A stretch of 44,655 bases of DNA, taken from Macrostomum lignano. Lineage: Eukaryota. Below are positions 1-44,655 of the stretch, piece after piece. Made by a program: the position numbers and the translations under genes. The stretch covers positions 1 to 44,655 of the forward strand of contig NIVC01000167.1 in assembly GCA_002269645.1 (NCBI GenBank), given 5' to 3'. The notes below the pieces were generated by a model, which ran no database searches, was not told the DNA's origin, and saw only the letters and a list, made by a program, of their open reading frames with translations. Numbering within the stretch: the stretch's first letter is position 1; each line of letters opens with the position of its first letter.

Positions 1-23
1 AAAGAAAAGTAAAACGCCTGCAG

Positions 24-3000
24 TTTTCAACATGTAGAGCCGGGTTCAAAGCGTGTCGGTCAGCCAGCTAATAGTGGAGCAGCTTCAGACACTGACAAGG
101 TGGAGACGGATGCAGAGCGTGTCGATCAGCCAGCTAATAGTGCAGCAGCTTCAGATACTGACAAGGTGGAGCCGGATGCTGAGCGTGTCGATCAGCCAGC
201 TAAGAATGCAGCAGCTTCAGATACTGACCTGGTGGAGCCAGATGCAGAGCGTGTCGATCAGCCAGCTAATAGTGCAGCAGCTTCAAGTATTAACCAGGTG
301 GAGCCGGATGCAGAGCCAGCTAATAATGGAGCAGCTTCAGACGCTGACCAGGTGGAGCCGGATGCAGAGCGTGTCGATCAGCCAGCTAATAGTGCAGCAG
401 CTTCAGATACTGACCTGGTGGAGCCGGATGCAGAGCGTGTCGATCAGCCAGCTAATAGTGGAGCAGCTTCAGATACTGACCTGGTGGAGCCGGATGCTGA
501 GCGTGTCGATCAGCCAGCTAAGAGTGCAGCAGCTTCAGACACTGACCTGGTGGAGCCGGATGCAGAGCGTGTCGATCAGCCAGCTAATAGTGCAGCAGCT
601 TCAGATACTGACCTGGTGGAGCCAGATGCAGAGCCAGCTAATAGTGGACCAGCTTCAGATACTGACCTGGTGGAGCCAGATGCAGAGCCAGCTAATAATG
701 GAGCAGCTTCAGACACTGACCAGGTGGAGCCGGATGCAGAGCGTGTCGATCAGCCAGCTAATAGTGCAGCAGCTTCAGATACTGACAAGGTGGAGCCGGA
801 TGCAGAGCGTGTCGATCAGCCAGCTAATAGTGAAGCAGCTTCAGACGCTGACCTAGTGGAGCCGGATGCAGAGCGTGTCGATCAGCCAGCTAATAGTGGA
901 GCAGCTTCAGATACTGAAAAGGTGGAGCCGGATGCAGAGCGTATCGATCAGCCAGCTAAGAGTGCAGCAGCTTCAGATACTGACAAGGTGGAGCCGGATG
1001 CAGAGCGTGTCGATCAGCCAGCTAATAGTGCAGCAGCTTCAAGTATTAACCAGGTGGAGCCGGATACAGAGCCAGCTAATAATGGAGCAGCTTCAGACAC
1101 TGACCAGGTGGAGCGGATGCAGAGCGTGTCGATCAGCCAGCTAATAGTGCAGCAGCTTCAGATACTGACAAGGTGGAGCGGATGCAGAGCGTGTCGATCA
1201 GCCAGCTAATAGTGCAGCAGCTTCAGATACTGACCTGGTGGAGCCGGAGGCAGAGCGTGTCGATCAGCCAGCTAATAGTGCAGCAGCTTCAGACACTGAC
1301 CTGGTGGAGCCGGATGCAGAGCGTGTCGATCAGCCAGCTAATAGTGCAGCAGCTTCAGATACTGACCTGGTGGAGCCGGATGCAGAGCGTGTCGATCAGC
1401 CAGCTAATAGTGGAGCAGCTTCAGATACTGACCTGGTGGAGCCGGATGCAGAGCGTGTCGATCAGCCAGCTAATAGTGCAGCAGCTTCAGACGCTGACAA
1501 GGTGGAGCCAGAGGCAGAGCCAGCTAATAGTGGACCAGCTTCAGACACTTACCTGGTGGAGCTGGAGGCAGAGCGTGTCGATCAGCCAGCTAATAGTGCA
1601 GCAGCTTCAGATACTGACCTGGTGGAGCCGGATGCAGAGCGTGTCGATCAGCCAGCTAATAGTGGAGCAGCTTCAGATACTGACAAGGTGGAGCCGGAGG
1701 CAGAGCGTGTCGATCAGCCAGCTAATAGTGCAGCAGCTTCAGACACTGACCTGGTGGAGCCGGATGCAGAGCGTGTCGATCAGCCAGCTAATAGTGCAGC
1801 AGCTTCAGACGCTGACAAGGTGAAGCCGGAGGCAGAGCCAGCTAATAGTGGACCAGCTTCAGACACTTACCTGGTGAAGCTGGAGGCAGAGCGTGTCGAT
1901 CAGCCAGCTAATAGTGCAGCAGCTTCAGATACTGACAAGGTGGAGCCGGATGCAGAGCGTGTCGATCAGCCAGCTAATAGTGGAGCAGCTTCAGATACTG
2001 ACCTGGTGGAGCCGGATGCTGAGCGTGTCGATCAGCCAGCTAAGAGTGCAGCAGCTTCAGACACTGACCTGGTGGAGCCGGATGCAGAGCGTGTCGATCA
2101 GCCAGCTAATAGTGCAGCAGCTTCAGATACTGACCTGGTGGAGCCAGATGCAGAGCCAGCTAATAGTGGACCAGCTTCAGATACTGACCTGGTGGAGCCA
2201 GATGCCGAGCCAGCTAATAGTGCAGCAGCTTCAGATACTGACAAGGTGGAGCCGGATGCAGAGCGTGTCGATCAGCCAGTTAATAGTGCAGCAGCTTCAG
2301 ATACTGACAAGGTGGAGCCGGATGCAGAGCGTGTCGATCAGCCAGCTAATAGTGGAGCAGCTTCAGACGCTGACCTAGTGGAGCCGGATGCAGAGCGTGT
2401 CGATCAGCCAGCTAATAGTGGAGCAGCTTCAGATACTGAAAAGGTGGAGCCGGATGCAGAGCGTGTCGATCAGCCAGCTAATAGTGGAGCAGCTTCAGAT
2501 ACTGACAAGGTGGAGCGGATGCAGAGCGTGTCGATCAGCCAGCTAATAGTGCAGCAGCTTCAAGTATTAACCAGGTGGAGCCGGATACAGAGCCAGCTAA
2601 TAATGGAGCAGCTTCAGACACTGACCAGGTGGAGCCGGATGCAGAGCGTGTCGATCAGCCAGCTAATAGTGCAGCAGCTTCAGATACTGACAAGGTGGAG
2701 CCGGATGCAGAGCGTGTCGATCAGCCAGCTAATAGTGGAGCAGCTTCAGATACTGACCTGGTGGAGCCGGAGGCAGAGCGTGTCGATCAGCCAGCTAATA
2801 GTGCAGCAGCTTCAGACACTGACCTGGTGGAGCCGGATGCAGAGCGTGTCGATCAGCCAGCTAATAGTGGAGCAGCTTCAGACACTGACCTGGTGAGCCG
2901 GATGCAGAGCGTGTCGATCAGCCAGCTAATAGTGCAGCAGCTTCAGATACTGACCTGGTGGAGCCAGATGCAGAGCCAGCTAATAGTGGACCAGCTTCAG

Positions 3001-6000
3001 ATACTGACCTGGTGGAGCCAGATGCAGAGCCAGCTAATAATGGAGCAGCTTCAGACACTGACCAGGTGGAGCCGGATGCAGAGCGTGTCGATCAGCCAGC
3101 TAATAGTGCAGCAGCTTCAGATACTGACAAGGTGGAGCCGGATGCAGAGCGTGTCGATCAGCCAGCTAATAGTGAAGCAGCTTCAGACGCTGACCTAGTG
3201 GAGCCGGATGCAGAGCGTGTCGATCAGCCAGCTAATAGTGGAGCAGCTTCAGATACTGAAAAGGTGGAGCCGGATGCAGAGCGTGTCGATCAGCCAGCTA
3301 AGAGTGCAGCAGCTTCAGATACTGACAAGGTGGAGCCGGATGCAGAGCGTGTCGATCAGCCAGCTAATAGTGCAGCAGCTTCAAGTATTAACCAGGTGGA
3401 GCCGGATACAGAGCCAGCTAATAATGGAGCAGCTTCAGACACTGACCAGGTGGAGCCGGATGCAGAGCGTGTCGATCAGCCAGCTAATAGTGCAGCAGCT
3501 TCAGATACTGACAAGGTGGAGCCGGATGCAGAGCGTGTCGATCAGCCAGCTAATAGTGCAGCAGCTTCAGATACTGACCTGGTGGAGCCGGAGGCAGAGC
3601 GTGTCGATCAGCCAGCTAATAGTGCAGCAGCTTCAGACACTGACCTGGTGGAGCCGGATGCAGAGCGTGTCGATCAGCCAGCTAATAGTGCAGCAGCTTC
3701 AGATACTGACCTGGTGGAGCCGGATGCAGAGCGTGTCGATCAGCCAGCTAATAGTGGAGCAGCTTCAGATACTGACAAGGTGGAGCCAGAGGCAGAGCCA
3801 GCTAATAGTGGACCAGCTTCAGACACTTACCTGGTGGAGCTGGAGGCAGAGCGTGTCGATCAGCCAGCTAATAGTGCAGCAGCTTCAGATACTGACCTGG
3901 TGGAGCCGGATGCAGAGCGTGTCGATCAGCCAGCTAATAGTGGAGCAGCTTCAGATACTGACAAGGTGGAGCCGGAGGCAGAGCGTGTCGATCAGCCAGC
4001 TAATAGTGCAGCAGCTTCAGACACTGACCTGGTGGAGCCGGATGCAGAGCGTGTCGATCAGCCAGCTAATAGTGCAGCAGCTTCAGACGCTGACAAGGTG
4101 AAGCCGGAGGCAGAGCCAGCTAATAGTGGACCAGCTTCAGACACTTACCTGGTGAAGCTGGAGGCAGAGCGTGTCGATCAGCCAGCTAATAGTGCAGCAG
4201 CTTCAGATACTGACAAGGTGGAGCCGGATGCAGAGCGTGTCGATCAGCCAGCTAATAGTGGAGCAGCTTCAGATACTGACCTGGTGGAGCCGGATGCTGA
4301 GCGTGTCGATCAGCCAGCTAAGAGTGCAGCAGCTTCAGACACTGACCTGGTGGAGCCGGATGCAGAGCGTGTCGATCAGCCAGCTAATAGTGCAGCAGCT
4401 TCAGATACTGACCTGGTGGAGCCAGATGCAGAGCCAGCTAATAGTGGACCAGCTTCAGATACTGACCTGGTGGAGCCAGATGCAGAGCCAGCTAATAGTG
4501 CAGCAGCTTCAGATACTGACAAGGTGGAGCCGGATGCAGAGCGTGTCGATCAGCCAGTTAATAGTGCAGCAGCTTCAGATACTGACAAGGTGGAGCCGGA
4601 TGCAGAGCGTGTCGATCAGCCAGCTAATAGTGGAGCAGCTTCAGACGCTGACCTAGTGGAGCCGGATGCAGAGCGTGTCGATCAGCCAGCTAATAGTGGA
4701 GCAGCTTCAGATACTGAAAAGGTGGAGCCGGATGCAGAGCGTGTCGATCAGCCAGCTAATAGTGGAGCAGCTTCAGATACTGACAAGGTGGAGCCGGATG
4801 CAGAGCGTGTCGATCAGCCAGCTAATAGTGCAGCAGCTTCAAGTATTAACCAGGTGGAGCCGGATACAGAGCCAGCTAATAATGGAGCAGCTTCAGACAC
4901 TGACCAGGTGGAGCCGGATGCAGAGCGTGTCGATCAGCCAGCTAATAGTGCAGCAGCTTCAGATACTGACAAGGTGGAGCCGGATGCAGAGCGTGTCGAT
5001 CAGCCAGCTAATAGTGGAGCAGCTTCAGATACTGACCTGGTGGAGCCGGATGCAGAGCGGGTTGATCAGCCAGCTAATAGTGCAGCAGCTTCAGATACTG
5101 ACAAGGTGGAGCCGGATGCAGAGCGTGTCGATCAGCCAGCTAATAGTGGAGCAGCTTCAGATACTGACCTGGTGGAGCCGGAGGCAGAGCGTGTCGATCA
5201 GCCAGCTAATAGTGCAGCAGCTTCAGACACTGACCTGGTGGAGCCGGATGCAGAGCGTGTCGATCAGCCAGCTAATAGTGGAGCAGCTTCAGACACTGAC
5301 CTGGTGGAGCCGGATGCAGAGCGTGTCGATCAGCCAGCTAATAGTGCAGCAGCTTCAGATACTGACCTGGTGGAGCCAGATGCAGAGCCAGCTAATAGTG
5401 GACCAGCTTCAGATACTGACCTGGTGGAGCCAGATGCAGAGCCAGCTAATAATGGAGCAGCTTCAGACACTGACCAGGTGGAGCCGGATGCAGAGCGTGT
5501 CGATCAGCCAGCTAATAGTGCAGCAGCTTCAGATACTGACAAGGTGGAGCCGGATGCAGAGCGTGTCGATCAGCCAGCTAATAGTGAAGCAGCTTCAGAC
5601 GCTGACCTAGTGGAGCCGGATGCAGAGCGTGTCGATCAGCCAGCTAATAGTGGAGCAGCTTCAGATACTGAAAAGGTGGAGCCGGATGCAGAGCGTGTCG
5701 ATCAGCCAGCTAAGAGTGCAGCAGCTTCAGATACTGACAAGGTGGAGCCGGATGCAGAGCGTGTCGATCAGCCAGCTAATAGTGCAGCAGCTTCAAGTAT
5801 TAACCAGGTGGAGCCGGATACAGAGCCAGCTAATAATGGAGCAGCTTCAGACACTGACCAGGTGGAGCCGGATGCAGAGCGTGTCGATCAGCCAGCTAAT
5901 AGTGCAGCAGCTTCAGATACTGACAAGGTGGAGCCGGATGCAGAGCGTGTCGATCAGCCAGCTAATAGTGCAGCAGCTTCAGATACTGACCTGGTGGAGC

Positions 6001-9000
6001 CGGAGGCAGAGCGTGTCGATCAGCCAGCTAATAGTGCAGCAGCTTCAGACACTGACCTGGTGGAGCCGGATGCAGAGCGTGTCGATCAGCCAGCTAATAG
6101 TGCAGCAGCTTCAGATACTGACCTGGTGGAGCCGGATGCAGAGCGTGTCGATCAGCCAGCTAATAGTGGAGCAGCTTCAGATACTGACCTGGTGGAGCCG
6201 GATGCAGAGCGTGTCGATCAGCCAGCTAATAGTGCAGCAGCTTCAGACGCTGACAAGGTGGAGCCAGAGGCAGAGCCAGCTAATAGTGGACCAGCTTCAG
6301 ACACTTACCTGGTGGAGCTGGAGGCAGAGCGTGTCGATCAGCCAGCTAATAGTGCAGCAGCTTCAGATACTGACCTGGTGGAGCCGGATGCAGAGCGTGT
6401 CGATCAGCCAGCTAATAGTGGAGCAGCTTCAGATACTGACCTGGTGGAGCCGGAGGCAGAGCGTGTCGATCAGCCAGCTAATAGTGCAGCAGCTTCAGAC
6501 ACTGACCTGGTGGAGCCGGATGCAGAGCGTGTCGATCAGCCAGCTAATAGTGCAGCAGCTTCAGACCCTGACAAGGTGAAGCCGGAGGCAGAGCCAGCTA
6601 ATAGTGGACCAGCTTCAGACACTTACCTGTTGGAGCTGGAGGCAGAGCGTGTCGATCAGCCAGCTAATAGTGCAGCAGCTTCAGATACTGACAAGGTGGA
6701 GCCGGATGCAGAGCGTGTCGATCAGCCAGCTAATAGTGGAGCAGCTTCAGATACTGACCTGGTGGAGCCGGATGCTGAGCGTGTCGATCAGCCAGCTAAG
6801 AGTGCAGCAGCTTCAGACACTGACCTGGTGGAGCCGGATGCAGAGCGTGTCGATCAGCCAGCTAATAGTGCAGCAGCTTCAGACAGTGACCTGGTGGAGC
6901 CGGAGGCAGAGCCAGCTAATAGTGCAGCAGCTTCAGATACTGACCAGGTGGAGCCGGATGCAGAGCGTATCGATCAGCTAACTAAGAGTGTAGCAGCTTC
7001 AGGCGTTGATAAGGTGGATTTAAGTGCAGAGCCTGTTGATCACTCATCATCACAGTCCAGGGTAGTTACAGGTGTTTACCATGTAGAGCCAATGGCAGGG
7101 CATTTCGTTCAGCCAGCTAAGAGTGAAGCACCTGTAGGTATTAACCAAGTGAAGCCCGGTGCAGAGCTTAATGATCAGTCAACTAATAGTGGATTGGAAT
7201 CTGGTGTTTACGAGGTGGAACCGGAAGTAGAGCGTGTTGATCAATCATCTCAGTCCAGAGCAGTCGCAGGTGTTGACCAGGTGGAGCCGGATGCAGAGCG
7301 TGTCGATCAGCCAGCTAATAGTGCAGCAGCTTCAGGTATTAACCAGGTGGAGCCGGATGCAGAGCCAGCTAATAATGGAGCAGCTTCAGACACTGACCAG
7401 GTGGAGCCGGATGCAGAGCGTGTCGATCAGCCAGCTAATAGTGCAGCAGCTTCAGACGCTGACAAGGTGGAGCCGGAGGCAGAGCCAGCTAATAGTGCAG
7501 CAGCTTCAGACACTGACCTGGTGGAGCCGGAGGCAGAGCGTGTCGATCAGCCAGCTAATAGTGCAGCAGCTTCAGACACTGACCTGGTGGAGCCGGATGC
7601 AGAGCGTGTCGATCAGCCAGCTAATAGTGGAGCAGCTTCAGACACTGACCTGGTGGAGCCGGATGCAGAGCATGTCGATCAGCCAGCTAATAGTGCAGCA
7701 GCTTCAGACGCTGACCTGGTGGAGCCGGATGCAGAGCGTGTCGATCAGCCAGCTAATAGTGCAGCAGCTTCAGACGCTGACAAGGTGGAGCCGGAGGCAG
7801 AGCCAGCTAATAGTGCAGCAGCTTCAGACACTGACCTGGTGGAGCCGGAGGCAGAGCCAGCTAATAGTGCAGCAGCTTCAGACACTGACCTGGTGGAGCC
7901 GGAGGCAGAGCCAGCTAATAGTGCAGCAGCTTCAGATACTGACCTGGTGGAGCCGGAGGCAGAGCCAGCTAATAGTGCAGCAGCTTCAGACAGTGACCTG
8001 GTGGAGCCGGAGGCAGAGCCAGCTAATAGTGCAGCAGCTTCAGACACTGACCTGGTGGAGCTGGAGGCAGAGCCAGCTAATAGTGCAGCAGCTTCAGACA
8101 CTGACCTGGTGGAGCCGGATGCAGAGCGTGTCGATCAGCCAGCTAATAGTGCAGCAGCTTCAGATACTGACAAGGTGGAGCCGGATGCAGAGCGTGTCGA
8201 TCAGCCAGCTAATAGTGCAGCAGCTTCAGACACTGACCTGGTGGAGCCGGAGGCAGAGCCAGCTAATAGTGCAGCAGCTTCAGATACTGACCTGGTGGAG
8301 CCGGAGGCAGAGCCAGCTAATAGTGCAGCAGCTTCAGACACTGACCTGGTGGAGCTGGAGGCAGAGCCAGCTAATAGTGCAGCAGCTTCAGACACTGACC
8401 TGGTGGAGCCGGATGCAGAGCGTGTCGATCAGCCAGCTAATAGTGCAGCAGCTTCAGATACTGACAAGGTGGAGCCGGATGCAGAGCGTGTCGATCAGCC
8501 AGCTAATAGTGCAGCAGCTTCAGACACGGACCTGGTGGAGCCGGATGCAGAGCGTGTCGATCAGCCAGCTAATAGTGGAGCAGCTTCAGATACTGACAAG
8601 GTGGAGCCGGATGTAGAGCGTGTCGATCAGCCAGCTAATAGTGGAGCAGCTTCAGACACTGACCTGGTGGAGCCGGATGCAGAGCGTGTCGATCAGCCAG
8701 CTAATAGTGGAGCAGCTTCAGATACTGACAAGGTGGAGCCGGATGCAGAGCGTGTCGATCAGCCAGCTAATAGTGCAGCAGCTTCAGGTATTAACCAGGT
8801 GGAGCCGGATGCAGAGCCAGCTAATAATGGAGCAGCTTCAGACACTGACCTGGTGGAGCCGGATGCAGAGCGTGTCGATCAGCCAGCTAATAGTGCAGCA
8901 GCTTCAGACGCTGACAAGGTGGAGCCGGAGGCAGAGCCAGCTAATAGTGCAGCAGCTTCAGACACTGACCTGGTGGAGCCGGAGGCAGAGCCAGCTAATA

Positions 9001-9962
9001 GTGCAGCAGCTTCAGACACTGACCTGGTGGAGCCGGAGGCAGAGCCAGCTAATAGTGCAGCAGCTTCAGACACTGACCTGGTGGAGCCGGAGGCAGAGCC
9101 AGCTAATAGTGCAGCAGCTTCAGACAGTGACCTGGTGGAGCCGGAGGCAGAGCCAGCTAATAGTGCAGCAGCTTCAGATACTGACCAGGTGGAGCCGGAT
9201 GCAGAGCGTATCGATCAGCTAACTAAGAGTGTAGCAGCTTCAGGCGTTGATAAGGTGGATTTAAGTGCAGAGCCTGTTGATCACTCATCATCACAGTCCA
9301 GGGTAGTTACAGGTGTTTACCATGTAGAGCCAAAGGCAGGGCATTTCGTTCAGCCAGCTAAGAGTGAAGCACCTGTAGGTATTAACCAAGTGAAGCCCGG
9401 TGCAGAGCTTAATGATCAGTCAACTAATAGTGGATTGGAATCTGGTGTTTACGAGGTGGAACCGGAAGTAGAGCGTGTTGATCAATCATCTCAGTCCAGA
9501 GCAGTCGCAGGTGTTGACCAGGTGGAGCTAAATGCGGAACGTGTTGATCATCAAGATAAGAGTAAAGCAGCTTCAGGCGTTGACCAGGTGCATCCAGGTG
9601 CAGAGCGTGTTGATCAATCATCTCAGTCCAGTGCATTCGCAGGTGTTGACCAGGTGGAGCCGGATGCAGAGCGTGTCGATCAGCCAGCTAATAGTGCAGC
9701 AGCTTCAGGTATTAACCAGGTGGAGCCGGATGCAGAGCCAGCTAATAATGGAGCAGCTTCAGACACTGACCAGGTGGAGCCGGATGCAGAGCGTGTCGAT
9801 CAGCCAGCTAATAGTGCAGCAGCTTCAGACACGGACCTGGTGGAGCCGGATGCAGAGCGTGTCGATCAGCCAGCTAATAGTGGAGCAGCTTCAGATACTG
9901 ACAAGGTGGAGTCGGATGCAGACCGCATCGATTCCGGTGACCAAAAAGTGAGAGCTAAATAA
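24..9962 (+). CDS. Giant exon/ORF of an acidic low-complexity repeat protein (~3,300 aa; units VEPDAERVDQPANSAAASDTD[K/L], 22 aa, and VEPDAEPANSGPASDTDL, 18 aa). N-terminus probably lies outside the window. Interrupted by four 1-nt deletions (~1114, ~1179, ~2516, ~2895).
   Basis: ORF track pieces 100-1209, 1238-2896, 2575-3198 and 2958-9962 (2334 aa uninterrupted) encode the same repeat. Unit lengths are multiples of 3, and all three minus frames hit a stop in every long unit. A candidate acceptor ctgcag ends at 23. The frame ends at TAA 9960-9962 or at candidate donor GTGAGA 9948. Confidence 0.75.
40..9915 (+). repeat. Coding tandem array of 66-nt and 54-nt units with ~2.2-2.4-kb higher-order repeats
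   Basis: Unit gtggagccggatgcagagcgtgtcgatcagccagctaatagtgcagcagcttcagatactgac(aag/ctg); the short unit lacks cgtgtcgatcag. The rare variant tcaagtattaac recurs at ~283/1041, 2561/3381 and 4841/5793. Confidence 0.95.
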
Positions 9963-10053
9963 TTTTTTGAACGTTGTAAATTTTAGCATTTAGGCATTTA
10001 ATTACTGAAGGAGTTTAAAATTTGTTTCGAATTGGCTGTGCTCTGATTTACAG

Positions 10054-10113
10054 AGTTCTACGCTGTCGGCACTGTTTGCTCGCACCCTGCGACGCGGGTG
10101 CTGCCCGCTGTAG
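10054..10113 (+). CDS. Putative terminal exon of the acidic repeat protein: SSTLSALFARTLRRGCCPL*
   Basis: Phase-0 donor AAA|GTGAGA at 9947/9948, a 106-nt AT-rich intron, and acceptor ctctgatttacag ending 10053. The GC-rich 60 nt that follow are in frame and end at TAG 10111-10113. Confidence 0.55.
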   Translation, partial: SSTLSALFARTLRRGCCPL

Positions 10114-10415
10114 CTGTGCGGGACAGACAAACTTCAAGAGAAAAAAGTAAAATTAGTAATAATTGTGCGCTGATTGGCAGCAATCGTAGAGAGCTGCGTT
10201 TACCTTAAGACTGAAAATTTTCATTGAGATCGATTTGTCGCTGAAAATTATATTTGATCCTAAATTTTCAATCAATGTTGCGATCTCGATATTACATTTG
10301 ATTACTGTTACCTGTAGCGCGTAGTTTGCATCACAGCTTATGAGCTGTCGCTTCTCCGACCTTATTTATCCCCAAGAAGTTGGGATACTATAGTTTTAAA
10401 GCAGGATTCAGTCAT

Positions 10416-11220
10416 GAGAAACAGGGATCCAATCTCCATAGGAAATAGGGATACTATCCCCATGCAAAAAGGGATACCATCCCCATGGGAAACAGGGACA
10501 CCATCCCCATGGGAAACAGAGGCACCATCCCCATGGGAAACAGGGACACCATCCCCATGGGAAACAGAGACACCATCCCCATGGGAAACAGGGACACCAT
10601 CCCATGGGAAACAGAGACACCATCCCCATGGGAAACAGGGACACCATCCCCATGGGAAACAGGGACACCATCCCCATGGGAAACAGAGACACCATCCCCA
10701 TGGGAAACAGGGACACCATCCCCATGGGAAACAGGGACACCATCCCCATGGGAAACAGAGACACCATCCCCATGGGAAACAGGGACACCATCCCCATGGG
10801 AAACAGAGACACCATCCCCATGGGAAACAGGGACACCATCCCCATGGGAAACAGGGACACCATCCCCATGGGAAACAGGGACACCATCCCCATGGGAAAC
10901 AGGGACACCATCCCCATGGGAAACAGGGATACCATCCCCATGGGAAACAGGGACACCATCCCCATGGGAAACAGGGACACCATCCCCATGGGAAACAGGG
11001 ACACCATCCCCATGGGAAACAGGGACACCATCCCCATGGGAAACAGGGACACCATCCCCATGGGAAACAGGGACACCATCCCCATGGGAAACAGGGACAC
11101 CATCCCCATGGGAAACAGAGACACCATCCCCATGGGAAACAGAGACACCATCCCCATGGGAAACAGGGACACCATCCCCATGGGAAACAGGGACACCATC
11201 CCCATGGGAAACAGGGACAC
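10416..11220. repeat. 24-bp minisatellite (ccatccccatgggaaacagggaca)n, ~33 copies
   Basis: Directly visible. It explains the six overlapping ORFs (MGNRDTIP, WETGTPSP, HGKQGHHP and reverse frames). Confidence 0.97.
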
Positions 11221-12076
11221 AATACCTATCATAGACCCAGCTCGCCGCACTGCCGCTTCGCAGGTGTGCCCGCTGTCAGCCAGGGGGCTCCGTCGTGCCG
11301 CTCTGCCTCTTCGCCTCTGTTTTCAACGCGAGCGAAAACTCGGTGGCGGGTATTGAGCTATAAACCTAATTAGAAGTTTTACAAGTATTTTTATACTATT
11401 TTTTGATTGTTTGACGGCAAACAGTTTTGTTTAAAATACCTCAATTTTCGTGAATTGAACTTTTCAACTTTTTTACCCGCAATCATTTTGATCTAACAGT
11501 TTAATTGATATAGTGTAATAATTCAATTTGATTCATTCATTCAAAGTTTTTCTGTTTTTTTGATAGATTTTTTCCTAAGTTTGATTAGTTTTTGATTGCA
11601 GCATTTAAAATTAGATAAAAATTGACAAAAATTGGTGCTTTCGTCTCGAGTTAACTTATTTCTACGATTTACTCCTTGAGCAACTTGTCTACGACTTTTT
11701 AGATTAATATTATTCTACACATACTGCTGATTAATACGATAGTTCATTGTTTAAACATTTCTATACTATGCACTGGTTTTATTGTATTAAATTAATTTTT
11801 GTCAAATACAATCCCAGTCCTTGGCAAAACTTGTTTCTATTCAACTTCTCCATGGTGACAAAATGTTTGTTTTGCATTAGTTGATTACTTAGAGTAGTAA
11901 GTATTGAGGCTTTATGTGGTGATTGACCTAAAAAGCCGGGCCGTTTAGGGACTGCATAGCTCTGTTTCCATTAGCACAGAAAACTTCCCCGAACTTATTT
12001 GATTGCTTCTAGAGGATATGCCTCGCAGTGGAATAATACTAATGTGCTTTTCTCAGCCATTGCTTCAGAATTAGCA

Positions 12077-12440
12077 CTTGATTGCACCATAGTTGGGACT
12101 TGATTGCACCATAGTTGGGACTTGATTGCACCATAGTTGGGACTTAACTGCACCATAGTTGGGACTTCTCTGCATCATAGTTGGGACTCGATTGCATCAG
12201 AGTTGGGACCTGATTGCATCATAGTTGGGACCTGATTGCTCCAGAGTTGGGACTTAACTGCACCATAATTGGAACTTGATTGCATCATAGTTGGGACCTG
12301 ATTGCTCCAGAGTTGGGACTTAACTGCACCATAATTGGAACTTGATTGCATCATAGTTGGGACCTGATTGCTCCAGAGTTGGGACTTAACTGCACCATAA
12401 TTGGAACTTGATTGCATCAGAGTTGGGACTTGATTGCACC
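12077..12440. repeat. 22-bp minisatellite (cttgattgcaccatagttggga)n with a 66-bp superperiod, immediately upstream of the JMJD5 acceptor
   Basis: Directly visible; variants taactgcac and ctccagag recur every three units at ~12230-12420. Confidence 0.95.
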
Positions 12441-12462
12441 AGTCTATATAATCCCTTCGCAG

Positions 12463-14219
12463 CCGGACGAGCTGCTGGCTGACTTCCTGTCCGGTTGCGT
12501 GGATTTCCCGCCGGCTGACGCGGACGTGGCTCCGCTGGTGCTGTACGAATTCGGCCGCCTAATGGACCGATTCGCCTCGACGGAACTTCGGCCGGATGAA
12601 GCGGAGAATCTGGCTGCCGATTGCCGCTCTATGCAGGAGCTGGCCTGGCACCGGCTGCATACCGGCCACTGGAAGGACGTGCCGGTGTTCTGGCGCCGGC
12701 TCTACGCCCGCCTGGCTTTCATTGTCGTCTGGCTTGGCCAGCAGCAGCGCCAAGCTGCCGACAGTCAGGTCGGTGACGAGCGCCTGCACGAACTCCTGGC
12801 CGTCTGCGACCGCGGCCTGCTGCTCGGGCACCCGCTGGCCCAGCTGGCCGGCCTGGCCGATCGGCTGCACGCACGGCTCCCCGCTGTGCCTGCCTGCCCG
12901 CCCTGCCGCTGCTGTCCGCTGGCTGAAGCCACTCGCGACTGGCCCGCTGCGTCCGCCGGGCCGGCCCGCGGTCGCACGGTCGTCCGGCTGACTCGGCCGT
13001 CCTTAGAAGAGTTCGGCCGCCTTAAAGAGCCAGTCATTGTATGCGGCGTCATGGACCACTGGCCGGCTATGCAGCGCTGGGACTGGCGGTACCTGCTGGA
13101 CAGATGGGGCCACCGAACTGTGCCTGTGAGATAGCACACGATTTACGATAGCAAATTCTTAGTAACACATTCCTAATAGCATATTCCCAATAACACATTC
13201 CCAGTAACACATTCCCAATAACACATTTCCAAAAGAAAATTCCCGATGGCACATTCCCGATGGCACATTCCCGATAGCACATTCCCGATGGCACATTCCC
13301 GATGGCACATTCCCGATGGCACATTCCCGATGGCACATTCCCGATAGCACATTCCCGATGGCACATTCCCGATGGCACATTCTCGATGGCACATTCCCGA
13401 TAGCACATTCCCGATGGCACATTCCCGATAGCACATTCCCGATGGCACATTCCCGATGGCATATTCCCGATGGCACATTCCCGGTGTCACATTCCCGATG
13501 GCACATTCTCGATGGCACATTCTTGATGGCACATTCCCGATAGCACATTCCCGATGGCACATTCCCGATGGCACATTCTCGATGGCACATTCCCGATAGC
13601 ATATCCAGATAGTAGATTCCAATTCACTCTAACCGCCTTCATCAAGATCGAGATCGGTTCCCGCTACACAGACGACGACTGGGGCCAGCAGCTGATGCCG
13701 CTCAGCGAATTTTTTAGCCGCTTCGTGGCGCCCCGATGCGCCGCTGCCGCCGACTCCGGTCCCAAGGCCTGCGAGCGGCTGCCCTGTGGCTACCTGGCGC
13801 AGCACGGCCTGCTGGACCAGCTGCCCGACCTGGCCAGCGACACGGACGTGCCCGACTACTGCTGCCTAGGCGACGGCGAGCCCGACGTCAACTGCTGGTT
13901 CGGTCCGCCGCACACCGTGTCGCCCTGTCACCAAGATCCCAAACCGAATCTGCTCTGCCAGGTGCGCGGATTCAAAGCTGTCCGCCTTTACCCGGCGGAG
14001 CAGTCGGACCGGCTCTACCCGGTTGGCGGCGGGCACCTCCTGGCCGGCACCAGCCGCATCGATGTGGAGCGGCCCGACCTGGCCGAGTTTCCCCTGTTCG
14101 ACGGAGCTGACGAACTGCTGGCGCTGCTCGGGCCAGGCGAGGCGCTGTTCATCCCGGCCGGCTGGTGGCACCACGTGCGCAGCCTGTCCTGCAGCCTGAG
14201 CGTCAGCTTCTGGTTTTAA
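12463..14219 (+). CDS. KDM8: JmjC domain protein JMJD5/KDM8 (2-oxoglutarate/Fe(II) hydroxylase). Exons 12463-13125 and 13647-14219, 411 aa plus an unlocated start.
   Basis: Motifs AWHRLHTGHWKDVPVFWRRLY, DHWPAMQRW, RTVP|IEIGSRYTDDDWGQQLM, GYLAQHGLLDQ, WFGPPHTVSPCHQDP and WWHHVRSLSCSLSVSFWF* match the JMJD5 family, with the HxD...H triad intact. Splice sites: CCT|GTGAGA and ttcatcaag|ATC, phase 0; upstream acceptor cccttcgcag|CCG. Confidence 0.92.
13160..13600. repeat. 14-bp intronic minisatellite (attcccgatggcac)n in the JMJD5 intron
   Basis: Directly visible; it explains the spurious MCHRECAIGNVPSG ORFs. Confidence 0.96.
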
Positions 14220-14280
14220 GTTGGACCTGCAGCTCTGGCTTGCGATAGCTTCTGACCAACCCGGCAGTTGTGTGGGTTGG

Positions 14281-14480
14281 ATTGGAGTACAGTAGAGTAG
14301 AATGGAGTACAGTAGGGTAGAATGGAGTACAGTAGGGTAGATTGGAGTACAGTAGGGTAGATTGGAGTACAGTAGGGTAGATTGGAGTACAGTAGGGTAG
14401 ATTGGAGTACAGTAGGGTAGATTGGAGTACAGTAGGGTAGATTGGAGTACAGTAGGGTAGATTGGAGTACAGTAGGGCAG
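14281..14480. repeat. 20-bp minisatellite (attggagtacagtagggtag)n, ~10 copies, just 3' of the JMJD5 stop
   Basis: Directly visible. Confidence 0.96.
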
Positions 14481-15482
14481 ATTATAGTACTAGTTCGTGA
14501 ACCATTTAAGTGTACGATTTGGCATTTTCTGTGCTTTCTTTAGGTTTCCTTACTTTTCTAATCCATGTCTAATAAGTTTGAGAATAATTCAGACTGATTT
14601 AGAAACCGTTGGGTTGAGTCGCAATGAAAATGATGATCACTGCTTGCTAATAATGCTTTAAGCTTAATTTTTTGCCTGTAAAACCGGATGTTTGGCTGGG
14701 TGTTTAAATGTAAGTTAACCAACAAGTACGAGTAAATTCTGAGCTTACTGACTGTAGCAGTGAAAATTAATGTACATGTACAAGAATATGTTTGGTTTGC
14801 CATGATGTAAAACACTGCTTTTTATATTGTATCTATTGCTAATAGTAAAATGTTATTATGTAAGTCCGAAACCTTCTGGCTTAGCGTGATAATTATGGGC
14901 ATTTAGAGCCGGGCCCGTAAAAAAAAGTGGATTGCTTAGCAACTTTATCAGTCATTGTTGAACTTCCTCTGAAGCTTGAGTGCATAACACTCGAGAAATC
15001 CGAAAGGATTATTTTCGAAAGAATCACTAATCCACAGCAATACGCAGTAAGTCTTAGATGATGAAAGAAATACGGCGACCATGTAGATGTCCATGAAGAT
15101 GTGTAAGTTCCAAGCCTGCCGGACCAATTTCCAGGCTGCTCTGTCTGTCAGAACTTCCAGCGCTTCATTGCTCGAGGAAGTTGAAAGCTACGCTCGTAAT
15201 TGCTTGATTGCTTTAAGTGGTTAACAGAAACTTCTAAGTTTGCGTACTCAATTTTTGGAAACCAACTAGAGACTGGATCAGTTGCATCCACTGGAATCCA
15301 CCGTGGTGACTCACTTGTACTGAGCGCCTTCCAGAGAGTCTAATGAATTCGGTAAAAATACTGTGTCGTAAAGTTGCTGCCATACTCAAATGACAACCTA
15401 CCAGACCACTAGGGTGCAAGGCTTTGATAAGCGTGAATCCATTGTGTGCTCGGTTGCACAGCGCAATGCTAGCACTGTTATC

Positions 15483-15774
15483 CAGGGGCGTCGCCATGGA
15501 TTTTATGGTGGGGGGGGGCCAAAGCCAAGAATTTTGCATGTACGTGTAAATTACCAAATTCCTGCATGTACATTATTTTGAGAATCGGTGTTGTCAGCAT
15601 TTATTTTGGCGCCGCAGACACTCATTTTAGCGCAGCAGGCACTCGTTTTGGTGCCACATGTGCTATATTTTTGCACCCTGAAAAAAATTATTGATTTTCA
15701 CAAGGGGTCACAAGGCTGCCATAGCTTTTACTGGGGGGGGACATGTCCCCCCCCAGTACGTGGCGACGCCCCTG
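15483..15774. mobile_element. 292-bp non-autonomous hAT-type MITE
   Basis: 14-bp TIRs caggggcgtcgcca (15483) and tggcgacgcccctg (15761-15774), with an exact 8-bp target-site duplication ctgttatc at 15475-15482 and 15775-15782. 8-bp TSDs are typical of hAT elements. Confidence 0.85.
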
Positions 15775-16711
15775 CTGTTATCGATGACGACATCCAACCG
15801 ACTACTTGGATAAAATCAGTCGGAGAAAGCTCACTTTATTAACACATCTATTTTGCTTGATCGCGGCAAAGGCGCATCGGTTATAACACTCATTGTACAC
15901 TCATTGCCGATCCAATGGAAGGATCGGACAGCGAAAGCGCCGCTCTGGTAAATCACTTCCAATTCGGGAGCGATTTCTATTGTCTATGGTCGAACCCCGT
16001 TTCTCAAGACTGATGCTCATGGTGTGTTGTGATCACGAAAAAACTGGCTTAATAGTTTGACGTCGGTGTGAGCGAACCTCAAGGCTGAAGGTGATTTTAC
16101 TTTCTATCAGTCAGAAAGCTGATCGGTTTTCCCTGAAACAATCCTAATGTTCAGGGCTAACAAAACATTGACACAGCCTCGAAAAATGCGCGAGATTTTT
16201 TTGCTGAGAGTCAATATTTAGTAACAAAACTGTTTCTCTACACTTAATTGCATCCCAGCAGGATTGGAAAATCTAAGCGCATGGTGTCACGGATTGCAAA
16301 TATTACAATTTTAATAACCTCGCGCGTCAGAAGAGGAGGAGTTTTGTTGAGTTGGAGTGCGACCAGCAACAGGACTTCTTAAGTAAAAGAGTGCAACGTC
16401 CTACCTACTAGCTAGTTGTCCTTGACTTGCAGGCGGAAATTATCGTTCAGAGTTTATGGAAAGTGGGCGCTCAGCAAACAAAAGTTTTCGTGCCGTGTGG
16501 GTGCGGAAGCAGTCCCGAATTTTCATTTCCTGCGTCAGTCCACCACCTAGAAGAAGATGGGCCAAGAATTCCAGCCTGCCAAATATCCTGTTCAACAATC
16601 TCTTTAGAAACTATATATACAGGTGCGTTTCGGATCGGAATTGTCTTGCATTGTCCATTCTGAGCGACTTCTGATCCCAGACTCCGGTTCTACGCAAGCA
16701 ATTCGACGGCG

Positions 16712-18527
16712 ATGGCTTTTGTGTTCGGTAAGTATAAACTGGCTGACAGACTGAACCACCTTCTCTTCATCTGCTCTAACAGCGCTCAAACCGAAACTTG
16801 TCTGCAGCTCTCATTTGGGCTTTGGTTGCCACGTCAACCATGGCCAGCGGCGAGCTGGTGACCCTGACGGCCGAGCAGAAGCAGGCCATTCTGGACGCGC
16901 ACAACGTGCTGAGGGCCCGGACTGCGATGGGTCTCGTCGGGAACCAGCCGAAGGCTGCCAATATGCCAGCTCTGGTGAGTGCCGCTTCCCTCCCTCGCTA
17001 GGCTGTTCTCCTCAGCGGTAAACGCGTCTGAAACTTGGCGTCACGAACTCTGGTTCAATGCCGTGCAAGCTGGGGCTTGTCCACTAAAATTGGAGGGGGG
17101 GTTATCGTGCGGTTTGCACCAATCAGGGCCAACCTTTAAGGCTCAGAGTGTACATGCCTGACTATTTGCAAGTCCGAGGACGCTGTGCACCCTGGGTGAG
17201 CGTGTGTAAGAGTGCGTGCCTGCCCACAGTATTGACGCGCTTAGCCTAGCGGTGTGACAGAATTGTCCAGAAGCCCTCCCGCAAATATTATTATTATCTA
17301 GCTATTCCTCTGCTATCATTACCAGCCCTGGTGGGTGCAACCAGCTGCTATCGCTAATCACCTTCCTTTCTCCTTCGCAGGAGTGGGACGACCGCCTGAT
17401 GGACAGCGCCAACAACTGGGTGAAGCAGTGCGTGGCCGGACATGACAGCGGATCCGACCGAGCCCTGACCGGATATAGCTGGGTTGGCCAGAACTGGGCC
17501 GGCGGATACAGCGGCAACTTCAGCTAGTGCGTCTTGTGCAATATTGCAAGAATACGTTGTCAGATTATGATTTCCAGAATTGAGCACTTGTATGCTAACT
17601 CACTTTGCTCACCGTTACAGCTACGTTGACTTGTGGTTCCGCGAGTACAAGGATTACACCTTCGCTACTAAGTCTTGCTCGGCAGTGTGCGGCCATTACA
17701 CCCAGGTCGTGTGGGCCAAGACCACATTGGTTGGCTGCGGCGTCTCCAGGTGCAGCAACTACCCGTACACCATTGTGTGCAACTACGCCACAGGCGGCAA
17801 CTACAATGGCGAATATCCATACGTGAGCGGCGACGATGCCAGCCAGTGCAACGGCGAATACGTGTTCAAGCAGCGCGGCCTCTGCATGCGCAAGGACCAG
17901 TGCAACTCCGGCGACTGCACCTGCAGCATCTCGAGCTGCTTGAACGGCGGCGTTTTGGACTCCGCCAACTGCAAGTGCACCTGCCCGGACGGCTTCTACG
18001 GAAACAAATGCGAGAGTGAGTTGCCGTAGAATCTAGGAGCTAAGCCTCTGGGGGAACGGAGTGGCTCGGCTGATGTGCCAAAGGTTCGATGCTCAGCCGT
18101 TGGCTTGTGCATAAGCTGTGTGTACATGCCTGACCATGTGAACGTCAGGGCCGCTGTATACTCTGTGTGAGTGCGTGCCTGCGTACGTATGCGCGTGCTC
18201 AGGGCATGATTGCCTGCTTCCTCGCTGGCTGCGGCTCCACTGTCGTCTTGATCTGCGGCAGCGTCTAAAACTATGGCCCTTACTAAAAACTTATTGAGCT
18301 CGTGGTGAAATGACTGACAACCCCCAACCCTGTCCTGCCCCCGCAACTTTGCAGAGCCGTGCGTCGACTCCACCCTCGCTAGCGACTACTGCAGCTACAG
18401 CACCATCTGCAGCTACAGCAGCTACGCGCCCAGGTGCCCCAAGAAGTGCAACCTGTGCAAGCCGGTCACGCTGCGCGATCTCAACGTGGTGAACAGGGAC
18501 AACGTGAAGAGCCGATCGCCCATGTGA
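16712..18527 (+). CDS. Secreted CAP/SCP (CRISP/venom-allergen-like) protein with C-terminal Cys-rich, EGF-like and ShKT modules. Exons 16712-16727, 16808-16974, 17381-17526, 17621-18015, 18355-18527; ~298 aa.
   Basis: Signal peptide MAFVFALIWALVATSTMASG; CAP motifs ILDAHNVLR, EWDDRL, VGQNW, WFRE, CGHYTQVVWAKT, VGCG, IVCNY..GGN; EGF CLNGG...CKCTCPDGFYGNKCE; ShKT CVD...C...C...CPKKCNLC. All four introns are GT-AG with matching phases (1,0,2,1). Confidence 0.9.
17001..17298 (+). mobile_element. tRNA-derived SINE-like insertion in CAP intron 2
   Basis: A-box-like tcctcagcggta, B-box-like ggttcaatgcc (17052-17062) and an (att)n tail at 17286-17297. Body motifs are shared with CAP intron 4 and with ~20500-20600. 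Confidence 0.55.
18035..18290 (+). mobile_element. Second, diverged copy of the same SINE-like family in CAP intron 4
   Basis: B-box-like ggttcgatgc. gtgtacatgcctgac (18120-18134) is identical to 17148-17162 and gagtgcgtgcctgc (18169-18182) is identical to 17210-17223. Confidence 0.5.
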
Positions 18528-18626
18528 ACGGACACCAAACTGCCGGATTGAACTCTCTCAATGCTAGCCTTCCAATACTGGTGGTGGTGTAGAATTCTGA
18601 GTTGGCGATGCTGACTGGTTGGTTGA

Positions 18627-18632
18627 AATAAA
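18627..18632 (+). promoter_or_regulatory. Candidate polyadenylation signal of the CAP gene
   Basis: AATAAA ~100 nt after the TGA, followed by T-rich sequence. Confidence 0.5.
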
Positions 18633-20494
18633 TCTGCTTTGAGTCTAAGTCTGCCTAAACTCTAAATACTTCCTATTTGTTTTGGTTATTTTAGCCAGCA
18701 TAAAATTCAATACTTCAAGCTTTAAAAAGTCGGGATAGAAGTACCGAAAAAAGAGATTTCAATAGATTTCTCTTCTTGCTAGCATACAAGTCAGCAATGT
18801 GAGACTAAATGATTGTTAGAAACTAGATACACACGGACAATTTCTTTTTTGTATTGCGGATTGTGGGGTTGAAAATGTTGATGCCAAATTAGTCTGAAAA
18901 TTGACCTGGCAGCAGTGCAGTGAGCACACAACGATGTTTTCTCTCTTTACGCCTGTTCATCTCCCTCAGCTGCAGTGGGTGATAATAGGGAAAATGCGGG
19001 TCTTTGTGAACTCATGTGGGCTGAGATTTTCAATGACGCCACAGCCTTTGCTGAACAAGCTCTGAATTGAGTGGCTGACACCCCTTTTTAGTCAGTCTTA
19101 GTGAGCCTGGCAACCTCTACTAGCCAGCGAGGAGGCAAGCAGCCGTGCCATCCCGCTAACCCCTGTGCACACGGATCTGTGCGCACAGGGTGTACACCCG
19201 TCTGACCTCATGGTCTCATATACTGATTCAATGACCAAACCGAGGGCGAGTCAGTCTGGCAATGCTGAGCGTAGCTAAACGAGAACACGTGGTGTCTCAA
19301 AAGCTGACAGATCGTTGAGTGGTAAAGATAAGAACGTGAGCCTGATGCCTGACACGAAGCGAAACATGTCGCTTACCAAAAAGTGATAGCGCTCAAATTC
19401 TTATTTTCACTATTCATCAAGGGCGCAACTTTACCGCAATATTGCTTTGAAATGGTAAAGAGCATTCTAGCCTCACTGTTGTGTAGTGCGTCTATCAGGT
19501 TCTGCGGACACACCTTCCGCCAATCTGGCACAGAACTAGATTGCCTGTTGAGGCTCTTATCACCGCTAAGAAGCTTGAAAAACCTTCAGTTCTACGTGTG
19601 AACAGCCAAGGAGATCTTGAATTAGAATCTGGAGTGACAACTTTTCCTCATTATCCGACAAATAGAGGCAAATTTTGGCATTTTCTTGTAGAAACGCGAG
19701 GAGTTGCTACTCTAGATTCTTGTTGACGGCCTCCTCGGACCAGCTGGAATGAGTCAGGCCGGCCGTGGGCCTCACAGATAAGGAAGACCAGATTACGCCG
19801 CTTCTCTGGCTGTTATGCCCCCCGCTGCAGCCAATATAAGCGGTGCAGCGAGCGGAGTTCACAATAGCGCACCCGACCAGTGTTTCAGTTTCTCAGCATT
19901 TCCGCGGCGCTGCCCAACCGATTTAAAGCGACCAAGGAAAGCTTATAAAGCAGTTGTTTTCACTAGCTTCAAACAGGTACGAGGCGAGTTGATTGATTCT
20001 CTTAATGAGGTCATGAGTGAGTTAATCAGTGAGTTCATGAGTTCATGGGTGAGCTCGTGAGTTCAAATAATGAGCCAAGGTGTGTTCGATGTAATTAGTA
20101 GGAGGAGAGCAAATCGTGGCTAAGAATTTTGAAAGATGAATACGTAAAACTAATCACGTCTAAGTCTCTCCTATATTTTAAGTAGATGGGAGAACAGATA
20201 TATATCCTCATTTTATTTACTTCGCTCCCATTGGCTGTGACAATAGGCGGAATAGCATCCATTTAAACCTAGGGCTCACGCCAAGGACTACCAATTAATG
20301 GTCCTCGAAGGGGATATTCAAAAGTCAACTCTAATAACACAGTCAGTTGAGTACATTGGGATGTACACTAAAGACATTCAGAATCAATGTAGGAGCTTAC
20401 ACACCATTCTTGCCTGCAACCGTCTTGTGCGCAACTCTAGCTTTGAAGAGCTCGCCTCCACATGCAGCCACGTTAATTTTGCCGAGAGGTGCAG

Positions 20495-20605
20495 CCTATG
20501 TGAGTGCCGTGAGCGTGTGTACTCAGGGGTCAGCGGATCGGGCATGACTGCTCGCCTCCTCTTTGGCTGCTGGATGACTGCCGTTTTGATTTTCAGCAGC
20601 ACCCA
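20495..20605 (+). mobile_element. Third fragment of the SINE-like family, upstream of PNP
   Basis: 20540-20600 aligns without gaps to 18202-18262 (gggcatga.tgc..gc.tcctc..tggctgc...actg.cgt.ttgat...gcagc). gtgagcgtgtgta at 20509 also occurs at 17196. Confidence 0.5.
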
Positions 20606-20682
20606 ATGCTCCCTGCAAACCTGGGCTAACTAGCTAGACTCTGCCTTTAGAACTCCTCATTCACCCCTCAGATCCCGTCGCT

Positions 20683-21822
20683 ATGGCAGCCCCGTGCACG
20701 GTTACCATGGAGATGATCACTGAAGCGACCGACTTTGTGCGCGCCCGCTACTCGGAGCAGCCGGAGATCGGGATCGTCTGCGGCTCTGGCCTGGGTGAAC
20801 TGGCCGACAGTGTCGAGGAGCCGGCTGTGCGCATCCGCTATGGCGACATCCCGCATTTCGCGCAGAGCACGGTGCACGGCCACTCCGGCGTGCTGGTGCT
20901 CGGCCGGCTGGCCGGCAGGCGGGTCTGCGTCATGCAGGGCCGGCTTCATCCCTACGAGGGCCTCACCTACCTGCAGTGCTCCTTCCCGATGCGGGTGATG
21001 GCCAAGCTGGGCGTGTCGGTGGTCATCTTGACCAACGCGGCCGGCTCACTGCGGCCTGAGTTCCAGCCAGGCGACATCATGACCATCCGGGATCACATTA
21101 ATTTTCCCGGCTTCTCCGGACGCAGCCCGTTGCAGGGCCTCAGCCCGGAGGTGTTCGGCGACCGATTCGTGCCGATGAATAATGCGTACGATAAGAAGCT
21201 GCGGGACAAGGTGAGAGGACTGCGACCCTACGGTGCTTTTTTGGGAGCCCACTTTACCGTAGCATGTTCACAGAATTCAACTGAAGGGAAGTGTTCTCAA
21301 CATCGGATCCTAACGTTTGAAGGTCAAATACTATTCACGGATAAATAAGTCGCTAATATTCGAAATTTACTTAGTCGCTGTCTCTGTCTTGAGCTCTGAA
21401 TCTACTACCGATGTGTGAATGACCATAAACAACTCCATGTCAAGCATCAATTGACTGACACGGCCGCCTTGCACCGTCCCGCTTTCCCGCAGGTGGCAGC
21501 CGCAGCCGCAGCCAGCGGAGTGTCGCTCCGCACCGGTGTCTACGCTATGCTGGGCGGGCCGCACTTCGAGACTCCGGCCGAGTGCCGAATGCTGCGCAGT
21601 CTGGGCGCGGACGTGGTCGGCATGAGCACCGTGCACGAGACCATCGTGGCCAGGCAGTGCAAAGTCCGCGTCATCGGCTTCTCCATCATCACCAACGTGG
21701 TGGTTACCGACTCGGACTCGGAGCTTGACCAGACCGGCGTGCACCTGGAGGTGCTCAAGGCCAGCAAGCTGGCCGCCAATCGGCTGCAGTCCATCATCGC
21801 CCACACCATCGACCAGTTGTAG
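20683..21822 (+). CDS. PNP: Purine nucleoside phosphorylase (eukaryotic trimeric type). Exons 20683-21210 and 21493-21822, 285 aa.
   Basis: Motifs IGIVCGSGLG, STVHGHSG.LVLG, MQGRLHPYEG, ILTNAAG, DHINFPG, GGPHFETPAE, LGADVVGMSTVHE and FSIITN (substrate-specificity Glu and catalytic Asn retained). Intron AAG|GTGAGA...ttcccgcag|GTG, phase 0. Confidence 0.95.
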
Positions 21823-21995
21823 CCAATGCTGTTCAGAGTCCGTATTGTGGGTCAAACTGCGAATGCCCGTACGCCACTGCATGAACTGCTGAATCCCTTC
21901 CTTAGGATGTTGCACCCGAGAGTTTGCTAGTCAGTTTTAAATGCTCCGATTTGCGAGTTCAGTCGACTTGACTCGATAAAGTCTCCGTGGTTTCG

Positions 21996-22001
21996 AATAA
22001 A
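21996..22001 (+). promoter_or_regulatory. Candidate polyadenylation signal of PNP
   Basis: AATAAA ~175 nt after the stop. Confidence 0.5.
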
Positions 22002-22207
22002 CTATAGTACAGCGATTTCTGCTTCAAAAACCAGTAAGCTGCTGCAGTTGATAAGCAGCTCGTACTGACTAAACCATAAGAATTGGTTTTTACCTTTTTT
22101 TCTATTTTATATTTCAATTCTAATAAGAATACGTTACAAATTTACCAACAAAGATGCCATGCGGAATTGATAAAGAATACACATTTTCTTCTCTTGTAGC
22201 TCTTCTT

Positions 22208-22299
22208 AGTTCCTCCCCTGGTGTCGCACAGCATCTCCCACCAGCTCAGTTCCTCCCCTGATGTCGCACAGCATCTCCCACCAGCTCAGTTCCTCCCCT
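22208..22299. repeat. 40-bp tandem duplication (~2.3 copies) directly after the RYK stop codon
   Basis: agttcctcccctg(g/a)tgtcgcacagcatctcccaccagctc is repeated. Confidence 0.9.
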
Positions 22300-22300
22300 C

Positions 22301-25300
22301 TCATACATAGACGCTTATCGTGTCATGAAATCCCGCAAGCGCCGCTTGAAGTTGCTTCAGTCGAGGCCGGCAGTCCGGTCGATAATGCCAGCAGCTGTGC
22401 ATGATGGAGAATCTGAAATGTGTTAAAACCATCGACACAGCCTGATGGCTCCACATCTTTCCATCGCGTTTTCGAGAGGACAGGCGGTGTACATATTTGA
22501 CAGCATTTTTTGCATTATCTGCGAGCTTAAATAGAAGTAGTGCCTCAAGTTCGATTCTGACTACTTGAAATAGAGAATAAACCTCACAGCTGGTCCGGAC
22601 AGTTGGTCGGCTTCGTCAATCTGAAGCCTTGGCGCAGATGGCGGCTCATCTCCAGCGGGTCAACTCGACTGTACGGCTGCTGGCACCTGGTGATGAGCTC
22701 CCAAAGCGTCACTCCCAGCGACCAAATGTCGGAGGCTGGCGAGAACTTTCGCTCGATCAGGGCTTCGACGGACAGCCACTTGACTGGTCGGCTGTCGCCG
22801 TCCCCTGTGCACTCGTAGTCCGCCGGGAACAGGTCCTTGGCCAGGGCCGCGTCCCCGATGCGCACCGTGCCGTCCGCCGTCAGGCTGCGGAGAGTGGCCA
22901 GGAGCAAGCTCTAGCAATGGACGCACTTTGTTATAAAGCTCTCAAAAAATCCTCACACGCAGTTGCGACAGGCGAGATCCCTGTGCACCACTTGCATGCG
23001 GTGCAGATAGGCCAGACCCTTGCCGATCTGCACCGCCATGTGCAGCAGCTGCTGTGTGGACAGGGTCTGGCGGAGGTAGTCGGGGGCGTACGAATTCTTA
23101 GTCTGCATGCGAGCGATACAGGGAGTTCTAGATAAGACCATCCGGATGGGGAAACCGACCGGTCACATCCATTTTCCCTATTCTATCAAGATCAATAGAT
23201 TTACTAGGCAGAGCTCCCGTGTTATTCAAGTGGCTTTCAAACGTTTTTTTCCTTGCCACAAAGCTGTCATTTTCATCACGCATTCGTCTATGCTTTCCGT
23301 GTTCTCAAAAATGGAATGAAGTTTTGTGTATGCACTAGCAGGATAAGCTTATACAGAACCGAGCTTATTAAGGTTACAACAGATCGCCCTACTAACGAGT
23401 AGTAGGAAAGGACTGCAAAGCGAATCTTTTATTGTGTTGCACAAAGAGTTGCACACTGTAGATTCGAACGCTTGCCTACCGGTACTGGTGACTTCTTGTT
23501 CAAATCCCAGTTTTCGGGGGAAACATATTTAACAAGGTTAAAAAGAACTGAATTCCTACGAGTACTTAATAGGTAAGAAATTTGGGTCAATGAGACTTTA
23601 TCGCAAGTGAATTGCCCCGCGAGTGAAATTTCCCACTAGTGATTTGCTCGCGGAATGCATTAGCTTAGCAAGTAATTACCAGCGAAATTAAAAATCCTGC
23701 CTGTCATAACGTGACTCTCTGCTGCAACACCTGATGAAATTAAAAAATTGACATGCAGTTGCTATCGAATCACTATCGGATTGACTTATTGAGCATTCCA
23801 CGAAATATTGACCAGCTACTCCACTCCAGACAGATAATTCTAATACCAAGGACAACTTTAGTAGAAGGACGCAACACTCGAAATCTATGGTAAATGTTTT
23901 GAAGGCCACTTTTCGCCCAAAAATACACTACAGAGATTGGAGGTTTTAATTTTTCAGCACAAAAATTGTTATTGCTTTCGATAGGAGGCAGACGCAGTGT
24001 TCATCTTTTGATATGTTGTGCCTTTCTTATTGCTCTATCGATATTTATAAAGCTTTTCGTTCAGAAAATTAGGATTCTACCCTAATTTTTAATCCTACTT
24101 ACATTTGCATTTCTCCTGTGCCTAAAAATCATTAAAATGGCACGGCTTAGCTCATTGGTTTATGAATCCATTTTGTCATTCTTAGCTGACTGTAACAATA
24201 TGTGTAACAGAGATGATGAGGCCTTCAAAACATTTACCATAGATTTCGAGTGTTGCGTCCTATATACCGTGGCGCACAATGAATTAGGACCACCAAGTAA
24301 AATTATTTTTTTTGGCATACTGGTCTTTAAACTAAATTTAAGTACTAAATTGGAAGTAAAACTTGTAGGAATATTACTTTATGTTATTTATTTAGTATTT
24401 TGGCTCAATTTCCAGCAGTGTTTAGTTCAAAAAGCTGATATTTGAATGGGAAGTACAGTTTTAGGTTTAACATTGAAATAAGACCATATATAAATACTTG
24501 GGAAATAAGCCAAGCAAATGTCACTGATATCAAACTAACTACTCTAATACTTCGTAGCAGGTCCTTTTGACTTAATCACACAGCATTGCACCGCCTAGGC
24601 ATGCTGTCCACCAGCTTCTGGCACACTTCTGCCGCAATGGCAGCCCACGAGTCCTCAATGACACGGTACAGCTGACCAAGGGAAGCTGGCTGCTGCCTCT
24701 GGATGTCCGTCCCGCTCAACCCAGTTCCACCATTTCTTAATCGGATTGAGGTCTGGTGACTGCGCTGGCCAGTCCATGGTGCGGATGTTGTTCTCAGCAA
24801 GCCATGCATTCACAAACTTGGAGGTTTGCTTCGGATGGTTGTCCTGCTGAAACTGCCAGCTGTTCACTACACCCAGTGGCAGCGCAACTACTGCCTCTTG
24901 TAGGTGGCTACCGAGGATGCCACGGTACTTCTGACTGTCCATGACGCCCTCAATGCGAGTTATTGGCCCAGGCCCAGCTCACAATCCAGCCCACACCATG
25001 ACATTACCACCTCCATGCTTCATGGTACCAACGGTGCACCTGGGATCGAGTTCCTCACCAGCTCGGTGGCGCACATATTGGCGGCCGTCAGAATCAGTGC
25101 GGGAAATTTGCTCTCGTCACTCCAGTTGGTCTTGACCCAGTCCTGGGGTGTCTAGCTTGCATGCTGCTTCGGCCAGTTCAAGCGCCGCTTCCCGGTTTTT
25201 GTCGGAGATAAACGGCTTCTTCCTAGCAATGCGGCCTTGCAGTCCAGCAGCTACCAGACGGCGGCGGACAGTCATGGGGTGCAGCTGGACACCACTGGGC

Positions 25301-28300
25301 ACCAGAAGTTCACGGCTGATGTCCACAGCGGTGAGCCGACGGTTTGACTCGGACACTCGCACAATTCGTCGATCCAGTCCGTGGTCAGTTTTCGGTGCCC
25401 TGCCAGGTCTTGGGGCACAGCCTGTGCTGCCAGTGCTGCTGAGGCGCCTGAGGGCTTGCTGGACGCGTGTTTTTTTACTTTCCCAGCTGCGTGGCTTTGG
25501 CTCGCTGGGAAACTCCTTGGTCGAACAGGATCTTTATTTTGCTACACGACTCAGGCGATAGAGCTCTGCCTTTTCCCATTCTGGGAGAGTTCAAGATCAT
25601 TTTTTGCTTGGAGTAGTATTGAATTAGCTGTTTCGAACTTGCAGAATCAGCAGGGCCACTTTTAATTGCACATTTAGCCCAACTGTTTAGGTGGTCTTAT
25701 TACTGTGTGACTTATCAAATTCAAAAGTGAGACAAGGGACTCCAATTAAACACACTAAATTGCAAGTAATTACCCAACACATCACTAATTTAATTGATTG
25801 ATACCATGGTTATCTATAACTGATTAGATTAAAATGCTCCCGAAATCTGTTTAGGTTAGGAAATTAAAAGTTAGGTGGTCGTAATTCATTGTGCGCCACT
25901 GTATATGTTACTTGAGTAGTCCTTGTCTAATACTCCATGAGCGACAGTCTACGGGAATGCGGGGCTGTAATGCTAACGCTCACGTGGTCCGGCCGGCCGG
26001 CGCGGCTGTCGATCAAGCGCAGCTTCAGGTTGCCGCCAGCCGGGTTGGGGTAGATCAGGTGCGGCCTAGGATCGCCGGGCGGCATGGTCGAGGCAAGCAG
26101 CGGATTGACGTGCCTGTGCTGCAGGCCGGCCAGCAGGACTCCCGACTGCGACACGGCGCTCAGCTGGTCAAGCCGGGCAGCCTCTGCTCGTGCAGCGATG
26201 AAGGAAAAACGGCAGCTGGGCCTTTCATTGTCCGGTTTAACTGGACAGCTTACTCGACCTCCCATTAAGTTTTTTGAGTTCAGGACCTAGAGTGAGCACA
26301 CCTGTGCTTCTCTTCAAGACCTAGTGTGAGCACACCTGTGCTTGTCTTCAGGACCTAGTGTGAGCACACCTGTGCTTGTCTTCAGGACCTAGTGTGAGCG
26401 CACCTGTGCTTGTCTTCAGGACCTAGTGTGAGCACACCTGTGCTTGTCTTCAGGACCTAGTGTGAGCACACCTGTGCTTCTCTTCAAGACCTAGTGTGAG
26501 CACACCTGTGCTTGTCTTCAGGACCTAGTGTGAGCACACCTGTGCTTGTCTTCAGGACCTAGTGTGAGCACACCTGTGATTTTCATACAGGGCCAGTGTG
26601 AGCACACCTGTGCTTTCATACAGGGCCAGAGTGAGCAAATGAGCAACCATCTAGCCGCAACTTGATGGGTTGCTGAACACCAGAACCCATCTCTTAATTG
26701 CCTGCAGCCGGTCATTAATTAGATATTTATCTTGAGTTTACAGTTATGCTGTTCTAAATTGACTTGGCCAGCGAAAACAAAACTGCTCTGCTTTTTTAAC
26801 ATCGATTTATCAGTGGATTAATAACTTTTTCCGTGTTGGAATGGGAGTTGGAGTTGCGGAGTTGGAACTGAGGTGCTGTAATTGGGGCTGGCGGAGTTGA
26901 AGTGCTGGAATCGGGGTGCTGGAATCTGGGTGGCTGGAATTGGGATGCTGGAATTGGGGTGCTGGAATTGGGGTGCTGGAACCTGGGTGGCTGGAATTGG
27001 GATGCTGGAATTGGGGTGCTGGATTTGGGGTGCTGGAATTGGGGTGCTGGAATCTGGGTGCTGGAATTGGGGTGCTGGAACCTGAGTGGCTGGAATTGGG
27101 ATGCTGGAATTGGGGTGCTGGAATTGGGGTGCTGAAACCTGGGTGGCTGGAATTGGGATGCTGGAATTGGGGTGCTGGATTTGGGGTGCTGGAATTGGGG
27201 TGCTGGAACCTGGGTGGCTGGAATCTGGGTGCTGGAATTGGGGTGCTGGAATCTCGGCGCTGGAATTGGGGTGCTGGAATCTGGGTGGCTGGAATTGGGG
27301 TGCTGGAACCTGGGTGGCTGAAATTCGGATGCCGGAATTGGGGTGCTGGAACCTGGGTGGCTGGAATTGGGATGCTGGAATTGGGGTGCTGGATTTGGGG
27401 TGCTGGAATTGGGGTGCTGGAATCTGGGTGCTGGAATTGGGATGCTATAATCTGGGTGGCTGGAATTGGGGTGCTGGAATCTGGGTGCTGGAATTGGCAT
27501 GCTGGAATTGGGGTGCTGGAATTAGGGTGTTGGAATCGAAGTGTTGAAGTTGGGTGGCGTTGGAATATGCTGTTAAAATTTGGAGTTAGTTTTAATCAGC
27601 ATCCCCAATCATCGATTACCATACATGTAATTATGAACGTTAATTGGCTAAACCGAAATCGCCCTCGATTCAGCCACTCACCGACCACTGTCTTGATCAG
27701 CACCTCCTCGCGCCCACTCTTGACGATGTTCCTACCACGGCCGTGGGGCGGCTCCCAGCTGCCTCGGTAAACCAGACCGTAGCAGCCTGCAGTGTGGCGG
27801 GCGTGCTTCAGAGTTCTCACGCAGCCAGCACCTGAAATATCTGGACCGAAGTCAATATATCTGGTCACAGGGCTCACCTTCCATTAGGGTGTACTCAAGG
27901 CTGACTGTATGCCACGCGGTTTGAACCTCTAACAGAATGTCCCGAGGGCTACTGATGCGGCGTTGCACTATGGGTGAGGCGCCCAACTGGTGGCTGGGCT
28001 GGTCTGCAGGCGGTGGAGCGAGGATAGGGATTTAATATTAGATATTAGACATCTACCTTAGACATTTACTCTGAGCCTTAGACATCTACTCTGAGCCTTA
28101 GACATCTACTCTGAGCCTTAGACATCTACTCTGAGCCTTAGACATCTACTCTGAGCCTTAGACATCTACTCTGAGCCTTAGACATCTACTTTGAGCCTAA
28201 TGGGCTGTAGTCTAGTGATTAGAGCGTCGGACTCACGATTTAAAGGTCGGGGATTCCATTCTCGACCCACTCGGAACAATTTGTGTCCTTGAGCAAGACA

Positions 28301-31300
28301 CAACTCTGCATTGCTTCAGTTCACCCAGCTGTAAAATGGGTGCCAGCATTAGCTGGGGTAATTGAGGCTGTGTGTGGCGACCCCCCAGTCCTTGGACTGA
28401 ACAGCCGTACGCAGCCTTCAGATGCGCCGAGCAATAACTGCGGCTGAGCTGTTGGTTGTACATCTGACCAACTGGGGCAGGTGCAATCAATTGTTATTAT
28501 TATTTTCTCTTAAATAAGGCTGAGACATTTTCTCTCAGCCTTAGACATCTCTCAGCCTTGGATATCTCTCAGCCCTAGACATCTACGAGTACTCTCTTAG
28601 CCTTAGACATCTACTCTCCCAGCCTTAGACCACTACTCTGAGCCTTAGACATTCTCACTCAGACTATTTATTGTGAGTTATACACAGCTTTCAGAAATTG
28701 AATCATTAGGAGCATTCCCAGATCTATTCTCAGCGTCGTCTCACTGGAGGAGGTGGCCCTGCTGGTCAGGCTGCAGCTGTCCGACCCGTCGCTCCAAATC
28801 ACTGCCGTGCTCTGCAGCGTGCGGCCTTTTAACGCCGCCGCTTTGCCAGCCGACGCAGCTGCGGTGGCGGCGCCAGAGCTGGCTTTTTTCAAGCGGAAGC
28901 AGCGGCATAGCAGCAGGTAGGTGACCGCTGCCGCGGCCAGCAGCGCCACAAGCAACACAAACAGCAGCGGGAGCAGCAGTCTCAATGCCGCTGGCGTGCG
29001 CACCGCGGCAGCCGCCTGATTGGTTTCAGAGAGAACTGACTGCTCTCGTGTCTCTGCTGTAGACTTTTTATCTGACTTTGGCTTCTCTTCTGTAAATTTT
29101 TCAATGAAATCAAGCTTTAAATTCATTGAGAGAGTTTGACGTATTTTTGTATTTAATATACGAGTGTAATTGGTAGTTAAATTCTGGCTTTTGCTCTCCA
29201 AGATACTTCAATTTTTATCACAACACCCTTCCCAATACCCCAGTTCCCTTCCCACCACCCCAGTTCCCTTCCCATCCCCTCCAATTCTCCTCCCACCACC
29301 CAGTTCCCTTCCCACCCCTCCAATTCTCCTCCCACCACCCAGTTCCCTTCCCACCCCTCCAGTTCTCCTCCCACCACCCCAGTTCCTCTTCGGCTACCCC
29401 AGTTCCCTTCCTACCGCTCAGCAAACTCCGGCGATTCCCGGCAGTCCGGCCGCACAATTTTCGCCTGCGAATCCGCAGTTGCACAGGCGGCTCGCCAGGC
29501 CGTAGGGTGACATTCAGCAGGATGGCCAGCGGCACCTCGGCGAGCGCTGCCCCAGTGCAGGGCAGCGAGGCGTCGAATGCTGCAATTTAAACGAAAGCGA
29601 TTGTAAAAAATTCGGCATAGCTTTCGTTCTGAGAAAAATATTCGTCTACTGGCCAATAATTTTGCTCCCTTTCCGTCAACCTTTGCAGTCGTTATCACCT
29701 TCTGTCTCCTTTACGTCTTTCGACGCCAAGAATTGCCTTATTTTTCGAAGCTTTATTGGATAGAAAAGCAGGGCGAAGTACATGTGCTTCCATTTTGATT
29801 TGCTTTTCTCTTGGCTGTCACACCTGGCGCCTCTCCGATCCCCCACATTAAACCAGGACACACACACTATTCACCTTAGGCCGCTCAATCCCTCAGTCTC
29901 GTGTCCTCAGTCCCTCAGTTTCAGTCCCTCAGCCTCAGTCCCTCAGTCTCGTGTCTTCAGTCATTAGCCCCTCAGTCCCTTTTGTCCCACAGTTACTCAA
30001 TTCCAGTATCGTGTACTCAGTCCCTCAACCTCAGTCCCTCAGTACCTCAGTCCCTCAGTCTCATGTCCTCACTCCCAGTCTCATGTCCTCAATCCCTCAG
30101 TCTCACTTCCTCAATCTCTCAGTCTTAGATCCTCAACCCAGTATCCCTACTTGAGTCGGCGTGCGGCACGAATCCCTGGGCAGCAATGCTTAACACTGGC
30201 GAGCCCATGGCTTTCTGGTCCTCCACCGAGAAGCCGATCGAGTAGGGCATCTGAAATTATTGTATCGCTTACGAATAGATTACGCGTTCACTGCTAAAAC
30301 TAGACGAATTAATTAAATAATTACTTCACGTTGACTGCGAGCTACATTGCGAGCTCAATTATATTATATTGTCTCCAAAGTGGTATCAAATGCGAAAGCA
30401 AAAGTGGCAAAATATGCCATTATTGGTGAAAAAGCGAGTTTTTTGTTGTTCCGAAACAGTTGGCTTTTCTTCCAACCGCCGATAGCCCACTCGCCTCGTG
30501 GCCGGCCCTGTTGGCCCAGCGAAATCGCAGCTTTGCCACCGACAGTGGCACGGAGATGCTGAAGCCGAGCGCGTATTTGTTCACCGTGCCATCGAACACG
30601 TAAAAGACCCTGGAGGCGTTGCCTGATCCTGCGGGTTGAGCCAGTCTGCCTTTCATAGGGCCTGTCCTTGTGTCTGTCTCAGTGTCTGACCGGGTGTCTG
30701 TCATGTCTGTCCTAGTGTTTTTGTGTCTATCCTAGTGTTTTTGTGTCTGTCCTAGTGTCTCTCCGGGTGTCTGTCCTAGTGTTTCTGTGCCTGTCCTAGT
30801 GTTTCTGTGCCTATCCTAGTGTTTTTGTGTCTATCCTAGTGTTTTTGTGTCTATCCTAGTGTTCTTGTGTCTATCCTAGTGTTTTTGTGTCTATCCTAGT
30901 GTTTCTGTGCCTGTCCTAGTGTTTCTGTGCCTGTCCTAGTGTTTCTGTGCCTATCCTAGTGTTTTTGTGTCTATCCTAGTGTTTCTGTGCCTATCCTAGT
31001 GTTTTTGTGTCTATCCTAGTGTTTTTGTGTCTATCCTAGTGTTTCTGTGTCTGTCCTAGTGTCTCTCCGGGTGTCTGTCCTAGTGTTTCTGTGCCTATCC
31101 TAGTGTTTTTGTGTCTATCCTAGTGTTTTTGTGTCTATCCTAGTGTTTTTGTGTCTGTCCTAGTGTCTCTCCGGGTGTCTGTCCTAGTGTTTCTGTGCCT
31201 GTCCTAGTGTTTCTGTGCCTATCCTAGTGTTTTTGTGTCTATCCTAGTGTTTTTGTGTCTATCCTAGTGTTCTTGTGTCTATCCTAGTGTTTTTGTGTCT

Positions 31301-31914
31301 ATCCTAGTGTTTCTGTGCCTGTCCTAGTGTTTCTGTGCCTGTCCTAGTGTTTCTGTGCCTTTCCTAGTGTTTTTGTGTCTATCCTAGTGTTTCTGTGCCT
31401 ATCCTAGTGTTTTTGTGTCTGTCCTAGTGTCTCTCCGGGTGTCTGTCCTAGTGTTTCTGTGCCTATCCTAGTGTTTTTGTGTCTGTCCTAGTGTTTTTGT
31501 GTCTGTCCTAGTGTCTCTCCGGGTGTCTGTCCTAGTGTTTCTGTGCCTATCCTAGTGTTTTTGTGTCTGTCCTAGTGTTTTTGTGTCTATCCTATTGTTT
31601 TAGTGTCTCCGGGTGTCTGTCCTAGTGTTCTAGTGTTTGTCCGTGGTGTCTGTCCTAGTGTTCGTGTTTGTCCGGGGTGTCTGTCTTAGTGTCTATCATA
31701 TTGTTTTAGTGTCCGTCCTAGTGTCTATCCAACTTAGTTTCTGTTAGCATTAGTGAGGCTGATTCACAGCCAGATTAATAAGAAACTTACTGACAGCAGC
31801 TCTCATATCATTGCGGGTCACATAGAGGTCAAGCAGTCCAGCACCGAGAGGCAAACTCTCGAGCAGCCCTAGTAGAAGCAGCATCATCATCAGCGGTGCC
31901 AGCTTCTCAGCCAT
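22301..31914 (-). CDS. RYK: RYK/Derailed-family receptor tyrosine pseudokinase (signal peptide, WIF domain, TM, kinase), ~600 aa. 11 exons: 31791-31914, 30495-30622 (or -30628), 30151-30250, 29415-29579, 28745-29035 (or -29056), 27878-28003, 27682-27786, 25984-26183, 22957-23102, 22588-22884, 22301-22412.
   Basis: Signal MAEKLAPLMMMLLLLGLL; WIF motifs LDLYVT, VFYV..GTVNKYALGFS..VP...LRFRW, AMGSP.LSI...G.VP, LPCTG....V...LLNVT...LRIRRRKLC; TM LLLPLLFVLLVALLAAAAVTYLLL; kinase LMEGCYGLVYRG, LIKTV, GGNLK, HMAVQIGKGLAYLH, HRDLACRN, GDAALAKDLFPADY, RPVKWLS.EAL, SDIWSLGV.LWEL; C-terminal SVYV* (PDZ-binding, like RYK). Exon phases are consistent throughout; two acceptors are ambiguous. Confidence 0.92.
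23866..24261. mobile_element. ~396-bp MITE-like element with 41-42-bp perfect terminal inverted repeats, in RYK intron 8
   Basis: ggacgcaacactcgaaatctatggtaaatgttttgaaggcc (23867-23907) is the exact reverse complement of 24220-24260. AT-rich non-coding interior; TSD not clear. Confidence 0.7.
24267..25901 (-). mobile_element. Full-length (1635 bp) decayed Tc1/mariner DNA transposon in RYK intron 8
   Basis: TA flanks at 24265-24266 and 25902-25903; ~28-bp TIRs ccgtggcgcacaatgaattaggaccacc and (rc) cagtggcgcacaatgaattacgaccacc; internal transposase remnant. Confidence 0.92.
24544..25579 (-). pseudogene. Frameshifted Tc1 (DD34E) transposase
   Basis: MGKGRALS start, GRAPKT, TVRRRL...G..GR.ARKKPFIS, WSDESKF, KHGGGNVMVW, FQQDNHPK, WPAQSPDLNPIK, MPRRCNAV, ..KGPATKY*. 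Several frameshifts; the catalytic E is replaced by K. Confidence 0.92.
26282..26625. repeat. 34-bp minisatellite (aggacctagtgtgagcacacctgtgcttgtcttc)n, ~9-10 copies, RYK intron 7
   Basis: Directly visible. Confidence 0.96.
26885..27545. repeat. G-rich ~14-15-bp minisatellite (ggggtgctggaatt / ctgggtggctggaat), RYK intron 7
   Basis: Directly visible; it explains the LELGCWNWGAG and PAPQFQHPNSS ORFs. Confidence 0.93.
28050..28200. repeat. 20-bp minisatellite (gacatctactctgagcctta)n, RYK intron 5; degenerate continuation at ~28520-28665
   Basis: Directly visible on both sides of the SINE. Confidence 0.93.
28202..28505 (+). mobile_element. tRNA-derived SINE with a CORE-like central domain and (tta)n tail
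   Basis: Head gggctgtagtctagtgattagagcgtcggactcacg...ggattccattc (A/B-box-like). Centre tgtgtccttgagcaagacac...cttcagttcacccagctgtaaaatggg resembles the CORE-SINE motif TGTGACCTTGGGCAAG...CTCAGTTT..CATCTGTAAAATGGG. Tail ttattattatt. Confidence 0.72.
29232..29414. repeat. C/T-rich repeat (cccagttcccttcccacc...ccaattctcctccca), RYK intron 4, overlapping the donor site
   Basis: Directly visible; the minus-strand donor gtaggaagggaact is itself a repeat unit. Confidence 0.85.
29885..30140. repeat. Degenerate 8-bp (cctcagtc)n repeat, RYK intron 3
   Basis: Directly visible. Confidence 0.85.
30660..31730. repeat. 20-bp minisatellite (cctagtgtttttgtgtctat)n with interspersed 24-bp variants (cctagtgtctctccgggtgtctgt), ~50 copies, RYK intron 1
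   Basis: Directly visible. Confidence 0.96.
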
Positions 31915-32936
31915 GTTAGCGCAGCCTGTTGAGGCTGAGTTGGCATCGGCATGTTGCAATTTGTTTGGATATTTGAGCAACTGCGGAGCAAATGGACTCC
32001 GCGGTTGGCTTTCCACCAATCGCCAGTCGAAAATAAAAGATCGCCGAGTCAGTTAATCCAGTTGCCTACTTCTAGTAGCTAATTGACATGTACTTTTGAA
32101 AGCCAATAATGTTGAATTACAGTTAAGAAAGCGCGCTACAGTCGCAATTCAGACCGAAGAGGCATTTTCAGTTTTTAGTTATTATTTCTCACTACATATA
32201 ACTCCAACTCCGTATCAGTTATTACAGGCGCTCTGCTCGAACTCGTTAATAAATTACCCAAATACTTCTCAGACACTACATGATTGCTACCCAGACACTG
32301 CTCGAATGCTAGTCGGAAACTACTCAGACACTACTTGGACACTACTCGGATATTACTCGGACACTACTCTGAGTACACTACACTCGTTTTGTGTGCTAAT
32401 ATCATCGGGTTATATTACGAAGAGACTAGATAGCACCTTAGCTTATTCGTTTAGTGTATGCTCGTAAGTTTCACGTTTACAAGTTAACGAACTCATTGCT
32501 TGAACATTACGGCCTATTGATGTCACTACGAAGGTAGGCTAACTTGTACGTAGACCCAGAGAAACAGGTAGAAAAAGCAGAAGCACAGTAAGACTTTCTC
32601 CCGGTTGCAAGTAAATTGCCCTTACTTTTTAACCAAAAATTTTTCCTGGATACTACGAGTACTATAAAATAAAGCATTAAAATGTCAAATACAAGGTAAA
32701 TGCAAGCTATCATTTATAGTTTCGGCTCATATGATTTTTGTTTCGGCCTGAATGTTATAAAAACCGGTTAAAAAGATTCAAACCAAAATTAGAGTAGACA
32801 GTTAAAGCAAAACTTTAATCAGCCCTCAATGCCGCAAACATGTATATTTGTTTCAGTCGATTCCGCTTATTCCGATAAAGTTAAAAAAGAGAAAGAAAAA
32901 CGGTTTCTACTCAACAGTCTGTCAAAGTAAATTTTG

Positions 32937-35900
32937 TCAGCGCTTGCCGCGACGCGACCCGCAACAGACGCCGCCGGTGGAGACTTTCGAAGACTCCGAT
33001 TTCAGCGACGGGTCAGACGAGTCGGGCCAAGCCGCGGACGGCGAAGGCGGTGGCGGCGCCAAATTCTCGCGCAGAGTTGACCATGGCTGGGCTGGCCGGG
33101 CCACAAACTGGCTCACAATGATGCGGCCGAGCAGCAGGCGGAGCGCGCCGCAGTCGGCTAACTCAGGCCGAGTCCAATTGTCAAGCAGCCAGCGCGCTCG
33201 CGCGTCCCAATCATATTCAGCAGGCCGCTCATCCTTCCTAACCGAAGCAGTGGACACCGAGTCAGCATCGGTGGAGGCGTCGTTGCTCGCGTGAACCTCT
33301 CGAATCTTGCCTTCCAAATATCGCATTGCTCGCTCCATCTGGGACTCCAGCTGAGCCCAGTCTACGGAGGTGGCTCCACGAAACTGACTAAACACAATGC
33401 GACCAAGTAGCTGGCTTTGGTCGGCGTCGCTAAGCGCGCTTATTGTGGAAACCATTGGCGCCCTTTCACTGAAGGAAGTTTTAGAGCCAGATGCAGCACC
33501 AGCTTTATTGGCTCCTGCAGCCGCTTCATCAGCACCAGCACCAGTTTTTTCAACAACAGCTTTTACGTCACCTGAACCAGAGTCATCTGCATCGGCACCA
33601 GCTTCATCGGAGTTTTCAGAGTCTGCAAACCATATTGGCCAGCACTTTGTTGATTCTCGAGAACGCTCTGAAAGTTTATCACTGTTTACTCGTATTTTTT
33701 TAGGGATGGGAAAACGCTGTTGGACTCGAAGCCACGATTCGCCATCGAAATCCGACAAATTGCGAATGCTTCGATAGGGAGAAATTGCACGGTCGACAGA
33801 TCGGCTCCTCCATCTCTTTGAAGACAAGCGCTCAACAGAAGCTGGGCGTTCAAAAACTGACACAGAGCAAAAAGAGCCAGTAGAAAATAAAGTAGACTCA
33901 TCAGACGAACCGCGCCAAAAAGCTCGACGAGAAATACTCATGCTTCGATCAGCCGAATATCCATCCTCTTGCACATCCAAGCAAAGCTGACTAAACGAAA
34001 CACTGCTGCTACCATCGAAAAATTCTGATGATTCGAAACCATCAGATAAAACGTCCACCTCCGGGTTACAAATAACATCAAGGAGAAAGCGTAACTCGTT
34101 GACAACATCCAAAAAACGAACTGTCATCCTAGAAGCTGCAAAAATATTCCTTTCCTTAAGACACCCTGCCCCATCGAGCAAGTCCAGCTGGTGTCGCACG
34201 TCTTCGTCTACTTGCTTGTCGGCCTGATCTATTTCGACGAACTTGAGTTGATCCTCTTTGAATCGGCGCTCCGCTCTTGCAATGTCGCGGCGAGCGCGCT
34301 CATCGCGACGTCGTCGTTCGCGGCGACGGTGGCTCACGAGCTCTTCTAGACGCATGGCTTCCCGCTCTCGCTCTCTCTCTGGCGCCTTCAAATCGTCTTC
34401 TTTGCACAATGAAGGAAGCTCCTCTTCGATCTCGCTGGCCTCGCGATCTTCTAATACTTTGTCGTCGAACAGGTCTATCTGGTGTCGCACTTCCTCGTCT
34501 ACCAGTACTTCTTCGTCGGCCTGAACAATCTCGTCGACCTTGAATTGATCGTCTTCGAATCGGCGCTCCGCTCTTGCAATGTCGCGGCGAGCGCGCTCAT
34601 CGCGACGTCGTCGTTCGCGGCGACGGTGGCTCACGAGCTCTTCTTGACGCGCGGCTTCTCGCTCTCGCTCCCGCTCTGGCGCCTTCAACTCGTCTTCTTT
34701 GCCCAGTGAAGGCAGATCCTCTTCGATCTCGCTGGCTTCGCGATCTTCTAATACTTTGTCATCGAACAGGTCTATCTGGCGTCGCACGTCTTCGTCTACT
34801 TGCTTGTCGGCCTGAACAATCTCGTCTACCTCGAATTCATCGTCTTCGAATCGGCGCTCCGCTCTTGCAATGTCGCGGCGAGCGCGCTCATCGCGACGTC
34901 GTCGTTCGCGGCGACGGTGGCTCACGAGCTCTTCTTGACGCGCGGCTTCTCGCTCTCGCTCCCGCTCTGGCGCCTTCAACTCGTCTTCTTTGCGCATAGG
35001 AGGCAGATCCTCTTCGATCTCGCTGGCTTCGCGATCTTCTAATACTTTGTCATCGAACAGGTCTATCTGGCGTCGCACGTCTTCGTCTACTTGCTTGTCG
35101 GCCTGAACAATCTCGTCTACCTCGAATTCATCGTCTTCGAATCGGCGCTCCGCTCTTGCAATGTCGCGGCGAGCGCGCTCATCGCGACGTCGTCGTTCGC
35201 GGCGACGGTGGCTCACGAGCTCTTCTTGACGCGCGGCTTCTCGCTCTCGCTCCCGCTCTGGCGCCTTCAACTCGTCTTCTTTGCCCAGTGAAGGCAGATC
35301 CTCTTCGATCTCGCTGTCTTCGCGATCTTCTAATACTTTGTCATCGAACAGGTCTATCTGGCGTCGCACGTCTTCGTCTACTTGCTTGTCGGCCTGAAAA
35401 ATCTCGTCTACCTCAAATTCATCGTCTTCGAATCGGCGCTCCGCCCTTGCAATGTCGCGGCGAGCGCGCTCATCGCGACGTCGTCGTTCGCGGCGACGGT
35501 GGCTCACGAGCTCTTCTTGACGCGCGGCTTCTCGCTCTCGCTCCCGCTCTGGCGCCTTCAACTCGTCTTCTTTGCGCATTGGAGGCAGATCCTCTTCGAT
35601 CTCGCTGGCCTCGCGCGCTTCTAACTCTGCGTCATCGATCAAGTCCAGCTGGTGTCGCACGTCTTCGTCTACTTGCTTGTCGGCCTGATCGATCTGATCG
35701 ACCTTGAGTTGATCCTCTTTGAATCGGCGCTCTGCTCTTGCAATTTCGCGACGAGCGCGCTCATCGCGACGTCGTCGTTCGCGGCGACGGTGGCTCACGA
35801 GCTCTTCTTGACGCGCGGCTTCTCGCTGTCGCTCTCGCTCTGGCGCCTTCAACTCGTCTTCTTCGCCCATTGGAGGTAGATCCTCTTCGATCTCGCTGGC

Positions 35901-38900
35901 CTCGCGATCTTCTAATACTTTGTCGTCGAACAGGTCTATCTGGTGTCGCACGTCTTCGTCTACTTGCTTGTCGGCCTGAACAATCTCGTCTACGTCGAAT
36001 TCATCGTCTTCGAATCGGCGCTCCGCTCTTGCAATGTCGCGGCGAGCGCGCTCATCGCGACGTCGTCGTTCGCGGCGACGGTGGCTCACGAGCTCTTCTT
36101 GACGCGCGGCTTCTCGCTCTCGCTCCCGCTCTGGCGCCTTCAACTCGTCTTCTTTGCGCATTGGAGGCAGATCCTCTTCAATCTCGCTGGCTTCGCGATC
36201 TTCTAATACTTTGTCGTCGAACAGGTCTATCTGGTGTCGCACGTCCTCGTCTACCAGTACTTCTTCGTCGGCCTGAACAATCTCGTCGACCTTGAATTGA
36301 TCGTCTTCGAATCGGCGCTCCGCCCTTGCAATGTCGCGGCGAGCGCGCTCATCGCGACGTCGTCGTTCGCGGCGACGGTGGCTCACGAGCTCTTCTTGAC
36401 GCGCGGCTTCTCGCTCTCGCTCCCGCTCTGGCGCCTTCAACTCGTCTTCTTTGCGCATTGGAGGCAGATCCTCTTCGACGTCGCTATCCTCGCGATCTTC
36501 TAACTCTGCGTCATCGATCAAGTCCAGCTGGTGTCGCACGTCTTCGTCTACTTGCTTGTCGGCCTGATCGATCTGATCGACCTTGAGTTGATCCTCTTTG
36601 AATCGGCGCTCTGCTCTTGCAATTTCGCGGCGAGCGCGCTCATTGCGACATCGTCGTTCGCGGCGACGGTGGCTCACGAGCTCTTCTTGACGCGCGGCTT
36701 CTCGCTCTCGCTCTCGCTCTGGCGCCTTCAACTCGTCTTCTTCGCATTGGAGGCAGATCCTCTTCGATCTCGCTGGCCTCGCGATCTTCTAATACTTTGT
36801 CGTCGAACAGGTCTATCTGGTGTCGCACGTCTTCGTCTACTTGCTTGTCGGCCTGAACAATCTCGTCTACGTCGAATTGATCGTCTTCGAATCGGCGCTC
36901 CGCTCTTGCAATGTCGCGGCGAGCGCGCTCATCGCGACGTCGTCGTTCGCGGCGACGGTGGCCCACGAGCTCTTCTTGACGCGCGGCTTCTCGCTGTCGC
37001 TCTCGCTCTGGCGCCTTCAACTTGTCTTCTTCGCCCATTGGAGGTAGATCCTCTTCGATCTCGCTGGCCTCGCGATCTTCTAATACTTTGTCGTCGAACA
37101 GGTCTATCTGGTGTCGCACGTCCTCGTCTACCAGTACTTCTTCGTCGGCCTGAACAATCTCGTCGACCTTGAATTGATCGTCTTCGAATCGGCGCTCCGC
37201 TCTTGCAATGTCGCGGCGAGCGCGCTCATCGCGACGTCGTCGTTCGCGGCGACGGTGGCTCACGAGCTCTTCTTGACGCGCGGCTTCTCGCTCTCGCTCC
37301 CGCTCTGGCGCCTTCAACTCGTCTTCTTTGCGCATTGGAGGCAGATCCTCTTCGATCTCGCTGGCCTCGCGATCTTCTAATACTTTGTCGTCGAACAGGT
37401 CTATCTGGTGTCGCACGTCCTCGTCTACCAGTACGTCTTCGTCGGCCTGATCGATCTGATCGACCTTGAATTGATCCTGTTTGAATCGGCGCTTCGCCCT
37501 TGCAATGTCGCGGCGAGCGCGCTCATCGCGACGTCGTCGTTCGCGGCGACGGTGGCTCCGAGCTCTTCTTGACGCGCGGCTTCTCGCTCTTGCTCCCGCT
37601 CTGGCGCCTTCAACTCGTCTTCTTTGCGCATTGGAGGCAGATCCTCTTCGATCTCGCTGGCCTCGCGATCTTCTAATACTTTGTCTTCGAACAGGTATAT
37701 CTGGTGTCGCACGTCCTCGTCTACCAGTACTTCTTCGTCGGCCTGAACAATCTCGTCGACCTTGAATTGATCGTCTTCGAATCGGCGCTCCGCCCTTGCA
37801 ATGTCGCGGCGAGCGCGCTCATCGCGACGTCGTCGTTCGCGGCGACGGTGGCTCACGAGCTCTTCTTGACGCGCGGCTTCTCGCTCTCGCTCCCGCTCTG
37901 GCGTCTTCAACTCGTCTTCTTTGCGCATTGGAGGCAGATCCTCTTCGACTCGCTCCTCGCGATCTTCTAACTCTGCGTCATCGATCAAGTCCAGCTGGTG
38001 TCGCACGTCTTCGTCTACTTGCTTGTCGGCCTGATCGATCTGATCGACCTTGATTGATCCTCTTTGAATCGGCGCTCTGCTCTTGCAATTTCGCGGCGAG
38101 CGCGCTCATCGCGACGTCGTCGTTCGCGGCGACGGTGGCTCACGAGCTCTTCTTGACGCGCGGCTTCTCGCTCTCGCTCCGCTCTGGCGCCTTCAACTCG
38201 TCTTCTTCGCATTGGAGGCAGATCCTCTTCGATCTCGCTGGCCTCGCGATCTTCTAATACTTTGTCGTCGAACAGGTCTATCTGGTGTCGCACGTCTTCG
38301 TCTACTTGCTTGTCGGCCTGAACAATCTCGTCTACGTCGAATTGATCGTCTTCGAATCGGCGCTCCGCTCTTGCAATGTCGCGGCGAGCGCGCTCATCGC
38401 GACGTCGGCGTTCGCGGCGACGGTGGCTCACGAGCTCTTCTTGACGCGCGGCTTCTCGCTCTCGCTCCCGCTCTGGCGCCTTCAACTCGTCTTCTTTGCG
38501 CATTGGAGGCAGATCCTCTTCGACCTCGCTATCCTCGCGATCTTCTAACTCTGCGTCATCGATCAAGTCCAGATGGTGTCGCACGTCTTCGTCTACTTGC
38601 TTGTCGGCCTGATCGATCTGATCGACCTTGAGTTGATCCTCTTTGAATCGGCGCTCCGCTCTTGCAATTCGCGGCGAGCGCGCTCATCGCGACGTCGTCG
38701 TTCGCGGCGACGGTGGCTCACGAGCTCTTCTTGACGCGCGGCTTCTCGCTGTCGCTCTCGCTCTGGCGCCTTCAACTCGTCTTCTTTCGCATTGGAGGCA
38801 GATCCTCTTCGATCTCGCTGGCCTCGCGATCTTCTAATACTTTGTCGTCGAACAGGTCTATCTGGTGTCGCACGTCCTCGTCTACCAGTACTTCTTCGTC

Positions 38901-41900
38901 GGCCTGAACAATCTCGTCGACCTTGAATTGATCGTCTTCGAATCGGCGCTCCGCTCTTGCAATGTCGCGGCGAGCGCGCTCATCGCGACGTCGTCGTTCG
39001 CGGCGACGGTGGCTCACGAGCTCTTCTTGACGCGCGGCTTCTCGCTCTCGCTCCCGCTCTGGCGCCTTCAACTCGTCTTCTTTGCGCATTGGAGGCAGAT
39101 CCTCTTCGATCTCGCTGGCCTCGCGATCTTCTAATACTTTGTCGTCGAACAGGTCTATCTGGTGTCGCACGTCCTCGTCTACCAGTACGTCTTCGTCGGC
39201 CTGATCGATCTGATCGACCTTGAATTGATCCTGTTTGAATCGGCGCTTCGCCCTTGCAATGTCGCGGCGAGCGCGCTCATCGCGACGTCGTCGTTCGCGG
39301 CGACGGTGGCTCACGAGCTCTTCTTGACGCGCGGCTTCTCGCTCTCGCTCCCGCTCTGGCGCCTTCAACTCGTCTTCTTTGCGCATTGGAGGCAGATCCT
39401 CTTCGATCTCGCTGGCCTCGCGATCTTCTAATACTTTGTCGTCGAACAGGTCTATCTGGTGTCGCACGTCCTCGTCTACCAGTACTTCTTCGTCGGCCTG
39501 AACAATCTCGTCGACCTTGAATTGATCGTCTTCGAATCGGCGCTCCGCCTTGCAATGTCGCGGCGAGCGCGCTCATCGCGACGTCGTCGTTCGCGGCGAC
39601 GGTGGCTCACGAGCTCTTCTTGACGCGCGGCTTCTCGCTCTCGCTCCCGCTCTGGCGCCTTCAACTCGTCTTCTTTGCGCATTGGAGGCAGATCCTCTTC
39701 GATCTCGCTATCCTCGCGATCTTCTAACTCTGCGTCATCGATCAGTCAGCTGGTGTCGCACGTCTTCGTCTACTTGCTTGTCGGCCTGATCGATCTGATC
39801 GACCTTGAGTTGATCCTCTTTGAATCGGCGCTCCGCTCTTGCAATTTCGCGGCGAGCGCGCTCATTGCGACGTCGTCGTTCGCGGCGACGGTGGCTCACG
39901 AGCTCTTCTTGACGCGCGGCTTCTCGCTCTCGCTCCGCTCTGGCGCCTTCAACTCGTCTTCTTGCGCATTGGAGGCAGATCCTCTTCGATCTCGCTGGCC
40001 TCGCGATCTTCTAATACTTTGTCGTCGAACAGGTCTATCTGGTGTCGCACGTCCTCGTCTACCAGTACTTCTTCGTCGGCCTGAACAATCTCGTCGACCT
40101 TGAATTGATCGTCTTCGAATCGGCGCTCCGCTCTTGCAATGTCGCGGCGAGCGCGCTCATCGCGACGTCGTCGTTCGCGGCGACGGTGGCTCACGAGCTC
40201 TTCTTGACGCGCGGCTTCTCGCTCTCGCTCCCGCTCTGGCGCCTTCAACTCGTCTTCTTTGCGCATTGGAGGCAGATCCTCTTCGATCTCGCTGGCCTCG
40301 CGATCTTCTAATACTTTGTCGTCGAACAGGTCTATCTGGTGTCGCACGTCCTCGTCTACCAGTACTCTTCGTCGGCCTGACAATCTCGTCGACCTTGAAT
40401 TGATCCTGTTTGAATCGGCGCTCCGCTCTTGCAATGTCGCGGCGAGCGCGCTCATCGCGACGTCGTCGTTCGCGGCGACGGTGGCTCACGAGCTCTTCTT
40501 GACGCGCGGCTTCTCGCTCTCGCTCTGGCTCTGGCGCCTTCAACTCGTCTTCTTTGCGCATTGGAGGCAGCTCCTCTTCGATCTCGCTGGCCTCGCGATC
40601 TTCTAATACTTTGTCGTCGAACAGGTCTATCTGGTGTCGCACGTCCTCGTCTACCAGTACTTCTTCGTCGGCCTGAACAATCTCGTCGACCTTGAATTGA
40701 TCGTCTTCGAATCGGCGCTCCGCCTTGCAATGTCGCGGCGAGCGCGCTCATCGCGACGTCGTCGTTCGCGGCGACGGTGGCTCACGAGCTCTTCTTGACG
40801 CGCGGCTTCTCGCTCTCGCTCCCGCTCTGGCGCCTTCAACTCGTCTTCTTTGCGCATTGGAGGCAGATCCTCTTCGATCTCGCTGGCCTCGCGATCTTCT
40901 AATACTTTGTCGTCGAACAGGTCTATCTGGTGTCGCACGTCCTCGTCTACCAGTACTTCTTCGTCGGCCTGAACAATCTCGTCGACCTTGAATTGATCGT
41001 CTTCGAATCGGCGCTCCGCTCTTGCAATGTCGCGGCGAGCGCGCTCATCGCGACGTCGTCGTTCGCGGCGACGGTGGCTCACGAGCTCTTCTTGACGCGC
41101 GGCTTCTCGCTCTCGCTCCCGCTCTGGCGCCTTCAACTCGTCTTCTTTGCGCATTGGAGGCAGATCCTCTTCGATCTCGCTGGCCTCGCGATCTTCTAAT
41201 ACTGCGTCATCGAACAGGTCATCTGGTGTCGCACGTCTTCGTCTACTTGCTTGTCGGCCTGATCGATCTGTCGACCTTGAATTGATCCTCTTTGAATCGG
41301 CGCTCGCTCTTGCAATTCGCGGCGAGCGCGCTCATCGCGACGTCGTCGTTCGCGGCGACGGTGGCTCACGAGCTCTTCTTGACGCGCGGCTTCTCGCTCT
41401 CGCTCCCGCTCTGGCGCCTTCAACTCGTCTTCTTTGCGCATTGGAGGCAGATCCTCTTCGATCTCGCTGGCCTCGCGATCTTCTAATACTTTGTCGTCGA
41501 ACAGGTCTATCTGGTGTCGCACGTCCTCGTCTACCAGTACTTCTTCGTCGGCCTGAACAATCTCGTCGACCTTGAATTGATCCTGTTTGAATCGGCGCTC
41601 CGCTCTTGCAATGTCGCGGCGAGCGCGCTCATCGCGACGTCGTCGTTCGCGGCGACGGTGGCTCACGAGCTCTTCTTGACGCGCGGCTTCTCGCTCTCGC
41701 TCCCGCTCTGGCGCCTTCAACTCGTCTTCTTTGCGCATTGGAGGCAGATCCTCTTCGATCTCGCTGGCCTCGCGATCTTCTAATACTTTGTCGTCGAACA
41801 GGTCTATCTGGTGTCGCACGTCTTCGTCTACTTGCTTGTCGGCCTGATCGATCTGATCGACCTTGAATTGATCCTCTTTGAATCGGCGCTCCGCTCTTGC

Positions 41901-44655
41901 AATGTCGCGGCGAGCGCGCTCATCGCGACGTCGTCGTTCGCGGCGACGGTGGCTCACGAGCTCTTCTTGACGCGCGGCTTCTCGCTCTCGCTCCCGCTCT
42001 GGCGCCTTCAACTCGTCTTCTTTGCGCATTGGAGGCAGATCCTCTTCGATCTCGCTGGCCTCGCGATCTTCTAATACTTTGTCGTCGAACAGGTCTATCT
42101 GGTGTCGCACGTCCTCGTCTACCAGTACTTCTTCGTCGGCCTGAACAATCTGTCGACCTTGAATTGATCGTTTGAATCGGCGCTTCGCCCTTGCAATGTC
42201 GCGGCGAGCGCGCTCATCGCGACGTCGTCGTTCGCGGCGACGGTGGCTCACGAGCTCTTCTTGACGCGCGGCTTCTCGCTCTCGCTCCCGCTCTGGCGCC
42301 TTCAACTCGTCTTCTTTGCGCATTGGAGGCAGCTCCTCTTTGATCTCGCTGGCCTCGCGATCTTCTAATACTTTGTCGTCGAACAGGTCTATCTGGTGTC
42401 GCACGTCTTCGTCTACTTGCTTGTCGGCCTGAACAATCTCGTCGACCTTGAATTGATCGTCTTCGAATCGGCGCTCCGCTCTTGCAATGTCGCGGCGAGC
42501 GCGCTCATCGCGACGTCGTCGTTCGCGGCGACGGTGGCTCACGAGCTCTTCTTGACGCGCGGCTTCTCGCTCTCGCTCCCGCTCTGGCGCCTTCAACTCG
42601 TCTTCTTTGCGCATTGGAGGCAGATCCTCTTCGATCTCGCTGGCCTCGCGATCTTCTAATACTTTGTCGTCGAACAGGTCTATCTGGTGTCGCACGTCCT
42701 CGTCTACCAGTACTTCTTCGTCGGCCTGAACAATCTCGTCGACCTTGAATTGATCGTCTTCGAATCGGCGCTCCGCCTTGCAATGTCGCGGCGAGCGCGC
42801 TCATCGCGACGTCGTCGTTCGCGGCGACGGTGGCTCACGAGCTCTTCTTGACGCGCGGCTTCTCGCTCTCGCTCCCGCTCTGGCGCCTTCAACTCGTCTT
42901 CTTTGCGCATTGGAGGCAGATCCTCTTCGATCTCGCTGGCCTCGCGATCTTCTAATACTTTGTCGTCGAACAGGTCTATCTGGTGTCGCACGTCCTCGTC
43001 TACCAGTACTTCTTCGTCGGCCTGAACAATCTCGTCGACCTTGAATTGATCGTCTTCGAATCGGCGCTCCGCTCTTGCAATGTCGCGGCGAGCGCGCTCA
43101 TCGCGACGTCGTCGTTCGCGGCGACGGTGGCTCACGAGCTCTTCTTGACGCGCGGCTTCTCGCTCTCGCTCCCGCTCTGGCGCCTTCAACTCGTCTTCTT
43201 TGCGCATTGGAGGCAGATCCTCTTCGATCTCGCTGGCCTCGCGATCTTCTAATACTTTGTCGTCGAACAGGTCTATCTGGTGTCGCACGTCCTCGTCTAC
43301 CAGTACTTCTTCGTCGGCCTGAACAATCTCGTCGACCTTGAATTGATCGTTTGAATCGGCGCTCCGCCTTGCAATGTCGCGGCGAGCGCGCTCATCGCGA
43401 CGTCGTCGTTCGCGGCGACGGTGGCTCACGAGCTCTTCTTGACGCGCGGCTTCTCGCTCTCGCTCCCGCTCTGGCGCCTTCAACTCGTCTTCTTTGCGCA
43501 TTGGAGGCAGATCCTCTTCGATCTCGCTGGCCTCGCGATCTTCTAATACTTTGTCGTCGAACAGGTCTATCTGGTGTCGCACGTCCTCGTCTACCAGTAC
43601 TTCTTCGTCGGCCTGAACAATCTCGTCGACCTTGAATTGATCGTCTTCGAATCGGCGCTCCGCTCTTGCAATGTCGCGGCGAGCGCGCTCATCGCGACGT
43701 CGTCGTTCGCGGCGACGGTGGCTCACGAGCTCTTCTTGACGCGCGGCTTCTCGCTCTCGCTCCCGCTCTGGCGCCTTCAACTCGTCTTCTTTGCGCATTG
43801 GAGGCAGATCCTCTTCGATCTCGCTGGCCTCGCGATCTTCTAATACTTTGTCGTCGAACAGGTCTATCTGGTGTCGCACGTCCTCGTCTACCAGTACTTC
43901 TTCGTCGGCCTGAACAATCTCGTCGACCTTGAATTGATCGTCTTCGAATCGGCGCTCCGCCTTGCAATGTCGCGGCGAGCGCGCTCATCGCGACGTCGTC
44001 GTTCGCGGCGACGGTGGCTCACGAGCTCTTCTTGACGCGCGGCTTCTCGCTCTCGCTCCCGCTCTGGCGCCTTCAACTCGTCTTCTTTGCGCATTGGAGG
44101 CAGATCCTCTTCGATCTCGCTGGCCTCGCGATCTTCTAATACTTTGTCGTCGAACAGGTCTATCTGGTGTCGCACGTCCTCGTCTACCAGTACTTCTTCG
44201 TCGGCCTGAACAATCTCGTCGACCTTGAATTGATCGTCTTCGAATCGGCGCTCCGCCCTTGCAATGTCGCGGCGAGCGCGCTCATCGCGACGTCGTCGTT
44301 CGCGGCGACGGTGGCTCACGAGCTCTTCTTGACGCGCGGCTTCTCGCTCTCGCTCCCGCTCTGGCGCCTTCAACTCGTCTTCTTTGCGCATTGGAGGCAG
44401 CTCCTCTTTGATCTCGCTGGCCTCGCGATCTTCTAATACTTTGTCGTCGAACAGGTCTATCTGGTGTCGCACGTCCTCGTCTACCAGTACTTCTTCGTCG
44501 GCCTGAACAATCTCGTCGACCTTGAATTGATCGTCTTCGAATCGGCGCTCCGCCCTTGCAATGTCGCGGCGAGCGCGCTCATCGCGACGTCGTCGTTCGC
44601 GGCGACGGTGGCTCACGAGCTCTTCTTGACGCGCGGCTTCTCGCTCTCGCTCCCG
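32937..44655 (-). CDS. 3' part of a giant charged-repeat protein: ~35 copies of a 97-99-aa E/D/R-rich unit followed by a ~410-aa unique C-terminus. The N-terminus is beyond the window; frameshifts occur above ~36700.
   Basis: ORF 32937-36731 (1264 aa) runs from the repeats into unique sequence without a stop, and upstream fragments (e.g. 41196-42695, 42704-43879, 43888-44616) encode the same unit. Units are 291/297 nt. GC-richness drops immediately after the TGA. Confidence 0.8.
34172..44655 (-). repeat. Coding tandem array of 297/291-bp units
   Basis: Shadow ORFs recur at 297-nt (38865/39162) and 291-nt (34800/35091) spacing. Unit: RHQIDLFDDKVLEDREASEIEEDLPPMRKEDELKAPEREREREAARQEELVSHRRRERRRRDERARRDIARAERRFEDDQFKVDEIVQADEEVLVDEDV. 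Confidence 0.97.

What the first reader, a model, noticed from the sequence alone, without database searches (positions are those of the whole stretch)
24..9962. ~3,300-aa acidic repeat protein encoded in one ~9.9-kb exon
Seen: ~160 units of 22 or 18 aa rich in A, D, E, S and P, net about -4 to -5 per long unit. The core units have no aromatic or Cys residues, and each has an S-D-T-D acidic-kinase (CK2-type) site. Length variation is in whole codons (loss of RVDQ) and many variants are synonymous (GAT/GAC, CCG/CCA, GCT/GCA), which argues for a real coding constraint. I recognise no family. Inference: a giant disordered polyanion, possibly a spacer, Ca2+ binder or structural/secretory component.
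Basis: partly seen in the sequence, partly recalled or inferred. Interest (0 to 1): 0.7.

Follow-up and report, generated by a model that had tools for sequence, protein, structure and literature searches.

The report
Giant acidic repeat gene fragment, flatworm
A 9.9-kb tandem array at the start of a Macrostomum lignano (flatworm) contig probably encodes the tail of a very large, very acidic, unstructured orphan protein, but the assembly breaks its reading frame four times and nothing shows that it is expressed.

Summary
The array is real: 37-9922, 66-nt period, 157 peptide units (110 of 22 aa, 41 of 18 aa). It is not one open exon. Four single-base deletions (after 1114, 1179 and 2516, and at 2894) move the acidic frame through frames 1, 3, 2, 1 and 3. 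The longest intact acidic ORF is 2889-9959 (2357 aa).

The window is Macrostomum lignano contig NIVC01000167.1, bases 1-44655, so the array sits at a contig end. The assembly is Canu plus Pilon only. A homeologous contig carries a shorter copy (86 units) with the same first unit, the same C-terminal tail apart from one residue, and its own -1 frame breaks. It also has 861 nt of ORF-like, non-repeat sequence directly upstream, so an exon start at base 24 is not supported.

The frame breaks look like uncorrected long-read deletions. All 10 are -1, none is shared between copies, and their ratio to singleton substitutions is about 18 times the neutral ratio.

For coding: all propagated length variants are whole codons, and only the acidic frame stays open in the diverged units. 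Against: synonymous changes are no commoner than chance (8 of 33), GC3 is low, there is no start codon, no annotated gene, and no homologue among billions of proteins.

Best reading (about 0.55): the disordered polyanionic C-terminal repeat domain of an orphan gene. Its function is unknown.

The parts
1..36 (+). Non-repeat lead-in, the last 36 nt of a longer upstream ORF-like region. The contig, and so the window, starts here.
   Evidence: Homologous to L004:838-875. In L004 the preceding 861 nt are tiled by stop-free stretches of 69, 125 and 134 codons, against 168 +/- 29 in shuffles, 0 of 5000 reaching the observed sum. Window coordinates equal NIVC01000167.1 coordinates.
37..9922 (+). Tandem array of 66-nt and 54-nt units: 157 peptide units.
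   Evidence: TRF. Unit segmentation. Internal segmental duplications at 98 % identity or more: 1480-2520 with 3758-4798, 2892-3788 with 5304-6200, 1177-1877 with 5933-6633, 6854-7290 with 9095-9531.
34..1114 (+). Acidic register, block 1 (window frame 1).
1108..1119 (+). Frame break 1: GTGGAGCGGATG, one C missing after 1114 (88 units have GTGGAGCCGGATG).
1173..1184 (+). Frame break 2: the same one-C deletion, after 1179, in the next unit.
1180..2516 (+). Acidic register, block 3 (window frame 2).
2510..2521 (+). Frame break 3: the same one-C deletion, after 2516. The duplicated copy of this segment (4788) is intact.
2890..2901 (+). Frame break 4: CTGGTGAGCCGG, one G of GTGGAG missing.
2889..9962 (+). 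Longest uninterrupted acidic ORF (2357 codons plus TAA at 9960-9962). It has no ATG before 7092.
6966..7364 (+). Diverged unit block, copy 1. The first 111 codons match copy 2 (RIDQLTKS... PVDHSSSQ... FVQPAKSE... LNDQSTNS... RVDQSSQS...); the last 22 codons of this range are a canonical-type unit (RVDQPANSAAASGINQVEPDAE).
9207..9605 (+). Diverged unit block, copy 2: 133 codons, about 30 % from consensus, and shared with the homeologous contig.
   Evidence: 0 stops in the acidic frame, 9 in the alternative frame, 6-17 in the other four. 10 differences in 399 nt against L004, at codon positions 1:3:6.
9921..9962 (+). Unique 13-aa C-terminal tail (RIDSGDQKVRAK) and stop codon. The homeolog has the same tail with one residue changed (S to P).
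9963..10412 (+). 3' flank, a possible 3' UTR. The first 226 nt are identical to the homeolog; the flank overall is 98.4 % identical.

Best explanation
The array is the C-terminal, recently and rapidly expanded tandem-repeat domain of a large gene specific to Macrostomum lignano. The 5' part of that gene lies off the start of this contig.

Read in the acidic frame, the array encodes more than 3,300 residues of intrinsically disordered polyanion, about -5 per 22-aa unit and about -665 in total.

The four frame breaks in the window, and the corresponding breaks in the homeologous copy, are uncorrected single-base deletions of the PacBio/Canu consensus. Short-read polishing cannot work here, so the gene is probably intact in the animal.

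Shown: the anatomy, the frame tracking, the homeolog comparison and the character of the indels.

Inferred: that the array is translated, and that the protein acts as an extended, charge-repelled chain that binds cations or polycationic partners or fills space. Copy number changes through unequal exchange of multi-unit blocks: 157 units in this copy and 86 in the homeolog, which differ by about 2 %.
For: IDENTITY
- The purine nucleoside phosphorylase (PNP) gene in the window is 100 % identical to M. lignano BOX15_Mlig024950g1.
- The window equals NIVC01000167.1:1-44655 of GCA_002269645.1.

ASSEMBLY
- The assembly was made with Canu 1.4 and polished only with Pilon, using Bowtie2- and STAR-mapped short reads (PMC5730564).
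- 93 % of read pairs map to several places among the three subgenomes (PMC10733133).

FRAME BREAKS LOOK LIKE ERRORS
- All 10 frame shifts seen in the two copies are -1.
- None is shared between the copies or with the internal duplicate of its own segment.
- The higher-order lags 2278 and 4756 become multiples of 3 only when the missing bases are counted.
- In the 5' parts there are 6 frameshifts against 3 singleton substitutions. In 7.4 kb of neighbouring non-repeat homeolog alignment the ratio is 8 to 71, and the 1-bp indels there are balanced 3:3.
- The neighbouring 297-nt coding array shows the same pattern: 13 shifts, 9 of them -1.

CODING SIGNS
- The period and every propagated length variant are multiples of 3.
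- In the diverged block only the acidic frame is open; simulation gives P about 0.06.
- No minus-strand frame is open for 150 codons or more.
- GC content by codon position 1/2/3 is 0.82/0.50/0.36, with G at first positions 0.59.
- The homeolog keeps the same first unit, and the same C-terminal tail and stop apart from one residue change.
- The 861 nt upstream in the homeolog are strongly ORF-like. At the array boundary each contig lacks one base that the other has, and the union reads through as KKSKTPAGFQHVEPGSKRVGQPA.

DISORDER
- Charge-hydropathy calculation. AlphaFold2 mean pLDDT 44, pTM 0.13. No Pfam hit.
Against: - No gene is annotated over the array in either contig, although the annotation is transcript-based.
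- No identical or similar protein was found among 5.8 billion clusters or 1.84 billion representatives. The only hits were unrelated low-complexity repeat proteins.
- Variation within the array shows no purifying selection on amino acids: synonymous changes are 24 % of distinct variants against 25 % expected.
- The homeolog comparison is too small to decide: 4 synonymous and 5 non-synonymous codon changes, with 2.5 % divergence against a genome average of 2.2 % and a coding average of 1.1 %.
- GC3 is 0.36, against 0.78-0.89 in the neighbouring PNP and JmjC genes.
- The acidic frame has no ATG for 7 kb, so translation depends on an upstream part that could not be retrieved.
- The annotated upstream CDS in the homeolog ends at a TGA 860 nt before the array.
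- The frame breaks cluster at the 5' side in both copies, which a uniform error model does not predict (P about 3e-4).
Confidence: 0.55

Rival explanations
1. Decaying gene copy. The array was coding, but in this recently polyploid genome with three homeologous copies, this copy and the NIVC01000769.1 copy are real pseudogenes with true frameshifts and a true nonsense codon. At most one copy would still be functional.
For: - Both copies examined carry several disabling changes: 4 to 5 in the window, and 5 frameshifts plus a TGA in L004.
- The TGA at L004:12-14 is a substitution-type lesion, which is not typical of long-read consensus error. The same frame stays open for 69 more codons after it.
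- Variation within the array looks neutral.
- Homeolog divergence in the diverged block (2.5 %) matches the genome-wide value rather than the coding value.
- The breaks in L004 are not near a contig end.
Against: - The indel-to-substitution ratio in the broken parts is about 18 times the neutral ratio measured next door.
- All 10 shifts are -1.
- The 3' 7.07 kb of the window array and the 3' 4.4 kb of the L004 array carry no frameshift at all.
- The neighbouring 99-aa-repeat gene, which has a clean unique C-terminal domain, shows the same deletion-biased breaks only inside its array.
Confidence: 0.2
2. Non-coding minisatellite. A 66-nt satellite, perhaps seeded from an old coding exon, lies in an intergenic region or a 3' UTR and is never translated. 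Its open frame is a by-product of a stop-free consensus unit.
For: - Simple and tandem repeats make up 15 % of this genome (PMC5730564), and the window alone holds about 20 arrays.
- Two of the three plus-strand frames are open in the consensus, so openness is cheap.
- Variants fall 11:11:11 over the codon positions and the synonymous share equals chance.
- There is no annotation, no homologue and no ATG, and GC3 is unlike that of the neighbouring genes.
Against: - Periods of 66, 54, 63, 72 and 84 nt are all multiples of 3. The clearly non-coding arrays nearby have periods of 14, 20, 22, 23/24 and 34.
- The diverged block keeps only the acidic frame open (0 stops against 9).
- The minus strand is closed.
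- The array abuts an ORF-like non-repeat region on the same strand.
- The unique C-terminal tail and stop are conserved between homeologs, with one residue changed.
Confidence: 0.2
3. The other open frame is the real one. The array would then encode the hydrophobic, Gln-rich repeat VSISQLIVQQLQILTWWSRMQS, which does contain ATG codons.
For: This frame is stop-free in the consensus and yields ATG-started ORFs of about 300 aa (3208-4101, 4666-5610, 5620-6579).
Against: - It is interrupted every 300 codons or so, and has 9 stops in the 133-codon diverged block.
- G at first codon positions is only 0.09.
- None of these ORFs is in the protein collection.
Confidence: 0.02

Closest known systems
Mlig-ap1 and Mlig-ap2, the giant repeat-rich adhesive proteins of the same species (PMC6410801)
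   Same: They are very large proteins (5,407 and 14,794 aa) with long tandem-repeat regions and no homologues outside the group. Their genes and transcripts came out fragmented in the assemblies and had to be curated by hand.
   Different: They are Cys-rich and carry vWD, TIL, EGF, C-type lectin and TSP-1 domains. Mlig-ap1 repeats are Lys/Arg-rich with pI above 14. Mlig-ap2 repeats are 255 and 221 aa long. The present array has no Cys, has 22- and 18-aa units, and has a pI of about 4: the opposite charge.
Acidic, rapidly evolving disordered repeat regions of animal proteins, such as ACRC/GCNA ('acidic repeat containing') and prothymosin-type polyanions (from my own knowledge)
   Same: Asp/Glu-rich, low-complexity, disordered, lineage-specific tandem repeats with variable copy number and weak constraint on individual residues.
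   Different: There is no sequence similarity. GCNA also carries a SprT protease domain, whereas no folded domain is visible here. This array is far longer.
Titin PEVK and poly-E segments, which act as entropic springs (from my own knowledge)
   Same: Short Pro-, Glu- and Val-containing repeat units in a giant protein, with a disordered, extended chain.
   Different: P+E+V+K is only about 31 % here, against about 70 % in PEVK. The unit length and sequence are unrelated. Nothing links this locus to muscle.
Acidic matrix proteins of biomineralisation, such as phosphophoryn/DSPP, Aspein and coral acid-rich proteins (from my own knowledge)
   Same: Secreted polyanions with tandem acidic repeats and Ser residues in an acidic context.
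   Different: Those proteins are far richer in Asp or Asp-Ser-Ser; Asp is 15 % here. M. lignano is not known to have a mineral skeleton. A signal peptide cannot be tested because the N-terminus is missing.
Ordinary non-coding minisatellites of the M. lignano genome
   Same: Head-to-tail array, higher-order duplications, and a large copy-number difference between homeologs.
   Different: The period and all propagated length variants are whole codons, and one frame is preserved through the diverged units.

Membership tests
Protein-coding tandem-repeat domain | The unit length and all established length variants are multiples of three. | tested here: met
   Lengths are 66, 54, 63, 72 and 84 nt. 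The only lengths that are not multiples of 3 are four singleton 1-bp deletions.
Protein-coding tandem-repeat domain | One uninterrupted reading frame runs through the whole array. | tested here: not met
   The assembly has five register blocks. The longest intact one is 2889-9959, 2357 codons. The breaks are probably consensus errors, but this is not proven.
Protein-coding tandem-repeat domain | The coding frame stays open in diverged units while other frames collect stops. | tested here: met
   In block 9207-9605 there are 0 stops in the acidic frame, 9 in the alternative frame and 6-17 in the rest. Simulation gives P(no stop) = 0.058.
Protein-coding tandem-repeat domain | Synonymous changes exceed non-synonymous changes. 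| tested here: not met
   Within the array there are 8 synonymous and 25 non-synonymous variants, against a chance expectation of 49:144, spread 11:11:11 over the codon positions. Between homeologs there are 4 synonymous and 5 non-synonymous changes, at positions 1:3:6, which is too few to decide.
Protein-coding tandem-repeat domain | A start codon, or continuity with upstream coding sequence. | tested here: inconclusive
   The acidic frame has no ATG before 7092, and the window starts 36 nt before the array. The homeolog has 861 nt of ORF-like lead-in that is offset by -1 at the boundary. The union of the two contigs reads through.
Protein-coding tandem-repeat domain | Transcript or peptide evidence. 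| not testable with these tools
   No gene is called over the array and no such protein is in the collections. Reads from the array would map to many places and be discarded by standard pipelines, so the lack of annotation is weak evidence.
Intrinsically disordered polyanion | High net charge with low mean hydropathy, and no predicted fold or known domain. | tested here: met
   Net charge per residue -0.20, hydropathy 0.404 against a boundary of 0.485, pI about 4.05. AlphaFold2 mean pLDDT 44, pTM 0.13, coil, from a single-sequence run. No Pfam hit.
Mlig-ap1/Mlig-ap2 adhesive proteins | Cys-rich, with KR-rich or 221/255-aa repeats and vWD, TIL, EGF or TSP-1 domains. | tested here: not met
   0 Cys, K+R 5.6 %, no Pfam domain. 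The defining features are taken from PMC6410801.
Mucin-type PTS domain | Pro, Thr and Ser dominate the composition (typically more than 40 %). | tested here: not met
   S 9.8, T 3.9 and P 9.2 %, which sum to 23 %. Asp and Glu make up 25.7 %.
Titin PEVK-type repeats | About 70 % P, E, V and K in units of about 28 aa. | tested here: not met
   P+E+V+K is about 31 %, and the units are 22 and 18 aa.
   The motif is present: SDTD in 107 of 157 units and SD[TASP][DE] in 131. Phosphorylation cannot be tested here.

The most novel reading that the evidence does not exclude
The polyanion, or 22- to 40-aa acidic peptides cut from it after the single Arg of each long unit, is the still-unidentified negatively charged releasing factor of the flatworm duo-gland adhesive system. 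On this reading it is secreted by the releasing gland to neutralise the Lys/Arg-rich cohesive protein Mlig-ap1 (pI above 14) and detach the animal. The published model (PMC6410801, PMC9229212) predicts such a negatively charged substance and had not identified it by 2022. Nothing here links this locus to the tail plate or to secretion.
Probability: 0.03. Interest if true: 0.8.

Novelty: new member of a known kind. Interest (0 to 1): 0.3.

Why it matters
If the array is translated, it would be one of the largest and most acidic proteins of a regeneration and bioadhesion model animal. The current annotation misses it because tandem repeats defeat both short-read polishing and transcript assembly.

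It also shows how fast such domains change. The two homeologs differ by about 2 % in sequence but have 157 and 86 units.

There is a practical lesson as well. In the Mlig_3_7 assembly, long coding arrays carry deletion-type frame breaks, so ORF-based gene calls in repeats are unreliable.

Beyond that, this is an orphan repeat protein with no assigned function. It would matter more only if it proved to be a gland secretion, such as the missing release factor.

Tried and rejected
- Homology searches. A word-indexed HMMER search with the C-terminal 269 aa found nothing. A full phmmer scan of 1.84 billion representatives with 450 aa gave 9 hits. The five best were read and are unrelated low-complexity repeat proteins such as TGSDTGNLA and EPLSTVAEKEVDLVEAKE repeats. 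I rejected them as homologues.
- Pfam on the array, on the lead-in pieces and on the neighbouring repeat gene gave nothing above threshold. Rfam on the whole window gave nothing.
- Exact look-ups of eight window ORFs found none in the collection: two acidic-frame reads of the main ORF, the 13-1206 open stretch, four alternative-frame ATG ORFs, and the neighbouring repeat gene.
- An exact 35-mer of the repeat consensus had 0 hits in the JGI metagenome contigs.
- A profile of the 22-aa units against the six-frame translation of the homeolog's lead-in gave no significant match. The resemblance I had noticed by eye (SDTEGSVSKDAEE against SDTDLVEPDAER) is therefore only anecdotal.
- I tried to reach the third homeologous contig (NIVC01000692.1) and the 1089-aa upstream gene. 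P0125 is not on any contig. I rebuilt the 298-aa CAP protein from GT-AG intron combinations, but none of 7 candidates matched, and a wider enumeration timed out. The upstream gene sequence and the third array therefore remain unseen.
- A first wrap-around alignment with linear gap costs scattered the 12-nt deletion and was discarded. One unit-splitting pattern was faulty and its result was replaced (redone).
- Comparing conservation of the coding block with the flank gave no sign of constraint. The 3' flank is 98.4 % identical and the diverged block 97.5 %.
Full report
WHERE THE WINDOW COMES FROM

The window holds ordinary eukaryotic genes. They are a JmjC/Cupin_8 gene (12466-14219), a CAP-domain gene (16712-18527) and a purine nucleoside phosphorylase (PNP) gene with a canonical GT-AG intron (20683-21822).

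The spliced PNP protein is 100 % identical to BOX15_Mlig024950g1 of Macrostomum lignano. The locus fetched for it from NIVC01000167.1 is identical to window 10683-31822. Gene coordinates in the record equal window coordinates. The window is therefore NIVC01000167.1:1-44655 of the Mlig_3_7 assembly (GCA_002269645.1). The array begins 36 nt from the contig's first base.

Two further contigs, NIVC01000769.1 and NIVC01000692.1, carry the same gene order at 97-98 % identity. These are the homeologous copies expected in this hidden polyploid, which has three subgenomes with an SNP rate of 2.2 % overall and 1.1 % in coding sequence (PMC10733133).

THE OBSERVATION

The array is real: 37-9922, period 66, 151 copies by TRF.
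- Units are 22 and 18 aa, with RVDQ missing from the short ones.
- The units are rich in A, D, E, S and P.
- The consensus unit has a net charge of -5.
- Most units contain SDTD.

It is not one ORF. Tracking diagnostic tripeptides shows the acidic register moving from frame 1 to 3 to 2 to 1 to 3. Four single-base deletions cause this. Three are the same C lost from GAGCCGG (at 1114, 1179 and 2516) and one is a G lost from GTGGAG (about 2894). The longest intact acidic ORF is 2889-9959, 2357 codons, ending at TAA 9960-9962. With a placeholder base at the four sites the array reads as 3310 codons with only the terminal stop.

IS THE OPEN FRAME MEANINGFUL?

Openness alone is cheap. The consensus unit has no stop in two of the three plus-strand frames.

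Among 143 core units there are 33 distinct variants, spread 11:11:11 over the codon positions, and 8 are synonymous. Chance predicts 25 %.

Other features do favour a coding origin in the acidic frame:
- Every length variant that has spread is a whole number of codons (54, 63, 72, 84 nt). The clearly non-coding arrays nearby have periods of 14, 20, 22, 24 and 34. The 24-nt array has period 23 in the homeolog.
- The old, roughly 30 %-diverged block at 9207-9605 has no stop in the acidic frame. It has 9 stops in the other consensus-open frame and 6-17 in the remaining four. Random divergence of that size leaves the acidic frame open in only 5.8 % of simulations.
- The minus strand has no open stretch of 150 codons or more.
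- The acidic frame shows G at first codon positions at 0.59, and GC by codon position of 0.82/0.50/0.36.

Against coding, GC3 is far below that of the neighbouring PNP and JmjC genes (0.78-0.89). The homeolog comparison of the diverged block is too small to show constraint: 10 differences in 399 nt, 4 synonymous and 5 non-synonymous.

THE HOMEOLOGOUS COPY AND THE LEFT BOUNDARY

NIVC01000769.1 (locus L004) holds the same array in a shorter form: 876-6337, 86 units. It has the same degenerate first unit, the same diverged block and the same C-terminal tail, RIDPGDQKVRAK against RIDSGDQKVRAK in the window. It has its own two -1 frame breaks, at different sequence positions (GAGCCGATG and CCGGAGCAG), followed by a clean 1470-codon ORF.

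Upstream of its array lie 861 nt of non-repeat sequence. Three stop-free stretches of 69, 125 and 134 codons tile this sequence, each offset by -1 from the one before. Their sum is 328 codons, against 168 +/- 29 in shuffles, with 0 of 5000 shuffles reaching it.

An annotated 1089-aa CDS ends at a TGA at L004:12-14. The same frame stays open for 69 more codons after that TGA.

At the array boundary the window has GCAG-TTTTCAACATGTAG and L004 has GCAGGTTTTCAACA-GTAG. Each lacks one base that the other has, and the union reads KKSKTPAGFQHVEPGSKRVGQPA without a break.

The acidic frame has no ATG until 7092. If it is translated at all, it must therefore be the continuation of upstream coding sequence. 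The proposed exon start at base 24 is not supported.

ARE THE FRAME BREAKS REAL?

Mlig_3_7 was assembled with Canu 1.4 from PacBio reads. It was polished only with Pilon, using short reads mapped by Bowtie2 and STAR (PMC5730564). 93 % of read pairs map to several places (PMC10733133). Uncorrected consensus deletions are therefore expected in exactly such repeats.

The pattern fits consensus error:
- All 10 shifts in the two copies are -1.
- None is shared between the copies or with the internal duplicate of its own segment (for example 2516 against the intact 4793).
- The higher-order duplication lags 2278 and 4756 become multiples of three only when the missing bases are counted.
- In the broken 5' parts there are 6 frameshifts against 3 singleton substitutions. 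In 7.4 kb of neighbouring non-repeat homeolog alignment there are 8 frameshifting indels against 71 substitutions, with 1-bp indels balanced 3:3. That is an 18-fold excess of indels.
- The neighbouring 297-nt array encodes a 99-aa charged repeat with a clean 400-aa unique C-terminus. It shows 13 shifts, 9 of them -1, all inside the array.

Two observations do not fit simple random error:
- The breaks cluster at the 5' side in both copies. For the window this is the contig end, where coverage is low. For L004 it is not.
- The TGA that ends the annotated upstream CDS is a substitution-type lesion.

I therefore keep a real-pseudogene rival at 0.2.

WHAT THE PRODUCT WOULD BE

The frame-tracked product of the array has these properties:
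- 3310 aa, 338 kDa, 25.7 % Asp+Glu, net charge about -665.
- Computed pI about 4.05.
- Net charge per residue -0.20, with mean hydropathy 0.404 against the disorder boundary of 0.485.
- Two prolines per unit.

AlphaFold2 gives coil with pLDDT 44. That was a single-sequence run and so is weak support. No Pfam family matches and no homologue exists in the two large protein libraries.

The most likely physical behaviour is an extended, self-repelling polyanionic chain that binds cations or basic partners or fills space. This is inference from composition only.

Copy number changes by duplication of multi-unit blocks and has nearly doubled, or halved, since the homeologs split.

COMPARISON WITH KNOWN THINGS

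The closest analogues are giant lineage-specific repeat proteins. [quoted passage not shown] They are Cys-rich, carry known domains and, in the case of ap1, are extremely basic (PMC6410801).

The defining features of mucin PTS domains, titin PEVK repeats and Asp-rich biomineralisation proteins are not met on composition. The array is not a member of any curated family.

I file it as a new member of a known kind: an orphan, acidic, disordered tandem-repeat domain.

MOST NOVEL READING NOT EXCLUDED

The flatworm adhesion model predicts an unidentified negatively charged releasing substance that neutralises basic Mlig-ap1 (PMC6410801). It was still unknown in 2022 (PMC9229212).

A secreted polyanion, or acidic peptides cut after the single Arg of each long unit, would fit the chemistry. 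The authors, however, predicted a small molecule. Nothing here shows secretion or tail expression. I give this reading 3 %.

VERDICT

- Probabilities: 0.55 for a real coding C-terminal repeat domain whose frame breaks are assembly errors; 0.2 for decaying copies; 0.2 for a non-coding satellite; 0.02 for the alternative frame.
- Interest is 0.3.

Noticed in passing
window 32940-44655, minus strand: A second giant coding-type array: a 297-nt (99-aa) unit, 35.7 copies by TRF, running off the window end. It encodes a highly charged Glu/Arg-rich repeat (KEDELKAPEREREREAARQEELVSHRRRERRRRDERARRDIARAERRFEDDQFKVDEIVQADEEVLVDEDVRHQIDLFDDKVLEDREASEIEEDLPPMR). About 400 unique C-terminal residues follow it, ending at 32940. 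The intact ORF 32940-36788 is 1283 aa. Further into the array there are 13 frame shifts, 9 of them -1. No Pfam hit, and the ORF is not in the protein collection.
   Followed up: partly
window 10413-11220; L004:6828-8902; L003:1-161: A 24-nt minisatellite (CATGGGAAACAGGGACACCATCCC, 34 copies) lies just downstream of the acidic array. In the homeolog it has period 23 and 89 copies, so it is non-coding. In the third contig an annotated 654-aa gene model ends inside it, which is probably spurious.
   Followed up: partly
window 12076-12441, 13166-13601, 14280-14483, 26279-26637, 26863-27538, 28056-28198, 29226-29419, 29903-30136, 30662-31724: A dense series of minisatellites with periods of 22, 14, 20, 34, 14, 20, 20/39, 8-28 and 20 nt, none a multiple of 3 except the sub-period 39. 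The 14-nt array at 13166-13601 lies inside the span of the annotated JmjC gene. Copy numbers differ between homeologs (multiple BLAST offsets).
   Followed up: no
window 9963-10188 against L004:6367-6592: The first 226 nt after the stop codon are 100 % identical between homeologs, while the next 220 nt carry 7 substitutions and 3 indels. This could reflect a conserved 3' UTR or recent gene conversion.
   Followed up: no
L004:1-875 (NIVC01000769.1:276242-277116): An annotated 1089-aa CDS ends at TGA (12-14), but its frame stays open for 69 more codons. An ATG (MKILYEHNF...) lies about 52 nt after the TGA. The acidic-repeat ORF could be a continuation of that gene or a second cistron of a trans-spliced unit; about 7 % of M. 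lignano transcriptional units encode two or more proteins (PMC5730564). The upstream gene sequence could not be retrieved.
   Followed up: partly
window 1-2900 and L004:222-1968: Frame-breaking 1-bp deletions cluster at the 5' side of the array in both homeologous contigs. Only the window copy is at a contig end. A uniform error model does not explain this.
   Followed up: partly
window 12466-14219, 16712-18527, 20683-21822: The JmjC/Cupin_8, CAP-domain (with an EGF-like C-terminus) and PNP genes keep the same order in all three homeologous contigs. PNP is identical at the protein level in all three.
   Followed up: partly

Follow-up and report, generated by a model that had tools for sequence, protein, structure and literature searches.

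Can a tandem array whose reading frame is broken in the assembly encode a protein and, if so, of what kind? The question is raised by one end of a 44,655-nucleotide stretch of Macrostomum lignano DNA (contig NIVC01000167.1; the whole stretch is called the window below), in which an earlier note had described at least 35 copies of a charged unit of 97-99 aa.

The array and the unique frame that follows it

TRF detects a single array with a period of 297, 35.7 copies and 94% matches, and an invariant 16-mer occurs in it 36 times, which bears out the proposed copy number. The in-frame spacings of this 16-mer are 297 (11 times), 291 (8 times), 294 and 288, and some further spacings are not multiples of three. 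The units are arranged head-to-tail with their sense on the minus strand, and the array runs off the end of the window, so that the 5' side of the gene lies beyond it (Table 1). The consensus unit translates as MRKEDELKAPEREREREAARQEELVSHRRRERRRRDERARRDIARAERRFEDDQFKVDEIVQADEEVLVDEDVRHQIDLFDDKVLEDREASEIEEDLPP and contains, within 99 residues, 35 D+E and 24 R+K, exactly as had been counted earlier, giving a charged fraction of 0.60 and a net charge of -11 (R 20%, K 4%, Q 4%, P 3%). A net-positive block at approximately residues 27-49 precedes about 50 net-negative residues; the core, rich in Arg runs, reaches net +7 within 16 residues, and a predicted helical segment of net +9 adjoins one of net -9. 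The array is thus a coding-type tandem repeat of a blocky polyampholyte unit, as the earlier note had it. Every unit further carries an ATG within PPMRKED and three overlapping R-x-[KR]-R sites in one cluster (RERR, RRRR, RARR), while RK are the only basic residues of the Pro linker between units (DLPPMRKEDELKAP); the unit contains neither Cys nor an N-glycosylation sequon (N-x-S/T).

Downstream, the E/R frame of the array continues in phase into a unique ORF of 414 codons, closed by a stop codon at 32940-32942, and the repeats therefore do not lie in an intron of the 3' exon, a circumstance that had been named earlier as one that would refute the proposal. The encoded tail (Ser 16%, nine R-x-x-S sites, nine Cys) is mostly predicted to be disordered, with an AlphaFold pLDDT of <50 over most of its length and helices in the last ~160 aa, and it contains a duplicated motif whose self-alignment score of 50 compares with a shuffle mean of 23.2 (SD 3.9, maximum 48 of 500).

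Table 1. Features of the array and of the adjoining unique region
Feature	Position	Strand	Evidence
Tandem array, 35.7 coding-type units of 297 bp (99 aa) or 291 bp (97 aa)	34174..44655	minus	TRF, 16-mer spacing, unit alignment, consensus translation
Distal part of array with all 26 frame-breaking 1-2-nt deletions, units u03-u27	36789..44655	minus	unit alignment; k-mer comparison
Longest uninterrupted frame, 1,283 codons: ~9 repeat units, unique tail and stop codon (32940-32942)	32940..36788	minus	three-frame scan; listed ORF 32937..36731
Unique C-terminal region, 414 aa	32943..34184	minus	translation; 0/5,000 shuffles open
25-aa motif, first copy LLGRIVFSQFRGATSVDWAQLESQM, tail residues 259-283	33336..33410	minus	self-alignment; predicted helical
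25-aa motif, second copy LLGRIIVSQFVARPAQPWSTLRENL, tail residues 351-375	33060..33134	minus	self-alignment; predicted helical

A Pfam-A search returned no family for the tail or for three units, and over 871 aa of the array it gave a sub-threshold chance match only (SIDD_N, 20.4 bits against a cut-off of 27), with no passing stretch; outside Macrostomum, the searches yielded no family, domain or homologue. The repeats match three uncharacterised M. lignano proteins only, and an exhaustive HMMER search with the tail yielded as its sole real relative the UniRef model P0004, which maps back to the window with 67-100% identity per exon. Judged by these searches, the gene is an orphan restricted to M. 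lignano. P0004 is a 3,445-aa chimera that joins the tail to a RYK-like receptor kinase encoded downstream on the same strand (...CCGSR joined to SGNASRVFYVF...), which would make the array and tail upstream exons of the kinase gene. We consider this extremely unlikely. The stop codon closes the repeat ORF, the kinase gene has its own ATG with a classic signal peptide (MAEKLAPLMMMLLLLGLL...) ~1 kb further on, and P0004 runs antisense through PNP, CAP and KDM8 and is therefore an over-merged ab initio model. The RYK-like kinase is a separate gene.

On a Mlig_3_7 contig (L001), from a second assembly, the same array is present with at least 45 units. Upstream of it, in the same orientation, stand an E/R/K-rich linker and an array of at least 27 acidic units of 78 aa; the contig starts inside this upstream array. 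Two giant repeat arrays lie in the window and a third in the related contig. The Mlig_3_7 gene annotation was built from RNA-seq (PMC5730564); of its models on the array, P0001 is BOX15_Mlig012748g2, and P0001-P0003 are partial and follow incorrect frames.

Coding signal and the origin of the frame breaks

As the sequence is given, the E/R frame jumps among all three frames, and the ORF of >3,900 aa that had been claimed is absent: the longest intact ORF is that of Table 1, and 3,904 codons is no more than the result of (44655-32943+1)/3. The length of 13 of the 35 units is not a multiple of three (296, 295, 290, 289 or 287), and the unit alignment shows 26 frame-breaking deletions of 1-2 nt and no insertion.

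Could the array then be a non-coding satellite with a chance open frame, situated beside a small unrelated gene? Simple and tandem repeats make up 15% of the M. lignano genome (PMC5730564), the frame is broken in the assembly, and the open frame of the unit carries no significance by itself, as at least one of six frames is open in 56% of its dinucleotide shuffles. In contrast, the in-phase 414-codon ORF stayed open in none of 5,000 shuffles. Moreover, the 75 distinct substitutions in the window array fall on codon positions 1, 2 and 3 in the numbers 33, 10 and 32, a depletion at position 2 with P = 0.0003 against mutation-class-matched random placement, and none creates a stop codon in the 35 units, where 3.1 would be expected (P = 0.04); the other two frames display neither depletion nor stop avoidance. 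Length variants also favour multiples of three, both in the window array (a 6-bp variant) and in L001, where 13 of the 18 units shorter than 297 by at least 7 nt have such a length, and transcript-based gene models lie on the array. On the other side of the balance, the dN/dS-type signal of the window array is weak, with 22 synonymous changes where 19.1 were expected (not significant), and the codon-position bias is absent from the replicate array of L001 (21/19/21). We conclude that the array is very probably coding, and a satellite origin seems to us very unlikely.

The frame breaks themselves probably stem from errors in a long-read consensus. Mlig_3_7 was assembled with Canu from PacBio CLR data and polished with short reads only (PMC5730564). 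All but one of the 26 deletions lie at or next to columns that are polymorphic between unit types, against an expectation of 39% of columns, and 14 of the 15 distinct deletion positions are sites at which unit types differ; unit u12 has a deletion at four sites that distinguish the two unit types. Across units u01-u34 the 26 deletions stand against 19 private substitutions (~1.4:1), and none of the window's deletion-spanning 24-mers (n = 18) occurs in the L001 array. All 26 deletions, finally, sit far from the unique anchor. A second, unrelated array at the left of the window is likewise clean near its anchor and broken near the contig end, such that in both arrays frame breaks occur far from unique anchor sequence only.

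If, on the other hand, the frameshifts were real, only the 3'-proximal ~9 units and the tail (36788-32940) could be translated, into at most ~1,280 aa, and the 26 units upstream would represent a pseudo-coding extension in decay. This is precisely how the given sequence is built, one 1-nt deletion (column 57) is common to five window units and another to 17 units of L001, as expected under array homogenisation, and the missing codon-position bias in L001 points the same way. Such decay is nonetheless unlikely in our judgement, in view of the exclusive occurrence of deletions and their placement at inter-type polymorphic sites, an indel-to-substitution ratio that is implausible for natural mutation, the lack of stop-creating substitutions across 35 units, the failure of the other assembly to share the deletion k-mers and the same clean-to-broken pattern in the unrelated left-hand array. 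Deletions common to several units might be genuine variants that unequal crossing-over has spread. Should the deletions be consensus errors, the array in vivo would form one ORF of several thousand residues.

Predicted structure and comparison with known charged helices

In a single-sequence AlphaFold run (pTM 0.24), each unit is predicted to form a charged helix of 58-70 residues, an acidic helix of 26 residues and a Pro hinge, making it ~85% helical; in a 612-aa construct the helices span residues 33-90 and 134-203, with a pLDDT of 75-89 in the E/R core. The R-x-[KR]-R sites are placed in the middle of the best-predicted helix, away from the inter-unit Pro linker. Waggawagga scores single alpha-helices (SAHs) in windows of 14-49 with cut-offs of 0.25-0.35 (PMC5812594). 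On a Waggawagga-style proxy, which uses our own unit weights in place of the published matrix, the unit exceeds 0.25 over ~12 residues only (RRERRRRDERAR), with a maximum of 0.35 at window 14, values of at most 0.30 at windows 21-28 and less than 0.25 at 49. The earlier suggestion that the E/R block is a stable SAH of ~40 aa is thus supported as far as a helix is concerned, whereas its SAH character is borderline.

SAH domains such as those of myosin X/VI, caldesmon and INCENP act as spacers and constant-force springs (PMC4571873, PMC5812594, PMC4183817). The Macrostomum helix resembles these (ER/K) helices in being charged, poor in hydrophobic residues and predicted with good confidence. It departs from them in three ways: opposite-charge pairs at i,i+3 and i,i+4 are dense enough for the cut-off over that short stretch only, its Arg-run-rich core is not charge-balanced, and the helix continues into an acidic amphipathic one that bears a heptad-like seam of hydrophobic residues. 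Trichohyalin and further proteins with E/R-rich repeats consist of very long arrays of short, highly charged, predicted-helical units. Long E/R-rich arrays, predicted helicity and tandem duplication under concerted evolution are common to them and to the Macrostomum repeats, but there is no sequence similarity, the Macrostomum unit is longer and low in Gln, and its charges are segregated into basic and acidic halves rather than mixed. A titin PEVK-type entropic spring, with its P/E/V/K-rich, non-helical repeats of ~28 residues, was rejected on the composition of the unit, which is poor in Pro and Lys and rich in Arg, and on its predicted helicity.

The putative product and its location

Our preferred reading, which we take to be as likely as not, is that this region forms the final, very long coding exon of a giant gene confined to M. 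lignano, and that the product is a charged-helix spacer or scaffold. Each unit would contribute a long, highly charged helix, the Arg-rich net-positive centre of which runs into an acidic stretch, followed by a second, acidic amphipathic helix and a Pro-containing hinge. Placed in series, such units may form a semi-flexible, extensible polyampholyte rod, whose basic and acidic blocks would pair within or between molecules, hence a role as spacer or scaffold. The tail, rich in Ser and in R-x-x-S sites and equipped with two LLGRIxxSQF helices, would be a regulated or anchoring end. Sequence features slightly favour an intracellular location, because the unit is devoid of Cys and of the glycosylation sequon, because basophilic-kinase motifs abound in the tail and because the tetrabasic runs of the unit would be cut in the secretory pathway.

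Nematode polyprotein allergens and profilaggrin are precursors cut at basic sites. The Macrostomum array resembles them in that it has many near-identical units of ~100 aa and in that an R-x-[KR]-R cluster recurs in every one, and a secreted polyprotein with a putative 5' signal peptide might be cut by furin-type cleavage at RERR/RRRR/RARR once per unit into many identical net-acidic peptides of ~95 residues. There is, however, no homology to these precursors, and the cluster falls in the middle of the helix predicted with the highest confidence instead of in the linker. A precedent within the species is the adhesive protein Mlig-ap2, a secreted giant repeat protein with two successive arrays in its core (21 x 255 aa, then 25 x 221 aa; PMC6410801), comparable with L001, where at least 27 x 78 aa precede at least 45 x 99 aa. 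Mlig-ap2, of which secretion has been demonstrated, is nevertheless Cys-rich and positively charged and contains vWD, TIL, LDLR and TSP1 domains (PMC6410801); none of these features is seen in the polyampholyte gene. The known flatworm secreted repeat proteins are described as Cys-rich (PMC6410801), at odds with a unit that has neither Cys nor sequon, and the R-x-x-S motifs of the tail are typical of cytoplasmic or nuclear proteins. A secreted polyprotein is accordingly a decidedly unlikely product. One specific version deserves mention. The duo-gland model of M. lignano proposes that the positively charged adhesive protein Mlig-ap1 is detached by a negatively charged releasing factor (PMC6410801). 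Dozens of identical, strongly net-negative ~95-residue peptides, derived from a product that gland cells secrete and that is cut at each tetrabasic cluster, would be candidates for this factor. Charge, RxRR sites and species would all agree, as would the existence in this worm of giant secreted proteins with two arrays; we rate this candidacy as exceedingly improbable.

As another alternative, the ERERERE...RRRERRRRDERARRD block could be an arginine-enriched mixed-charge domain combined with an NLS, serving multivalent condensation of the nuclear-speckle type or RNA binding with no mechanical role. Two studies report that Arg-rich mixed-charge domains, in which R is combined with D/E, drive speckle condensation (10.1101/771592; PMC9324279); such domains are short and disordered. 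Residues 10-49 of the unit fit in composition and patterning, with RE/RD alternation and Arg enrichment in its first half. The Macrostomum block is, by contrast, predicted to be helical and lies within a several-thousand-residue repeat, a size unusual for a speckle protein, in which half of every unit is purely acidic and amphipathic; nor did the Pfam-A search find RS, RRM or other RNA-processing domains. We therefore hold a nuclear or condensate protein to be distinctly unlikely.

The locus is probably a cautionary case of how long-read consensus errors break such genes, which predictors then fragment or over-merge. If translated as one chain, the product would count as one of the largest and most regular block polyampholytes in nature, with a pairing of net +9 and net -9 helical segments repeated from ~35 to more than 45 times, and would offer a ready-made system in which to relate charge patterning to helix stability, chain extension and self-association. 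Giant lineage-restricted repeat proteins, which seem to be common in Macrostomum, would thereby gain another member.

The repeat unit and the evidence that it is probably coding

The tandem array, whose coding sense is the minus strand, has a consensus unit in which one of the six circular frames is open, namely MRKEDELKAPEREREREAARQEELVSHRRRERRRRDERARRDIARAERRFEDDQFKVDEIVQADEEVLVDEDVRHQIDLFDDKVLEDREASEIEEDLPP, while the five closed frames are interrupted in each unit, the two on the minus strand by 5 and 1 stops and the three on the plus strand by 1, 1 and 3. Across the array, 36 copies of an invariant 16-mer are found, and three unit types can be distinguished (see table). The unit, which includes the peptides VDEIVQADEEVLVDEDVR, HQIDLFDDK and EASEIEEDLPPMR, has a charged fraction of 0.60 and a net charge of -11; its charge is net positive over about residues 27-49 and net negative over the following 50 or so. 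An earlier hand count of 35 D+E and 24 R+K per 99 residues proved exact.

That an open frame proves coding is an argument we rejected, given that 56% of dinucleotide shuffles of the unit also have an open frame. More telling is the fact that the E/R frame enters, in phase, a unique 414-codon ORF (the Ser-rich C-terminal tail) that ends at a stop codon (32940-32942) and is open in none of 5,000 shuffles. The 75 distinct substitutions among the window units fall 33/10/32 at codon positions 1/2/3; the depletion at position 2 (P = 0.0003 against mutation-class-matched random placement) is absent in the other two frames, replacements stay mostly within E/D/K/Q/N, and unit length variants favour multiples of three. 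In the Mlig_3_7 assembly, transcript-derived gene models overlie the array. Synonymous changes are not significantly in excess (22 versus 19.1 expected) and were dropped as a coding signal, and the codon-position bias is not replicated in the same 297-bp array at a related locus, L001 (21/19/21); the signals that hold are codon position and the lack of stops, both without replication at L001. These two null results make the constraint look compositional, which is the usual case among charged repeat proteins. Taken together, the array is very probably coding, and a non-coding satellite, which the shuffled units would accommodate and the unique ORF would not, is highly improbable.

Frameshifts along the array

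As assembled, the E/R frame of the window shifts among all three minus-strand frames. Lengths of 296, 295, 290, 289 or 287 are found in 13 of the 35 units, and the unit alignment contains 26 deletions of 1-2 nt and not a single insertion. The protein of >3,900 aa put forward in the earlier note had been obtained by dividing the span by three and has to be given up, the longest real ORF being 1,283 codons. Taken at face value, this ORF would mean that only the last nine units are translated, a reading that we consider unlikely, if deserving of some weight, in view of how the deletions are distributed.

For 25 of the 26 deletions, and for 14 of the 15 distinct positions, the site falls on or beside a column polymorphic between unit types, against a baseline of only 39% of columns, and in unit u12 a base is missing at four sites that distinguish the two types; this is the pattern given by a consensus drawn from mixed pile-ups. 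The ratio of 26 deletions to 19 private substitutions in units u01-u34 is far outside natural mutation spectra and typical of PacBio CLR consensus, which again speaks for an artefact. None of 18 deletion-spanning 24-mers is found in the 45-unit array of L001, taken as a second assembly, which carries deletions of its own, more numerous and at other positions. Stop-creating substitutions number zero in the 35 units, versus 3.1 expected. Furthermore, both coding-type arrays of the window keep their frame beside the unique anchor (for 2.6 kb in the array studied), the breaks being limited to the side toward the contig end. The second, left array, built with 66/132/318-bp periods on a 22-aa acidic unit, EPDAERVDQPANSAAASDTDLV, and matching no Pfam family, follows this pattern: its frame stays open between 2889 and 9959, and the open frame changes near 1170-1206 and 2890. 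Short reads have no unique placement within such arrays. Mlig_3_7 is a Canu assembly of PacBio CLR reads that was polished with short reads only (PMC5730564). Against an artefact stands one deletion common to five window units and another common to 17 units of L001, as would be expected of real variants spread by unequal crossing-over. On balance, five observations, made on the assembled sequence rather than on reads, suggest that the frameshifts are likely consensus artefacts.

A related locus and the boundaries of the gene

Only three proteins are similar to the unit, all of them uncharacterised and from Macrostomum lignano, and two of them visibly in shifted frames. One, BOX15_Mlig012748g2, maps to Mlig_3_7 contig NIVC01002625.1, that is, to L001, where the 297-bp array follows a linker and a 234-bp array. 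The 234-bp unit encodes an acidic 78-aa sequence, PDERGLLQEHEAFDKMYVYAEECVSWEEEAAHFEEERVPPALAREEELWRREEKKHFFEAVEEEAKKKPSAEEADLPV, and two frames of this array are open over >6 kb. The gene calls of NCBI follow the alternative R/S/T-rich frame (the gene start at 961 shares its phase with an ORF beginning at 10), and not the acidic frame, which is the one that matches the downstream array. The gene probably combines two arrays or more, a single ORF being unproven across the frame hops present in the linker. For the 78-aa unit, no homologue was found among the matches listed (8,000 candidates), and an EF-hand_15 assignment was disregarded because its 29.7 whole-protein bits come from summed repeats and no single stretch passes. 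Within L001 7351-20354, the first ~150 nt of the unit (R-block to VDEDVRH) are 100% identical in 45 of 45 units, all variation, substitutions and indels alike, being confined to the second half. Polishing with short reads may have homogenised the first part, or the unit may have a real hot/cold structure.

Some 1 kb downstream of the stop of the repeat ORF, and on the same strand, a separate RYK-like gene begins with an ATG and a signal peptide (MAEKLAPLMMMLLLLGLL) of its own, followed by WIF, transmembrane and kinase exons; GDAA replaces DFG in the kinase. Since the repeat ORF ends at a stop and the kinase has its own start, we rejected the array as part of this gene, a scarcely credible arrangement even though one UniRef model, P0004 (3,445 aa), joins the two. 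Mapping to window 44652-12562 (-), P0004 strings together some 19 repeat units, passing over the frameshifts by means of 'introns', with the final 149 aa of the tail and the RYK-like gene, and then reads on through PNP, CAP and KDM8 on their antisense strands; judged by this content it is an over-merged ab initio model.

Pfam has no family for unit or tail. For the tail, no homologue was found among the matches listed (8,000 candidates), and an exhaustive HMMER search against 1.84 billion representatives later returned P0004 and, besides it, nothing but a spurious match of low complexity. No encoding contigs are on record for P0004 or for the other two unit-like proteins (P0002, P0003), the locus tag of the array gene appears in no indexed paper, and no description of the repeat unit was found in the literature. 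As far as the databases searched show, the gene is an orphan restricted to Macrostomum.

The KDM8/JMJD5-like, CAP/CRISP and purine nucleoside phosphorylase genes between the arrays are ordinary metazoan genes. Many of the introns and intergenic stretches there also contain minisatellites, with units of 12-40 bp in 5-50 copies, several of which can be read through in more than one frame; the introns of the RYK-like gene are crowded with them. This agrees with the 15% of simple and tandem repeats reported for this genome (PMC5730564).

Features of the window and of the related locus L001
Feature	Coordinates	Strand	Details
Tandem array	34174-44655	-	Tandem Repeats Finder: period 297, 35.7 copies, 94% matches
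Unit type 1			297 bp; unit alignment
Unit type 2			291 bp, 6 bp missing (...ADKQVDEDV...); unit alignment
Unit type 3			291 bp, more divergent (...KEDQLKVDQIDQADKQ...LDLIDDAELEDRED...); unit alignment
Longest open stretch	36788..32940	-	1,283 codons = ~9 units + unique tail
RYK-like receptor tyrosine kinase gene	22307-31915	-	
RYK-like first exon, ATG + signal peptide	within ORF 31750..32019	-	
RYK-like WIF-domain exons	30626-29392	-	PF02019, 2.6e-23
RYK-like transmembrane exon	28907-28728	-	
RYK-like kinase domain	exons 26265-22307	-	PF07714, 2.2e-54
Second giant coding-type array (left)	37-9922, stop 9960-9962	+	convergent with array studied
KDM8/JMJD5-like JmjC (Cupin_8) gene	12412-14219	+	between the two arrays
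14-bp x31 minisatellite	13166-13601		in KDM8/JMJD5-like intron
CAP/CRISP + EGF-like exon	17580-18029	+	between the two arrays
Purine nucleoside phosphorylase, two exons	20683-21822	+	between the two arrays
Minisatellites between arrays	10413-11220, 12069-12442, 14280-14483, 26279-27538, 28056-28198, 29226-30136, 30662-31724		intergenic/introns
L001, 234-bp (78-aa) array	1-6275	+	at least 26.8 copies, 99% identical; before linker, same strand
L001, E/R/K-rich linker	~1 kb		degenerate units; same strand, before 297-bp array
L001, 297-bp array	starts ~7317		45 full units, continuing off locus end

Predicted structure and possible role

When two units and the tail were given to AlphaFold2 as a single sequence, each unit was predicted to form one 58-70-residue helix, whose E/R core has pLDDT 75-89, and an acidic amphipathic helix of 26 residues, with a Pro-containing break of 13 residues. 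Most of the tail scores under pLDDT 50; helices are predicted within its last ~160 residues, where they take in a duplicated 25-aa motif, LLGRI[VI][FV]SQF...W..L. Foldseek gave no match in the PDB with E <= 0.001, as is to be expected of a low-pTM, helical model. The earlier note had proposed E/R single alpha-helices; the helix is supported by AlphaFold2, and its status as a canonical single alpha-helix is borderline, as a proxy with our own weights, taking its scoring idea from Waggawagga-style prediction (PMC5812594), rises above the 0.25 cut-off for no more than ~12 residues and stays under it at window 49.

In being an E/R-rich helical repeat protein, the product would resemble trichohyalin and ER/K single-alpha-helix spacers and might work similarly, and the gene shares a two-array architecture with that of the adhesive protein Mlig-ap2 of M. 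lignano (PMC6410801). From all three, however, it differs in charge pattern, and it lacks homology; with head domains and signal peptides beyond reach as well, we do not place it in these families.

There is about an even chance that the array encodes a giant block-polyampholyte rod or scaffold, probably one inside the cell. Its helical units would present adjacent basic and acidic segments, which could pair within or between chains, and the Ser-rich tail, with its many kinase motifs, may be a regulated or anchoring end; a specific spacer or scaffold role for the predicted product is put forward only tentatively. The same alternation of charge could suit a nuclear mixed-charge condensate protein, which we regard as improbable next to a rod or scaffold, and the three overlapping R-x-[KR]-R sites of each unit could belong to a secreted polyprotein, which is slightly less probable still. 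Giant orphan genes built of repeats abound in a genome as rich in repeats as this one; the present array is real and tidy, and makes a good biophysical object.
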